NCBI RefSeq assembly: GCF_044704955.1
Contig: NC_091996.1
Coordinates: 72,974,001 to 73,038,000 of the forward strand
Length of the DNA stretch: 64,000 nucleotides
Direction: 5' to 3'
From: Pristiophorus japonicus
Lineage: Eukaryota
Shown here: piece by piece, positions 1 through 64,000 of the stretch
Position numbering within the stretch: the stretch's first letter is position 1
How the letters are laid out: the number at the start of each line of letters is the position of its first letter
Notes under the pieces: generated by a model
Told to the model about the DNA's origin: nothing
What the model saw: only the letters and a program-made list of their open reading frames with translations
The model's database searches: none
Translations under genes and position numbers: made by a program

Positions 1-125
1 TTTGTCCCCTCGACCTAAAACTACTGAACTCAGTCTTTCCCTCCTGAAGTCTACAGGCTGTAAAACTGAAGCTTGGTGTCCCTCAGTCCCGAATCGATGA
101 TTTACCTCCCCTTTTCCCCTTCGGA

Positions 126-420
126 TGTGTTGCACACTCTGGGCCCTGGCCCTTCCCCGGGGATTCTCAGTATGAACAGGGGGGTGTGTGTTGAGACAGG
201 ATGTCCCAACTCTCCTCCCCCTGGGTTGTGTTGCACACTCTGGGCCCTGGCCCTTCCCTGGGGATTCTTAGTATTAACAGGGGGGTGTGTGTTGAGACAG
301 GATGTCCCAACTCTCCTCCCCCTGGGTTGTGTTGCACACTCTGGGCCCTGGCCCTTCCCTGGGGATTCTCTGTATGAACAGGGTGGATGTGTGTTGAGAC
401 AGGATGTCCCAGCTCTCCAC
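126..420. repeat. 101-bp tandem repeat, about 3 copies
   Basis: TGTGTTGCACACTCTGGGCCC recurs at 126, 227 and 328. Confidence 0.9.
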
Positions 421-654
421 CTTTAAAGGGATAAGGAGAGGACCAGCTGGGCTGAATGGCACTGTTTGATGACATAACTGCAGTGCCTAGCAACCAATCT
501 GCCTCAACCCTGCTCATTATGGGCTGGGTTTAGCTCAGTGCTGTTACAGGAAGGGAAACAGGAGCAGGATTTGACCCCTGTGGTGCCCAGGAATAATGGG
601 GAGAGGTACAGGATCAATTTATACCTTATTGAGTGAGAAATGTCAATGTCCCGG

Positions 655-3600
655 ACACTCCCTATGTGGGAAATCAGGGACACGTGTCCATGACAACTAT
701 GTGTGCGGGAAGTGTGTCGAGCTGCAGCTCCTGACAGACTGCATTGCGGAACTGGAGCTGCGCATGGATTCACTCTGGAGCATCCGCGATGCTGAGGATG
801 TCGTGAATAGCACGTTTAGAGAGTTGGTCACACCGCAGGCAAAGGGTACAAAGGCAGATAGGGAATGGGTGACCATCAGGCAGAGCAGTAGTAGGAAGGT
901 AGTGCAGGAGTCCCCTGTGGTCATCTCCCTCCAAAACAGATATACCGCTTTGGATACTGTTGGGGGAGATGGCTCATCAGGGGAAGGCAGCAGCTGCCAA
1001 GTTCATGGCACCATGGGTGGCTTTGCTGCACAGGAGGGCAGGGAAAAAAGTGGGAGAGCAATAGTGGTAGGGGATTCTATTGTAAGGGGAATAGATAGGC
1101 ATTTCTGAAGCCACAAACGAGACTCCAGGATGGTATGTTGCCTTCCAGCTGCAAGGGTCAAAGATATCTCGGAGCAGCTGCAGGGCATTCTGGAGTGGGA
1201 GGGTGAACAGCCAGTTGCCGTGGTGCATATAAGTACCAACGATATAGGTGAAAAGCAGGATGAGGTCCTACAAGCTGAATTTAGGGAGCTGGGGGTTAAA
1301 TTATAAAGTAGGACCTCAAAGGTAGTAATCTCAGGATTGCTACCAGTGCCACGTGCTAGTCAGAGTAAGTAGAAATAGCAGGATAGCTAAGCTGAATATG
1401 TGGCTTGAGGAATGGTGCAAGAGGGAGGGATTCAAATACCTGGGACATTGGAACTGGTTCTGGAGGAGGTGGGACCAGTACAAACCGGACGGGCTGCACC
1501 TGGGCAGGACCGGAACCGATGTCCTAGGGTGAGTATTTGCTAGTGCTGTTGGTGAGGATATAAACTAATAGGACAGGGGCAGAGAAACCTACGCAGGGAG
1601 ACAGAGGGAAGTAAAATGAGGTCAAAAGCAAAAGGTAGGAAGGAGAAAAGTAAAAGTGGAGGGAAGAAAAATCAAAGACAAAGATCAAAAAGGGCCACAT
1701 TACAGCATCATTCTAAAAGGACAAAGAGTGTTAAAACAAAAACAAGCCTGAAGGCTCTGTGTCTCAATACGAGGACTATTCGTAATAAGGCGGATGAATT
1801 AACTGCGCAGATAGCAGTTAACGGATATGATGTAATTGGCATCACGGAGACATGGCTCCAGGGTGACGAAGGCTGGCAACTCAACATCCAGGGGTATTCA
1901 CCATTCAGAAAAGATAGACAGAAAGGAAAAGGAATTGGGGTAGCATTGCTGGCTAAAGAGGAGATTAACGCAATATTAAGGAAGGACATCTGAGGTGGAA
2001 TCTGTATGGGTAGAGCTGCGGAACACCAAAGGGCAGAAAATGCTAGTGGGAATTGTGTACAGACCACCAAACAGTAGTAGTGAGGTTGGGGATGGCATCA
2101 AACAGGAAATTAGGGATGCGTGCAGTAAAGGTACAGCAGTTATCATGGGTGACTGTAATCTACATATAGATTGGGCTAACCAAACTGGTAGCAATACGGT
2201 GGAGGAGGATTTCCTGGAGTGTATAAGGGATGGTTTTCTAGACCAATATGTCGAGGAATGAACTCGAGAGCTGGCCATCCTAGACTGGGTGTTGTGTAAT
2301 GAGGGAGGATTAATTAGCAATCTTGTTATGCGAGGCCCCTTGGGGAAGAGTGACCATAATATAGTGGAATTCTTCATTAAGATGGAGAGTGACACAGTTA
2401 GTACAGAGACTAGAGTCCTGAAAAAGAAAGGTAACTTCGATGGTATGAGGCGTGAATTGGCTAGGATAGACTGGCAAATGGTACTTAAAGGGTTGATGCT
2501 GGATAGGCAATGGCAAATATTTAAAGATCACATGGATGAACTTCAACAATTGTACATCCCTGTCTGCCATAAAAATAAAACAGGGAGGGTGGCTCAACTA
2601 TGGCTTACAAGGGAAATTAGGGATAGTGTTAAATCCAAGGAAGAGGCATATAAATTGGCCCAAAAAAGCAGCACATCTGAGGACTGGGAGAAATTTAGAA
2701 TTTAGCAGAGGAGCACAAAGAGTTTAATTAGGAGGGGGAAAATAGAATATGGGAGTAAGCTTGCAGGGAACATAAAAACTGACTGCAAAAGCTTCTACAG
2801 ATATGTGAAGAGAAAAAGATTAGTGAAGACAAATGTAGGTCCCTTGCAGTCAGAATCAGGTGAATTTATAATGGGGAACAAAGAAATGGCAGACCAATTG
2901 AACAAATACTTTGGTTCTGTCTTCATTAACAAAGACACAAATAACCTTCCGGAAATACTAGGGGAACAAGGATCTAGTGAGAAGGAGGAACTAAAGGAAA
3001 TCCTTATTAGTCAGCAAATTGTGTTAGGGAAATTGATGGGATTGAAGGCCGATATATCCCCAGGGCCTTATAGTCTGCATCCCAGAGTACTTAACGAAGT
3101 GGCCCTAGAAATAGTGGTCATTTTCCAACATTCTATAGACTCTGGATCAGTTCCTATGGATTGGAGGGTAGCTAATGTAACCCCACTTTTTAAAAAAGAA
3201 AAGAGAAAACAGGGAATTCTAGGCCGGTCAGCCTGACATCGGTGGTGGGGAAAATGTTGCAATCAATTATTAAAGGTGTAATAGCAGCGCATTTGGAAAG
3301 CAGTGACAGGATTGGTCCAAGTCAGCATGGATTTATGAAAGGGAAATCATGCTTGACAAATCTTTTAGAATTTTTTGAGGATGTAACTAGTAGAGTGGAC
3401 AGGGAGAACCAGTGGATGTGGTGTATTTAGACTTTCAAAAGGCTTTTGACAAGGTCCCACATAAGAGATAAGTGTGCAAAATTAAAGCACATGGTATTGG
3501 GGTAACGTACTGACGTGGATAGAGAATTGGTTGGCAGACAGGAAGCAGACAGTAGGACTAAACGGGTCCTTTTCAGAATGGCAGGCAGTGACTAGTGGGG

Positions 3601-4605
3601 TACCGTAAGGTTCAGTGCTGGGATCCCAACTATTTACAATATACATTAATGATTTAGATAAAGGAATTGAATGTAATATCTCCAAATTTGTAGATGACAT
3701 TAAGCTGGGCGGCAGTGTGAGCTGTGAGGAGGATGCTAAGAGGCTGCAGCCTGACTTGGACAGGTTAGGTGAGTGGGCAAATACATGACAGATGCGGTAT
3801 AATGTGGATAAATGTGAGGTTATCCACTTTGTTGGTAAAAACAGGAAGGCTGATTATTATCTGAATGGTGACAGATTGGGAAAGGGGGAGGTACAACAAG
3901 GCCTGGGTGTCATGGTACATCAACATTGAAGGTTGGCATACAGGTACAGCAGGCGGTGAAGAAGGCAAATAGCATGTTGGCCTTCACAGTGAGAGGATTC
4001 AAGTATAGGAGTGGGGAGGTCGTACTGCAGTTGTACAGGGCCTTGGTGAGGCCACACCTTGAATATTGTGTTCAGTTTTGGTCTCCTAATCTGAGGAAGG
4101 ACATTCTTGCTATTGAGGGAGTGCAGCGAAGGTTCACCAGACTGATTCCCGGGATGACAAGTCTGACTTATGAAGAAAGACTGGATCGACTAGGTTTGTA
4201 TTCAATGGAATTTAGAAGAATGAGAGGGGATCTCACAGAAACATATAAAATTCTGACGGGATTGGACAGGTTAGATGCAGGAAGAATGTTCCCGATGTTG
4301 GGGAAGTCCAGAACCAGGGGTCACAGTAAGGTAAGGGGTAAGCCATTTAGGACCGAGATGAGGAGAAACTTCTTCAGAGAGTTGTGGGCATGTGGAATTC
4401 TCTACCACAGAAAGTTGTTGGGGCCAGTTCGTTAGATATATTCAAAAGGGAGTTAGATGTGGCCCTCACGGCTAAAGGGATCAAGGGGTCTGGAGAGAAA
4501 GCAGGAATGGGGTCCTGAAATGCATGATCAGCCATGATCATATTGAATGGTGGTGCAGGCTCAAAGGGCCAAATAACCGACTCCTGCACCTATTTTCTAT
4601 GTTTC
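655..4605 (+). mobile_element. Near full-length degenerate CR1 LINE (ORF1 zinc finger + SGNH esterase; ORF2 APE endonuclease + RT)
   Basis: ORF1 CGKC and GDSIVRG motifs; endonuclease GITETWL; [16 protein letters not shown] and [11 protein letters not shown]; many stops and frameshifts; TTTCTATG tail. Confidence 0.93.
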
Positions 4606-4679
4606 CCTGTCCCTCGGTATCAGTTTCTGGGAAAGAAGGATGTCAGTAAAGTTCCCTTTAGACCGCCCTGGATTTGTTT

Positions 4680-5035
4680 GATGGGCAATATAGAGGGAGC
4701 ATTACTCTGAACCTAACCCATGCTGTACCTGCCCTTGGAGTGGTTGATGAGGCAGTGTAGAGGAAACTTTACTCTGTATTTAACCCATGCCTTATCTAAC
4801 CCGTGCTGTACATTCCCTGGGAGTGTTTGATGGGACAGTGTAGAGGGAGCTTTACTCTGTATCTAACTCGTGCTGTATCTGCCCTGGGAGTGTTTGATGG
4901 GACAGTGTAGAGGGAGCTTTACTCTGTATCTAACCCGTGCTGTACTTGCCCTGGGAGTGTTTGATGGGACAGTGTAGAGGGAGCTTTACTCTGTATCTAA
5001 CCCGTGCTGTACCTGCTCCGAGTGCATTTGATGCT
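4680..5035 (+). repeat. 67-bp minisatellite, about 5 copies
   Basis: GGGACAGTGTAGAGGGAGCTTTACTCTG starts at 4832, 4899 and 4966. Confidence 0.9.
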
Positions 5036-5949
5036 GGCACGAGTTGCTCACATCGATGAACACACCTTTCAACTGAAAGATAAACCCATCAGCTTGTCCC
5101 TGGACGCAGGTCCTGAGGGTCAGTGAGTGTCCCGAACATTTTAAACATCTCCTCATCCTTTGTTCTAATCAGAAGAGCCCCAGGTTCTCGAATCTCTCTC
5201 CCCATAACTAAAGCCTCTTGTCCCTGCTATCATCTCAGTGAATCTCCACTGCACCCGCTCCATGACCTTGACAGTCACCTCACAGTAAAATGCCCCAAAA
5301 CTTGACACAATATTCTAAATACAGCCTAATCAATGATTTGTGCTCGACACCCGATTTATAAAACCAAGGATAACATTTTTAAACAACTTGATTAACTTGT
5401 CCTCCCATATTTAACGATTTGTGTAAATGAACACATTGTAGGTTTTAAAGATATTATCACGTGGCTGAAATCCATTGCCATGAAACGTCTGATATAATGT
5501 GTATTATGGGAGAGAAATTTATTCTGAGTTAGAAACTCAAACAGGAGCTTCACTGCAGACAGGTCACCGTGGCAACACTGATAAGGCATTCCATTCCACT
5601 GAACCCACTGACTGGAAACTGTAATCAGATCAGGGGAAACAGAGAGTTTTCCGTTATTAACCACAATATAAGCTTCATACAGAGTGAGTAATAGATTCAA
5701 TTATAATGTGCGATGAAAGGTTCTGACAGAAGGTCTCTCTCCACAGACGCTGCCTGACCTGAATATTTCCAGCATTTTGTTTTGATTTCAGATTTACAGC
5801 ATCCGCAGTATTTTGTTTCTGTAATTGGAATGTTCTTTCAGAGAGCCGCACAGGCACGATGGGCCGAATGGCCCCCTTCTGTGCTGTATCATTGTGATTC
5901 TATGAAGTGTCAGTTTAATGCAATTACAGAAGCATCAGAGAGTTTGTAT

Positions 5950-6260
5950 GAGAATGTAACTGAGTATCGAGCCAACGTGTCTGGGTTATGTAAACTGGAC
6001 ATGTTCACACTGGGACAGAGGTTGAGAGGTGATAGGATTACTGTTTGTGGGATTCTAAAGGGACTGGATAATGTAGAGCATGACAAGTTATTTCACCTTG
6101 TCCAGAACAGTAGAACCAGAGGGCATGGCCTGTGCTTAAAGGGGGTAAATTCAAATCCAATCTGTGGGAACAATATTTCAGTGAGAGTGGTCAATCTATG
6201 GGACAGGCTCCCTCGGGAGACAGTGGAAGCAATTCGTGTTGACTCATTCAATGGAAATTG
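5950..6260 (+). mobile_element. Old CR1-type RT C-terminal fragment
   Basis: RLRGD...RTRGH...RVVNLW motifs in ORF 5782..6303. Confidence 0.65.
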
Positions 6261-6790
6261 GTCCGATGTCATTCATAGAATGCCATTTTGGGACACAGTG
6301 TGAGAGTAATTTGAGACGTGATGTGTGGTAAGTGTAGAATGCTGGGGAGGAACAGGTGACTTTGGTCCTCTGGGTCCTAAAGCTCTCCACCCCTGGTGTT
6401 TTCCTCGCCTCATGTCTGGGTCTGTTGTACACTCATTGATAGCGACTGATTACTGTGATTGGTCAACACTCCAATACTGCTGTATCATGGGACCAGCAGG
6501 ATGGTAGAAGGCCAATTAGATGAGAACTGAAACAATCCAGAGTAAGGAAGGAGAAAAGGCCCAAAAATGGAGCAGTCAGTAACAGGACATCAATTGGTCT
6601 CTTAACATGGAGACACCATAGAATCCACAAAAAGTGTTTTTGAAGCAAAGCTGATTTATTTGACATTTATCCAGAATATTAAACTCCAGCGCAGTTACAG
6701 GTGTTATCAGCAGAAACAAACCCCAACTGCCTAAATGAACATGATTCAGTCCTGGATGTGATTAACAGCAGCAGAATCCAACCTCTGCAG

Positions 6791-7370
6791 TCATTTGTGA
6801 ACTTGCCGGTGTCTCAGTAAGGAGGATGACTGAGTGAATCCCTTCCCACACACAGAGCAGATGAACGGTCTCTCCCCGGTGACTGCGTTGATGAGTTTCC
6901 AGCTCAGACGGGTAACTACATCCTTCCCACATTTCCACGGTTTTTCCATGGTGTGGGTGCCCTTGTGTCTCTCCAGGTTGGACGAGGAGTTGAAGCCTCG
7001 TTCATACATAGAGAACACGTGTAGTTTCTCTCCGCTGTGAATGGTGCGATGTTTTTTCAGGCTGTGTGACAGGTTGAAGCTCTTTCCACAGTCAGTGCAC
7101 TGGAACACTCTCACTTGGGGGGGGGGGGGGTGTCTCAGGGGTTTTCCAGTCACATTGATGTTTGAAATCTTTCCCACAGACAGAACAGACAAACATTTCT
7201 CCTTCCACATTGAAAGGCGGCTGATATTCAGGCCCTGATGAATGGAGTGAGTGTGTGAGATGTGGATGTGATGTTGGGTGTGAGTTTGCGGCCTGTAAAT
7301 ACTGCCCTTCTCACATCCTGGAACAGCACTTTACAAAAGCCATCACTGAGAGTCCAGGATAGAAATTCAC
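6791..7370 (-). pseudogene. C2H2 ZNF pseudogene, MEKPW class, frameshifted
   Basis: [17 protein letters not shown] and terminal [22 protein letters not shown]; indels; 5' part homologous to 62330-62760. Confidence 0.85.
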
Positions 7371-7379
7371 AATTGCTGT

Positions 7380-7680
7380 CCCAGAATCTAGAACTCGGGG
7401 GCATAGTTTCAGAATAAGAGGCTGCCTACTAAAGATCACATTCAGAAGAAATTTCTTCTCTCAGAGGGTTGTGAACCTTTGGAAATATCTACTCCAGAGA
7501 GCGGTGAAGGCTGAGTCATTCAATATATTCAAGGCTGAGATAGACGGATTCTTGAACTATAGAAGAGTCAAGGCTTATGGGGAACAGGCAGGAGAGTGGA
7601 GTTGGGTCCAAGATCAGATCAATCATGATCATATTGAATGGCGGAGCAGCCTCGAGGGGCCGTATGGCCTATTTCTTGTG
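7380..7680 (+). mobile_element. CR1 3' end fragment
   Basis: RTRGH/FFSQRVVNLW-coding sequence followed by a CR1-type 3' UTR. Confidence 0.8.
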
Positions 7681-8160
7681 TGTCGGGATTGTAGTATCTG
7701 GGAGTTTGTGAAAAACAAGACTGTCCCACACAGCCTCATCTGCAGCAAATGTCTCTGCCTCATGACATCCCAGCTCAGAGTCGGTGAGCTGAAATCCAAG
7801 CTAGAGACACTCCAACATAAAAGGGAGGTGCAGAAATTACTGCATAATTTACTCAAATACAGTCACACACCAGAAGAAAGCACAGATGCAGGACAGGGAG
7901 AGTGTGACTGTCAGTCAACCAGGTATGGGGAACATAGGAGAGGGAGTGAAGGAGGTCCAACAGACTCTGCTCCTGTCCAATAGATATAAAGTACTCAATA
8001 TATGTGGGGATCAGGAAAAAGACAGTGGGAAGGACCGCCGGAATGCTGCCAAAGGCACCATGAAACAGGGGGAAGTCCAAGGGGAGGAGGTGCAGAGAGG
8101 AAAGATTGTAGTTATAGGGGATTCTATCATTAGGAGGATAAATAGTAATACTTTGTAGTC
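7680..8160 (+). mobile_element. Divergent CR1-like ORF1 fragment
   Basis: CRDC..CSKC and LSNRY..VIGDSIIR motifs; very similar to 55640-56100(-). Confidence 0.75.
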
Positions 8161-8635
8161 AGGATTGAGACACATTTGCTGCAGATGAGACAGTGTGGGA
8201 CAATCTCGTTCACAAACTCCCAGATACTACAATCCCGATTGAGATTGGGGAATAAAGAAAATGAATCAATAAATGATCCAGAAACCAGAGTACCCGGGTC
8301 CTCAGTCATGGTGCGAAGTTCACTCGCCACCAATTTCCCGTTACTAAATCTCACCTCAGGTCCCGCCCAGTCTAGTTTAATTACTAAATGTTTTCTAACT
8401 TGGGTTCAGGCCTGTCATTCTCAGGGAAATTTACAAGGCCTCATTTATTGGTGTGTCCCACCCGAGAGGCCAATAACGCCTTTAATAAACTGGCAGCAAG
8501 TGGGTTTTAAGCGGAAAAAGGTGAAAAACGCCAGTATCGATGCCTCAAAACTCACGGACTGAGAAATCCATTGCACCAGCGCCCCTGCCACAAGATTCAA
8601 TATCCACCCCCTCCACCACTGGTGCACTGTGTCTG

Positions 8636-8840
8636 CAGTATGTACGGTCAACAAGATGACCAGGGTCAGGTCATGTGCAGTCAAAGGTCAGGGAACAGAA
8701 AGGATGGAAAGGTCGCTACAAACTTCCCTCAAGTCCAACCCTCTGATTTCTGTTCTGTAGCCATCTTTCCATCCATTTTGCTGCCTGGCCCTTCACTCCA
8801 CACGGCCTGACCTTGGTCATCTTGTAGACCTTACACACTG
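8636..8840. repeat. Imperfect inverted repeat: 85-bp arms, 35-nt loop
   Basis: 8636-8720 aligns without gaps to the reverse complement of 8756-8840, with 16 mismatches by manual count. Confidence 0.85.
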
Positions 8841-8859
8841 TTACGGATCACAAGCTGGT

Positions 8860-9295
8860 TACAAAACAGAAAACAGAGAATGGGAGTTAAGAACAGCTAC
8901 TCAGACTGGCAAAAGGTGGGAAGCGGTGTTCCACGGGGATGGGTCTTGGAACCACTGTTCACCATTTATATAAACCGTTTGGACTCGGGAATCGGAAGTA
9001 CAATTTCAAAATTTGTCAATTACATCGAATTGGGAGGTAGAGTTAATACTGAAGACAGAGAAAATACAAGACATTAATGAATTTGCAGAATGCGCGTGTA
9101 ATTGGGAAATGAATTTCAATATAGTGCATTTTTGTAGGAAAGATAAGGAAGCCACATACTATTTGGAAAATAGGAGACTAAATGGGGTAGAGGAGCAAAG
9201 GGATCGCGGGGTACAGATACACAAATCACTAAAAGTAGGTTAATAAGGCCAAAAAAAAAAGCAAACAAAGCACTAGGGTTCATTTCTAAAGGAGT
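8860..9295 (+). mobile_element. Degenerate CR1 RT fragment
   Basis: WQKVGSGVPRG..LFTIYIN..TISKF motifs. Confidence 0.75.
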
Positions 9296-9588
9296 TTTCT
9301 GTTCTGTGCCGAGGAGCTCTGAACCATTAAAGAGATTGGCTAGGACACATTTCTTACACACCTCAAGACATGTATCCAGAATATTAAAGTCCAGCCCAGT
9401 TATAGGGTTAGTAACGTCAGCAGAAACTAACCCCAACTGTCAGAATAAACATGATCCAGTCGTGGGTGAGATTAACAGCAGCAATAACAGCAGAATCCAA
9501 CCCCTGCAATCACGTGAATCCGCTGGCGTTTTAGCACGGTGGATGACTGAGTGAATTCCTTCACACACTCGGAGCAGGCGAATGGCCT

Positions 9589-10461
9589 CTATCCAGTGTG
9601 AACTCGCTGGTGTCTCAGCAGATGCTTTTTGCTTTTAAATCTCTTCTCACAGTCAGAACAGCTGAACGGCCACTTCCCAGTGTGAACTCGCTGATGTGCC
9701 AGCAGGTGGGATGAACGAGTGAATCCCTTTCCACACTCATTGCAGGTGAACGGCCTCTCCCCAGTGTGAACTCGCTGGTGTATTTGGAGATCGGATAACT
9801 GAGTGAATCCCATGCCACATTCAAAGCAGATGAACGGCCTCTCCCCAGTGTGAGCTCGCTGGTGTTTCAGCAGGGTGGATGATTGAGCAAATCCCTTTCC
9901 ACATACAGTGCAGGTGAACGGTCTCTCTCCAGTGTGAGTGCGCTGGTGCACAGTGAGTTCAGATGATCGCCTGAACCCAGTCCCACAGTGAGAGCATATG
10001 AATGGTCTCTCCCCAGTGTGAACACGTTTATGGCACCTCAGGACCCCGGAACTTTTATAGCACTTCCCACAGTCCAAGCATTTAAAAGGTCTCTCATCAG
10101 TATGAACTCGCTGGTGATTCAGCAAGTTGGATGACTGAGCAAATCCCTTCCCACACACGGTGCAGGTGAATGGCCTCTCCCCAGTGTGAACTCGCTGGTG
10201 TCTCAGCAGGTTGGATGACTGAGTGAATCCCTTCCCACACTCGGAGCAAGTGAACAGCCTCTCCCCAGTGTGAACATACTGGTGTCTCAGTAGGTGGGAT
10301 GAATCAGTGAAACCTTTCCCACACTCGGAGCAGCTGAATGGACTCTCCCCGGTGTGACTGCGCTTGTGTCTCGACAGGCCAGAGGATCGGTTGAAGCCTT
10401 GTCCACACACAGAACATGTGTATGGTTTCTCCCCACTCTGAACGGTGCTTTTTGCTTCCAT
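9589..10461 (-). CDS. C2H2 zinc-finger protein, 290 aa, 10 fingers, no effector domain
   Basis: Open frame from ATG (MEAKST) with 10 CxxC..HxxxH units and TGERP linkers; the track start at 10491 is TTG; candidate acceptor TTTTACAG|G at 10570. Confidence 0.85.
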
Positions 10462-10619
10462 GTTCAAACGTTGATGATATACAGGTCCCAATGAATTGAG
10501 CGACTGTCAGATCTTGATGTGATTTTTGGTTTGTTTTTTCCGTCTAAAAATTCTCCTCTTCCCTGTATCCTGTAAAATGAATTACAAAAAGAGGAAAGCG
10601 AACGTGAGAGGGAACCCAC

Positions 10620-11160
10620 AAAAATTGGGTTTAATTAATCTGGTCATTTGTGGGGCAGGCACGAGAAAAAAGTGACCAAGAAAGCTGCTGGATTGTCGTA
10701 AAAACCCAACTGGTTCACTAATGTCCTTCAAGGAAGGCAACCTGCCACCGGGGCTGGGCCTGCACAAGATTCTGGCCTCTACGGGAAGAGAGAAAGAGAG
10801 GTGGGCGAAAGAGGGTCAAGGAGAGGGACTTTATACATGTGCAACTCAACAAGAGGTTTGACAGAACCTCCCAAACCAGCGACCTCCACCAACTAAATGG
10901 ACCTGGGCAGCAGGTGAAAGGGAAAACCATCACCTCCAAGTTACACACCATACTGACTTGGAAATATATAGGCTTCCCTTCACTGTCGCTGAGTAAAAAT
11001 CCCGGTACTCCTCAGCTAACGGCACTGAGAGAATACCTTCACCACACGGACTGCAGTGGTTCAGGTAGGCGGCTCACCACCACCTTCTCAAGGGCAATTA
11101 GGGATGGGCTATAAATGCTGGCCTTGCCAGCAACGCCCACATTCGGGAACGAATAAAAAA
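10620..11160 (+). mobile_element. SINE-like and LINE-3'-like repeat fragments, family not assigned
   Basis: 10930-11150 is homologous to 31250-31470(-). Confidence 0.45.
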
Positions 11161-11349
11161 ATTCTGTATCTGTAAAATGGATGAAAATCCTCTACAGAAA
11201 TACTTGTCCCTCGGACAACCCTCTTTCACACTGTGCGGACAGGGTCTGTTTCACAATCTAATCTCCCCCAGAATCACCTCCCCTGACAGTCCCACATGGG
11301 GAATTGTTGGCCCCGCTGGGCTCAGCAGTACTGGAGGTGAAACCCAGCA

Positions 11350-11750
11350 GCTTTTCCTCCATCCCCAGTGCAGCTCAACCTGCTACAACACCCTACACCA
11401 CACAGGAGGCCCGGAAGCACCTTCCGCATCCCGCGCCCACCCCGACACAGCCCGGCTGGCAATGGCTGGGTCCGCGGTATAAATGCAACTTGTTGTTTGC
11501 CTTATGCGGCTTTCCTGGTGCCGGGGCCCGGGCCGCACGCTCACCTGCCGCTCTGCCTCGGGGCCGGGGCCGAGGCCGCACTCGGTTTTGCTGAGGCCGC
11601 GCTCCGTTCCGCTCAGCTCAGCTTCCGGGAGCCGCACCGCGCATACTCCGCTCTGGGTGGTGCTCTCCGGGCAACAATCCTTTCCGCGTCTGCGCAGGGC
11701 GTCCCTGCTGGTGGAGATAGAGCGTATTCTAGCTCGCGGAGCACTCTGGT
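11350..11750 (-). promoter_or_regulatory. CpG island, probable promoter and non-coding exon 1 of the ZNF at 9589-10461
   Basis: CpG-rich in a CpG-poor background; consensus donor CAG|GTGAGC on the minus strand at 11544. Confidence 0.6.
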
Positions 11751-11929
11751 AGTCATCCGCCATTTTCTGTATTGTGTTTGCCTGGAGTTCCTATTCTGCG
11801 TTTCAGACACTCCAGTGCCAAGTTGTCCAGGTGTTCAAAGGCCATTCATTTCCCTCGCTCCATGTCACTGTTAGCTAAAGGTACAGAGATTGATTTCTCC
11901 CCATTATGCATTTGTTTGTGATATGTAGA

Positions 11930-12430
11930 GAAAGAAAGACTTGCATTTATATAGCGCCTTTCATGACCACCGGACGTCCCAAAGCGTTTTACAGCCAGTA
12001 ACGTACCTTTTGAAGTCTCGTCTCTGTTGTAATGTAGAAAACGAAGCAGCCAATTTGCGCACAGCATGCTCCCACAACTCTTTTGGGGGAACAAAATAAA
12101 CGTTAGATCAAGTGCCCCCCGATCTGGGGGACACTCCAGACACTTAACTGCCCCTTTTTTAAAAATGTTTTTGTTTCTTTTTTTTTGTTTTTTTGTGATT
12201 TTTTGGGGGGGGCATTAAAACCATATATTTTACAAGTGCCCCTTATAAAAGGGGAGGGCAAGCTCCCACAAAGAGCAATGTGATACTGTCCAGATAATCT
12301 TTTCTACTGATGTTGATTGATGGATGAATTTTGGCCAGGACACGGGGGCTAACTCGCCCATTTATCTTTGGAGTAGATCTTTTACGTTCACCTGAGAAAG
12401 AAGTGGTATCTCAGTTTAACGCGCTGAAAA
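11930..12430 (-). mobile_element. Deu-domain (SacSINE1-like) SINE, 3' part, interrupted at 12077-12257
   Basis: Collinear with the uninterrupted SINE copy at 36400-36882. Confidence 0.75.
12077..12257 (-). mobile_element. Tx1-like element 3' UTR fragment with 13-bp TSD
   Basis: TSD GCA(T/A)GCTCCCACA at 12064-12076 and 12258-12270; ends CAAAAGAGT; homologous to 22020-22231. Confidence 0.8.
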
Positions 12431-12959
12431 CCGGCTTTTCCGATGCCATCCTAGGTCCGTAGAAACTCTGTACAGACCTGGGGAGGCCGCAATTTCTGGG
12501 CCATTGTGTCACTGTGAGATGAGCAAGTGACTCTCTTTTCTATACTCAACTGGTGAATGGTCTCTCCCAGTGTGACTGTATCCATGAGTTTCCGCCTCAG
12601 ACGGGCAACTGAATCCATTCCCACAGTCAACAACAACAACTTGCATCTATATAGCACCTATAATGTAGGAAAGAAATGACCTTCGGAATTCTCCCCAGTA
12701 TCCTGGCCAATATTTATCCCTCAACCAACATCACAAAAAACAGATTAAATGGACATTATCACATTGATGTGGTGGTAGATGCTGTGCACAATTTGGCTGC
12801 CGCATTTCCTACATTACAACAGTACTTGATTGGCTGTAAACCATTTTGGCACTATATAAATGCAAATCAATCTACCTTTTCTATTTTCTCGCAGCCGATT
12901 GTCTCTGAGGTAAATTTATTCCAACAATCTCAATAACAAGTGTTCCTTTTACCCAGGTA

Positions 12960-14590
12960 TTTACGTAGTTACCGAAGAAGGCGACTTCGCCAAAGCTACG
13001 GTCAACGAGGAGGTTGCTGGTATACTGGATCAGATCAAAATAGATAGAGAAGATACGAGAAAGGTGGATTGCTTAAAGTGAATAAGTCACACGGTCCAAA
13101 TGGGAAGCATACTAGGTTACCGAGGTAAGTAAGGGTAGAAACAGCAGAGGTGCTGACCACAATTTTCCAATCCAGAGGACTGGAGAATTGCAAATGTTAC
13201 ACACTTGTTCGAAAAGAGAGAAAGATAAATCTGGCAATTACAGGGCAGTCAGTTTAACGTCGGTGATGGGGAAGCTTTTAGCAACAATAATCCAGGAGAA
13301 AGATAACAGCCACTTGGACAAGATGAACTAATGAAGGAGAGCCAGCATGGATTTGTTAAGGGCAAATCATGTTTGAGTAACTTGATTGAGTTTTTTGATG
13401 CAGTAACAGAGAGAGTGGATGAGGGCAGTACAGTTTATGTTGTGCATATGGACTTTCAAAGTGCATTTGATAAAGTACCATATAATATCTTGTTAGCAAA
13501 ATTGAAGCCCATGGGATAAAAGGGGCAGTTGCAGCATGGATACAAAAGTGGCCAAGGGATCAAAATAAAGTTGTGGTGCATCGCTATTTTTGGACTGGAG
13601 GGAGGAATACAATGGTGTTCCCCAGGATTCAGTACTAGGACCACTGCTGTTTGATATACATTAATGACTTGGACTTGGGGGTACAGGGCACAATTTTGAA
13701 ATTTGCAGATGACGCAAAACTTGGAAGTATCGTAGAGTAAACATTGAGGAAGATAGTAATAGATTTCAAGAGGATAGAGACAGGCTGGTGGAATGGGTAG
13801 ACATGTGGCAGATGAAATTCAACACAGTAAAGTGTGAGCTGATACATTTTGGTAGATGAATAAGGAGAGACCATACAAACTAAATGGTTGTAAGGATTTT
13901 AAGGAGGTGCAAGAACAGAGAGACCTGGGGGTGTTTGTACACAATTATTTGAAGGTGGCAGAACAAGTTAACAAAACAGTTAATAAAGTACTTGGGAGCC
14001 TGGGCTTTATACATAGAGGCATTGAGTACAAAAGCCAGGAGGTTCTGCTAAACCGATATAAAACACTAGTTCGGCCTCAGCTGGAATATTGTGTCCAATT
14101 CTGGGCACCACACTTTAAGAAGGATGTGAAGGCTTTGGAGAGGGTACAGGAGAGATTTACTAGAATGATTCCTTGGGATAAGGGATTACAGTTACATGGG
14201 GAGACTGGAGAAGCTGGGGTTGCTCTCCTTACAGCAGATAGGGTTAAGAGGAGATTTGACAGAGGTGTTCAAAATCATGATCAGTTCGGATAGAGTAAAT
14301 AAGGAGCAATTGTTTGGAGTGGCAGAAGGGTCAGTAACTAGAGAAACAGATTAAAGATTCAAAGGTGACTTGAGGAAACACAGTGAGTTGTTGTGACCTG
14401 GAATGCACTGCCTGCAATTGTGGTGGAAGCAGATTGAAGAGCAACATTTGAAAGAGAATTGGATAAATACTGGAAGGGAAAACATTTGCAGTTATGGGGA
14501 AAGAGCAGGGCAGTGGGATTAAACGGATCACTCTTTCAAACAGCCAGGACACATGATATCCTCCTGTACTGTATCATTCTATGAAATGGT
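12960..14590 (+). mobile_element. 5'-truncated degenerate CR1
   Basis: QHGFVKGKSCLSNL, KFADD and RPQLEYCVQFW motifs. Confidence 0.88.
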
Positions 14591-14624
14591 GACTGGTCAG
14601 GGAGCGTCTGTAAAGGTGCCGTTC

Positions 14625-15130
14625 TAGTAAATCTCTTCTGCACCCTCAGGCCTTGACATCCTTGCTAAAGTGTGGTGCCCAGAATTGTACACAACACTCC
14701 AGCTGAGGCCTAACAACTGTTTTATAAAGGTTTAGCATAATATCCTTGCTTTTGCACTCTATTCCGCGATTAATAAAGCCAAGGATCCCATATGCCCTTT
14801 TAACAGCCTTCCCACCTTCAAAAATTTGTGTACATGCACCCCCAGGTCTCTGTTCCTACATCCCCATTAAAATGGTCCCATCTACTTCATACTGCCTCTC
14901 ATTCTCCAGTACACCATTCACCACCACTCTGCTTTCTGTCCCTTAGCCAATATCATTGCACTCATTCTGTGCTATGCCTTTTCCAAGGCCAACATATTTT
15001 CCCGGAGGTTTGTTGCCCAGTTCTCCAGATGGGGTCTGACCAAGGCTCTATACAACTGGAGCATCACTTCTATATTCCAACCCCGCGAGATAAAGGCCAA
15101 CAATCCACTAGCCTTCTTGATTACTGTCAG
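14625..15130 (-). mobile_element. CR1 RT fragments
   Basis: Reverse strand encodes the RPQLE..VQFWAPHF region. Confidence 0.6.
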
Positions 15131-15855
15131 GATGTAGAAGGTATTTACAATGAATTCAAGGGGCCCTTACATTTCTGATCTTTCTTTATTCCATCCACTC
15201 GAGGAGTTAGATAACAGACTATCTCCTGTGAATACAGAGCTGGATTATTGGGCCGGCATGTGTTTACTTGTTTGTCTTTTGTTTAATTTGCTGAGTGGAT
15301 TTAAATTTAAAACCAGGTTTGCAGGCGAGATGCTCTATTCACACATCAAAGGTGAGAGAGATGCTGCCAGGCGCACGCTAAGCCCAGTCGCTGAAAGTGA
15401 TTAACAAACTGGGTTTTGTGTTTAGTGATCCCGGGCATGTTTCCAACACCTTCCCTGGATACCAAGGCTAGGAGAGATACGGGCAGATGGCACTTGTCCA
15501 TGTGAGTAACCCAAGGTCTGAGAACTGAAACAATCTAGAGTTAGAAAGGAGCAAAAGCACAAATGATCAGTAACTAGGACATCAATCAGTCTCTTACCTT
15601 GAAGACATCAAGTAGTTGACATGCTGAGTTTGAAACAAAGCTGATTTATTTAACATATATCTGGAATATTAAACTCCAGCCCAATTATAGACATTATTAA
15701 CATCAGCAGAATCAAATCCCAAACTGCCAGACAGAACATGTGCTGCTGAAACCCCCATCCATGCCCTTGTTACCTTGAGACCCAACTATTCCAATGCTTT
15801 CCTGGCCCACCTCCCACACTGCACCCTCCCTAAACTGGAGCTCATCCAAAGCTCT

Positions 15856-16125
15856 GCTGCCCGTATCCTAACTAGTACCAGGTCCCGCTCACCCATCACC
15901 CCTGTGCTCGCTGCCCATTTCCTAACTAGTACCAGGTCCCGCTCACCCATCACCCCTGTGCTCGCTGCCCGTATCCTAACTAGTACCAGGTCCCGCTCAC
16001 CCATCACCCCTGTGCTCGCTGCCCGTATCCTAACTAGTACCAGATCCCGCTCACCCATCACCCCTGTGCTCGCTGACCGTATCCTAACTAGTACCAGGTC
16101 CCGCTCACCTATCACCCCTGTGCTC
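15856..16125 (+). repeat. 54-bp tandem repeat x5 inside the L2
   Basis: AARILTSTRSRSPITPVL-type unit repeated five times; single copy in the 46.3 kb paralog. Confidence 0.92.
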
Positions 16126-16234
16126 GCTGACCTACATTGGCTCCTGGTCCAGCAATGCCTCAATTCTAAAATTCTCATCTTTGTTTTCAAATCCCTCCAT
16201 GGCCTCGCCCCTCATTATCTCTGTAACCTCCTCC

Positions 16235-17244
16235 TGTGTTTGAAGACCAGGCCCACAAAACTGCCATCAAACTCATTGTCTACAGGGTTGTAGTAATACC
16301 CACCCTCCTGTATGGCTCAGAGACATGGACCATGTACAGTAGATGTTATATATGCATACTACAGATATACTCTCTGTATAGTCACTGTATCATTGCATAA
16401 GATAGAGACTTGTTTACCGGAGGTACCATCAACAAGGTTCACACTGTATACACTATGCTGGCACCACCAGAGGGTGCAACTGGTGGAGGCCCAGCGGTTA
16501 CCTGTACACCACAGATACCCAGGTATAAAAGGAAGTCCACCATGTGGTATCCTCACTCTGGAGTTACATTAAATAGACTAAGGTCACTACAGTTCAAGTG
16601 CAATACTTTGCCTCGTGGAGTCATTATCAGAGCATCTAAAGACATAACAGTAGAAACCTCAATTCGCTGGAGAAATACCACCAATGATGTCTCCGCAAGA
16701 TCCTACAAATCCCCTGGGAGGACAGACGCACCAACATTAGCGTCCTCGACCAGGCCAACATCTCCAGCATTGAAGCACTGACCACACTTGACCAACTCTG
16801 CAGGGCAGGCCACATTGTTCGCCTGCCAGACACGAGACTCCCAAAGCAAGCGCTCTACTCGGAACTCCTTCACGGCAAACGAGCCAAAGGTGGGCAGAGG
16901 AAACGTTACAAGGACACCCTCAAAGCCTCCCTGATAAAGTGCAAAATCCCCACTGACACCTGGGAGTCCTTGGCCAAAGACCGCCCTAAGTGGAGGAAGT
17001 GCATCCGGGAGGGCGCTGAGCACCTCGAGTCTCATCGCCAAGAGCATGCAGAAACCAAGCGCAGGCAGCAGAAAGAGCGTGCGGCAAACCAGTCCCACCC
17101 ACCCCTTCCCTCAACAGCTTTCTGTCCCACCTATGACAGGGTCTGTGGTTCTCGTATTGGACTGTTCAGCCACCTAAGGACTCATTCTAAGAGTGGAAGC
17201 AAGTCTTCCTCGATTCCGAAGGATTGCCTATGATGATGATGATG
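16235..17244 (+). mobile_element. 5'-truncated RTE-clade LINE
   Basis: 10-bp TSD AACCTCCTCC at 16225-34 and 17245-54; (TGA)n tail; C-terminal DRPKWRK...SRIGLFSHLRTH. Confidence 0.9.
16344..16649 (+). mobile_element. Solo LTR, 306 bp
   Basis: TGTTAT...ATAACA termini; 5-bp TSD GTAGA; internal TATAAAA and ATTAAA. Confidence 0.88.
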
Positions 17245-17463
17245 AACCTCCTCCAGCCCCATAACTCTCTGAGATATCTGCGCTCCTCCAATTCTAGCCT
17301 CTTGTGTATCCCTGATTTTAATCTCTCCACCATGGGCTCTGGAAGTTCTGGAATTCCCTCCCTAATCCTCTCCAACTCTCTACCTCTCTTTCATCCTTCA
17401 AGACCCCCTTTTAAACTTACCTCTGTGACCAAGCTATTGGTCACCTGTCCTCATAACTCACTA

Positions 17464-20013
17464 GGCTAGAAATTCAGCAACATACCACCCATTTACTGCC
17501 GAATTACCGCGGAGAAACAGTTTACTGCCCAAATGACAGTCAAACTCGAAATTACCACCCATCTATCGCCGGCGGTAAATTCAACACTAAACGATACCGC
17601 CCTCCCATTTTCTTCTACGTATTTCGCCGTCATATTTCGCACAACGCCCAAATACCGGGAATAGCGCTGGAAGGTTTATTGAAGATCATTATGTGCTCAA
17701 TGAGCTCACAAACCTCTGAGGAGGAGGAGGCCTTACTTCCAACGAATTTACAGGGAGAAGCGGTCATAGCTGCACCTGTTCGATACAGTGCGTTAGAAGG
17801 CTGCGCTTCCGAAAAGTGGTCATTAATGCGATATGCCAGCTCATTAAGGCAGAACAGGACTATACTGCCCGTCGAGGTGAAGGTGACTGCGGCACTTGCT
17901 TTCTATGCATCGGGCTCCTTTCAGGCATCAGCTGGCAACATATGCTGCATCTCTCAGCACGCCACACATCGCGGCATTCGCTAGGTAACTGAAGCGCTTT
18001 ACGCATGCAGGATGGACTTTATAAACTTCCCAATGACCAGGGAGGCACAGAGTGAAAGGGCTTTGGGTTTTCATAAATTGCAAACTTCCCCATGAGCCAG
18101 GATGCCATAGACTGTATGCAGATCACCCTGCGAGCACCTTTAGGGGAACCAGAGGTGTACAGAAACTGAAAGGGATTCCACTCCCTGAACGTGCAGCTCC
18201 TCGTCGACCACACGCAATACATCATGGCAGTAAATGCCAATTTTCCAGGGAGGATCCATGATGCATACACCTTGCGTGAGAGCACTGTCCTGTTAAACAG
18301 TGACCTGTTTAAGAGTCAGCCATAAGGTCACTGCTGGATGCTGGGGGACAAAGGATACGGCCTTGCCACCTGACTTTTGACACCCCTCCATAAGCCTCAG
18401 ACAGATGCTGAGCATCGCTACAATAACAGCCACATAGCCACACGCAATATCATCGAAAAGACAATTGGAGTGCTGAAGTAGCGCTTCCGACCTGGACCAC
18501 TCTGGAGGCAGCCTGCAATACCACGCTGATCAGGTCGCTGAGTTCACTGTGGTGTGTTGCATGTTGCACAACTTAGCCATACTGAAGGGACAGGAATTGC
18601 CACAGGGGACTGCAGGACCACCTCAGGAAAGAGGGGAGGAGGAGGTCAAAGAGGACGATAAACCTGGCGATGAACCCATGCCACCATCCCCCCCACCCCG
18701 AACACCACCGAGGAAGCCTTGTGGTGCTTTCACAACTGCAAAACTGCTATGTCAGCAGCTCATAAATGAATGCTTTGCTTGAACGGTGAGAGTTACGTTT
18801 CACCCTTGCCTGGCCATTGTAAGCAACCCTTATAATGATTGTTACCCCTCATTTGGTAAAAGTGAGTGAGACACTGCACAAAAATGGTTCAGTTGAATAA
18901 AATATTTTTATAAATTTCGAAATTTTGAAGAAGTTTGTAATAAAATAATAATTATTTTTCCATTATAATGTGATAAATAAAATTATTTCTTTTAGAACTG
19001 TAACAAAACCCAAACATTAACAACAAACAGTAAAAACTACAAACACCCCCCACCCTGTACCATCTGTGGCCACCATTCCCACTGCCTTTATCCCCAACTT
19101 CACCTTACCCCCAATTGCTTCTTCGCGTTGCCCCTACAGTTACCCCTGCCCCTACCCGGGTTGGGACCACGGCGTTGTGCAGTACAGCACCTTGAGCACT
19201 GCTGCTGGGGGGGGGCGACAATGGCAGCACCATGTGTGGGGGTTCTGGACAAGCTCGGAGTTCTGAAGACCCAGCTTCAGAGTTGGAAGCAATTAATTCC
19301 TCCCGCCTCTCGGGTACTATCACCATCGGTGGTATGACACCTTGGGGTGCAGTACCATATGCCGATTCCATTGATTGCTGCATGGCAGTGACAGAATCAG
19401 CAGTTCGCACTTCCATCCCGGGTCAATTGACCACATCATGCCTCCACCTCATGGACCAGACCCTCTTGGGCTTCCCACGAAATACTTTTTGCCCTCTTCC
19501 TTCCCCCTACCTCTCTTTCAATCTCCCTCTCTCCTTCTCGCTCATTATTTGACTTTGAAAATGTTCAAAAATTATGCAAAGTATACAAATTAATGAGGAC
19601 TATTTAAAATAAATTCAAAAAAAGATGTCCAGAAATCGCTAATTACAGTTTTAAAGTGTTGTAGTATCTCTGCTGCTAGACGACAAATCTATACAATCTC
19701 CTCCCTCTCTCTCTCTCCCTCCTCCTTCTGTGCATGTGCAGGTGACCCCTGACCCCGAATTGCGGTAAAAATAATGTCTGAGGAAAAATAAGTTTGCGCA
19801 TGCGCAGAAGGGCTGTGTTCCTGGATGCCAGCTTTACACGGGCAAAAAAACCACCACCACCCGACACTTACCGCTACCACCGGCCAAATATTACCAAAAC
19901 TAGCGGCTTTGGTTCTTAGCAGGATTCCGCCGGTACTCGAAATACGATCTGCGTTTACCACCAGAATACCGCTGAGATATGGGCGTTACCGGTAAATATG
20001 GAATTTCTAGTCC
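17464..20013 (+). mobile_element. PIF/Harbinger DNA transposon, decayed
   Basis: TIR core CTAGAAATTC (17466-75) / GAATTTCTAG (20001-10); absent from the 46.0 kb paralog; TSD not clean. Confidence 0.85.
17830..18782 (+). pseudogene. HARBI1-like DDE transposase remnant
   Basis: [35 protein letters not shown] and CCMLHNLA motifs broken by stops and frameshifts. Confidence 0.88.
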
Positions 20014-20151
20014 CTTCTGTGACTCGGTGTCAAATTCTGTTATATAACGCTCCTGTGCAGTGCCTTAGGCCATTATCCGATGTTAAAGGCACTATATAAA
20101 TGCAAGCTGTTGTTGTTGGATGTGATTAACAGCAAAATCCAACCCCTGAAA

Positions 20152-20910
<759 letters not shown>

Positions 20911-21863
20911 TTAAGTGATTGTGTAAGATATTGACGAGATGTTTGGTTTGAGCTTCCCATCTGCAAATCTTCACCTTCTAATAACCTGTGAAAGGAGTTT
21001 ACAAAAGTTATCACTGTAAATACAAGATATTCAGAACAGACAATTGTAGTGTCTATAGAACATTCTTTCCCCTTTTGTTCCCCAAAGCTGTAAATCTCCC
21101 ATCCGACACGCTCCTCCCACTTTCTGCTCATTGTGAGAGATTCGTCACCTACATAAGAACATAAGAATTAGGAACAGGAGTAGGCCATCGAGCCCGTCGA
21201 GCCTGCTCCGCCATTCAAAAAGATCATTGCTGATCTGGCCATGGACTCAGCTCCACTTACCCGCTCGCTCCCCGTAACCCTTAATTCCCTTATTGGTTAA
21301 AAATCTATCTATCTGTGATTTAAATACATTCAATGAGCTAGCCTCAACTGCTTCCTTGGGCAGAGAATTCCACAGATTCACAACCCTCTGGGAGAAGAAA
21401 TTCCTTCTCAACTCGGTTTTAAATTGGCTCCCCCGTATTTTGAGGCTGTGCCCCCTAGTTCTAGTCTCCCCGACCAGTGGAAACAATCTCTCTGCCTCTA
21501 TCTTGTCTATCCCTTTCATTATTTTAAATGTTTCTATAAGATCACACCTCATCCTTCTGAACTCCAACGAGTAAAGACCCAGTCTACTCAATCTATCATC
21601 ATAAGGTAACCCCCTCATCTCCGGAATCAGCCTAGTGAATCGTCTCTGTACCCCCTCCAAAGCTAGTATATCCTTCCTTAAGTATGGTGACCAAAACTGC
21701 ACGCAGTACTCCAGGTGCGGCCTCACCAATACCCTATATAGTTGCAGCAGGACCTCCCTGCTTTTGTACTCCATCCCTCTCGCAATGAAGGCCAACATTC
21801 CATTCGCCTTCCTGATTACCTGCTGCACCTGCAAACTAACTTTTGGGGATTCATGCACAAGGA

Positions 21864-22231
21864 TGTCCTTGGAGATGGAGCACGCGGTGTCCACCGGTAC
21901 GCTCGCGGCCTTCCGCGAGAGGTGGGCACCGGAGGGACTGGAGTGCATCATCACGCCCGGCAACCAAATTTTAATTTGATTTTACGTTTTAAAGTTAATT
22001 TGTTTTAATTGCCGGTGCTTTTAGTGTCCCCTTCCCTTTTATAGGGGGCACTGGGGAAAAATTGTGATTTTAGTGCCCAAAAAAAAAAAAAACAAAAAAA
22101 AAAGAAAAGAAAAAAAAAAAACACAAAAAAGGAGGAAAAAAAAAAATGGGCCTTGTAAATGTCTGGAGTGTCACCCAGGTCGGGTGGCACCGTTTAATGT
22201 TTTATGTTTTCACAGATAAACTCAAAAGAGT
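21864..22231 (+). mobile_element. Tx1-like non-LTR 3' fragment, copy 1
   Basis: Encodes SLEMEHAVSTGTLAAFRERWAPEGLECIITPGNQILI*; flanked by TTCATGCACAAGGA at 21850-63 and 22232-45. Tx1 assignment is from recalled similarity of the C-terminus. Confidence 0.8.
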
Positions 22232-22245
22232 TTCATGCACAAGGA

Positions 22246-22585
22246 TGTCCTTGGAGATGGAGCACGCGGTGTCCACCGGTACGCTCGCGGCCTTCCGCGA
22301 GAGGTGGGCACCGGAGGGACTGAAGTGCATCATCACGCCCGGCAACCAAATTTTAATTTGATTTTACGTTTTAAAGTTTAATTTGTTTTCATTGCCGGTG
22401 CTTTTAGTGTCCCCCTCCCCTTTTATAGGGGGCACTGGGAAAATTTGATTTTAGCGCCCCCAAAAAAAAAAAAAAATAAATAAATTAAAAAAAAAAAAAA
22501 GGGGCCTTGAAAATGTCTGCTGTGTCACCCAGGTCGGGTGGCATGGTCTTAATGTTTTATGTTTTGCAGGTAAACTCAAAAGAGT
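22246..22585 (+). mobile_element. Tx1-like non-LTR 3' fragment, copy 2
   Basis: Same 5' end as copy 1, diverged UTR; flanked by the same 14-mer at 22232-45 and 22586-99. Confidence 0.8.
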
Positions 22586-23616
22586 TTCATGCACAAGGAA
22601 CCCCAGGTCCCTCTGCACCACAGCATGTTGTAATTTCTCCCCATTCAAATAATGTTCCCTTTTACTGTTTTTTTTTCAAGGTGGATGACCTCACATTTTC
22701 CAACATTGTATTCCATCTGCCAGACCTTAGCCCATTCGCTTAACCTATCCAAATCTCTTTGCAGCCTCTCTCTGTCTTCTGCACAACCCGCTTTCCCACT
22801 AATCTTTGTGTCATCTGCAAATTTTGTTTACACTACACTCTGTCCCCTCTTCTAGGTCATCTCTGTATATTGTAAACAGTTGTGGTCCCAGCACCAATCC
22901 CTGTGGCACACCACTAACCACCGACTGCCAACTTGAAAAGGACCCATTCATCCCGACTCTCTGCTTTCTGTTAGCCAGCCAATTCTCTATCCATGCTAAT
23001 ACATTTCCTCTGACTCCGCGTACCTCTATCTTCTGCAGTAACCTTTTGTGTGGAACCTTATCGAATGTCTTTTGGAAATCCAAATACACCACATCCATCG
23101 GTACACCTCTATCCACCATGCTCATTATATCCTCAAAGAATTCCAGTAAATTAGTTAAACATGATTTCCCTTTCATGAATCCATGTTGTGTCTGCTTGAT
23201 TGCACTATTCCTATCTAGATGTCCCGCTATTTCTTCCTTAATGATAGTTTAAAGCATTTTCCCCACTACAGATGTTAAACTAACCAGCCTATAGTTACCT
23301 GCCTTTTGCCTGCCCCCTTTTTTAAACAGAGGCATTACATTAGCTGCTTTCCAATCCGCTGGTACCTCCCCAGAGTCTGGAGAATTTTGGTAGATTATAA
23401 CGAATGCATCTGCTATAACTTCCGCCATCTCTTTTAATACTCTGGGATGTATTTCATCAGGACCAGGGGACTTGTCTACCTTGAGTCCCATTAGCCTGTC
23501 CAGCACTACTTCCCTTGTGAAAGTGATTGTCTCAAGGTCCTCCCTTCCCACATTCCCGTGACCAGCAATTTTTGGCATGGTTTTTGTGCCTTCCACTGTG
23601 AAGACCAAAGCAAAAT

Positions 23617-24070
23617 TTACAGATGCTCCCTGACCAGTCCCCATTTATAGACATTTCCTGACCGGTCCCCATTTACAGACGCTCCCTGACCACTCCCCAT
23701 TTACAGACACTTCCTGACTGGTCCCCATTGAGATGCTCCCTGACCGGTCCCCACTGACCGACGCTCCCTGACCGGTCCCCACTGACAGACGCCCTCTGAC
23801 CGGTCCCCATTGACAGACGCCTCCTGACCGGTCCCCGTTGACAGACGCCTCCTGACCGGTCCCCGTTGACAGACGCCTCCTGACCAGTCCCCGTTGACAG
23901 ACGCCTCCTGACCGGTCCCCGTTGACAGACGCCTCCTGACCGGTCCTCGTTCACAGACGCTCCCTGACCGGTTTCCATTGACAGATGCTCCCTGAGCGGT
24001 TCCCATTGACAGACGCCCCCTGACTGGTCCCCATTGACAGGCGTTCCCCATTAACAGACGCTCCCTGACT
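23617..24070. repeat. 28-bp CpG-rich minisatellite, about 16 copies
   Basis: CCTGACCGGTCCCCGTTGACAGACGCCT-type unit at 23823, 23851 and 23879. Confidence 0.9.
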
Positions 24071-24622
24071 GTCGGGTTGTCCTGGAGTTTAGGCCGTAAC
24101 CTGGCACCAGTTGTGGGGAGGTGGATAATGTGGAGTTTGCTGTGGGGCCTGGGCCGCACTCTGTGTGTGAAGCCCGCCCGGGGTTAATTAACCCGCTCCC
24201 TCCGACCATCTCTCACCCGCTGTCGCCGCTCTGCCTCCTGGCCCCGCCCACTCGCCGCGCATGCTCAGCTCTGATCACCTCATTGATCCTCACACTCCGA
24301 TTGGTTGGAGGACCAACCGCCCGCTCGGTCCTCCAGACGCACCCCCGCTCTTCCTATTGGTCCGGAGCGGCCGTCACTCCCCCGAGCAGCGTGAACTGAG
24401 CATGCGCAGTCGGTGGGTGAGAGATGGGTGGAGGGTCAGAGCAAATTCCGCATTATCTGCTTCACACACACCCGCTGTGGGCGTCAGACCCCGAACAACA
24501 ATCTCCGGCTCCGGCCTTTACCCCGAGCGGGTCCCCGGGGGAGGGGCAGCTGCGGGATTTTCTCCCGGTGACAGGCCAGGGAACGGCCGCCATCTTGTTC
24601 GGTCAGGGGCAGCAGGACGCAT
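24070..24622 (+). promoter_or_regulatory. CpG-island ZNF promoter, inverted paralog of 43360-43880
   Basis: GC box, two ATTGG (CCAAT) boxes, GCATGCGCA NRF1-like motifs and a CCGCCATCTT YY1-like motif. Confidence 0.65.
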
Positions 24623-26874
24623 TGTAATACAGATTGAGGATGAGGAAGTTGTGTCAGAAACGAGCGTACAATGCTTAAACAAAGGGGACTACAGTGGGAT
24701 GAGGGCAGAGTTGGCTAAAGTAGACTGGAAACAAGGACTAAACGGTGGCACAATTGAGGAACAGTGGAGGACTTTTAAGGAGCTCTTTCATAGTGCGCAA
24801 CAAAAATATATTCCAGTGAAAAAGAAGGGCGGCAAGAGAAGGGATAACCAAGGAAATAAAGGAAAGTATCAAATCAAAGACCAATGCATATAAGGTGGCC
24901 AAGGTTAGTGGGAAACTAGAGGATTGGGAAAATTTTAAGCAACAGCAAAGAATGACTAAAAAAGCAATAAAGAAAGGGAAGATAGATTACGAAGGTAAAC
25001 TTGCGCAAAACATAAAAACAGATAGTAAAAGCTTTTACAGATATATAAAACGGAAAAGAGTGACTAAAGTAAATGTTGGTCCCTTAGAAGATGAAAAGGG
25101 GGATTTAATAATGGGAAATGTGGAAATGGCTGAGACCTTAAACAATTATTTTGCTTCCGTCTTCACAGTGGAAGACACAAAAACCATGCCAAAATTTGCA
25201 GGCCACAGGAATGTGGGAAGGGAGGACCTTGAAACAATCACTATCACTACGGGGGTAGTGCTGGACAGGCTAATGGGACTCAAGGTAGACAAGACCCCTG
25301 GTCCTGATGAAATGCATCCCAGGGTATTAAAAGAGATGGCGGAAGTTATAGCAGATGCATTCGTTATAATCTACCAAAATTCTCTGGACTCTGGGGTGGT
25401 ACCAGCGGATTGGAAAGCAGCTAATGTAACGCCTCTGTTTAAAAAAGAGGGCAGGCAAAAGGCAGGTAACTATAGGCCGGTTAGTTTAACATCTGTAGTG
25501 GGGAAAATGCTTGAAACTATCATTAAAGAAGAAATAGCGGGACATCTAGATAGGAATAGTGCAATCAAGCAGACGCAGCATGGATTCATGAAAGGGAAAT
25601 CATGTTTAACTAACTTATTGGAATTCTTTGAGGATATAACGAGCATGGTGGATAGAGGTGTACCGATGGATGTGGTGTATTTAGATTTCCAAAAGGCATT
25701 CAATAAGGTGCCACACAAAATATTACTGCAGAAGATAAAGGTACGCGGAGTCAGAGAAAATGTATTAGCATGGATAGAGAATTGGCTGGCGAACAGAAAG
25801 CAGAGAGTCGGGATAAATGGGTCCATTTCCGGTTGGAAATCAGTTGTTAGTGGTGTGCCACAGGGATCGGTGCTGGTACCACAACTGTTTACAATATACA
25901 TAGATGACCTAGAAGAGGGGACAGAGTGTAGTGCAACAAAATTTGCAGATGACACTAAGATTAGTGGGAAAGCGGGTTGTGTAGAGGACTCAGAGAGACT
26001 GCAAGGAGATTTGGATAGGTTAAGCGAATGGGCTAAGGTTTGGCAGATGGAATACAATGTCGGAAAGTGTGAGGTCATCCACCTTGGGAAAAAAAACAGT
26101 AAAAGGGAATATTATTTGAATGGGGAGAAATTACAACATGCTGTGGTGCAGAGGGACCTGGGGGTCCTTGTGCATGAATCCCAAAAGGTTAGTTTGCAGG
26201 TGCAGCAGGTAATCAGGAAGGCAAATGGAATGTTGGCCTTCATTGCGAGAGGGATGGAGTACAAAAGCAGGGAGGTCTTGCTGCAACTGTATAAGGTATT
26301 GGTAAGGCCGCACCTGGAGTACTGTGTGCAGTTTTGGTCACCTTACTTAAGGAAGGATATACTAGCTTTGGAAGGGGTACAGAGACGATTCACTAGGCTG
26401 ATTCCGGAGATGAGGGGGCTACCTTATTATGATAGATTGAGTAGACTGGGTCTTTACTCGTTGGAGTTCAGAAGGATGAGGGGTGATCTTATAGAAACAT
26501 TTAAAATCATGAAAGGGATAGACAAGATAGAGGCAGAGAGGTTGTTTCCACTGGTAAGGGAGACTAGAACTAGGGGGCACAGCCTCAAAATACGGAGGAG
26601 CCAATTTAAAACCGAGTTGAGAAAGAATTTCTTCTCCCAGAGGGTTGTGAATCTGTGGAATTCTCTGCCCAAGGAAGCAGTTGAGGCTAGCTCATTGAAT
26701 GTTTTCAAGTCAAAGATAGATAGATTTTTAACCAATAAGGGAATAAAGGGTTATGGGGAGAGGGCGGGTAAATGGAGCTGAGTCCACGACCAGATCAGCC
26801 ATGATCTTATTGAATGGCGGAGCAGGCTCGAGGGGCTAGATGGCCTACTCCTGTTCCCAATTTTATGTTCTTAT
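24623..26874 (+). mobile_element. Young 5'-truncated CR1 with an open RT frame (24895-26781)
   Basis: 628-codon ORF with KFADD; possible TSD GCAT at 24619-22 and 26875-78. Confidence 0.95.
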
Positions 26875-27235
26875 GCATGCGCGACCTTTCCCTGGGCCAG
26901 GAACCAGGAGGAGAGAATGTTGTGAATTTCTATCCTGGACTCACGGTCAGGGCTTTTGTAAAGTGCTGTTCCAGGCTGTGAGAAGGGCAGCATTTACAGG
27001 CCGCAAACTCAAACCCAACATCACATCCACATCTCACACACTCACTTCATTCATCAGGACCTGAATATCAGCCGCCTTTCAATGTGGAAGGAGAAATGTT
27101 TGTCTCTTCTGTCTGTGGGAAAACATTTCAAACATCAGTGTGACTGGAAAAGCCCCGAGACACACACACCCGAGTGAGAGTGTTCCAGTGCACTGACTGT
27201 GGAAAGAGCTTTAACCTGTTACACAGCCTGAAAAA
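26875..27235 (+). pseudogene. 5' remnant of an MEKPW-class ZNF gene, coding part lost
   Basis: Homologous to 62282-62640; homology ends at AGCCTGAAAAA. Confidence 0.8.
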
Positions 27236-27617
27236 TTGTTTAAAAATTTCAGATTTCCAGCATGCGCAGTAGTTTGCTTGTTTTATTGCACATGTTGCTC
27301 ACAGAACCGAGTCCGGAAACACAGAAGTAACAAATAAGGGCCGGTTTGTATCGGGGTGGGTGTTGGATGCAGGAATCGCTTCCTGGCCTCCTGTTTGTCT
27401 TGTTGGATCAGTTTGAGGTGGTGTGGAGATGCTGCTGCGTTCAACCTCGATTACTTTTTCGGCAGTCGGGCGCAACAATTTCCAGGGTGAGACTATCAAC
27501 AGAAAGAGATTAGGTTGCTAAACAGACTCTGTTCGAGCAATGTAAAAGAGCATTGTTTCAGGAAATAGTATTTAAACAGAGGCTTTTAATCCATTTTACA
27601 TATACAGATTTGTTTTT

Positions 27618-30600
27618 GCACCGTGGCTGGCTCTGCTGCACAGGAGGGCAGGAAAAAGAGTGGGAGAGCGATAGTGATAGGGGATTCAATTGTAAGGAGA
27701 ATAGATAGCGTTTCTGCGGCCGCAACCGAGACTCCAGGATGGTATGTTGCCTCCCTGGTGCAAGGGTCAAGGATGTCTCGGAGCGGGTGCAGGATATTCT
27801 GAAAAGGGAGGGTGAACAGCCAGTTGTCGTGGTGCACGTTGGTACCAACGATATAGGTAAAAAACGGGATGAGGTCCTACGAAACGAATTTAAGGAGCTA
27901 GGAGTTAAATTAAAAAGTAGAACCTCAAAAGTAGTAATCTCGGGATTGCTACCAGTGCTACGTGCTAGTCAGAGTAGGAATCGCAGGATTGCTCAGATAA
28001 ATACGTGGCTTGAGCAGTGGTGCAGCAGGGAGGGATTCAAATTCCTGGGGCATTGGAACCGGTTCTGGGCGAGGTGGGACCAGTACAAACCGGACGGTCT
28101 GCACCTAGGCAGGACCGGAACCAATGTCCTAGGAGGAGTATTTGCTAGTGCTGTTGGGGTGGAGTTAAACTAATATGGCAGTGGGATGGGAAACAATGCA
28201 GGGAAACAGAGGGAAACAAAATGGAGACAGAAGCAAAAGACAGAAAGGAGATGAGTAAAAGTGGAGGGCAAAGAAACCCAAGGCAAAAAACAAAAAGGAG
28301 CACTTTGCAGCAAAATTCTAAAAGGTCAAAGTGTGTTACAAAGGCAAGCCTGAAGGCTCTGTGCCTCAATGTAAGGAGTATTCGGAATAAGGTGGATGAA
28401 TTAACTGTGCAGATAGCAGTTAACGGATACGATGTGGTTGGCATCACGGAGACATGGCTCCAGGGTGGCCAAGGCTGGGAACTCAACATCCAAGGGTATT
28501 CAACATTTAGGAAGGATAGACAAAAAGGAAAAGGAGGCGGGGTGGCGTTGCTGGTTCAAGAGGAAATGAATGCAATTGGAAGGAAAGACATTAGCTTGGA
28601 TGATGTGGAATCGGTATGGGTGGAGCTACGGAATACCAATGGGCAGAAAACGCTAGTGGGAGTTGTGTACAGACGTCCAAACAGTAGTAGTGATGTTGGG
28701 GATGGCATCAAACAGGAAATTAGGGGTGCATGCAATAAAGGTGCAGCAGTTATAATGGGTGACTTTAATATGCATGTAGATTGGGCTAACCAAACTGGAA
28801 ACAATATGGTGGAGGAGGATTTCCTGGAGTGCATAAGGGATGGTTTTCTAGACCAATATGTCGAGGAACCAACTAGGGGGGAGGCCATCTTAGACTGGGT
28901 GTTGTGTAATGAGAGAGGATTAATTAGCAATCGCGTTGTGCAAGGCCCCTTGTGGAAGGGTGACCATAATATGGTGGAATTCTTCATTAGGATGGAGAAT
29001 GAAACAGTTAATTCAGAGACCATGGTCCAGAACTTAAAGAAGGGTAACTTTGAAGTTATGAGGCGTGAATTGGCTAGGATAGATTGGTGAATGATACTTA
29101 AGGGGTTGACAGTGGATGGGCAATGGCAGACATTTAGAGACCGCATGGATGAACTACAACAATTGTACATCCCTGTCTGGCGTAAAAATAAAAAAGGGAA
29201 GGTGGCTCAACCGTGGCTATCAAGGGAAGTCAGGGATAGTATTAAAGCCAAGGAAGTGGCATACAAATTGGCCAGAAATAGCAGCGAACCCAGGAACTGG
29301 GAGAAATTTAGAACTCAGCAAAGGAGGACAAAGGGTTTGATTAGGGCAGGGAAAATAGAGTACGAGAGGAAGCTTGCAGGGAACATTAAAATGGACTGCA
29401 AAAGCTTCTATAGTTATGTAAAGAGAAAAAGGTTAGTAAAGACAAACGTAGGTCCCCTGCAGTCAGAATCAGGGGAAGTCATAACTGGGAACAAAGAAGT
29501 GGCTGACCAATTGAACAAGTACTTTGGTTCGGTATTCACTAAAGAGGACATAAACAACCTTCTGGATATAAAAGGGGCCAAAGGGTCTAGTAAGAAGGAG
29601 GAACTGAGGGAAATCCTTATTAGTCGGGAAATTGTGTTGGGGAAATTGATGGGATTGAAGGCCGATAAATCCCCAGGGCCTGATGGTCTGCATCCCAGAG
29701 TACTTAAGGAGGTGGCCTTGGAAATAGCGGATACATTGACAGTCATTTTCCAACATTCCATAGACTCTGGATCAGTTCCTATGGAGTGGAGGGTAGCCAA
29801 TGTAACCCCACTTTTTAAAAAAGGAGGGAGAGAGAAAACAGGGATTATAGACCGGTCAGCCTGACATCGGTAGTGGGTAAAATGATGGAATCAATTATTA
29901 AGGATGTCATAGCAGCGCATTTGGAAAGAGGTGACATGATAGGTCCAAGTCAGCATGGTTTTGTGAAAGGGAAATCATGCTTGACAAATCTTCTGGAATT
30001 TTTTGAGGATGGTTCCAGTAGAGTGAACAAGGGAGAACCAGTTGATGTGGTATATTTGGACTTTCAGAAGGCTTTCGACAAGATCCCACACAAGAGATTA
30101 ATGTGCAAAGTTAAAGCACATGAGATTGGGGGTAGTGTGCTGACGTGGATTGAGAATTGGTTGGCAGACAGGAAGCAAAGAGTAGGAGTGAATGGGTACT
30201 TTTCAGAATGGCAGGCAGTGACTAGTGGGATACCGCAAGGTTCTGTGCTGGGGCCCCAGCTGCTTACATTGTACATTAATGATTTAGACGAGGGGATTAA
30301 ATGTAGTATCTCCAAATTTGCAGATGACACTAAGTTGGGTGGCAGTGTGAGCTGCGAGGAGGATGCTATGAGGCTGCAGAGTGACTTGGACAGGTTAGGT
30401 GAATGGGCAAATGCATGGCAGATGAAGTATAATGTGGATAAATGTGAGGTTATCCACTTTGGTGGTAAAAACAGAGAGACAGACTATTATCTGAATGGCG
30501 ACAGATTAGGAAAAGAGGAGGTGCAACGAGACCTGGGTGTCATGGTACATCAGTCATTGAAGGTTGGCATGCTGGTACAGCAGGCGGTTAAGAAAGCAAA

Positions 30601-31246
30601 TGGCATGTTGGCCTTCATAGCGAGGGGATTTGAGTACAGGGGCAGGGAGGTGTTGCTACAGTTGTACAGGGCCTTGGTGAGGCCACACCTGGAGTATTGT
30701 GTACAGTTTTGGTCTCCTAACTTGAGGAAGGACATTCTTGCTATTGAGGGAGTGCAGCAAAGGTTCACCAGACTGATTCCCGGGATGGCGGGACTGACAT
30801 ATCAAGAAAGACTGGATCAACTGGGCTTGTATTCACTGGAGTTCAGAAGAATGAGAGGGGATCTCATAGAAACGTTTAAAATTCTGACGGGTTTAGACAG
30901 GTTAGATGCAGGAAGAATGTTCCCAATGTTGGGGAAGTCCAGAACCAAGGGTCACAGTCTAAGGATAAGGGGTAAGCCATTTAGGATCGAGATGAGGAGA
31001 AACTTCTTCACCCAGAGAGTGGCGAACCTGTGGAATTCTCTACCACAGAAAGTAGTTGAGGCCAATTCACTAAATATATTCAAAAAGGAGTTAGATGTAG
31101 TCCTTACTACTAGGGGGATCAAAGGGTATGGCGAGAAAGCAGGAATGGGGTACTGAAGTTGCATGTTCAGCCATGGACTCATTGAATGGCGGTGCAGGCT
31201 AGAAGGGCCGAATGGCCTACTCCTGCACCTATTTTCTATGTTTCTA
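27618..31246 (+). mobile_element. CR1 LINE (partial ORF1 esterase plus nearly intact ORF2)
   Basis: ORF2 pieces 28221-29090, 29091-29864 and 29873-31156, consistent with one in-frame TGA and one frameshift; TTTCTATG tail. Confidence 0.95.
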
Positions 31247-32284
31247 TTTCATTCTTGGGATGTGGGTGTCGCTAGCAAGGCCATCACATATTGCCAATCC
31301 CCAGTTTCCCGTTGAGAAGGTGATGGTGGGCCTTCTTGAACCGCTGCAGTCCGTGTGGTGAAGGTATTCCCACAATGCTGTTTGGTAAGCAGGTCCAGGA
31401 TGTTCATTCAGCGACGATGTCGAAACAGCGATTTCTGTCCACGTCAGGATGGTGCGTGGCTTGGAGGTGAACTTGGAGCTGACTGTGCTCTGTGAGCCCC
31501 TTGCCCGTATCTCAAACAGCTCAATAGAGTCAGGAATTGTTCCCCGCGATGGGAAGGGAGCTGACCTAGCTCCCCTTTTCCAAATGGAGGGCCTCCTGCC
31601 AACGAACAGGAAGCTGTGCAGAAGCATTCTGCGGATAACTATCAAGCCCCAAATGTTAAAAATAATGTTCACCACAACAGACGGAGCATCTGAGAAGTGC
31701 TGAAGCACATCACTAATAAAGTTTCATTAATGTTAGTGTGGTTGGTTTAATTTATCTTTGCTTTATTAATGTTACTATAGTTGGGTTAATGTTACTGGTG
31801 ATTTTTCCTGTTTAAGAACCGCTGTCTCGAAGGACAAACAACAGCTTTTGAAAATAAACTCACAGTTCAAACTAATGTTTCTAATAGAATTCTCTAAATC
31901 TGCTTTTATTTCTCATTTTGGGAGGATTTGCGAGGGCGCAACAACTTCCGGGTCTTTGGCAGCAGTCGCGCCATGTTTTTTTAACCTCACAGAGCCTCTG
32001 AATTGTTCATTCAAGGGACCTTCTTTTTGGCCCAAGTCGATTTCCTCCCTTCTTTCACACTTCGACATTTTGATAATAGACTTTTGGAATTTGGGACAAG
32101 AACAGGCGGATCCAGGTGTTACGCTGGTTACATCCAATCATCAGCCTACCTGTCCCAGGCCCCACCAGTCACCTTATGATTCCACCAACATATCTTCATC
32201 CATTACCCGCCTTTCACCCTCACTGGAGCTGGATTCACCACCATGACCATTCCGCATACTGAGACTCTCTGATTCCCATTTATA

Positions 32285-32645
32285 GTCTCAGTGTAAGTGG
32301 TCGCTGGATTTGGTGTCCAGTGTAATTGGTCCCTGGATTTGGTGTCTCAGTGTAAGCGATCCCTGGATTTGGTGCCTTAGTGTAAGTGGTCCCTGGATTT
32401 GTTGTCTCAGTGTAAGTGGTCTCTGGATTTGGTGTCCCAGTGTAATTGGTCCCTGGATTTGGTGCCTTAGTGTAAGTGGTCCCTGGATTTGGTGTCCAGT
32501 GTAATTGGTCCCTGGATTTGGTGTCCCAGTGTAATTGGTCCCTGGATTTGGTGTCTCAGTGTAAGCGATCCCTGGATTTGGTGCCTTAGTGTAAGTGGTC
32601 CCTGGATTTGTTGTCTCAGTGTAAGTGGTCTCTGGATTTGGTGTC
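32285..32645. repeat. 30-bp minisatellite, about 12 copies
   Basis: GGTCCCTGGATTTGGTGTCTCAGTGTAAGT-type units. Confidence 0.92.
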
Positions 32646-32739
32646 AGGGAGGAAGTGCGCTGTCTCCACCTCCCAGTCCTTCACCTAGCAGCTTTTGATC
32701 TTTTTCTGGCCCCTCTTTTTCCAGTCTTGGTTGTTGCTC

Positions 32740-33250
32740 TTTCAATGCGGGGTGAAGCGGGACCTCGCCCACCGAGCCCCCTCTGTTGCTCCATTTCCCT
32801 GCTGCACCGTTTGTGCTGGGATATTTCCCATTTGAAAGGGTGTTGAGCTGCAGAGCAGAGGAGCCGAAGCCCCGCTGCAGTGAGTGAAGGGGACGGAAGG
32901 ACGGGTGCGGGCTGAGTGCTCAAACCCCGCGGGGAAAGGGAGCAGGAAAAGATCAGGCTGTGATTGGAGGAACAGCGAGCACGAGCGGGGGGCGGGGCCC
33001 GGGACAGACCGGAAGGAATCTTTCACCCAGCCGCAGTAACGTCACTGAGGGATTGCCCGCGGGGTTTAAATCTCCGGCGGGTTTGTGTTCCAACAGGAGT
33101 TCTTCACTGGGACTGAGGGCAAACCCGCTGCCCAGCAATGTGTTCAGCACAGAATGATCCTACACAAATCTATTCCCCATTAACATTGGCCACATTCATT
33201 CACCAGAAACAGCCCAGGACCCGCGAGTACCTGCAGCCCCGCCTCTGATC
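32740..33250. promoter_or_regulatory. CpG island, candidate promoter
   Basis: CpG-rich; ATTGG, GGGGCGGGGC, CCGGAAG and ACGTCA motifs at about 32960-33045. Confidence 0.5.
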
Positions 33251-33856
33251 AGTTAAACACACAATTCAAAGCATTCTAAAGTGAAAATAAACCCCATCAC
33301 AGTTCAATAGAGTCTATTAATGAGCAGTGAAACCCCCTCACACCAACTCCTCTTTCACCCTACTCTCCAACCCCTTCATCCGAACTCCTCTTTCATTCCT
33401 ACTCTCCGACCCCCCCTCACCCCAACTCCTGTCACCCCTACTCTCCAACCCATCTCTTGTATTTATGAATGCTTCAAGTGGCTCTTTGAGTTAGGATATT
33501 TCTTTATTCTGCCCACTCGACATGTTAGGTAACAGACTATATCCTGTGAATGTACAGCTGGAGTATTGGGCCGTGATGTGTTACTTCTTCATCCTGTTGA
33601 CTCTAAAATTGAGTCTTGTTGTTTCAGACACCAGATAATTAAGCTCACAACAACAGATTATCCTTCACTGACTTTATAACCAGCACTGCAAAAATACAGA
33701 CAGAGTACAGTTACCCGATCCAGAGAACAGGAATAATACAGTGGATTCAGGGCTCTCTTCTCCCCAGGTCAGTTCTAACAAGCTGCGACTACACTGCCGA
33801 TATTTACATTTATGTTGTTTATTATATTCGTAACCTGACTCTGCTCAAATCATATC

Positions 33857-36130
33857 CATAGATTTGTAGAATGGTTACAGCACAGAAGGAGGCCATGTGG
33901 CCCGTTGAACCCGTGCCGGCTCTCTGCAAGAGAACTTCAGCTAGTCCCACTCTCCCGCTCTTTCCCCGTGGCCCTGCAATTTTTTTTCCTTGAGGGACTT
34001 TGAAAGCCACGATTGAATCTGTCTCCAGCACCTTGTCAGGCAGGGAATTCCAGTTCCTAACCAATTGCTATGTAAAAAAGGTTTTCCTCATGTTGCCTTT
34101 GGTTATTCTGCTGATCACCTTAAATCTGTGTCCTCTGGTTCTCAACCCTTCTGCCAATGGGAACAGTTTCTCTCTATCTACTCTCTCCAGACCCCTCATG
34201 ATTTTGAACACCTCTCTCGACCTTCTCTGCTCGAAGGAGAACCCCAGCTTCTCCAGTATATCTATGTAACTGAAGTCCCGCATCCCTGGAATCATTCTTG
34301 TAAATCTTTTCTGGGACCTCTCTAAGGCCTTCATATCCTTCCTAAAGTTGTGTGTCCAGAATTGGATACAATACTCTAGTTGAGGCTGAAACAATGTTTT
34401 TCAAAGTTTCATCACAACTTACTTGCTTTTGCACTCTATGCCTCTATTTATTTAGCCCAGGATGCTGGACGCTTTTTTAACCATTTTCTCAACCTGCCCT
34501 GCCACCTTCAACGATTTGTGCACATATGCCCCCAGATCTCTCTGTTCCTGCACTCTTTAGAATTGTACCATTTAGGTTATATTGCCTCTCCTCGTTCTTC
34601 CTACAAAAATGTATCACTTTGCACTTTTCTGCATTAAATTCCATCTGCCACATGTCTGCCCATTCCACCAGCCTGTCTATATCTTCTTGAAGTCTGTCAC
34701 TGTCCTCCTCACTGTTCACTATACTTCAGAGTTTGTGTCATCTGCAAATTTTGAAATTGTGCCCTGTACACCCAAGTCTAAGTCATTAATATACAAGAAA
34801 AGCAGTGGTCCTAGTACCTACCCCTGGGGAACACCACTGTATACCTTCCTCCACTACAACAAACAACCGTTCACCACTACTTTCTGTTTCCTGTCACTTA
34901 GCCAATTTCATATCCATGCTGCCACTGTCCCTTTTATTCCACGGACTTCAACTTTGCTGGCAGTCCTATTATGTGGCACTTTGTCAAACGCCTTTTGGAA
35001 GTCCATGTACATCACGTCAACCATAATGCCCTCATCGACCCTCTCTGTTACCTCATCAAAAAACTCAATCAGGTTAGTTAAACACGATTTGCCTTTAACA
35101 TATCCGTGCTGACTTTCCTTAATTAATCCATGCTTGTCCAAATAACTGTTAAATTTGTCCCAGATTATCGTTTCTCAGAGTCCCCACTACTGAGGCTAAA
35201 CTGGCTGGCCTGTAGTTGCTGGGTTTATCCTTGCATCTTTTTGAACAATTCTCCGGTCCTCTGGCACCAGCCTTGTATCCAAGGAGGATTGGAAGATATG
35301 GCCAGTGCCTCTGCAATTTCCTTCTTTACTTCCCTCAGCATCCTAGGATGCATGCCATCCGGTCTGTTGACTTTCTAGTACCTCCTCCTTATCGATTTCT
35401 ATTCCATCCAGTATCACAACTGCCTCCTCTTTCACTATGACTTTGGCAGCATCTTCTTCCTTGGTAAAAACAAGATGCAAGATGCTCATTTAGTACCTCA
35501 GCCATGCCTCTGCCCACATGTGTATGTCTCCATTTTGGTCCCTAATCAGCCCCACCCCTCCTGTTACTACCCGTTTACTATTTATATGTCTATAGTAAAC
35601 TTTTGGATTCACTTTTATGTTTGCTACCAAACTATTCTCATACTCACTATTTGCCCATCTTATTTCCTTTTTCACACCCCCTCTGAACTTTCTATATTCC
35701 TGATTCTCACTTGTATTCTCAACCTGACATCTGTCATACGTCCCCTTTTTGTGCTTCATCTTACTCTCTATTCCTTTCGTCATCCGGGGAGCTCTGGCTT
35801 TGGTTGCCCTTCCTTTCCCCCTCGTGGGGATGTACCTCGACTTTACCCCAACCACCTCTTTAAAGGCAGCCCATTGTTCGATTACAGTTTTGCCTGCCAG
35901 TCTTTGATTCCAATTTACCCGGGCCAGATCCATTCTCTACCCACTGAAATTGGCTTTCCAATTTAAAATCTAAAGCCCTCCCTCCTGCACCATCTCTCCA
36001 GCCACAGTCATCTGCTCTATCCTCTTATTTCTATACTCACTAACTCGTGGCACCAGGAGTGATCCAGAGATTACTACCTTTGAGGTCTTGCTTTTTAATC
36101 TTTTTCCTAGCTCCCAAAAATCTGCCTGCG
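33857..36130 (-). mobile_element. Degenerate CR1 ORF2 with an adjacent ORF1-like fragment
   Basis: [14 protein letters not shown] and PQLEYCIQFW motifs; CR1-type 3' UTR near 33860-33960. Confidence 0.88.
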
Positions 36131-36399
36131 GGACCTCATCCCTCTTTCTCCCTAATCACAAGGATATCTGAGCATTGTTCTGACTGTAACCACAAGGCTG
36201 TGTCATTATCACACACAGATACTGTTTCCTTGTTTTACTTTTCCATAAAAGACCATTTCTTTACATATCCCGTTTCTACACAATTGCAGCAGACATGAGC
36301 AAGGACATGAGGCTCAAAGATGCACACATTTCGCAACAGCAAAAGCTACACTGGGACAAATGTTCAGTCATTTTCACTGCAGACACAATGCAGAGAAAA

Positions 36400-36882
36400 G
36401 GAAAGACATGCATTAATATAGTGCCTTTCATGAGCTCAGGACATCCCAAAATGCTTCGCAGCCAATGAAGTACTTTTGAAGTGTAGTCACTGTTGTAGTG
36501 TAGAAAACTCAGCAACCAATTTGCACACAGAAAGCTCCCACAAACAGCCCTGTGACACTGGACAGATTATCTGTTTTGTTTAGTGATAAATATTGGCCAG
36601 GACACCAGAGATTACTTCCATGCTCTTCTTCTAAATAGTGTCATAGAGCTTTTACGTCCACCTGAGAGAGTAGATGGGGTCTCGGTTTAATGTCTCATCT
36701 GAAAGATGGCACTTCCGACAGTGCAGTACTCCCTCAGCACTGCTCCTCCGATAGTACAGCACTCCTTCAGTACTGCACAGGAGTGTCAGCCTAGATTCTT
36801 GTGCTCAAATCTCTGGGGTGGGACTTGAACCCACAACCTTCTGACAGAGGCAAGAGTGCTGCTCACTGAGCCGTGGCTGACA
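36400..36882 (-). mobile_element. Full-length tRNA-headed Deu-domain SINE (SacSINE1-like)
   Basis: A box GGCTCAGTGAG and B box GGTTCAAGTCC; Deu-like core (GATGAGACATTAAACCGAG..CAGGTGGACGTAAAAG); L2-like tail. Confidence 0.8.
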
Positions 36883-37404
36883 CAGCAGTACAGCAGCACC
36901 TTAACAATGTCTCATCAGCCTGCAGGCTTCCATTAAATATATTAGCTGAGTAAATTTAAAACCAGGTTTTCAGGCGTGATGCTCTATTCACACATCGATG
37001 GTGAGGGAGATGCTGCGGGGCACACACTAAGTCCAGTAGCTGAAGGTGTTTAGCAGACTGGGTTTTGTGTTTAGTGATCCCGACATGTTACTGATACCTT
37101 CCCTGGATACCAAGGCTATGAGATGCACTCAGGAAGGTATGGGGAGCTGAAACTTGTCCACGAAAGTAACAAAAGGTGTGAGAACTTAAATTATCTAGAG
37201 TTAGAAAGGAGAAAAGGTCCCAAAATGGAGCAGGTGGTAGGTAACAGGACATCAATCAGTCTCTTATCTTGGAGAAATAAACACAACACATTGTGTGTTT
37301 ACACCAAAAGTGGTTCATTGACATATATCCAGAAACGTAAACTCCAGCCCAGTTATAGGGGTTATCAACATCGGCACAAACAATCAAAGGACGTGATTAA
37401 CAGC

Positions 37405-37835
37405 AGAACGGCCACTCCACAGTGTGAACTCGTTGGTGTTTACGCAGGTTGGATGAACAATTGAATCCCTTCCCACACACGGAGCAGGTGAACGGCCTCT
37501 CTCCGATGTGAGTGTGTTGGTGCGTCTGGAGGGTCGATGAATCAGTGAATTCCTTCCCCCACAAGGAGCAGGTGAATACGCTCTCCCCAGTGTGAACCGT
37601 TTGGTGCATCCGAAGATCAGATTCCCGAGTGAATCCCTTCCCATATACAGAGCAGGCGTTGAATGAGGTGCGATGACTGCCTGAAGTTCTTTTCGCAGTA
37701 ACAACAACTGAACGGGCCCTCGTAGATGTGAACAAGCTGGTGTTTAATTAAATCTGCAGAGCTTTTAGAACCGTTCCCACAGTCAGAGCATTTAAAAGGT
37801 CTCTCGTCCGTGTGAACTCGCTGGTGTATCAGGAG
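37405..37835 (-). pseudogene. C2H2 ZNF 3' fragment, degenerate
   Basis: [21 protein letters not shown] plus mutated fingers; 5' part missing. Confidence 0.8.
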
Positions 37836-37964
37836 GTAGGAGGTCGGGGGCAGCCCCCCGACCTACGAGGGAACACCATCACTGAAGGTCGGGGATACAG
37901 GGAGCTGGAGCTAGGCCCTGCAGGGAGCAGTGCGAGCCCTTCTAGAGGGACAACTGCTTAGAGG

Positions 37965-38605
37965 AGGGCGAATGGATTGACAGAGACATTGAACAAATAT
38001 TTTGTATCGGTCATCACGGTTGAAGATACTAAAAAAATGATAGATAATCAAGGGGCTATAGGGAGGGGGGAACTTAATACAATCACTATCACTGAAGAAA
38101 ATGTACTCAGTAAAATAATGGGACTAAAGGTGGACAAGTCCCCTGGACCTGATGGCCTGCATTCGAGGGGCTTAAAAGAAGTGGCTGCAGAGATAGTGGA
38201 TGCATTGGTTGCAAAATTCCCTGGATTCTGGAGAGGTCCCAGCGGATTGGAAAACAGCAAATGTAATACCCCTTTTTAAAAAAGGAGACAGAAAGCAGGA
38301 AACTATGCACCAGTTATCCTAACATCTGTCATTGGGCAAATGGTGGAGTCCATTATTATGGAAGTAGTAGCTGGTCATTTGGAAAATCATAATGCAGTCA
38401 GCATGGTGTTATGAAAGGGAAATCATGTTGGACACATTTGCTGGATTTGGGGTTGGCGGTAATATATTAGCGTGGATAGAAGTTTGGCTAACTAACAGAA
38501 AACAGAGACGGGATAAATGGGTAATTTTCAGGTTGGCAAACGGTAACTAGTGAGGTGCCACAGGGATCGGTGCTGGGACCTCAACTATTTACAATCTATA
38601 TTAAT
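37965..38605 (+). mobile_element. CR1 RT fragment with internal deletions
   Basis: LNKYF, DKSPGPDG and [12 protein letters not shown] motifs. Confidence 0.8.
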
Positions 38606-38607
38606 AA

Positions 38608-41600
38608 AAACATAAGAATTTGGAGCAGGACTAGGCCATTAGGCCCCATCGTGCCTGCTCCACCATTTAATAACATCATGGCTGATCTGATCTTGGACTC
38701 AGCTCCACTTCCCTGCCCGCTCCCCATAACCCTTTACCCCCTTATTGATCAGAAATCTGTCTATCTCCGCCTTAAATATGTTCAATGACCGCACCTCCGC
38801 AGCTGTATGGGGCAGAGAATTCCACAGATTTACGACTCTTTGAAAGAAGAAATTCCCCCTCATCTTAGTTCGAAATGGGTGACTCCTTATTCTTAAACTA
38901 CGCCTCCCAGTTCTGGATTCCCCACGAGTGGCAACATCCTCTCTGCATCTACCTTGTCGAACCCCCTCAGTATCTTACATGTTTCAATAAGATCACCTCT
39001 CATTCTTCTAAACTTCAATGAGTGTAGGCCCAACCTACTCATCTGTTCTTCATAAGTCAATGCCCTCATCTCTGCAATCAACCTAGTGAACCTTCACTGA
39101 ACTGCCTCCAATGCAAGTATATCCTTCCTTCAATAAGGAGACCAAAACTTTATGCAGTACTCTAGGTGTGGCCTCAACAATACCCTGTACAGTTGTAGCA
39201 GGAGTGTTCTGTTTTTATACTCCATCCCCCTTTCAATAAAGGCCAACATTCCATTTGTCTTCTTGATCACTTGCTGTACCTGATACTAGCTTTTTGTGTC
39301 TCATGCACAAGGACCCGCAGGTCCCTCTGAACTGCATTTTGTAGTTTCTTTCCATTTAAATAATAATTTGCTTTTTTTATTTTTCCTGTCAAAGTGGATA
39401 ACCTCATACTTTTCCACATGATACTCATTCTGACAAATTTTTGCACACTCACCGGTCTATATCCCTTTGCAAATTTTGTGTGTCCTCCTCCTCAACTTGC
39501 TTTCCCACCCATCTTTGTACCATCAGCAAACTCAATCCCTTCATCCAAGTCATTAATATCGATTGTAAATAGTTGAGGCCCCAGCACCAATCCCTGTGGC
39601 ACCCCACTAGTTACCATTTGCCAACCGGAAAATGATCCATTTATCCCGACTCTCTGTTTTCTGTTAGTTAGCCAATCCTCTATCCATGCTAAACTATTAC
39701 CCCTGACCTCTTGAGCTCTTATCTTGTGCAGTGACCTTTTATTTGGCACCTAATTGAATCCCTTTTGGAAGTCCAAATACACCACACCCACTGATTCCCC
39801 CTTATCCACCCTGCTCGTTACATCCTCAAAGAATTCCAGCAAATTTGTCAAACATGATTTCCCCTTCATAAATCCATGTTGACTCTGCTTGACTGTATTA
39901 TGCTTTTCCAAATGTCCTGCTGCTGCTTCCTTAATTATGGATTCCAGCATTTTACCAACAACAGATGTTAGTCCTGCTTTCTGTCTGCCTCCTTTTTTAA
40001 ATAGGGGCATTACATTTGCGGTTTTCCAATCTGCTGGGACCTTTCCAGAATCCAGGGAATGTTGGTAAATTACAACCAATGCATCCACTATCTCTGTAGC
40101 CACAGCTTTTAAGACCCTGGGATGCAGGCCATCAGGTCCAGGGTCTTGTCTACCTTTAGGCCCAATATTTTACCGAGTGCTTTTTCTTTAGTGATAGTGA
40201 TTGTTTTAAATTCCTACCTCCCTATAACCCTTTGATTATCTATTATTGGGATGTCTTTAGTGTCTTCTACCATGAAGACCGATACTAAATGTCTGTTCAA
40301 AGTCTCCGGCATTTCCCTGTTCTCCGTTATTAATTCCCCAGTCTCATCCTCTAAAGGACCAACGTTTACTTTAGCTACTCAATTCCTTTTTAGATTACTG
40401 TGGAAACTTTCACTGTCTGTTTTTATTTTCTTGCTAGATTACTCTCATACTCTATCTTTCCTCTCTATCATTTTTTTAGTCATTCTTTCCGATTTTAAAA
40501 ATCTTGGCCATTTTGTATACCATTTTTTAAAATTTGATATCATCGTTTACTTCCTTAGCTAGCCACGAAGGGTTCTCCCTTCTCTTAAAGTCTTTCCTTC
40601 TCACTGGAATATATTTTTGTTGAGAGTTATGAAATATCTCCTTAAATATCTGCCACTGATTATCAACTGTCTTACACTTTAATCTATTTTCCCAGTCCAC
40701 TTCAGCCAACTCTGCATTCATGCCTTTGTAATCGCCTTTATTTAAGATCAGGAACATAAGAACATAAGAAATAGGAGCAGGAATAGGCCATTTGGCCCCT
40801 TGAGCCTATCCCGCCATTCAATAAGATCAAGGCTGATCTGATCATGGTCGCAGCTCCACTTCCCTGCCCGCTTCTCATAACCCTTTACTCCCTTATCGTT
40901 CAAAGATCTGTCTATCTTCACCTTAAATATATTCAGTGACCCAGCCTCCACAGCTCTCTGGGACAGAGAATTCCATCAATTTACAACCCTGAGAGAGAAG
41001 AAATTCCTCCTCAACCAACAATCCATTTGCCTTCCTCATTACTTGCTGTACCTGCATACTAACATTTTGTGTTTCATGCACAAGGATCCCCAGGTCCCTC
41101 TGTACTACAGCACTTTGCAATTTTTTTCCACTTAAATTATAATTTGCTTTTCTATTATTTCTGCCAAAATGGATAACCTCACATTTTCCCACATTATACT
41201 CCATCTGCCAAATTTTTGTCCACTCGCTTAGGCTGTGTATATCACTTTGCAGATTTTTTGTGTCCTCCTCACAATTTGCTTTCCCACCCATCTTTGTATC
41301 ATCAGCAAAATTGGCTACATTACACTCAGTCCCTTCGTCCAAGTCGTTAATATAGATTGTAAATAGTTGAGGCCCCAGCACAGATCCCTGCAGCACCCCA
41401 CTAGTCACTGTTTGCCAACTGGAATGTGAGCCATTCATTCCAACTCTCTGTTTTCTGTTAGTAAGCCAATCCTCTATCCATGCTAATATATTAACTTTTA
41501 TCTTGTGTAGTAACCTTTTATGTGGCACCTTATCGAATGCCTTCTGGAAATCCAAATACACCACATCCACTGGCTCCCCCTTATCCACCCTGCCTGTTAC

Positions 41601-41960
41601 ATCCTCAAAGAACTACAGCAAATTTGTCAAACATGAGTTCAGAAGACACTAGCTTGAGATCCTACTTTTTCACCCTCCAACTGAATTTGAAATTCAACCA
41701 TGCTATGGTCACTCTTTCCTAGAGGATCCTTTACTATGAGATAATTTATTATTCCGGTCTCATTACACAGTACCAGATCTCAGATTGCCTGCTCCCTGGT
41801 TGGTTCCACAACGTACTGTTCAAGGAAACCATCTCGAATACACTGTTATGAACTCTTCCTCAATGCTACCTTGGCCAATTTGCTATGTCCAATCAATATG
41901 AAGATTAAAATTGCCCAAGATTATTGCCATACCTTTCTTACAAGCCTCCATTATTTCTTT
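38608..41960 (-). mobile_element. CR1 ORF2 remnant with a nested CR1 at about 40753-41635
   Basis: Two 3' tails (about 38610 and 40755) and two RT cores; outer endonuclease region resumes after 41640. Confidence 0.85.
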
Positions 41961-42140
41961 AGCCAAACACTGTGTTTAAAACAAAGTTGATATATTTGAC
42001 AAATATCCAGAATATTAAACTCCAGCCCAGTTATAAGGGTTAGTAACATTAGCAGAAACCAACACAACTCTCAGAATGAACATGGTTTGTTTTTGAATTT
42101 GATTAACAGCAGCCATAACAGCAGAATCCAACCCCTGCAG

Positions 42141-42899
42141 TCACTTGTGAACTCGTTGATGTCTCAGCAGGTGGGATGATTGAGTGAATCCCTTCCCACA
42201 CACAGAGCAAGTGAACGGCCTCTCCCCAGTGTGAACTCGCTGGTGTCTCAGCAGGGTGGATGACTGAGTGAAGCCTTTTCCACACAAGAAGCAGTTGAAC
42301 GCCTTCTCCCCAGTGTGAACGCATTGGTGTGTCAGCAGGTGGGATGATTGAATGAATCCTTTCCCACACACGGAGCAGGTGAACGGTCGCTCCCCAGTGT
42401 GAACTCGCTGGTGTGTCAGCAGGTGGGATGAGTTAGCGAATCCCTTCCCACAGACAGAGCAAGTGAACGGCCTCTCCCCCGTGTGACTGTGTTGGTGTGT
42501 CAGCAGATCTCTTGTGCTTTTAAAGTACTTTCCACACTCAGAGCATCTGAAAGGTCTCTTTTCTGTGTGAACAAGTTGGTGTTTCGCGAGGTTTCCTAAT
42601 TGAGTGAATCCCTTTCCACACACAGTGCAGGTGAACGGTCTCTCTCCAGTGTGAACTCGCTGATGTTCAGTGAGGCTAGATGACTGCCCGAACCTCTTAC
42701 CACAGTGAGAGCAACAGTATGGCCTCTCCCCAGTGTGAACTCGCTGGTGTGTCAGAAGGTGGGATGACTGACTGAATCCCTTCCCACACACAGAGCAGGT
42801 GAATGGCCTCTCCCCGGTGTGACTGCGTCGATGAGTTTCCAGCCGGGAGGGGGAGCTGAATCCCTTCCCACAGTCTCCACATATCCACGGTTTCTCCAT
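42141..42899 (-). CDS. C2H2 zinc-finger protein, 252 aa, 9 fingers (MEKPW class)
   Basis: Intact ORF; Kozak context CCACCATGG; nine canonical fingers. Confidence 0.88.
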
Positions 42900-43329
42900 G
42901 GTGGGGGTGTCCTTGTGTCTCTCCAGCTTGGACGATCAGTTAAAGCCTCATCCACACACACAAACACGTGTACGGTTTCTCCCCGCTGTGAATGGTGTGA
43001 TGTTTTTTCAGGCTCTGTAACTGGTGAAAGCTCTTTCCAGTCAGTGCACTGGAACACTCTCACTCAGGTGTGTGTGTCTCGGGGCTTTTCCAGTCACACT
43101 GATGTTTGAAATGTTTTCCCACAGACAGAAGAGACAGACATTTCTCCTTCCACATTGAAAGGCCGCTGATATTCAGGCCCTGATGAATGGAGTGACTGTG
43201 TGAGATGTGGATGTGATGTTGGGTTTGAGTTTGCGGCCTGTAAATGCTGCCCTTCTCACAGCCTGGAACAGCACTTTACAAAAGCCCTGACTGTGAGTCC
43301 AGGATAGAAATTCACAACATTCTCTCCTC

Positions 43330-44015
43330 CTGGTTCCTGGCCCAGGGAAAGGCCGCGCATGCGTCCTGCTGCCCCTGCCCCAACAAGATGCCGACCTGTC
43401 ACCGGGAGAAAGCCCCGCAGCTGCCCCTCCCCGGGGGCGCCGCTCGGGGCAAAGGCCGGAGCTGGAGGTTGTTGTTCGGGGCCTGAGCCCCACAACGAAT
43501 GTGTGTGAAGCAGATAATGCGGAGTTTGTTGTGGGGCCGGGGCCTGCGCCCTCCGCCCATCTCTCGCCCACGGACCGCGCATGCTCAGCTCAAAGTTATC
43601 TGGGGGACTGACGGCAGCTCCGGACCAATAGGAAGAGCGGGAGCGGGCCTGGAGGACCAAGAGGGCGGTTGGACCTCCAACCAATCGGAGTGTGAGGATC
43701 AATGAGGTGAGCTGAGCATGCGCAGCCAGTGGGCGGGGCCAGGAAGCAGAGCGGCGACAGCGGGTGAGAGATGGTCGGAGGGAGTGGGGTCCAGGTCCCA
43801 CAGCAAACTCCACATTATCTGCCTCCCCATAACTGGCGCCAGGTTACGGCCCAAACTCCGGGACAGCCCGACAGTCAGGGAGCGTCTGTCAGTGGGGAGC
43901 GGTCTGGGAGCGTCTGTCAATGGAGACCGGTCAGGGTGCGCCTGTAAATGAAGGCGAAATGGGGACCAGTCAGGCAGCGTCTAAATGGTGACTGGTGAGG
44001 GAGCGTCTGTAAATG
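43330..44015. promoter_or_regulatory. CpG island between divergent ZNF genes, candidate bidirectional promoter
   Basis: NRF1-like GCGCATG motifs, two CCAAT boxes and a GC box; a few 28-bp units at 43870-44015. Confidence 0.65.
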
Positions 44016-45061
44016 AAGGCGAAATACGGTGAACATTATCCACTCCTGACGATCCACCGATTTCCAGTTTCAGTCTGGTCCGAATCTGAATGATTTTCGG
44101 TTAATCTTTGTAGGAGCAGCTCAAAGATCTGAATCTGGGGAAGTGAGGATGAGAGTCTGCGAACATGAATTGCAAAAGAAAATAGACCCAGGTCCATCTT
44201 CCACCATCCGCACTCTGTGACAATGAAGTTGTTGGCTAATTATGACAAACGATCTATCAATTAGTCCACAAGAGACCAATGAACCGTTGTACTGGCTCTG
44301 CTTTTCATTTTAGTGGCAATTACCAGATGTTTCTCCCAGTGTGAGCTTGGGTTGTGGACTGTAAAATCTCCTGGTCTATTGTGGCGAAGGGGGAGGTGTA
44401 GTTTGAGGTCACTGGTCTGCAAGGTACGGTCTATGTGACAGTGAGAACAGACATTTATTGTGTCATAGTTCAGTGAGACCCCATCACTTACTGAGTGAGT
44501 GAGTATGTATAACTGTAACTCAGAAAGCCGCAGCTTGTTGGAACAGACCTGGGGAGAAGAGAGCTCAGAACTAACCACTGGACTTTCTGTTCTCCACATC
44601 TGGGCAACGATGTCGCTGTCCGCTCAAAGCTGCTAATAAAGCCATTAAAGGTCATTTGTTGTTGTCAGCTGGATTATTTGGTATCAGAAACTGCTATATT
44701 TTGAGTCAATGAGTGGCACTGACCTACAGTCAGAGTCAGCACTTTAAGGAGAGGAAGAGAGAAAATCTGGAGAATAGAAAAGAAATAGTAGGCGACTCGG
44801 CGATGAATCTCTCACAATGAGCAGAGAGTGGGAGGAGCGTGTCAGATGGGAGATTTACAGCTTTGGGGAACAAAAGTGGAAAGAATGTTCCATAGAAGCT
44901 ACAATTGTCTGTTCTGAATATCTTGTATTTGCAGTAATAACCTGTGAAAGGAGTTTACAAAAGTTATTAGAAGGGGAGGATTTGCAAAAAGGAAGCTCAA
45001 ACCAAACATCTCATCAATATCTTACACAATCACTTAATTTGTATATGATCGGCCTCTGATT

Positions 45062-45898
45062 ATGGAAGCAGAAATGTTTGTCTGTGGCAAAAGATTTCAT
45101 TCATCATTGAGGCTGGAAATGCACCAAGAGACACACACACACACACGTGTGTTCCAGTGCACTGACTGTGGAAAGAGCTTTAACCAGTTGCACAGCCTGA
45201 AAAAACATCGCACCATTCACAGCAAGGAGAAACCGTACACGTGTTCTGTGTGTGGACGAGGCTTCAACCGATCATTCAACCTGTTGAGACACAAGGACAC
45301 CTACAGCAGGGAGAAACGGTATAAATGTGGGGACTGTGGGGAGGGAGTTGGTTCCCCATCAGAATTGGAATCTCATTGACGCAGTCACACTGGGGAGAGG
45401 CCATTTACCTGCTCCGTGTGTGGGAAGGGATTAATGACATCATCCAGCCTGTTGGGACACCAACGAGTTCATACTGGAGAGAGGCCATTCACCTGCTCCA
45501 TGTCTGGGAAGGGATTCAGTCGGTCAGCCAATCTTCTCATACACGAGCGATTTCACACCGGGGAGAGGCCATTCATTTGCTCAATGTGTGGGAAGGGATT
45601 CATTACCTCTTCCAACCTTCTGACACACCAACGTGTTCACAGTGATAACAGACCATTTAAATGTTCTGATTGTGAAAAGGGCTTTAAAAGCAAATAGGAA
45701 CTGGTGACACACCAACACATTCATACCGGGGAGGAGCCATTCACATGCTCAGAGTGTAGGAAGAGATTCACTACATTAACCCCACTTCTAATACACCAGC
45801 GAGTTCATACAGGAGAGAGGCTGTTCACCTGCTCCGTGTGTGGGAAGGGATTCACTCGTTCATCCAACCTGCGGAAACACCAGCGGCTTCACACATGA
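45062..45898 (+). pseudogene. C2H2 ZNF pseudogene (class A), paralog of 20152-20886
   Basis: Single frame with stops TGA at 45377 and TAG at 45695; upstream acceptor inverted. Confidence 0.85.
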
Positions 45899-45929
45899 TT
45901 TCAGGGGTTGGATTTCGCTGTTAATCACA

Positions 45930-46460
45930 TCCAATAACAACTTGCATTTATATAGTGCATTTAACAATGGATAATGGCCTAAAGCACTGCACAGGAGCGT
46001 TATATAACAGAATTTGACACCAAGTCATACAAGGAGTTAGGAAAGGTAGGTAGGTTTAAAAAAGTGTCTTAAAGGAGGAAAGAGAGAGAGGATTAGGGAA
46101 GGAATTCCAGAGCCAACGGTGGAGAGATTAAAATCAGGGATGCACAAGAGGCTGGAATTGGAGGAGCGTAGATATCTCAAGAGGGTTATGGGGCTGGAGG
46201 AGGTTACAGAGATAACGAGGGGCGAGGCCATGGAGGGACTAAAATGAGAATTTTAGAATTGAGGCGTTGCTGGACCAGGAGCCAATGTAGGTCAGCGAGC
46301 ACAGGGGTGATGGGTGAGCGGGACCTGGTACTAGTTAGGATACAAGCAGTAGAGTTTTGGATGAGCTCCAGGTTAGGGAGGGTGCAGTGTGGGAGGCGGG
46401 CCAGGAAAGCATTGGAATAGTTGCGTCTCGAGGTGACAAGGGCATGGATGGGGATTTCAA
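45930..46460 (-). mobile_element. L2-like 3' end, uninterrupted copy
   Basis: Reverse complement matches the joined pieces of 15745-20118. Confidence 0.8.
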
Positions 46461-46631
46461 CAACACATGTTCTTTCTGGCAGTTTGGGGTTTGTTTCTGT
46501 TGATGTTAATAATGTCTATAATTGGGCTGGAGTTTAATATTCCAGATATATGTTAAATAAATAAGCTTTGTTTCACACACATTGTGTCAATTACTTGAAG
46601 TCTTCATTGTAAGAGACTTATTGATGTCCCA

Positions 46632-47540
46632 GCAAAGAGATTTAGATAGGTTAAGCGAATGGGCTAAGGTTTGGCAGATGGAATACAATGTCGGAAAACG
46701 TGAGGTCATCCACCTTGAGAAAAAAAACAGTAAAAGGGAATATTATTTGAATGGGGAGAAATTACAACATGCTGCAGTGCAGAGGGACCTGGGGGTCCTT
46801 GTGCATGAAACTCTTTTGGAAAATACCTCCTTGTGCATGAATCCCAAAAAAAGTTAGTTTGCAGGTGCAGCAGGTAATCAGGAAGGCAAATGGAATGTTG
46901 GCCTTCATTGCGAGAGGGATGGAGTACAAAAGCAGGGAGGTCCTGCTGCAACTATATAGGGTATTGGTGAGGCCGCACCTGGAATACTGCGTGCAGTTTT
47001 GGTCACCATACTTAAGGAAGGATATACTAGCTTTGGAGGGGGTACAGAGACGATTCACTAGGCTGATTCCGGAGATGAGGGGGTTACCTTCTGATGATAG
47101 ATTGAGTAGACTGGGTCTTTACTCGTTGGAGTTCAGAAGGATGAGGTGTGATCTTATAGAAACATTTAAAATAATGAAAGGGATAGACAAGATAGAGGCA
47201 GAGAGATTGTTTCCACTGGTCGGGGAGACTAGAACTAGGGGGCACAGCCTCAAAATACGGGGGAGCCAATTTAAAACCGAGTTGAGAAGGAATTTCTTCT
47301 CCCAGAGGGTTGTGAATCTGTGGAATTCTCTGCCCAAGGAAGCAGTTGAGGCTAGCTCATTGAATATATTCAAATCACAGATAGATAGATTTTTAACCAA
47401 TAAGGGCATTAAGGGTTATGGGGAGCGGGCGGGTAAGTGGAGCTGAGTCCACGGCCAGATCAGCCGTGATCTTGTTGAATGGCGGAGCAGGCTGGAGGGG
47501 CTAGATGGCTTACTCCTGTTCCTAATTCTTATGTTCTTAT
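46632..47540 (+). mobile_element. 5'-truncated CR1 carrying an 18-bp insert at 46810-46827
   Basis: RT C-terminus ORF 46859-47446; TTCTTATG tail. Confidence 0.92.
46810..46827 (-). mobile_element. Ultra-short Tx1-like 3' end (GGTATTTTCCAAAAGAGT) with 14-bp TSD
   Basis: TCCTTGTGCATGAA at 46796-46809 and 46828-46841, the same site as at 21.85-22.6 kb. Confidence 0.75.
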
Positions 47541-48115
47541 TAATGTTGGGGTAGTCCAGAACCAGGGGTCACAGTCTAAGGATAAGGGGTAAGCCATTTA
47601 GGATCGAGATGAGGAGAAACTTCTTCACCCAGAGAGTGGTGAACCTGTGGAATTCTCTACCACAGAAGTTTGTTGAGGCCAATTCACTAAATATATTCAA
47701 AAAGGAGTTAGATGTAGTCCTTACTATTAGGGGGATCAAGGGGTATGGCGAGAAAGCAGGAATGGGGTACTGAAGTTACATGTTCAGCCATGAACTCATT
47801 GAATGGCGGTGCAGGCTCAAAGGGCCGAATGGCCTACTCCTACACCTATTTTCTATGTTTCTATGTTACGAATAAATCCAATGGGGGAAATATGGAGAAA
47901 TTTGGATGTGGAACGCTCTCCCACAGGAAGTGGTTGAGGCAAATAGCTTTGATGCCTTCAAAAAGAAATGAGGTGAGTACTTGGGAATAGAAACAAAGGC
48001 TGAAAGGCTGAGGTGAGGCAGAGGGAATGGGAGGACACGTGTGTGAAGTACAAACTCCAGCATAGACTAATTGGGCTGAATGGCCTGTTTAGGTGCAGTA
48101 AATTCTATATAATTC
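47541..48115 (+). mobile_element. Two further CR1 3' fragments in tandem
   Basis: 47541-47866 matches 30925-31246; an older 3' fragment follows. Confidence 0.8.
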
Positions 48116-48144
48116 TGTGTAAACTCTCCTTATAGGGTATTAGA

Positions 48145-48819
48145 ATGTGGAAGGAGAAATGTTTGTCTCGTCTGTCTGTGGGAAAAGATTTCAAGCATCA
48201 GTGTGACTGGAAAAGCACCGAGACACACACACCTGAGTGAGAGAGCTTCAGTGCACTGACTGTGGAAAGAGCTTTAACCAGTTACACAGCCTGAAAAAAC
48301 ATCGCACCATTCACAACGGGGAGAAACCGTACACGTGTTGTGTGTGTGGACGAGGCTTCAACTGATCATCCAACCTGGAGTGACACAAGGACACCCACAC
48401 CATGGAGAAACCGTGAAAATGTGGGGACTGCGGGAAGGGATTCAATTACCCATCCAAGCTGGAAACTCATCGACGCAGTCACACCGGGGAGAGACCGTTC
48501 ACCTACTCAGTGTGTGGGAAGGGATTCACTCTGTCATCCAATCTCCAGATACCCCAGCAAGTTCACACCGCGGAGAGGCCATTCACCTGCATTGAATGTG
48601 GGAAGGGATTCACTACTTTATCCAAGCTGCTGAAACATTAGTGTATTCACACCGATAAGAGACCTTTTAACTGTTCTGATGGTGAGCTTTAAAAGCAGAA
48701 ACGAACTACTGACACACCAACATATTCACACTGGGGAGAGGCCATTCAACTGCTCAATGTGTGGGAAGGGATTCACTCAATCATTCACCCTGCTGAAAGA
48801 CCAGCGCGTTCACAAGTGA
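48145..48819 (+). pseudogene. MEKPW-class C2H2 ZNF pseudogene
   Basis: ATG GAG AAA CCG TGA (W to stop), additional stops, mutated Cys/His residues and a frameshift near 48685. Confidence 0.85.
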
Positions 48820-49148
48820 CTGCAGGGGTTGGATTCTGCTGTTAATCAGATCCAGGATTGAACCATGTTCATTCCGTCAGTTATAGGAACAGGAGGAGGC
48901 CATTTAGCCCCAAGAGTCTGTTCCACCATTTATGAGGTCATGGCTGATCTGTGAGCTAACTCCATATAACCGCCTTTGCCCCATATCCATTATTATCTTT
49001 CTCCTGGCCCTGGGATCCAGGGAAGACACGGTCTTTACCAACACCGAGTACTGCCCCAGGCCCAAATCCTAAACAATGAATATTCAGGAGTGAGAGAGGA
49101 ACCAGTGAGTGTAGAACTGAACCCAGCCAGAGTCAGCACCTTCAGGGC

Positions 49149-52100
49149 AGAAACATAGAAATAGGTGCAGGAGTAGGCCATTCAGCCTTTCAAGCCTGCA
49201 CCGCCATTCAATAAGATCATGGCTGATCATTCCTTCAGTACCTCTTTCCTGCTTCCTCTCTATACCCCTTGATCCCCTTAACCGTAAGGGCCATATCTAA
49301 CTCCCTCTTGAATATATCCAATGAACTGGCATCAACAACTCTCTGCGGCAGGGAATTCCACAGGTCAACAACTCTCTGAGTGAAGAAGTTTCTCCTCATC
49401 TCAGTCCGAAATGGCCTACCCCTTATCCTAAGACTATGTCCCCTGGTTCTGGACTTCCCCAACATCAAGAACATTCTTCCCGCATCTAACCTGTCCAGTC
49501 CCATCAGAATCTTATGTGTTTCTATGAGATCCCCTCTCATCCTTCTAAACTCCAGTGAATAAAGGCCCAGTTGATCCAGTCTCTCCTCATATGACAGCCC
49601 AGCCATCCCTGGAATCAGTCTGGTGAACCTTCGCTGCACTCCATCAATATCAAGAACGTTCTTCCTCAGACTAGGAGACCAAAACTTAACAATATTCCAG
49701 ATGAGGCCTCACTAAGGCCCTTTCCAACTGCAGTAAGACCTCCCTCTCCTATATTCAATTCCCCTAGCTATGAAGGCCAACATACCATTTGCTTTCTTTA
49801 CCGCTGTACCTGCATGCCCACTTTCAGTGACTGATGAACCATGACACCCAGGTCTCGTTGCACCTCCCCTTTTTCTAGTCTGCCGCCATTCAGATAATAT
49901 TCTGCCTTCGTGTTTTTGCCCCCAAAATGGATAACCTCACATTTATTCACATTATACTGCATCTGCCATGTACTTCCCCACTCACCTAATCTGTCCAAGT
50001 CACCCTGCAGCCTCTTAGCGTCCTCCTCACAGCTCACACCGCCCCCAGCTTCGTGTCATCCGCAAACTTGGAGATATTGCACTCGATTCCTTCATCCAAA
50101 TCTTTTCTGTATATTGTAAAGAGCTGCGGTCCCAGCACTGAGCCCTGCGGCACCCCACTAGTAACTGCCTGCCATTCTGAAAAGGACCCGTTTATCCTGA
50201 CTCTCTGCTTCCTGTCTGCCAACCAGTTCCCTATCCACGTCAGTATATTACCCCCAATACCATGCGTTTTGATTTTGCACACCAATCTCTTGTGCGGGAC
50301 CTTGTCAAAAGCCTTTTAAAAGTCCAAATACACCACATCCATTGGTTCTCCCTTGTCCACTCTACTAGTTACATCCTCAAAAAATTCCAGAAGATTCGTC
50401 AAGCATGATTTCCCTTTCATAAATTCATGCTGACTCAGTCCGATCCTATCACTGCTTTCCAAATGGGCTGCTATTTCATCCTTAATGATTGATTCCAACA
50501 TTTTCCCCACTACTGATGTCAGGCTAACCGGTCTATAATTACCCGCTTTCTCTCTCCTTTTTAAAAAAGTGGTGTTACATTAGCTACCCTTCAGTCCATA
50601 GGAACTGATCCAGAGTCGATAGATTGTTGGAAAATGATCACCAATGCATCCACTATTTCTAGGGCCACTTCCTTAAGTACTCTGGGATGCAGACTATCAG
50701 GAACCGGGGATTTATCGGCCTTTAATCCCATCAATTTCGATAATGCAATTTCCCGCCTAATAACGATATCTTTCAGTTCCTCATTCTCACTAGATCCACT
50801 ATCCCCTAGTACATTCGGAAGGTTATTTGTATGTTCCTTTGTGAAGACAGAACCGAAGTATTGGTTCAATTGGTCTGCCATTTCTTTGTTCCCCATTACA
50901 AATTCACCTGAATCCAACTGCAAGGGACCTACTTTTGTCTTTACTAATCTTTTTCTCTTCACGTATTTATAGAAGCTTTTGCAGTCAGTTTTTATGTTTC
51001 CTGCAAGCTTCCTCTCGTACTCTATTTTCCCCTTCTTAATTAAATCCTTGGTCCTCCTCTGTTGAATTCTAAATTTCTCCCAGTCCTTTTTGTATTTTTT
51101 AGCCAATTTATATGCTTCTTCCTTGGTTTTAATACTATCCTTAATTTCCCTTGTTAGCCATGGTTGAGCCACCTTCCCGGTTTTATTTTTACTCCAGACA
51201 GGGATATACAATTGCTGAAGTTCATCCATGTGATCTTTAAATGTTTGCCATTGCTTATCCACCGTCAACCCTTTAAGTATCCTCTGCTAGTCTATTCTAG
51301 CCAATTCACACCTCATATCGTCGAAGTTACTTTTCCTTACGTTCAGGACCCTAGTTTCCGAATTAACTTTGTCACTCTCCATCTTAATAAGGAATTCTAC
51401 TATATTATGGTCACTTTTCCCCAAAGGGCCTCGCACAACAAGATTGATAATTAGTCCCTTCTCATTACACATCACCCAGGCTAGGATGGCCAGCTCCCTG
51501 GTTGGTTCCTCGACATATTGGTCTAGAAAACCATCCCTACTACACTAGAGGAAATCCTCCTCCACTGTATTGCTACCAGTTAGTTTGGCCCAATCTACAT
51601 GTAGATTAAAGTCGCCCATGATTACTGCTGTACCCCTATTGCACACATCCCTTATTTCTTGTTTGATGCTGTCCCCAACCTCACTACTACTATTTGGTGG
51701 TCTATACACAACTCCCACTAGCGTTTTCTGCCCTTTGAAATTCCGCAGCTCCATCCAAACCGATTCCACATCATCCAGGCTAAAGTCCCTCCTTACAATT
51801 GCATTGATTTCCTCTTTAACCAGCAATGCCACGCCGCCTCCTTTTCCTTTCTGCCTATCCTTCCTAAATGCTGAATACCCCTGGATGTTGAGTTTCCAGC
51901 CTTGGTCACCCTGGAGCCATGCCTCCGTGATGCCAATTACATCATACTCGTTAACTGCCATCTGCGCAGTTAATTCGTCCATCTTATTCCGAATATTCCT
52001 CGCATTGAGGCACAGAGCCTTCAGGCTTGTCTTTTTCACACACTTTTCCCCTTTTGAATCTTGCTGTAATGTGGCCCTTTTTGCTTTTTGCCTTGGGTTT

Positions 52101-53190
52101 CTCTGCCCTTCACTTTTACTATTCTCCTTTCTACCTTTTGCTTCTGCCCCCCTTCTATTTCCCTCTGTCTCCCAGCATAGGTTCCCATCCCCCTGCCATA
52201 TTAGTTTAACTCCTCCCCAACAGCACTAGCAAACACTCCCCCAAGGACATTGGTTCTGATCCTGCCCAGGTGCAGACCATCTGGTTTGTACTGGTCCCAC
52301 CTCCCCCAGAACCGGTTCCAATGTCCCAGGAATTTGAATCCCTCCCTTTTGCACCATTTCTCAAGCCACGTATTCATCTGAGTATCCTGCGATTCCTACT
52401 CTGACTAGCACGTGGCATTGGTAGCAATCCTGAGATTACTACTTTTGAGATGCTACTTTTTAATTTAACTCCTAGCTCCCTAAATTCGTCCCGTAGGACC
52501 TCATCCCATTTTTTACCTATATCGTTGGTACCTATATGCATCACAACAACTGGCTGTTCACCCTCCCTTTTCAGAATGTCCTGCACCCGCTCCGAGACAT
52601 CCTTGACCCTTGCACCAGGGAGGCAACATACCATCCTGGAGTCTCGGTTGCGGCCGCAGAAACGCCTATCTATTCCCCTTACAATTGAATCCCCTATCAC
52701 TATCGCTCTCCCACTCTTTTTCCTGCCCTCCTGTGCAGCAGAGCCACCCACAGTGCTATTAACTTGGCTGCTGTTGCTCTCCCCTGATGAGTCATCCCTC
52801 TCAAAAGTACCCAAAGCGGTGTATATGTTTTGCAGAGGGATGACTGCAGGGGACCCCTACACTACCTTCCCTGCACTGCTCTTCCTGTTAGTCTTCCATT
52901 CCCTATCTGGCTGTGGACCCTTAACCTGTGGTAAGACCAACTCACTAAACGTGCTATTCACCTCATTCTCAGCATCGTGCATGCTCCAGAGTGAATCCAC
53001 CCGCAGCTCCAGCTCCACAACGCAGTCCGTCATGAGCTGGAGGCGGACACACTTCCCGCACACATAGTCGCCAGGGACACCAGAAGTGTTCCTGACTTCC
53101 CACATAGTACAGGAGGAGCATAACATGTGTCCGAGCTCTCCTGCCATGACTTGACCCTTAGATACTCTTAAATTGGCAACAACAATGCTA
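49149..53190 (-). mobile_element. Near full-length degenerate CR1
   Basis: ORF1 MAGELGHMLCSSC..CGKC (ATG at 53147) and esterase GDSIVRG; ORF2 endonuclease and RT fragments; TTTCTATG tail. Confidence 0.93.
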
Positions 53191-53264
53191 AAAGTTAATT
53201 GCTGATATATGTAAGGACGGGAGAGTGGAGAGCACCAGTTCCAATTGTCGCAGGAGAGAGAGGC

Positions 53265-53590
53265 ACCATGGAGAAGGAGATTTACTCTGTGTCTAACCTT
53301 TGCTGTACCATGCCCTGGGAAGGTTTGATGGGACAGTATAGAGGGAGTTTTACTCTGCATCTAACCCGTGCTGTATCTAACCCATGCTGTGCCTGCCCTG
53401 GGAGCTTTTGATGGGACGGTGTAGAAGGAGCTTTACTCTGTACCTAACCCATGCTGTACCTGCCCTGGGAGTTTTTGATGGGACAGTGTAGAGGGTGCTT
53501 TACTCTGTATCTAACTTATGCTGTACCTGTCCTGTGAATGTTTGATGGGACAGTGTAGAAGGAGCTTTATTCTGTATCTAACCCGGCTTT
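53265..53590 (+). repeat. 67-bp minisatellite, same family as 4680-5035
   Basis: GGGACAGTGTAGA..CTTTACTCTGTATCTAAC units. Confidence 0.85.
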
Positions 53591-54580
53591 CCTGTAGCCT
53601 GGCCAGGTCCTATAAAAGTTTAATATAACCTCATTACTTTTGAATTCTATACACCTAGAAATAAATCACAATGCTTTAACATTTTTAATTGCTTTGCTGA
53701 CCTGCGATGCTGCTTTCAAATGATTTGTTCATCTGTATCTCCAGATCCTTTTGCTCTTTTATCCTTTTCAGTTTCCTATTTTCTAAGCTGTAGGTGATAT
53801 TTCTGTTTCTCCAACCAAAGTGCATCACCTCCCATTTATCTATGTTATAGTTCATTTGCCACTTAACTGCCGAGTCTGTAAGTTTTTAATATCTTCTTGT
53901 ATTATGTTGCATTCTTTCTCAGTGTTAGCTAAACGCTCTAGTTTGGTATCATCTGAAAATTGAGTTATTCCAAAGTCCAAATCATTATTTCAGGGGAAAA
54001 TGTTAAAATCTGTTGTTAGGGCCGTGGTAACAGGGCAGTTGGAAAATCATAATATGATTGGGCAGAGTCAACACGGATTTAGGAAAGGGAAATCATGTTT
54101 GACAAATCTAAAAGCTTTTCGAGATTGTAACTAGCAGGGTAGATAAGGGGGAACCAGTGGATGTAGAGTATTTGGATTTTCAAAAAGATTTCAATAAGGT
54201 GCCACACAAGAGGTTATTACACAAAATTTGAGCTCATGGGTTTGGGGGTAATATATTAGAATGGATTGAGGATTAGTTAACAGACAGAAAACAGAGAGCA
54301 GGAATAAACGTCATTTTCGGGTTGGCAGGCAGTAACTAGTGAGGTACCACAAGGACCAGTGCTGTGCCTCAGCTTTTTACAATCCATATCAATGACTTGG
54401 ATGAGGGGAGTGAGTGTAATGTATACACGTTTGCTGATGATACAATGTTAGGTGGGAAAGTATGCTGTGAGGAATACAAAAGAGCCTGCAAAAGGGATAT
54501 AGACAGGTTAAGTGAGTGGAGAAGTGTGAAGTTATCCACTTTGGTCAGAAAAATAAAAAATCTGAATGTGTTTTAAATGG
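53590..54580. mobile_element. Old CR1 RT fragments (minus strand 53590-53990, plus strand 53990-54580)
   Basis: [14 protein letters not shown] and FADD motifs. Confidence 0.7.
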
Positions 54581-56120
54581 TGGCCAGTTTATTTGGGGGT
54601 TAAAATCTCCCATGATTATTATTCTATGCCTGCTACTCACTCATAGATTTGCCTCCATTTTTCTTTCTCCAATTCCCTTCCACTATTTGGTGGTCTATAG
54701 TATACCCCTATTAGGGTGATGGATCCCTTCTTATCTTTTAACCCAATCTGTAACTACCTTACTGCTGGTTACATCCTTTATTTCTAACACCATTATGCTA
54801 TCTTTCACAAGTACAGCTACTCCACCTCCCCTCCTTCCTTCCCTTTCCTTCCTAAATGTGCAATATCCGGCATTATTTAGTTGCCAATCCTCTTCTCCAT
54901 GTAGCCATGTTTCAGTCATCCTATATCCGGATTCTCTCTACAAATTATTGCCTTCACTTCATCCATTTTGTTTTGAATACCTCGTGCATTGCTGTACAAC
55001 AGTTTAAATTGTTTTATTTATTATTCCTCTCTTTGTATTTAGTCGTTAGTATTTATGCTCTTTGACTTCATCTGATTTCTGGTCATTCATGTTATCCTTA
55101 TTCCTTCCTGTAGTTTGTTCTTTACTCTCTTTTCCTGATTCTTTTGTAAGGTTTCTTTCATTTCTAGCAGTTGTCTCCCCCCCACTCCATGTTATTGGTC
55201 TTATTTACAGCCCTAGTTCTCCTTTCCGCGAAGACATTGGTCCGAGCCCGGTTTGGGTCCCAGTGGTACAGCTCCCTCCTCTGCCAGTACTGGTGCCAGT
55301 GTCTAATGAAATGGAACCCTTCTTTCCCACACCACTCCTTTAACCATGTGTTGACTTTCCTAATCTGTTTGTCCCAATCCCAATTTGCACGTGGCTCGAG
55401 TAATAATGCTGAGATTATTATCCGTGATGTTGGAGTTAGCTCCTGACTCCTGAAACTCCCTTTGCAGTACCTCTTCCCTAACCATTCCTCTGTCGTTGGT
55501 TCTGACATGGAGAACAATAGCTGGAGCCTCCCCCTCCCTTTCCAGATTATTTTCCAGTCGTTTCGAGATGTACCTTACCCTGGCACTGGGCGGCAACACA
55601 CCCTTCAGGGCTCTCGATCGTAACTGCAAAGAAATACAATCTATCCTCCTAATGATAGAATCCCCTATAACTACAATCTTTCCTCTCTGCAACTCCTCCC
55701 CTTGGACTCCCCCCTGTTTCATGGTGCCTTTGGCAACACTCCGGCTGTCCTTCCCACTGTCTTTTTCCTGATCCCCACATGTATCGAGTACTTTATACCT
55801 ATTGGACAGGAGCAGAGTCTGTTGGACCTCCTTCACTACCTCTCCTATGTTCCCCATACCTGGTTGACTGACAGTCACACTCTCCCCTTCCTGCACCTGT
55901 GCTTTCTTCTGGTCTGTGACTGTACTCGAGTAAATTATTGAGTCATTCCTGCGCCTCCCTTTTATGTCGGAGTGTCTCCAGCTCGGATTTCAGCTCACCG
56001 ACTCTGAGCTGGGATGTCATGAGGCAGAGACATTTGCCACAGATGAGGCAGTGTGGGACAGTCTCGTTGTTCACAAACTCCAAGATACTACAATCCCGAC
56101 ACATTGCCTGGTCTTTACCA
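54580..56120 (-). mobile_element. Divergent CR1-like ORF1 and endonuclease remnant
   Basis: VIGDSIIR, WLKEWCGKEGF and TETWL..GGGVAVLVK motifs. Confidence 0.78.
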
Positions 56121-56407
56121 ATGAATGAATCATTTTATTTTGTTATCTGTAGTTTATTTCTTCAACTGTGGTTAATTAATTAGCTATTTATCACTTTTGA
56201 GCGTCTTTAAATGCAGTTAGAACGGAATCATTTACCTTGTTTTCCTTTGCCTTGCATGAATAAATCCTTACTAAGTCAAGCTTAACACTAACAACTAAAA
56301 AGAGACTAAACACACAAAGGTATATCGATATACTTATTTTAATTTGCTCGGGTTCCTCTCGGTGTGTTGAACATGATGTCATTTTTTTCTGTGTCATCCA
56401 GTGCGAT

Positions 56408-59400
56408 TAGAAACATAGAAAATAGGTGCAGGAGTAGGCCATTCGGGCCTTCGAGCCTGCACCACCATTCCATATGATCATGGCTCATCTTCCAACTTCA
56501 GTACCCCATTCCTGCTTTCTTTCCATACCCCTTGATCCCTTTAATTCCAGTGAATATAAACCTAGTCGATCCAGTCTTTCTTCATATGTCAGTCCTGTCA
56601 TCCCGGGAATCAGTCTGGTGAACCTTCGCTGCACTTCCTCAATAGCAAGAATGTCCTTCCTCAGATTAGGAGATCAAAACTGAACACAGTATTCAAGATG
56701 TGGCCTCACCAAGGCCCTGTACAACTGCAGTAAGACGTCCCTGTTCCTATACTCAAATCCTCTCGCTATGAAGGCCAACATGCCATTTGCCTTCTTCACT
56801 GCCTACTGTGCCTACATGCCAACTTTAAATGACTGATGTACCATGACATCCATGTCTCGTTGCACCTCCCCTTTTCCTAATCTGTCACCATTCAAATAAT
56901 ATTCTGCCCTCCTGTTTTTGCCACCATTTATCTACATTATACTGCTTCTGTCATGCATTTGCCCATTCACATAACCTGTCCATGTCACCCTGCAGCCTCC
57001 GAGCATCCTCCTCATAGCTCACACCGCTACCCAGTTTAGTGTCATCTGCAAACTTGGAGATATTACACTCAATTGCTTCATCTAAATCATTAATGTATAT
57101 TGTAAATAGCTGGGGTCCCAGCACTGAACCTTGCGGTACCCCACTCATCACTGTCTGCCATTCTGAAAAGAACCTGTTTATTCCTACTCATTGCTTCCTG
57201 TCTGCCAACCAGTTCTCTATCCATGTGCTTTAATTTTGCACACTAATCTCTTGTGTGGGACCTTGTCAAAAGCCTTTTGAAAGTCCAACACTGTCATGTA
57301 TCTTACGTTGTTATATATAACTGTATCCTAACATGCTATACATGACTGTAATAAGATATGACCTGTAACCACCAGCATACCTTACCACCAGGGGTGCAAT
57401 TGCAGGTATATAAGGGCAGGTCTCAGGCAAGTGCAGCATTCCAGAGCTGTGAAATAAAGGTGAACGTCCAGAGTGACCTTGACTTCACTACATGCCTCGT
57501 GTGAATCTGTACTGAGGGGACAGGACTTTACAGTGGCTATGGGTTACGGGATTACAGAATCCACAGAATGGCGAACGGATCAGATGAAAAGTACAATGCG
57601 GGAGACAATTGGGAGGACTTTATAGAAAGGCTCCAGCAAAGCTTTGTAACCAAAGACTGGTTAGGCGACCATAAGGCACAGACCAGGCACGGACAACTGT
57701 GCCGACGCGCTTAGCAGGCTATTCCTGGTGACCACGGAAGGGTCTGATGAACAGGACTGTGAGATAGTCATGGCAATCAATGCCTTTGAGTCCACAGGTT
57801 CGCCCATGATGGCTCGCCAAATCAGAGCCTGGACGGCCAGCGACCCCACATTATCCTTAGTAAAAAGATACGTCCTAACCAGTGACTGGGCAATGGCTCA
57901 TGATGCCTGCCCCAAGGAATAAAAACCCTTTCACAGGCGCATGCATGAGCTATCACTACAAGCAGACTGCCTGATGTGGGGCAGCTGAGTAGTCATGTCT
58001 CTGCGAGGCAGAGAGGCATTTGTCCGGGAGCTCCACCGCGAGCACCCGGGGATTGTTCTCATGCAGGCCATAGCCAGATCCCACGTCTGGTGGCCTGGTA
58101 TTGACGCGGACCTGGAACTCTGCGAACGAAGGTGCACCATTTGTGCCCAACTCAGCAATGCCCCCAGGGAGGCTCCACTGAGCCCCTGGCCTACCAAACC
58201 GTGGTCGCGGGTGCACGTAGACTATGCGGGCCCATTCATGGGCAAAATGTTCCTCGTAGTTGTAGATGCATTTTCAAAGTGGATCGAATGCACCATTTTA
58301 AACTCGAGCACAACCTCCACCACTGTGGAGAGCCTCGCAACCATGTTTGCAACGCACGGAATCCCTGACATATTGGTCAGTGACAATGATCCGTGCTTCA
58401 CCAGCACAGAATTCCAAGACTTTATAATTGACCACGGCATAAATCACGTCAAGACGGCACCGTTCAAGCCGGCCTCCAATGGCCAGGTGGAGAGAGCAGT
58501 GCAAATCATTAAACAAGGCATGCTTAAAATCCAAGGTCCCACGCTGCAGGGTCGCCTGTTGTGACTGCTGTTGGCATACAGATCTCATCCGCACTCACTG
58601 ACTGGGAGCCCCCCGTGCAATTGTTGATGAAAAGGACCTTAAAAACAAGGCTCTCATTAATCCTCCCAGACATGCACGAAATCGTTGAGGCAAAGCGCCA
58701 TAAGCTGACTGAGTACCATGACAGAAATTCAAGGGGGAGATGGAATGAGATAGGGGACAAAGTGTTTGTACTAAACTATGGCAGGGGTCCCAAATGGCTT
58801 GCAGGGACAGTAACAGGCAAGGAAGGAAACAGGCTACTGGGAGTACAAATGGACAATGGAAAAACCTGCCGGAGGCATGTAGACCAAGTCAAAAGCAGAT
58901 TTACCAACAACACTGCGGAACCAGAGGCAGACTACAATGTGGAACTCGCACCATACCTTGTGGACAGACAGAGGGAACAACCTGAGGAAAGGGCAATCCC
59001 AACAGACAGCCCAGGCGAGTCAACAGCAATCACACCAATCGAAACAGACAGCCCAGGCGAGATACCAGCAACCACACCCAAAGTAAAACAGACACCAAGG
59101 CAAACAACTGAACCACAACTCAGACGCTCCACGCGAGAGCGTAGACCGCCTGAGAGACTGAACCTATAAAGACAATAAGACCTTGGGGGAGGGTGATGTC
59201 ATGTATCTTACGTTATTATATATAACTGTATCCTAACATGCTATACATGACTGTAATAAGATATGACCTGTAACCACCAGCATACCTTACCACCAGGGGT
59301 GCACTTGCAAGAGACAGGTATAGAAGGGCAGGTCTCAGGCAAGTGCAGCATTCCAGAGCTGTGAAATAAAGGTGCAGGTCCAGAGTGACCTTGACTTCAC

Positions 59401-61727
59401 TACATGCCTCGTGTGAATCTGTACTGAGGGGACAGGACTTTACAAACACCACATCCACTGGTTATCCGTTATCCACTCTACTAGTTACATCCTCAAAAAA
59501 TTCTAGAAGATTTGTCAAGCATGATTTCACTTTCATAAATCCATGTTGACTCGGTCCGATCCTGTCACTGCTTTCCAAATGCACTGCTATTACATCTTTA
59601 ATAATTGATTCCAACCTTTTCCCCACTACCAGTCAGGCTAACCAGTCTATAATTCCATGTTTTCTCTCGCTCTCCTTTTTTAAAAAGTGGGGTTACTTTA
59701 GCTACCTTCTAATCCATAGGAACTAATCCAGAGTTGATAGACTGTTGGAAAATGATCACCAATGCATCCACTGTTTCTAGGGCCACTTCCTTAAGTACTG
59801 TGGGATACAGACTATCAGGCCCTGGGGATTTATCAGCCTTCAATCCCATCAATTTCCCTAACACAATTTCCTGACTAATAAGGATTTCCTTCAGTTCCTC
59901 CTTCTCACTAGACCCTCGGTCCCCTAGTATTTCCGGAAGGTTATTTGTGTGTTCCTTCGTGAAGATAGAACCAAAGTATTTGTTCAACTGGTCTGCCATT
60001 TCTTTGTTCCCCATTATAAATTCACCTGATTCTGACTGCAAGGGACATACATTTGTCTTCACTAATCTTTTTCTCTTCACATATCTATAGAAGCTTTTGC
60101 AGTCATGTTTTATGCTCCCTGCAAGCTTACCCTCATACTCTATTTTCCCCTTCCTAATTAAACCCTTTGTCCTCCTCTGCTGAATTCTAAATGTCTCCCA
60201 GTCCTCAGGTTTGCTGCTTTTTCTGGCCAATTTATATGCCTCTTCCTTGGATTTAACATTTTCCCTAATTTTCCTTGTTAGCCACGGTTGAGCCACCTTC
60301 CCCGTTTTATTTTTTATGCCAGACAGGGATGTACAATTGTTGAAGTTCATCCATGTGATCTTTAAATGTCTGCCACTGCCTATCCACCGTCAACCCTTTA
60401 AGTATCATTCGCCAGTCTATCCTTGCCAATTCACGTCTCTTACCATCAAAGTTACCTTTCTTTAAGTTCAGGACCCTAGTCTCTGACTTAACTCTGTCAC
60501 TTTCCATCTTAATGAAGAATTCTACCATTTTATGGTCACTCTTCCCCAAGGGACCTCGCACATCAAGATTGCTAATTAATCCTCTCTCATTACACAACAC
60601 CCAGTCTAGGATGGCCAGCTCTCTAGTTGGTTCCTCGACATATTGGTCTAGAAAACCATCCCTTATTCATTCCAGGAATTCCTCCTCCACTGTATTGCTA
60701 CCAGTTTGGTTAGCCCAATCTATATGTAGATTAAAGTCACCCATGATAACTGCTGTACCTTTATTGCACGCATCCCTAATGTCCTGTTTGATGCTATCCC
60801 CAACCTCACTACTACTCTTTGATGGTCTGTACACAACTCCCACTAGTGTTTTCTGCCCTTTGGTGTTCCGCAGCTCTAACCATACAGATTCCACATCATC
60901 CAAGCTAATGTTCTTCCTTACTATTGCATTAATCTCTTTAACCAGCAACGCTACCCCATCTCCTTTTCCTTTCTGTCTATCCTTCCTGAATATTGAATAC
61001 CCCTGGATGTTGACTTCCCAGCCTTGGCCACTCTGGAGCCATAATCCCAATTACATCATATCCGTTAACAGCTGTCTGCACAGTTAATTCGTCCACCTTA
61101 TTACGAATGCTCCTCGCATTGAGACACAGAGCCTTCAGGCTTGTTTTTTTAACACTCGTTGTCCTTTTAGAATTAAGTTGTAATGTGGCTTTTTTTTACT
61201 TTTGCCTTGGATTTCTCTGCCCTCCACTTTTATTTTTCTCCTTTAACCTTTTGCTTCTGCTCCCTTTTTACTTCCTTCTGTCTCCCTCCATAGATTCCCA
61301 TCCCCCTGCCATATTAGTTTAAACCCTCCCCAACAGCGCTAGCAAACACTCCGCCTAGGACATCGGTTCCAGTCCTGCCCAGGTGCAGAACGTCCGGTTT
61401 GTACTGGTCCCACCTCCCCCAGAACCAGTTCCAATGTCTCAGGAATTTGAATCCCTCCCGTGTGCACCACTCCTCAAGCCATGTATTCATCTTAGCTATC
61501 CTGCGATTCCGACTCTGACTAGCACGTGGTACTGGTAGCAATCCTGAGATTACTACCTTTGAGGTCCTACTTTTTAATTTCACTTCTAGCTCCCTAAATT
61601 CAGCCTAGAGGACGTCATCCCGTTTGTTATCTATATCGTTGGTACCGATATGCACCACAACAACTGGCTGATCACCCTCCCCCTCCAGAATGCCCTGCAG
61701 CCGCTCTGAGACATCCTTGATCCTTGC
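56408..61727 (-). mobile_element. CR1 LINE interrupted by a Gypsy element
   Basis: Tail at 56408; RT split within the VYLDFQK region; endonuclease and ORF1 esterase extend to about 61727. Confidence 0.9.
57292..59444 (+). mobile_element. Internally deleted Gypsy (Mag-like) LTR retrotransposon
   Basis: LTRs 57292-57532 and 59197-59444 (TG..CA); TSD AACAC; PPT GGGGGAGGGTGA; integrase HHCC and DDE motifs (HVDYAGP, SDN, NGQVER). Confidence 0.93.
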
Positions 61728-61879
61728 ATATACTTATTACTTATTATTTACTGTTGTTCCTTGGTTTAAATTACTGAGCACCTCCTTCTCCCTCAACATC
61801 CAATTTGCGCTCTGTTTAGCAAGCCACTCCGCGAAGAGGATTCTTCAGCTCTCTGCCACACAGCTCCTCCTATTCCCTT

Positions 61880-62330
61880 CTCTGTTCTCCTCTGCGCTCC
61901 CACGCACATCGGTGAACAAAATGGCGCCAGAGGTTACCCAGAATGCACCTCGCTCAGGAATCGCCTCTATCACCGCTGCAGGGGCCTGATGCGCAGGCGC
62001 GGAGAGGGCTCGGGGCGGTTCCCACGCGTGCGCAGTGCCGCCAGTCGGGTGATGTAGACGGAGGGCGGAGAGAAGCTTCCGGAGCGGGGAGGAGGCGGCA
62101 GAGCGCAGGGGAGCGATGGAACCAGCGGGGAGGCTTTATAAACACTCGCTGTGGGCCTCGGGCCCCGAACAATAATCTCCGGCTCCGGCCTTTGCCCCGA
62201 GCGGGGCCCCCGGGGGAGGGGCAGCTGCGGGGCTTTCTACCGGGGAACGGTCGCCATCTTGCTGGGGCAGGGGCAGCAGGGCGCATGCGCGGCCTTTCCC
62301 TGGGCCAGGAACCAGGAGGAGAGAATGTTG
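61880..62330 (+). promoter_or_regulatory. CpG-island promoter of the downstream ZNF
   Basis: YY1-like AAAATGGCG (about 61918) and GCCATCTT (about 62253); ETS-like CTTCCGG; TTATAAA near 62136; NRF1-type GCGCATGCGC at 62281-90. Confidence 0.7.
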
Positions 62331-62742
62331 TGAATTTCTATCCTGGACACACAGGGCTTTTGTAAAGTGCTGTTCCAGGCTGTGAGAAGGGCAGCATTTA
62401 CAGACCGCAAACTCAAACCCAACATCACATCCACATCTCACACAGTCACTCCATTCATCAGGGCCTGAATATCAGCGGCCTTTCAATGTGGAAGGAGAAA
62501 TGTTTGTCTCTTCTGTCTGTGGGAAAACATTTCAAACATCAGTGTGACTGGAAAAGCCCCGAGACACACACACCTGAGTGAGAGTGTTCCAGTGCACTGA
62601 CTGTGGAAAGAGCTTTCACCAGTTACAGAGCCTGAAAAAACATCACACCATTCACAGTGGGGAGAAACCGTACACGTGTTCTGTGTGTGGACAAGGCTTC
62701 AACTGATCGTCCAACCTGGAGAGACACAAGGACACCCCCACC

Positions 62743-64000
62743 ATGGAGAAACCGTGGAAATGTGAGGACTGTGGGAAGGGATGCAGTTACCCGTCTGAGC
62801 TGGAAACTCATCGACGCAGTCACACCGGGGAGAGGCCGTTCATCTGCTCCGTGTGTGGGAAAGGATTTACTCAGTCATCCAGCCTCTATACACATGAGCG
62901 AGTTCATACTGGAGAGAGGCTATTCACCTGCATTGCATGTGGGAAGGGATTTAATGCTTTATCAAACCTCCAGACACACCAGCAAGTTCACTCTGATAAG
63001 AGACCTTTTAAATGTTCTGACTGTGACAAGAACTTTAAAAGCACGAAGGATCTGCTGACACACCAACGCACTCACACTGGAGAGAGGCCATTCACCTGCT
63101 CCGAGTGTGGGAAGGGATTCACTCAGTCATCCCACCTACTGACACACCAAATTGTGCACTCTAATAACAAACCTTTTCAGTGTTCTGATTGTGAGAAGAG
63201 CTTTAAAAGTAAAAAGGATTTACTGACACACCAGCGCACTCACACCGGGGAGAGGCCGTTCACCTGCTCTGTGTGTGGGAAGGGATTCACTTGTTCATCC
63301 TACCTTCTCACACACCAACTTGTTCACACTGATAACAGGCCTTTTAAATGTTCTGACTGTGAGAAGAGCTTTAAAAGTAAACAGCACCTCCTGAAACACC
63401 ATCGCATTCACAATGGGGAGAGGCCGTTCACCTGCTCCGTGTGTGGGAAGGGATTCACCCGATCATCCCACTTGTTGAGACACCAACGGATTCACACTGG
63501 GGAGAGGCCATTCGTCTGCACTGAGTGTGGGAAGGGATTCACTGATTTATCCGACCGTCTGACACACCAGCGAATTCACAGCGGGGAGAGACCGTTCACC
63601 TGCTCTGTATGTGGGAAGGGATTCACTCAGACATCCCACCTGCTGACACACAAGCGAGTTCACACCGGAGAGAGACCGTTCACCTGCTCTGTGTGTGGGA
63701 AGGGATTCACTCAGACATCCCACCTGCTGACACACCAGCGAGTTCACTCTGATAAAAGACCTTTCAAATGTTATCACTGTGAGAAGAGCTTTAAAAGCAC
63801 AAATGCTCTGTTGAAACACCAACGCACTCACACTGGGGAGAGACCGTTCTCCTGCTCTGTGTGTGGGAAGAGATTCGCTGATTCATCCAACCTGCTGATT
63901 CATCAGCGAGTTCACACTGGGGAGCGACCATTCATCTGCTCTGTGTGTGGGAAGGGATTCACTCAGACATCCCACCTGCTGGCACACCAACATGTTCACA
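62743..64000 (+). CDS. C2H2 zinc-finger protein, at least 15 fingers, 3'-partial (MEKPW class)
   Basis: Manual translation from CCACC-ATG-G is stop-free to the window end (MEKPWKCEDCGKG...HQHVH). Confidence 0.9.
   Translation, partial: MEKPWKCEDCGKGCSYPSELETHRRSHTGERPFICSVCGKGFTQSSSLYTHERVHTGERLFTCIACGKGFNALSNLQTHQQVHSDKRPFKCSDCDKNFKSTKDLLTHQRTHTGERPFTCSECGKGFTQSSHLLTHQIVHSNNKPFQCSDCEKSFKSKKDLLTHQRTHTGERPFTCSVCGKGFTCSSYLLTHQLVHTDNRPFKCSDCEKSFKSKQHLLKHHRIHNGERPFTCSVCGKGFTRSSHLLRHQRIHTGERPFVCTECGKGFTDLSDRLTHQRIHSGERPFTCSVCGKGFTQTSHLLTHKRVHTGERPFTCSVCGKGFTQTSHLLTHQRVHSDKRPFKCYHCEKSFKSTNALLKHQRTHTGERPFSCSVCGKRFADSSNLLIHQRVHTGERPFICSVCGKGFTQTSHLLAHQHVH

Follow-up and report, generated by a model that had tools for sequence, protein, structure and literature searches.

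A young Tx1-like LINE at a fixed CR1 site in Pristiophorus japonicus, and tandem copies that probably inherit their 5′ junctions

Introduction

Families of the Tx1 clade of non-LTR retrotransposons have been described with targets in piggyBac, Mariner, Harbinger and LTR elements as well as in snRNA genes and microsatellites, and a criterion given by Kojima regards a non-LTR family as target-specific when more than 20% of its flanks fall in one sequence type (PMC4494074). The endonuclease of one such element, Tx1L, is sequence-specific (PMC1950540). Tandem arrays of R1 have been proposed to grow by insertion into the 5′ target-site duplication (TSD) of copies that already exist (PMC2718515). 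With regard to how integration is completed, a four-way-junction model for R2 has the cDNA pair with upstream rDNA carried on the RNA (PMC6895275), and in templated insertions of L1 cDNA pairing is rare and the templates are small (10.1101/2024.08.27.596794). Statements about these and the other sources cited here refer to the accessible sections of each.

We analysed a stretch of 64,000 nucleotides from Pristiophorus japonicus (GCF_044704955.1, NC_091996.1, positions 72,974,001 to 73,038,000), referred to as the window, and followed its elements through the genome. The reading that we consider probable from the sequence comparisons below is that a young Tx1-clade LINE inserts antisense at a fixed base of CR1 with 14-bp TSDs, and that the 5′ junctions of its tandem copies commonly arise through pairing of the cDNA with a downstream copy.

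Results

Two Inserts, Three Target Copies, and the CR1 Host

The target 14-mer TTCATGCACAAGGA, called T throughout, occurs three times around two inserts of 368 and 340 bp that both end in CAAAAGAGT (Table 1), as a sequence-only reading of the window had reported; with up to two mismatches allowed, T has 8 matches in the window against 0.77 expected. The outer flanks are two halves of a single antisense repeat coding for reverse transcriptase (RT), and they share 95–98% identity with CR1 copies found at 26.2 and at 46.8 kb. This repeat, which we take to be CR1 from its motifs, has an RVT_1 match (obtained with Pfam on the open copy at 26 kb), FADDTK and DLG motifs, and a short 3′ UTR with terminal short tandem repeats. 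T is antisense to codons for (V/F)LVHE situated directly after DLG and about 25 codons beyond the end of the RVT_1 match, so that its earlier assignment to VLVHE codons holds. The host subfamily retains long open frames (653 aa), though the host copy in the window is already broken. The same reading had proposed that the element parasitises CR1 and disrupts its RT; the insertion does lie inside the coding region of CR1, but an effect on CR1 does not follow from this copy, and since it was already truncated and broken a safe-haven reading fits equally well, in which an abundant and mostly dead repeat would provide a safe landing site.

The three other sites listed as empty in that reading, at about 26166, 39300 and 41073, proved unfilled, the second of them with one mismatch to T. 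The filled site that it placed at 46.8 kb does have the T-insert-T arrangement in the same orientation relative to its CR1, but the insert is 18 bp long and only its last 9–11 bases are family-like. The CR1 subfamily with GTCATGGTACATCA was said to be free of inserts, and none is present at its four sites (3909, 30539, 56847 and, in variant form, near 49.8 kb), but with 16% occupancy so small a number of empty sites carries no information. Tiny inserts of 11–33 bp are common at the CR1 site, and those of 11–18 bp lie between full 14-bp TSDs (for example C1:2389061, 16088493, 16574777, 29909833 and 40737860 on contig C1, and 46810–46827 in the window).

Other features of the window include C2H2 zinc-finger genes or fragments that cluster among the LINEs (9592–10506 and 42144–42935 on the − strand, 62707–63999 on the + strand), with 84-bp repeats of this cluster near 20.1–20.8, 37.4, 45.2–45.9 and 48.3–48.9 kb. 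Minisatellites with units of 28, 30, 54 and 67 bp occupy 23593–24099, 32248–32665, 15802–16186 and 4663–5071, respectively, and the 28-bp minisatellite starts at the point where the host CR1 copy is cut off.

Table 1. Target sites, inserts and CR1 parts in the window
Feature	Position	Strand	Basis
Sister-lineage insert (12258–12077) with 13-bp TSD (one mismatch), in another, SINE-like repeat	12064..12270	−	
Host CR1 LINE, 3′ part (ORF2 end and 3′ tail); about 700 bp from target to CR1 3′ end	21153..21863	−	Translation LVHESPKVSLQ...
Target/TSD copy 1, TTCATGCACAAGGA	21850..21863	+	14-mer match
Insert 1, 5′-truncated putative Tx1-clade LINE, reference positions 6840–7194	21864..22231	+	93% to full-length copy L081
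Final 37 codons and stop of ORF2 in insert 1	21866..21979	+	SLEMEHAVSTG...NQILI-stop, the end of the 1,299-aa ORF2
Element 3′ end ACTC-AAAA-GAGT, predicted small hairpin, no poly(A) tail	22220..22231	+	ACTC-loop-GAGT in 263/295 ends
Target/TSD copy 2	22232..22245	+	14-mer match
Insert 2, 5′ start as in insert 1, other 3′ UTR variant	22246..22585	+	86% identical to insert 1
Target/TSD copy 3	22586..22599	+	14-mer match
Host CR1 LINE, 5′ part (RT region); truncated and interrupted by stops and frameshifts	22586..23616	−	Sequence comparison
Empty target in CR1 of the host subfamily, within a 653-aa open frame (24820–26778, +)	26165..26178	−	Site comparison
Empty variant target, one mismatch, another CR1 subfamily	39300..39313	+	Site comparison
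Empty exact 14-mer, second CR1 subfamily, rarely hit (5/452 genome-wide)	41073..41086	+	Site comparison
Second filled site: TSD 46841–46828, 18-bp mini-insert 46827–46810, TSD 46809–46796	46796..46841	−	

Structure and Affinity of the Element

The inserts are the 3′ ends of a 7.2-kb LINE with an ORF1 and an APE-RT ORF2. A natural full-length copy (L081, C1:9710133–9717326) measures 7,194 bp and encodes an ORF1 of 698 aa and an ORF2 of 1,299 aa, the latter with Exo_endo_phos, RVT_1 and zf-RVT domains (N-terminal APE endonuclease, RT and C-terminal zinc knuckle) and with catalytic motifs that align with human L1 ORF2p. The best named full-length match to ORF2 is Tx1L of Xenopus laevis (YTX2_XENLA), at 54% over residues 1–900, 49% identity across 1,296 aligned residues and 64% in the RT; over residues 1–900 it scored 1,088 bits, versus 285 bits for human L1 in a separate search. 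This similarity makes the RT Tx1-like, as had been supposed when it was expected to be of L1/Tx1 type. In an RT tree of 26 rows, which includes three CR1 rows but no L1 row and none named Keno, Kibi or Koshi and which leaves the forks within the group undecided, the element pairs with a stingray RT fragment (100/99) among Tx1L-like matches, away from the CR1 rows. Membership of the R1 clade was considered and rejected, given that the top named matches are Tx1-type and the target is CR1; the element is R1-like only in TSD length and in forming arrays. The endonuclease hairpin loop described for Tx1L (PMC1950540) is 3 residues shorter here and lacks RDGH. ORF1 has a zf-CCHC match that falls below the curated cut-off and eight homologues, including those of sturgeon and turtles, with the ORF1 of Tx1L not among the eight.

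Of 31 full-length copies, 20 keep ORF1 and ORF2 open, and the median private-allele rate is 0.2% over 225 copies, which together indicate that the family is young. The terminus, with the ACTC-loop-GAGT arrangement given in Table 1, is accompanied by neither poly(A) nor AATAAA.

Target Specificity across the Genome

The exact junction, CTCAAAAGAGT followed by T, has 4,746 matches in the 5.9-Gb genome, many of them 7.2 kb apart, and 0 in the control. The element-end pattern alone has 6,962 matches, and in 4,310 of these (62%; control 0) the exact T comes next. Among the first 100 ends on C1, a sample that contains members of arrays and one segmental duplication in four copies, 69 are followed by exact T, 17 by T with one or two mismatches and 1 by a short TSD, while 13 lie elsewhere, so that 87 are at the CR1 site. 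Both the 62% and the 87 of 100 lie above the 20% of the Kojima criterion. The 3′ flanks are non-random, in agreement with the target-specific family postulated in the sequence-only reading, but the specificity is not absolute, with 13 of the 100 ends off target.

Nine of the 13 off-target flanks start with TTC and four with TA. The latter, whose TSDs start TA(A/G/A)A (C1:5668254, 34437008, 58393825 and 67299323), possibly reflect a second cutting preference or a third sub-lineage. Most off-target copies have their own local TSDs of 11–16 bp, and a few have no detectable TSD; because these local TSDs stand in place of T, T is genomic and no part of the element. Pairing of read-through RNA with the target, as proposed for R1, was unsupported in a check that followed 4 of 345 matches, and where an off-target copy has a clear TSD, TTC is already present in the 5′ TSD; R1 off-target copies carry read-through target bases (PMC2718515), whereas no such bases were demonstrated for the element here. 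At the left junctions all 14 TSD bases are present in 66 of 84 cases and fewer in 18, so that of the two junctions the 3′ one is constant, at the first base of T, and the 5′ one varies.

Occupancy differs between CR1 subfamilies. In the main subfamily 5,522 of 35,265 exact sites are filled (15.7%), versus 5 of 452 (1.1%) in the subfamily of the copy at 41073, and three of those five resemble main-subfamily variants. The preference for one CR1 subfamily proposed earlier is thus upheld despite a common 14-mer, and either recognition extends past the 14-mer or another difference between the subfamilies matters.

A reading without targeting, in which the 14-mer would derive from the element tail or a single filled CR1 would have been amplified with its passenger, finds some footing in a recent segmental duplication that carries a filled site four times on C1 (L001–L004, at 0.23, 1.39, 2.07 and 3.24 Mb; 99% over 3 kb) and in the small number of recurring truncation points. 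Against this stand 88 distinct combinations of locus and truncation point, ranging from position 40 to 7140, the off-target copies with local TSDs and no T, and the excess of empty over filled sites by five to one; the range of truncation points and the 3′ variants refute it, and its probability is practically nil. The element is very probably, to judge from these flanks, a Tx1 element that targets this CR1 site. As for other organisms, 20 sequencing runs from 9 studies were listed, and among the listed contig pieces from four of these runs, which included the ORF2 end and the empty CR1 site, none bridged the junction between element and CR1.

An Older Sister Lineage with Other Targets

An older sister lineage comprises 71 copies ending TTTGTCCCCCAAAAGAGT, and no full-length copy of it was found. 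In the 30 copies examined T came next in 0 and the flank started with TG in 29; nine of the 30 flanks lie at one site of an LTR-like repeat and two at a SINE-like site. The nine-flank repeat looks like an LTR, judging by a purine tract and then TG. The main site, TGTAGAGCTGTTG, is about 35 bp inside this LTR-like repeat (L277, L279, L286, L288 and others; for example C5:213880268). The SINE-like site is filled at five loci (the window locus on the − strand in Table 1, C3:177804987, C5:81.69 Mb, C5:203353936 and C9:37668957), one of which is an array of at least nine sister-lineage copies; a large family residing on this site was ruled out, there being 8 matches at 5 loci. Inspection of 20 sister loci at 10 kb (17 of the 30 examined, two more from the list and one chosen array) showed adjacent copies in 18, with a common start in 22 of 37 pairs. 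A recent target switch within one Tx1 lineage is possible.

Tandem Copies with a Shared 5′ Junction

The two inserts in the window begin at the identical base of the element (reference position 6840) with sequences 14% apart, a feature that the first reading overlooked, and 8 of the 9 substitutions scored between them are family-shared variants. Array mapping extended this comparison to 108 blocks of 1.16 Mb in all, mostly on contigs C1 and C2, which hold 275 copies and 163 adjacent pairs; the loci were picked by junction patterns neutral to sharing rather than by random draw, and segmental-duplication copies are included. Arrays contain 2–10 copies. Where the downstream copy is truncated and the upstream 5′ end visible, 80 of 112 adjacent pairs start within 2 bases of each other, versus 28 of 3,807 pairs across loci, and with one pair per locus 43 of 61 share the start. 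None of the 80 sharing pairs is fully identical; their divergence is 0.84 times that of unrelated copies, and 880 of the 1,461 differences within them are family-wide variants, which means that the bodies descend from separate source elements and that inheritance is limited to the junction. We infer that neighbouring copies of different origin inherit their 5′ junction, a point that had gone unnoticed. Local duplication of one insert, or an assembly artefact, would also give identical 5′ starts, but with 0 of 80 pairs identical, with family-wide differences as numerous as between unrelated copies and with the window inserts 86% identical, this origin is extremely improbable, and for most pairs local duplication is refuted. 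Microhomology as the source of shared truncations was likewise rejected, 42 of 54 junctions having none at all, which is near chance.

The agreement between neighbours is concentrated at the junction. In 14 of 18 adjacent full-length pairs the first difference lies past base 40 or is absent (the median for unrelated pairs is 7). The first family-shared difference falls within the first tenth in 20 of 43 long pairs, with about 4 expected if switch points were uniform; 3 of these 20 are full-length pairs without a common 5′ end. Higher-order units also occur, in which short copies are 0–1 substitutions apart and long copies agree at the 5′ end and diverge later, for example after a first 1,614 bp with no difference, where unrelated copies show 40–50 sites per kb. 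Arrays outside CR1 show shared starts and local 14-bp duplications at 4 of 4 loci. Upstream copies carry fewer private mutations (22 vs. 6 of 46 loci, p=0.004), as does the first copy relative to the last (16 vs. 5 of 40 complete arrays, p=0.027); the age test on all 80 pairs is weak (32 vs. 18 toward a younger upstream copy, p=0.065), and in 49 pairs with different starts the upstream copy has fewer in 18 vs. 9 (p=0.12). For the window, these family statistics point to insert 1 as the probable younger of the two copies, its 5′ junction presumably derived from insert 2.

Single insertions would be accounted for through target-primed reverse transcription (TPRT), that is, through a nick, priming of the RT and a cut of the second strand. 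By analogy with TPRT, the endonuclease would recognise a TTCA(T) core together with flanking CR1 bases and nick the bottom strand at T's left edge, the RT would prime at this nick, and the cut in the top strand would follow some 14 bp downstream. Since the duplication restores T, the site can be hit again and arrays of 2–10 copies result. If T is already followed downstream by an earlier copy, the newly made cDNA would anneal to that copy's top strand, from which second-strand synthesis would start. The duplication would then comprise T and the earlier copy's 5′ part, and the resulting upstream copy would combine the earlier 5′ junction with a 3′ body of its own; pairing with a more distant downstream copy would duplicate whole short copies and generate higher-order units. 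The features that this model predicts were all seen, namely junctions shared by neighbours whose bodies differ, upstream copies that are the younger ones, switch points close to the junction and higher-order units, and we hold the pairing step itself to be likely on these sequence patterns.

Independent 5′ ends at insertion, followed by crossover or conversion between one-copy and two-copy alleles, could end in an identical structure, chimeric upstream copy included. Neighbours that are nearly identical do exist, and longer downstream copies go with somewhat more sharing (8 of 17 pairs below 400 bp and 8 of 10 above 2.5 kb), as later recombination would also predict; R1 arrays, moreover, reportedly expand by unequal exchange (10.1101/158386). 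Recombination would, however, need to have reworked about 70% of pairs, including the 8 of 17 with less than 400 bp of homology, and shared junctions are also found in pairs at single-copy off-target sites, while the crowding of switch points at the junction speaks against it as well. We regard this route as unlikely for the shared junctions. Some neighbours in arrays do differ by only 0–3 positions over 7.2 kb, indicating that plain unequal exchange occurs too.

The same arrangement would also arise if insertion took place at the right-hand T and the cDNA switched to the upstream copy, copied its 5′ end and T and then joined, leaving the downstream copy as the young chimera. Two loci (C1:57756043 and C1:43464118), where a mutated T flanks an inner or last copy on either side, demonstrate that an inner or right-hand T is also used, at least sometimes, and that arrays grow in ways other than upstream addition. 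As a general route this is quite improbable, however, since private mutations are fewer in upstream copies and since in the four-fold T-mini-T-copy units at C1:59138659 the cDNA would have to bypass a usable T before it joined. We therefore continue to prefer the reading in which the cDNA pairs with a copy already downstream. Some truncation points (6610/6617, 6241 and 6901) recur at separate loci on C1 and C2, one of them with matching variant first bases; these may reflect pausing of the RT, or the junctions may have been carried on transcripts that read through arrays.

Discussion

Comparison with Described Systems

Like Tx1L, the element described here is a sequence-specific APE LINE that enters another transposon (PMC4494074; PMC1950540), but the target of Tx1L is Tx1D, a non-autonomous piggyBac DNA transposon, while here it is the coding region of a LINE. 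A preference for transposons (Mariner, LTR elements, Harbinger) is also shared with the crocodilian families Tx1-Mar, Tx1-8_Crp, Tx1-4_AMi, Tx1-9_AMi and SINEU-3, and tandem copies of SINEU-3 sandwich a TSD as the copies here do; unlike the present element with its open frames, the crocodilian families are old (PMC4494074). In the accessible text of that study, neither CR1 nor another LINE is named as a target, and shared truncation points are not mentioned either.

Drosophila R1 in 28S rDNA is likewise an APE LINE with a fixed 3′ junction, a 14-bp TSD and TSD-separated arrays, but it belongs to the R1 clade and differs in target, and the accessible part of that work contains no account of inherited 5′ truncation points (PMC2718515). 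The tandem dimers that McGurk and Barbash ascribed to double insertion resemble the arrays here in that the TSD regenerates the target and the dimers follow the site preference; distinct 5′ truncations mark double insertion in their data (6 of 10 jockey dimers), whereas here most independent neighbours share the truncation (10.1101/158386). As in R2 and L1, the cDNA would pair with nearby homologous DNA to complete integration (PMC6895275; 10.1101/2024.08.27.596794), but here an earlier copy of the element itself is the inferred partner, in about 70% of tandem events. The literature searched, a scope outside which lie Repbase, Dfam and most subscription papers, yielded no description of a CR1 target or of inherited 5′ truncation points. 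Taken together, Tx1 families that target transposons and tandem arrays of R1 were known already, and the CR1 target and the mode of array growth appear to be new.

Implications

In its broadest form, our reading is of a LINE lineage that homes on retroelements, has recently switched targets (CR1 here, LTR-like and SINE-like repeats in the sister lineage) and normally completes integration on its own earlier copy, a combination on which we are evenly divided. If it is true, a first insertion, even at a stray site, would seed an array that inherits one 5′ junction, 5′ and 3′ halves would be shuffled between subfamilies, higher-order repeats would form without unequal crossing-over, and one sixth of young CR1 sites would be filled. 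The list of Tx1 targets would gain the coding region of a LINE at a measurable scale, with thousands of insertions and intact copies. The inherited 5′ junction bears on how APE LINEs finish second-strand synthesis and the 5′ junction, and would offer a natural, high-frequency case, open to direct testing, in which cDNA pairs with DNA lying downstream. Simple duplication could then no longer be concluded from identical truncation points in tandem LINEs, and the process would be a possible route from a transposon to a satellite-like array. Furthermore, close lineages with differing targets would provide a system in which to map endonuclease specificity.

Follow-up and report, generated by a model that had tools for sequence, protein, structure and literature searches.

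An 18-nt insert at 46810..46827 (minus strand) of the window, the whole 64,000-nt stretch of Pristiophorus japonicus DNA that was analysed, is most probably the outermost 3' tip of a Tx1-clade LINE with a specific target site, placed by target-primed reverse transcription (TPRT) antisense to its host CR1 element and without poly(A). It serves no function itself and amounts to a dead footprint.

Exact copies of the 14-bp sequence TCCTTGTGCATGAA are located on the CR1 sense strand at 46796..46809 and 46828..46841 (both plus strand), and the filler between them (18 nt) reads GGTATTTTCCAAAAGAGT on the minus strand. The left copy would have supplied the primer with its 3' end. The same 14-mer occurs once in a sister CR1 at 26165..26178 (plus strand) and once in each of two further sister CR1s at 41073-41086 and 39300-39313 (minus strand; the latter with one mismatch). 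Since the 14-mer stands twice at the filled site and only once at the three empty sister sites, the structure at 46796-46841 is confirmed as a true insertion with a target-site duplication, and the perfect 14-bp duplications around 18 nt in a CR1 described in the original prediction were recovered exactly. At up to two mismatches, the 14-mer was found 8 times in the window against 0.7 expected, an excess explained by the copy number of CR1. Tandem arrays aside, the window contains just one more pair of exact 14-mers lying near each other (49332/49365, 19 nt apart); it was rejected as an insertion and judged by eye to be an internal CR1 repeat.

CR1-group LINEs are defined by an esterase-type ORF1, an APE and an RT in ORF2, and a short tandem 3' repeat without poly(A). 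The host (46632..47540, plus strand) is a 5'-truncated CR1-type LINE in which the 3' part of ORF2 is frameshifted by the 32 nt added by the insert and its duplication. An RVT_1 domain was detected in the sister copy at 24820-26781, GDSL esterase and Exo_endo_phos matches in a related CR1 copy at 27.7-29.1 kb, and the end repeat was TTCTTATG. The repeats of the window would fit a cartilaginous fish. In elasmobranch genomes, elements of the CR1 group account for 22-34% of the sequence, according to the available part of the source (PMC13343379). Directly adjoining the 3' end of the host is a further CR1 3' fragment, which belongs to a different subfamily (47542-47864; 96% to 30925-31247). Open frames resembling a Gypsy-type integrase region, labelled by eye, are located at 57989-59169.

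Two longer related units were found at 22 kb in another host CR1 (21153..23616, minus strand), which is 95-97.5% alike to the 46.6-kb host and has other flanks. The first unit (21864..22231, plus strand; 368 nt) comprises an ORF2 C-terminus and an A-rich 3' UTR between copies of the 14-mer at 21850-21863 and 22232-22245; the second (22246..22585, plus strand; 340 nt) has the same 5' start and is followed by the 14-mer at 22586-22599. Both units share with the 18-nt insert the CR1 nucleotide, the antisense orientation, and the 14-bp duplication. A 3' UTR fragment of about 180 nt from a related subfamily (12077..12258, minus strand; 71-73% to the 22-kb units) lies, in the region 12064-12271, within a repeat that we take to be SINE-like, empty copies of which are present near 36388-36690 and 12693-12822. 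Its duplication is 13-14 nt long with one mismatch, the boundary being ambiguous by one A. The two 22-kb units show 1 difference in 116 nt of coding sequence and 7 in 81 nt at the 3' end (P 0.009). They share the start TG-TCCTTG, the reverse complement of the duplication's final 6 nt (rough chance 1e-3). The shared start and the uneven divergence could reflect a hotspot of truncation, a non-autonomous derivative, or a chimeric tandem. The segment 22490-22599, which covers the 3' UTR and read-through target, has a stable predicted fold (z -3.33, equalled by 1 of 200 shuffles) with a long stem-loop at GTGTCACCCAGGTCGGGTGGCAT, the counterpart of which is kept in the 12-kb fragment; this stem-loop is a candidate recognition signal for ORF2. 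No Rfam matches were obtained in the window. The 22-kb CR1 carries a 28-nt minisatellite at its 5' break (23593-24099), a relative of which lies at 43874-44015 in the paralogous unit.

The clade was assigned through the last 37 codons and stop of the ORF2 in the first unit (21866..21979, plus strand). This 37-codon peptide yielded seven phmmer matches among 1.84 billion representatives, three of which were LINE ORF2 C-termini; the other four (P0001, P0003, P0004, and P0007) were dropped as repetitive, unrelated proteins. Protein P0016, reached via one of the three LINE matches, is identical to the window peptide at 23 of 37 positions (62%) and has RT and zf-RVT matches, both below the Pfam cut-offs. 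Over 99% of its length it shares 41% identity with Xenopus Tx1L ORF2 (E 1.5e-138), compared with 26% over 33% for a LORF2 protein and a weak match (E about 1e-6) to human L1 ORF2p. Aligned directly to the Tx1L C-terminus, the window peptide gave 12 of 29 identities (E 2e-6). By the criterion that ORF2 of the Tx1 clade is closer to Tx1L than to L1, and on a chain of similarity leading from 37 residues through P0016 to Tx1L rather than on an RT tree, the 22-kb family would be Tx1-like. The 18-mer itself is linked to the clade by its 9-nt terminus alone. The APE-type endonuclease is absent from the truncated window copies and present in Tx1L itself. A word search for the short ORF end found none of four candidates, and an NCBIfam search gave nothing useful.

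The last 9 nt of the insert are identical to the 3' end of both 22-kb units, and its last 10 nt are common with the 12-kb fragment, so that 9-10 of its 18 nt match ends in the window. The chance of an 18-nt filler starting with those 9 terminal nt at the fixed position is about 5e-6. The CAAAAGAGT end, without poly(A), is common to all four inserts (18, about 180, 340, and 368 nt), and a fixed 3' end with variable 5' truncation, as produced by TPRT, was seen in these four as well as in the 12- and 13-nt contig variants described below. Three of the four ends in the window fall on one CR1 nucleotide, and the fourth, of the diverged subfamily, lies in the SINE-like repeat; in the available part of PMC4494074, a Tx1 family is regarded as target-specific when more than 20% of its copies are flanked by one target. 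Unit 22246-22585 ends in GGTAAACTCAAAAGAGT and unit 21864-22231 in GATAAACTCAAAAGAGT. The 18-mer differs from the nearer of these ends by three substitutions and one gap, and three substitutions in 17 nt have a P of 0.008-0.04 at the divergence of the hosts. The original prediction was thus right that the 18-mer is unlike the 22-kb ends; however, the end that it quoted for them, GGTAAACTCAAAAGAGT, fits only unit 22246-22585. Neither a longer element with the exact end of the 18-mer nor a full-length source element was present in the window or among the contig matches listed, and no match of at least 12 nt to the 18-mer, sought as a local template for the filler, was found elsewhere in it.

Contigs from four of 24 listed public runs (X1, X21, X5, and X10) were aligned to the region at 88% likeness; the evidence is drawn from the matches listed and detects stubs resembling the reference. 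In X1, of which 72% was read and which may be the assembly's own sample, contig depth was 1394.5 at 46821, 304.6 at 46823, and 87.4 at 46825-46827, values that are not copy numbers. Depth on the insert was about 0.05% of that of the target, which likewise does not translate into copy number. Positions 46821 and 46827 were covered in X1 with no other letter. One X1 contig (depth 32.7) omits 5 nt at 46823 and so has a 13-nt insert, and two rows of equal depth (35.2) omit 3 nt each at 46821 and 46825; we take the two rows for a single contig whose insert is 12 nt long. The fall in depth is as expected for many copies of the site sharing the last 12-14 nt and then diverging, and as an indirect signal, reaching 12-14 nt of the end, it leans towards a longer element ending in TTTTCCAAAAGAGT. 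Run X21 comes from this organism too, but from a different study and sample. Its record 19 extends over 46782-46887 and takes in both duplications; it has 6 gaps and a G at 46821, and its 28 letters beyond the left junction are below the 31 of the tool. A second X21 contig has a G at 46827. In X5 and X10, from other organisms, the empty form alone was recovered at the site, which is uninformative on absence. The junction motif had no matches in metagenome and viral contigs, and a locus search in metagenomes with alignment A1 gave 379 pattern matches, none of which was confirmed. Two matches of the 3' UTR motif in bacterial genomes were taken as chance.

These data bear on three other readings of the 18 nt. 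It is extremely unlikely that the structure was created in assembly, or that repair by chance produced a duplication around filler that has nothing to do with retrotransposition. The repeat is of very high copy number, and among the matches listed no contig joined the insert to the unique flank of its own locus; against this, X1 contigs cover 46821 and 46827 without another letter, a similar structure occurs in the second sample, and the terminal match has a chance of only about 5e-6. With regard to the check in raw reads called for originally, the 12- and 13-nt inserts in X1 and the similar short insert in X21, all from contigs, make an artefact unlikely, although the listed contigs stop short of tying the insert to the flank of its locus. 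A highly improbable variant holds that the cDNA templated some 9-10 nt and that the remainder (GAAAATACC) is untemplated or a template-jump filler from repair. The lack of a match of at least 12 nt for the 18-mer elsewhere in the window fits it, as do a few additional bases at the 5' junction of an L1 (PMC3219598) and the 5' extranucleotides (PMC2912911) described in the available parts of these sources. However, the depths of 1394.5 through 46821 and 304.6 through 46823 mean that many contigs share at least 12-14 nt, and most of the insert therefore looks templated by a multi-copy end; its 5' few nt could be untemplated. It is also very unlikely that a longer Tx1 insertion was later shortened by an internal deletion that left its outer few bases. 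Matches to known ends are limited to the last 9-10 nt, and the first 8-9 nt could be the 5' edge of a longer insert, but the duplications on both sides are perfect, GGTA at the start of the insert aligns to the GGTA of unit 22246-22585, and 12- and 13-nt contig inserts with the same end would require repeated precise deletions.

Whether the 18-nt insertion and the 22-kb units go back to separate events was examined from their hosts. The zinc-finger units at 20013-21149 and 44799-46034 are inverted paralogues (86-88%), and the filled CR1s lie on opposite sides of them with different CR1 3' flanks, in agreement with the earlier observation that the host CR1 is placed differently in the duplicated unit. 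The CR1s are far more alike than these paralogues and therefore arrived separately after the duplication. The units belong to a cluster of C2H2 zinc-finger exons with an 84-nt period (9.5-10.5, 20.2-20.7, 42.1-42.9, 45.2-45.9, 48.3-48.8, and 62.6-64 kb), in which some frames are broken, units recur as duplicates in either orientation, and many CR1 copies lie between them. The two filled hosts differ at 8 of 177 positions upstream of the site (4.5%) and at 17 of 692 downstream (2.46%). Downstream they are closest to each other, at 4.9-5.2% from the empty 26-kb copy, with 26 private sites in that copy versus 7 and 9 in the filled hosts; gene conversion or shared ancestry is thus possible. Upstream they are no closer to each other (4.5% vs. 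3.9%; P 0.2, not significant).

A very small probability was accordingly assigned to the reading that the stub came inside its CR1 through gene conversion, retrocopying, or duplication of a filled CR1, the TPRT stub having been made elsewhere. In its favour are the downstream distances just given and the distal-insert depth of 87.4, which allows 2-6 single-copy units. Against it, the hosts are no closer upstream, deriving the 18-mer from the 22-kb units needs three substitutions and a gap, and a depth of 87.4 minus the two shorter variants leaves 19.5, which we read as near the single-copy contig depths of 14 and 17.4. The comparison of sequences therefore leaves the original claim of an independent event standing on the flanks and on the end sequence (P 0.008-0.04), tempered by the downstream closeness of the hosts (2.46%), and the 18-nt insertion appears to be separate from the 22-kb event, as these lines of evidence support.

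Under the preferred reading of a TPRT insertion, the geometry of the site and known TPRT suggest that the endonuclease would nick the CR1 sense strand right after TCCTTGTGCATGAA and, at a distance of 14 nt, the opposite strand. From the free 3' end, cDNA synthesis would then be primed exactly at the ...CAAAAGAGT end, and all three CR1-site inserts in the window do begin at the nucleotide of that end. Synthesis would stop after about 18 nt, joining of the cDNA to the opposite end of the target would involve no more than 1 nt of microhomology, and fill-in would leave the perfect 14-bp duplication that is seen. The source RNA probably came from a sister subfamily ending in ...TTCCAAAAGAGT and not from the 22-kb units. 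TPRT with the same 14-bp stagger, as originally proposed, is the best reading and can be assigned to a family through the Tx1-clade ORF2 end in the 22-kb units, but the word "abortive" does not fit: a full duplication on both sides means that both nicks, joining, and fill-in were completed and that cDNA synthesis alone stopped early. Integration was completed, and the insert is therefore better described as extremely 5'-truncated.

An idea about RNA-target pairing was also considered and is thought quite unlikely, namely that the bases upstream of CAAAAGAGT form a target-pairing segment varying by subfamily and that stubs of 12-18 nt are footprints of RNA-target mismatch. The segment would fold back on read-through target RNA or hold the displaced target strand, and an RNA with an ill-fitting segment would prime and then drop off within 10-20 nt; here, RNA of the SINE-site subfamily would have been delivered to the CR1 site. 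In 14 post hoc comparisons, the 12-kb end was complementary to its own target (a fraction of 0.008 of 3000 random 14-mers folded as well), the 18-mer gave fractions of 0.054 with the SINE-like target and 1.0 with CR1, and the 22-kb ends with their own target were unremarkable (0.15-0.56). Pairing of an element's end with its own target held for one of four elements and does not stand as a general rule. Short RNA-target pairing at initiation has been proposed for SART1Bm and R1Bm in the available part of PMC7265360.

The insert is well explained by known retrotransposon biology. Tx1L of Xenopus laevis inserts into the Tx1D DNA transposon, and other mobile elements are known as targets of Tx1 families, as are tandem Tx1 copies around a duplication (PMC4494074, PMC1950540, PMC4640811; Tx1L in the first two, all as far as these sources were available). 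The present family resembles Tx1L in ORF2 C-terminal homology and in a fixed site within another mobile element. It differs in that its target is the coding region of a CR1 LINE, entered in antisense, instead of a DNA transposon, and in being known from truncated copies alone. In the available part of PMC4494074, the crocodilian Tx1-Mar and SINEU-3 similarly prefer a site in another repeat, often in the opposite direction, tandem copies of crocodilian Tx1 sandwich the duplication, and sister families have different targets, as here. The targets given there are Mariner, Harbinger, and LTR elements, microsatellites, U2, U5, 5S, and satellites, and CR1 is not named in that part of the text. No Tx1 family targeting CR1 was found in the literature searched, which was mostly open-access, with Repbase and Dfam outside the search. 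A literature search on minimal insertions returned nothing relevant.

Among human elements, the available parts of the sources describe a 34-bp L1 insertion with a deletion (PMC7058536) and an insert consisting of poly(T) alone, interpreted as an element with severe truncation (PMC3219598). The 18-nt insert is like such severely 5'-truncated L1 and Alu copies in being a completed insertion of the 3' tip alone. Human L1 and Alu depend on poly(A) and use loose TT/AAAA targets, whereas here a defined end without poly(A) meets a fixed site. Moreover, 5'-truncated L1 copies tend to have shorter duplications in the part of PMC2912911 available, in contrast to the equal duplications of the 18-nt and 350-nt inserts found here. 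A 14-bp duplication for inserts of both lengths suggests that the endonuclease, rather than the extent of reverse transcription, fixes where the second nick falls.

The stub itself is inert, and its value is that of a marker and a natural record of the minimal length of copy-in. If absent from Repbase, the CR1 coding site and the SINE-like site of the sister subfamily extend the list of Tx1 targets. Because a defined poly(A)-free end is combined with a fixed site in a very high-copy repeat, many insertions can be compared directly, and one genome could reveal how short the cDNA can be, how constant the second nick is, and which rules govern 5' joining.
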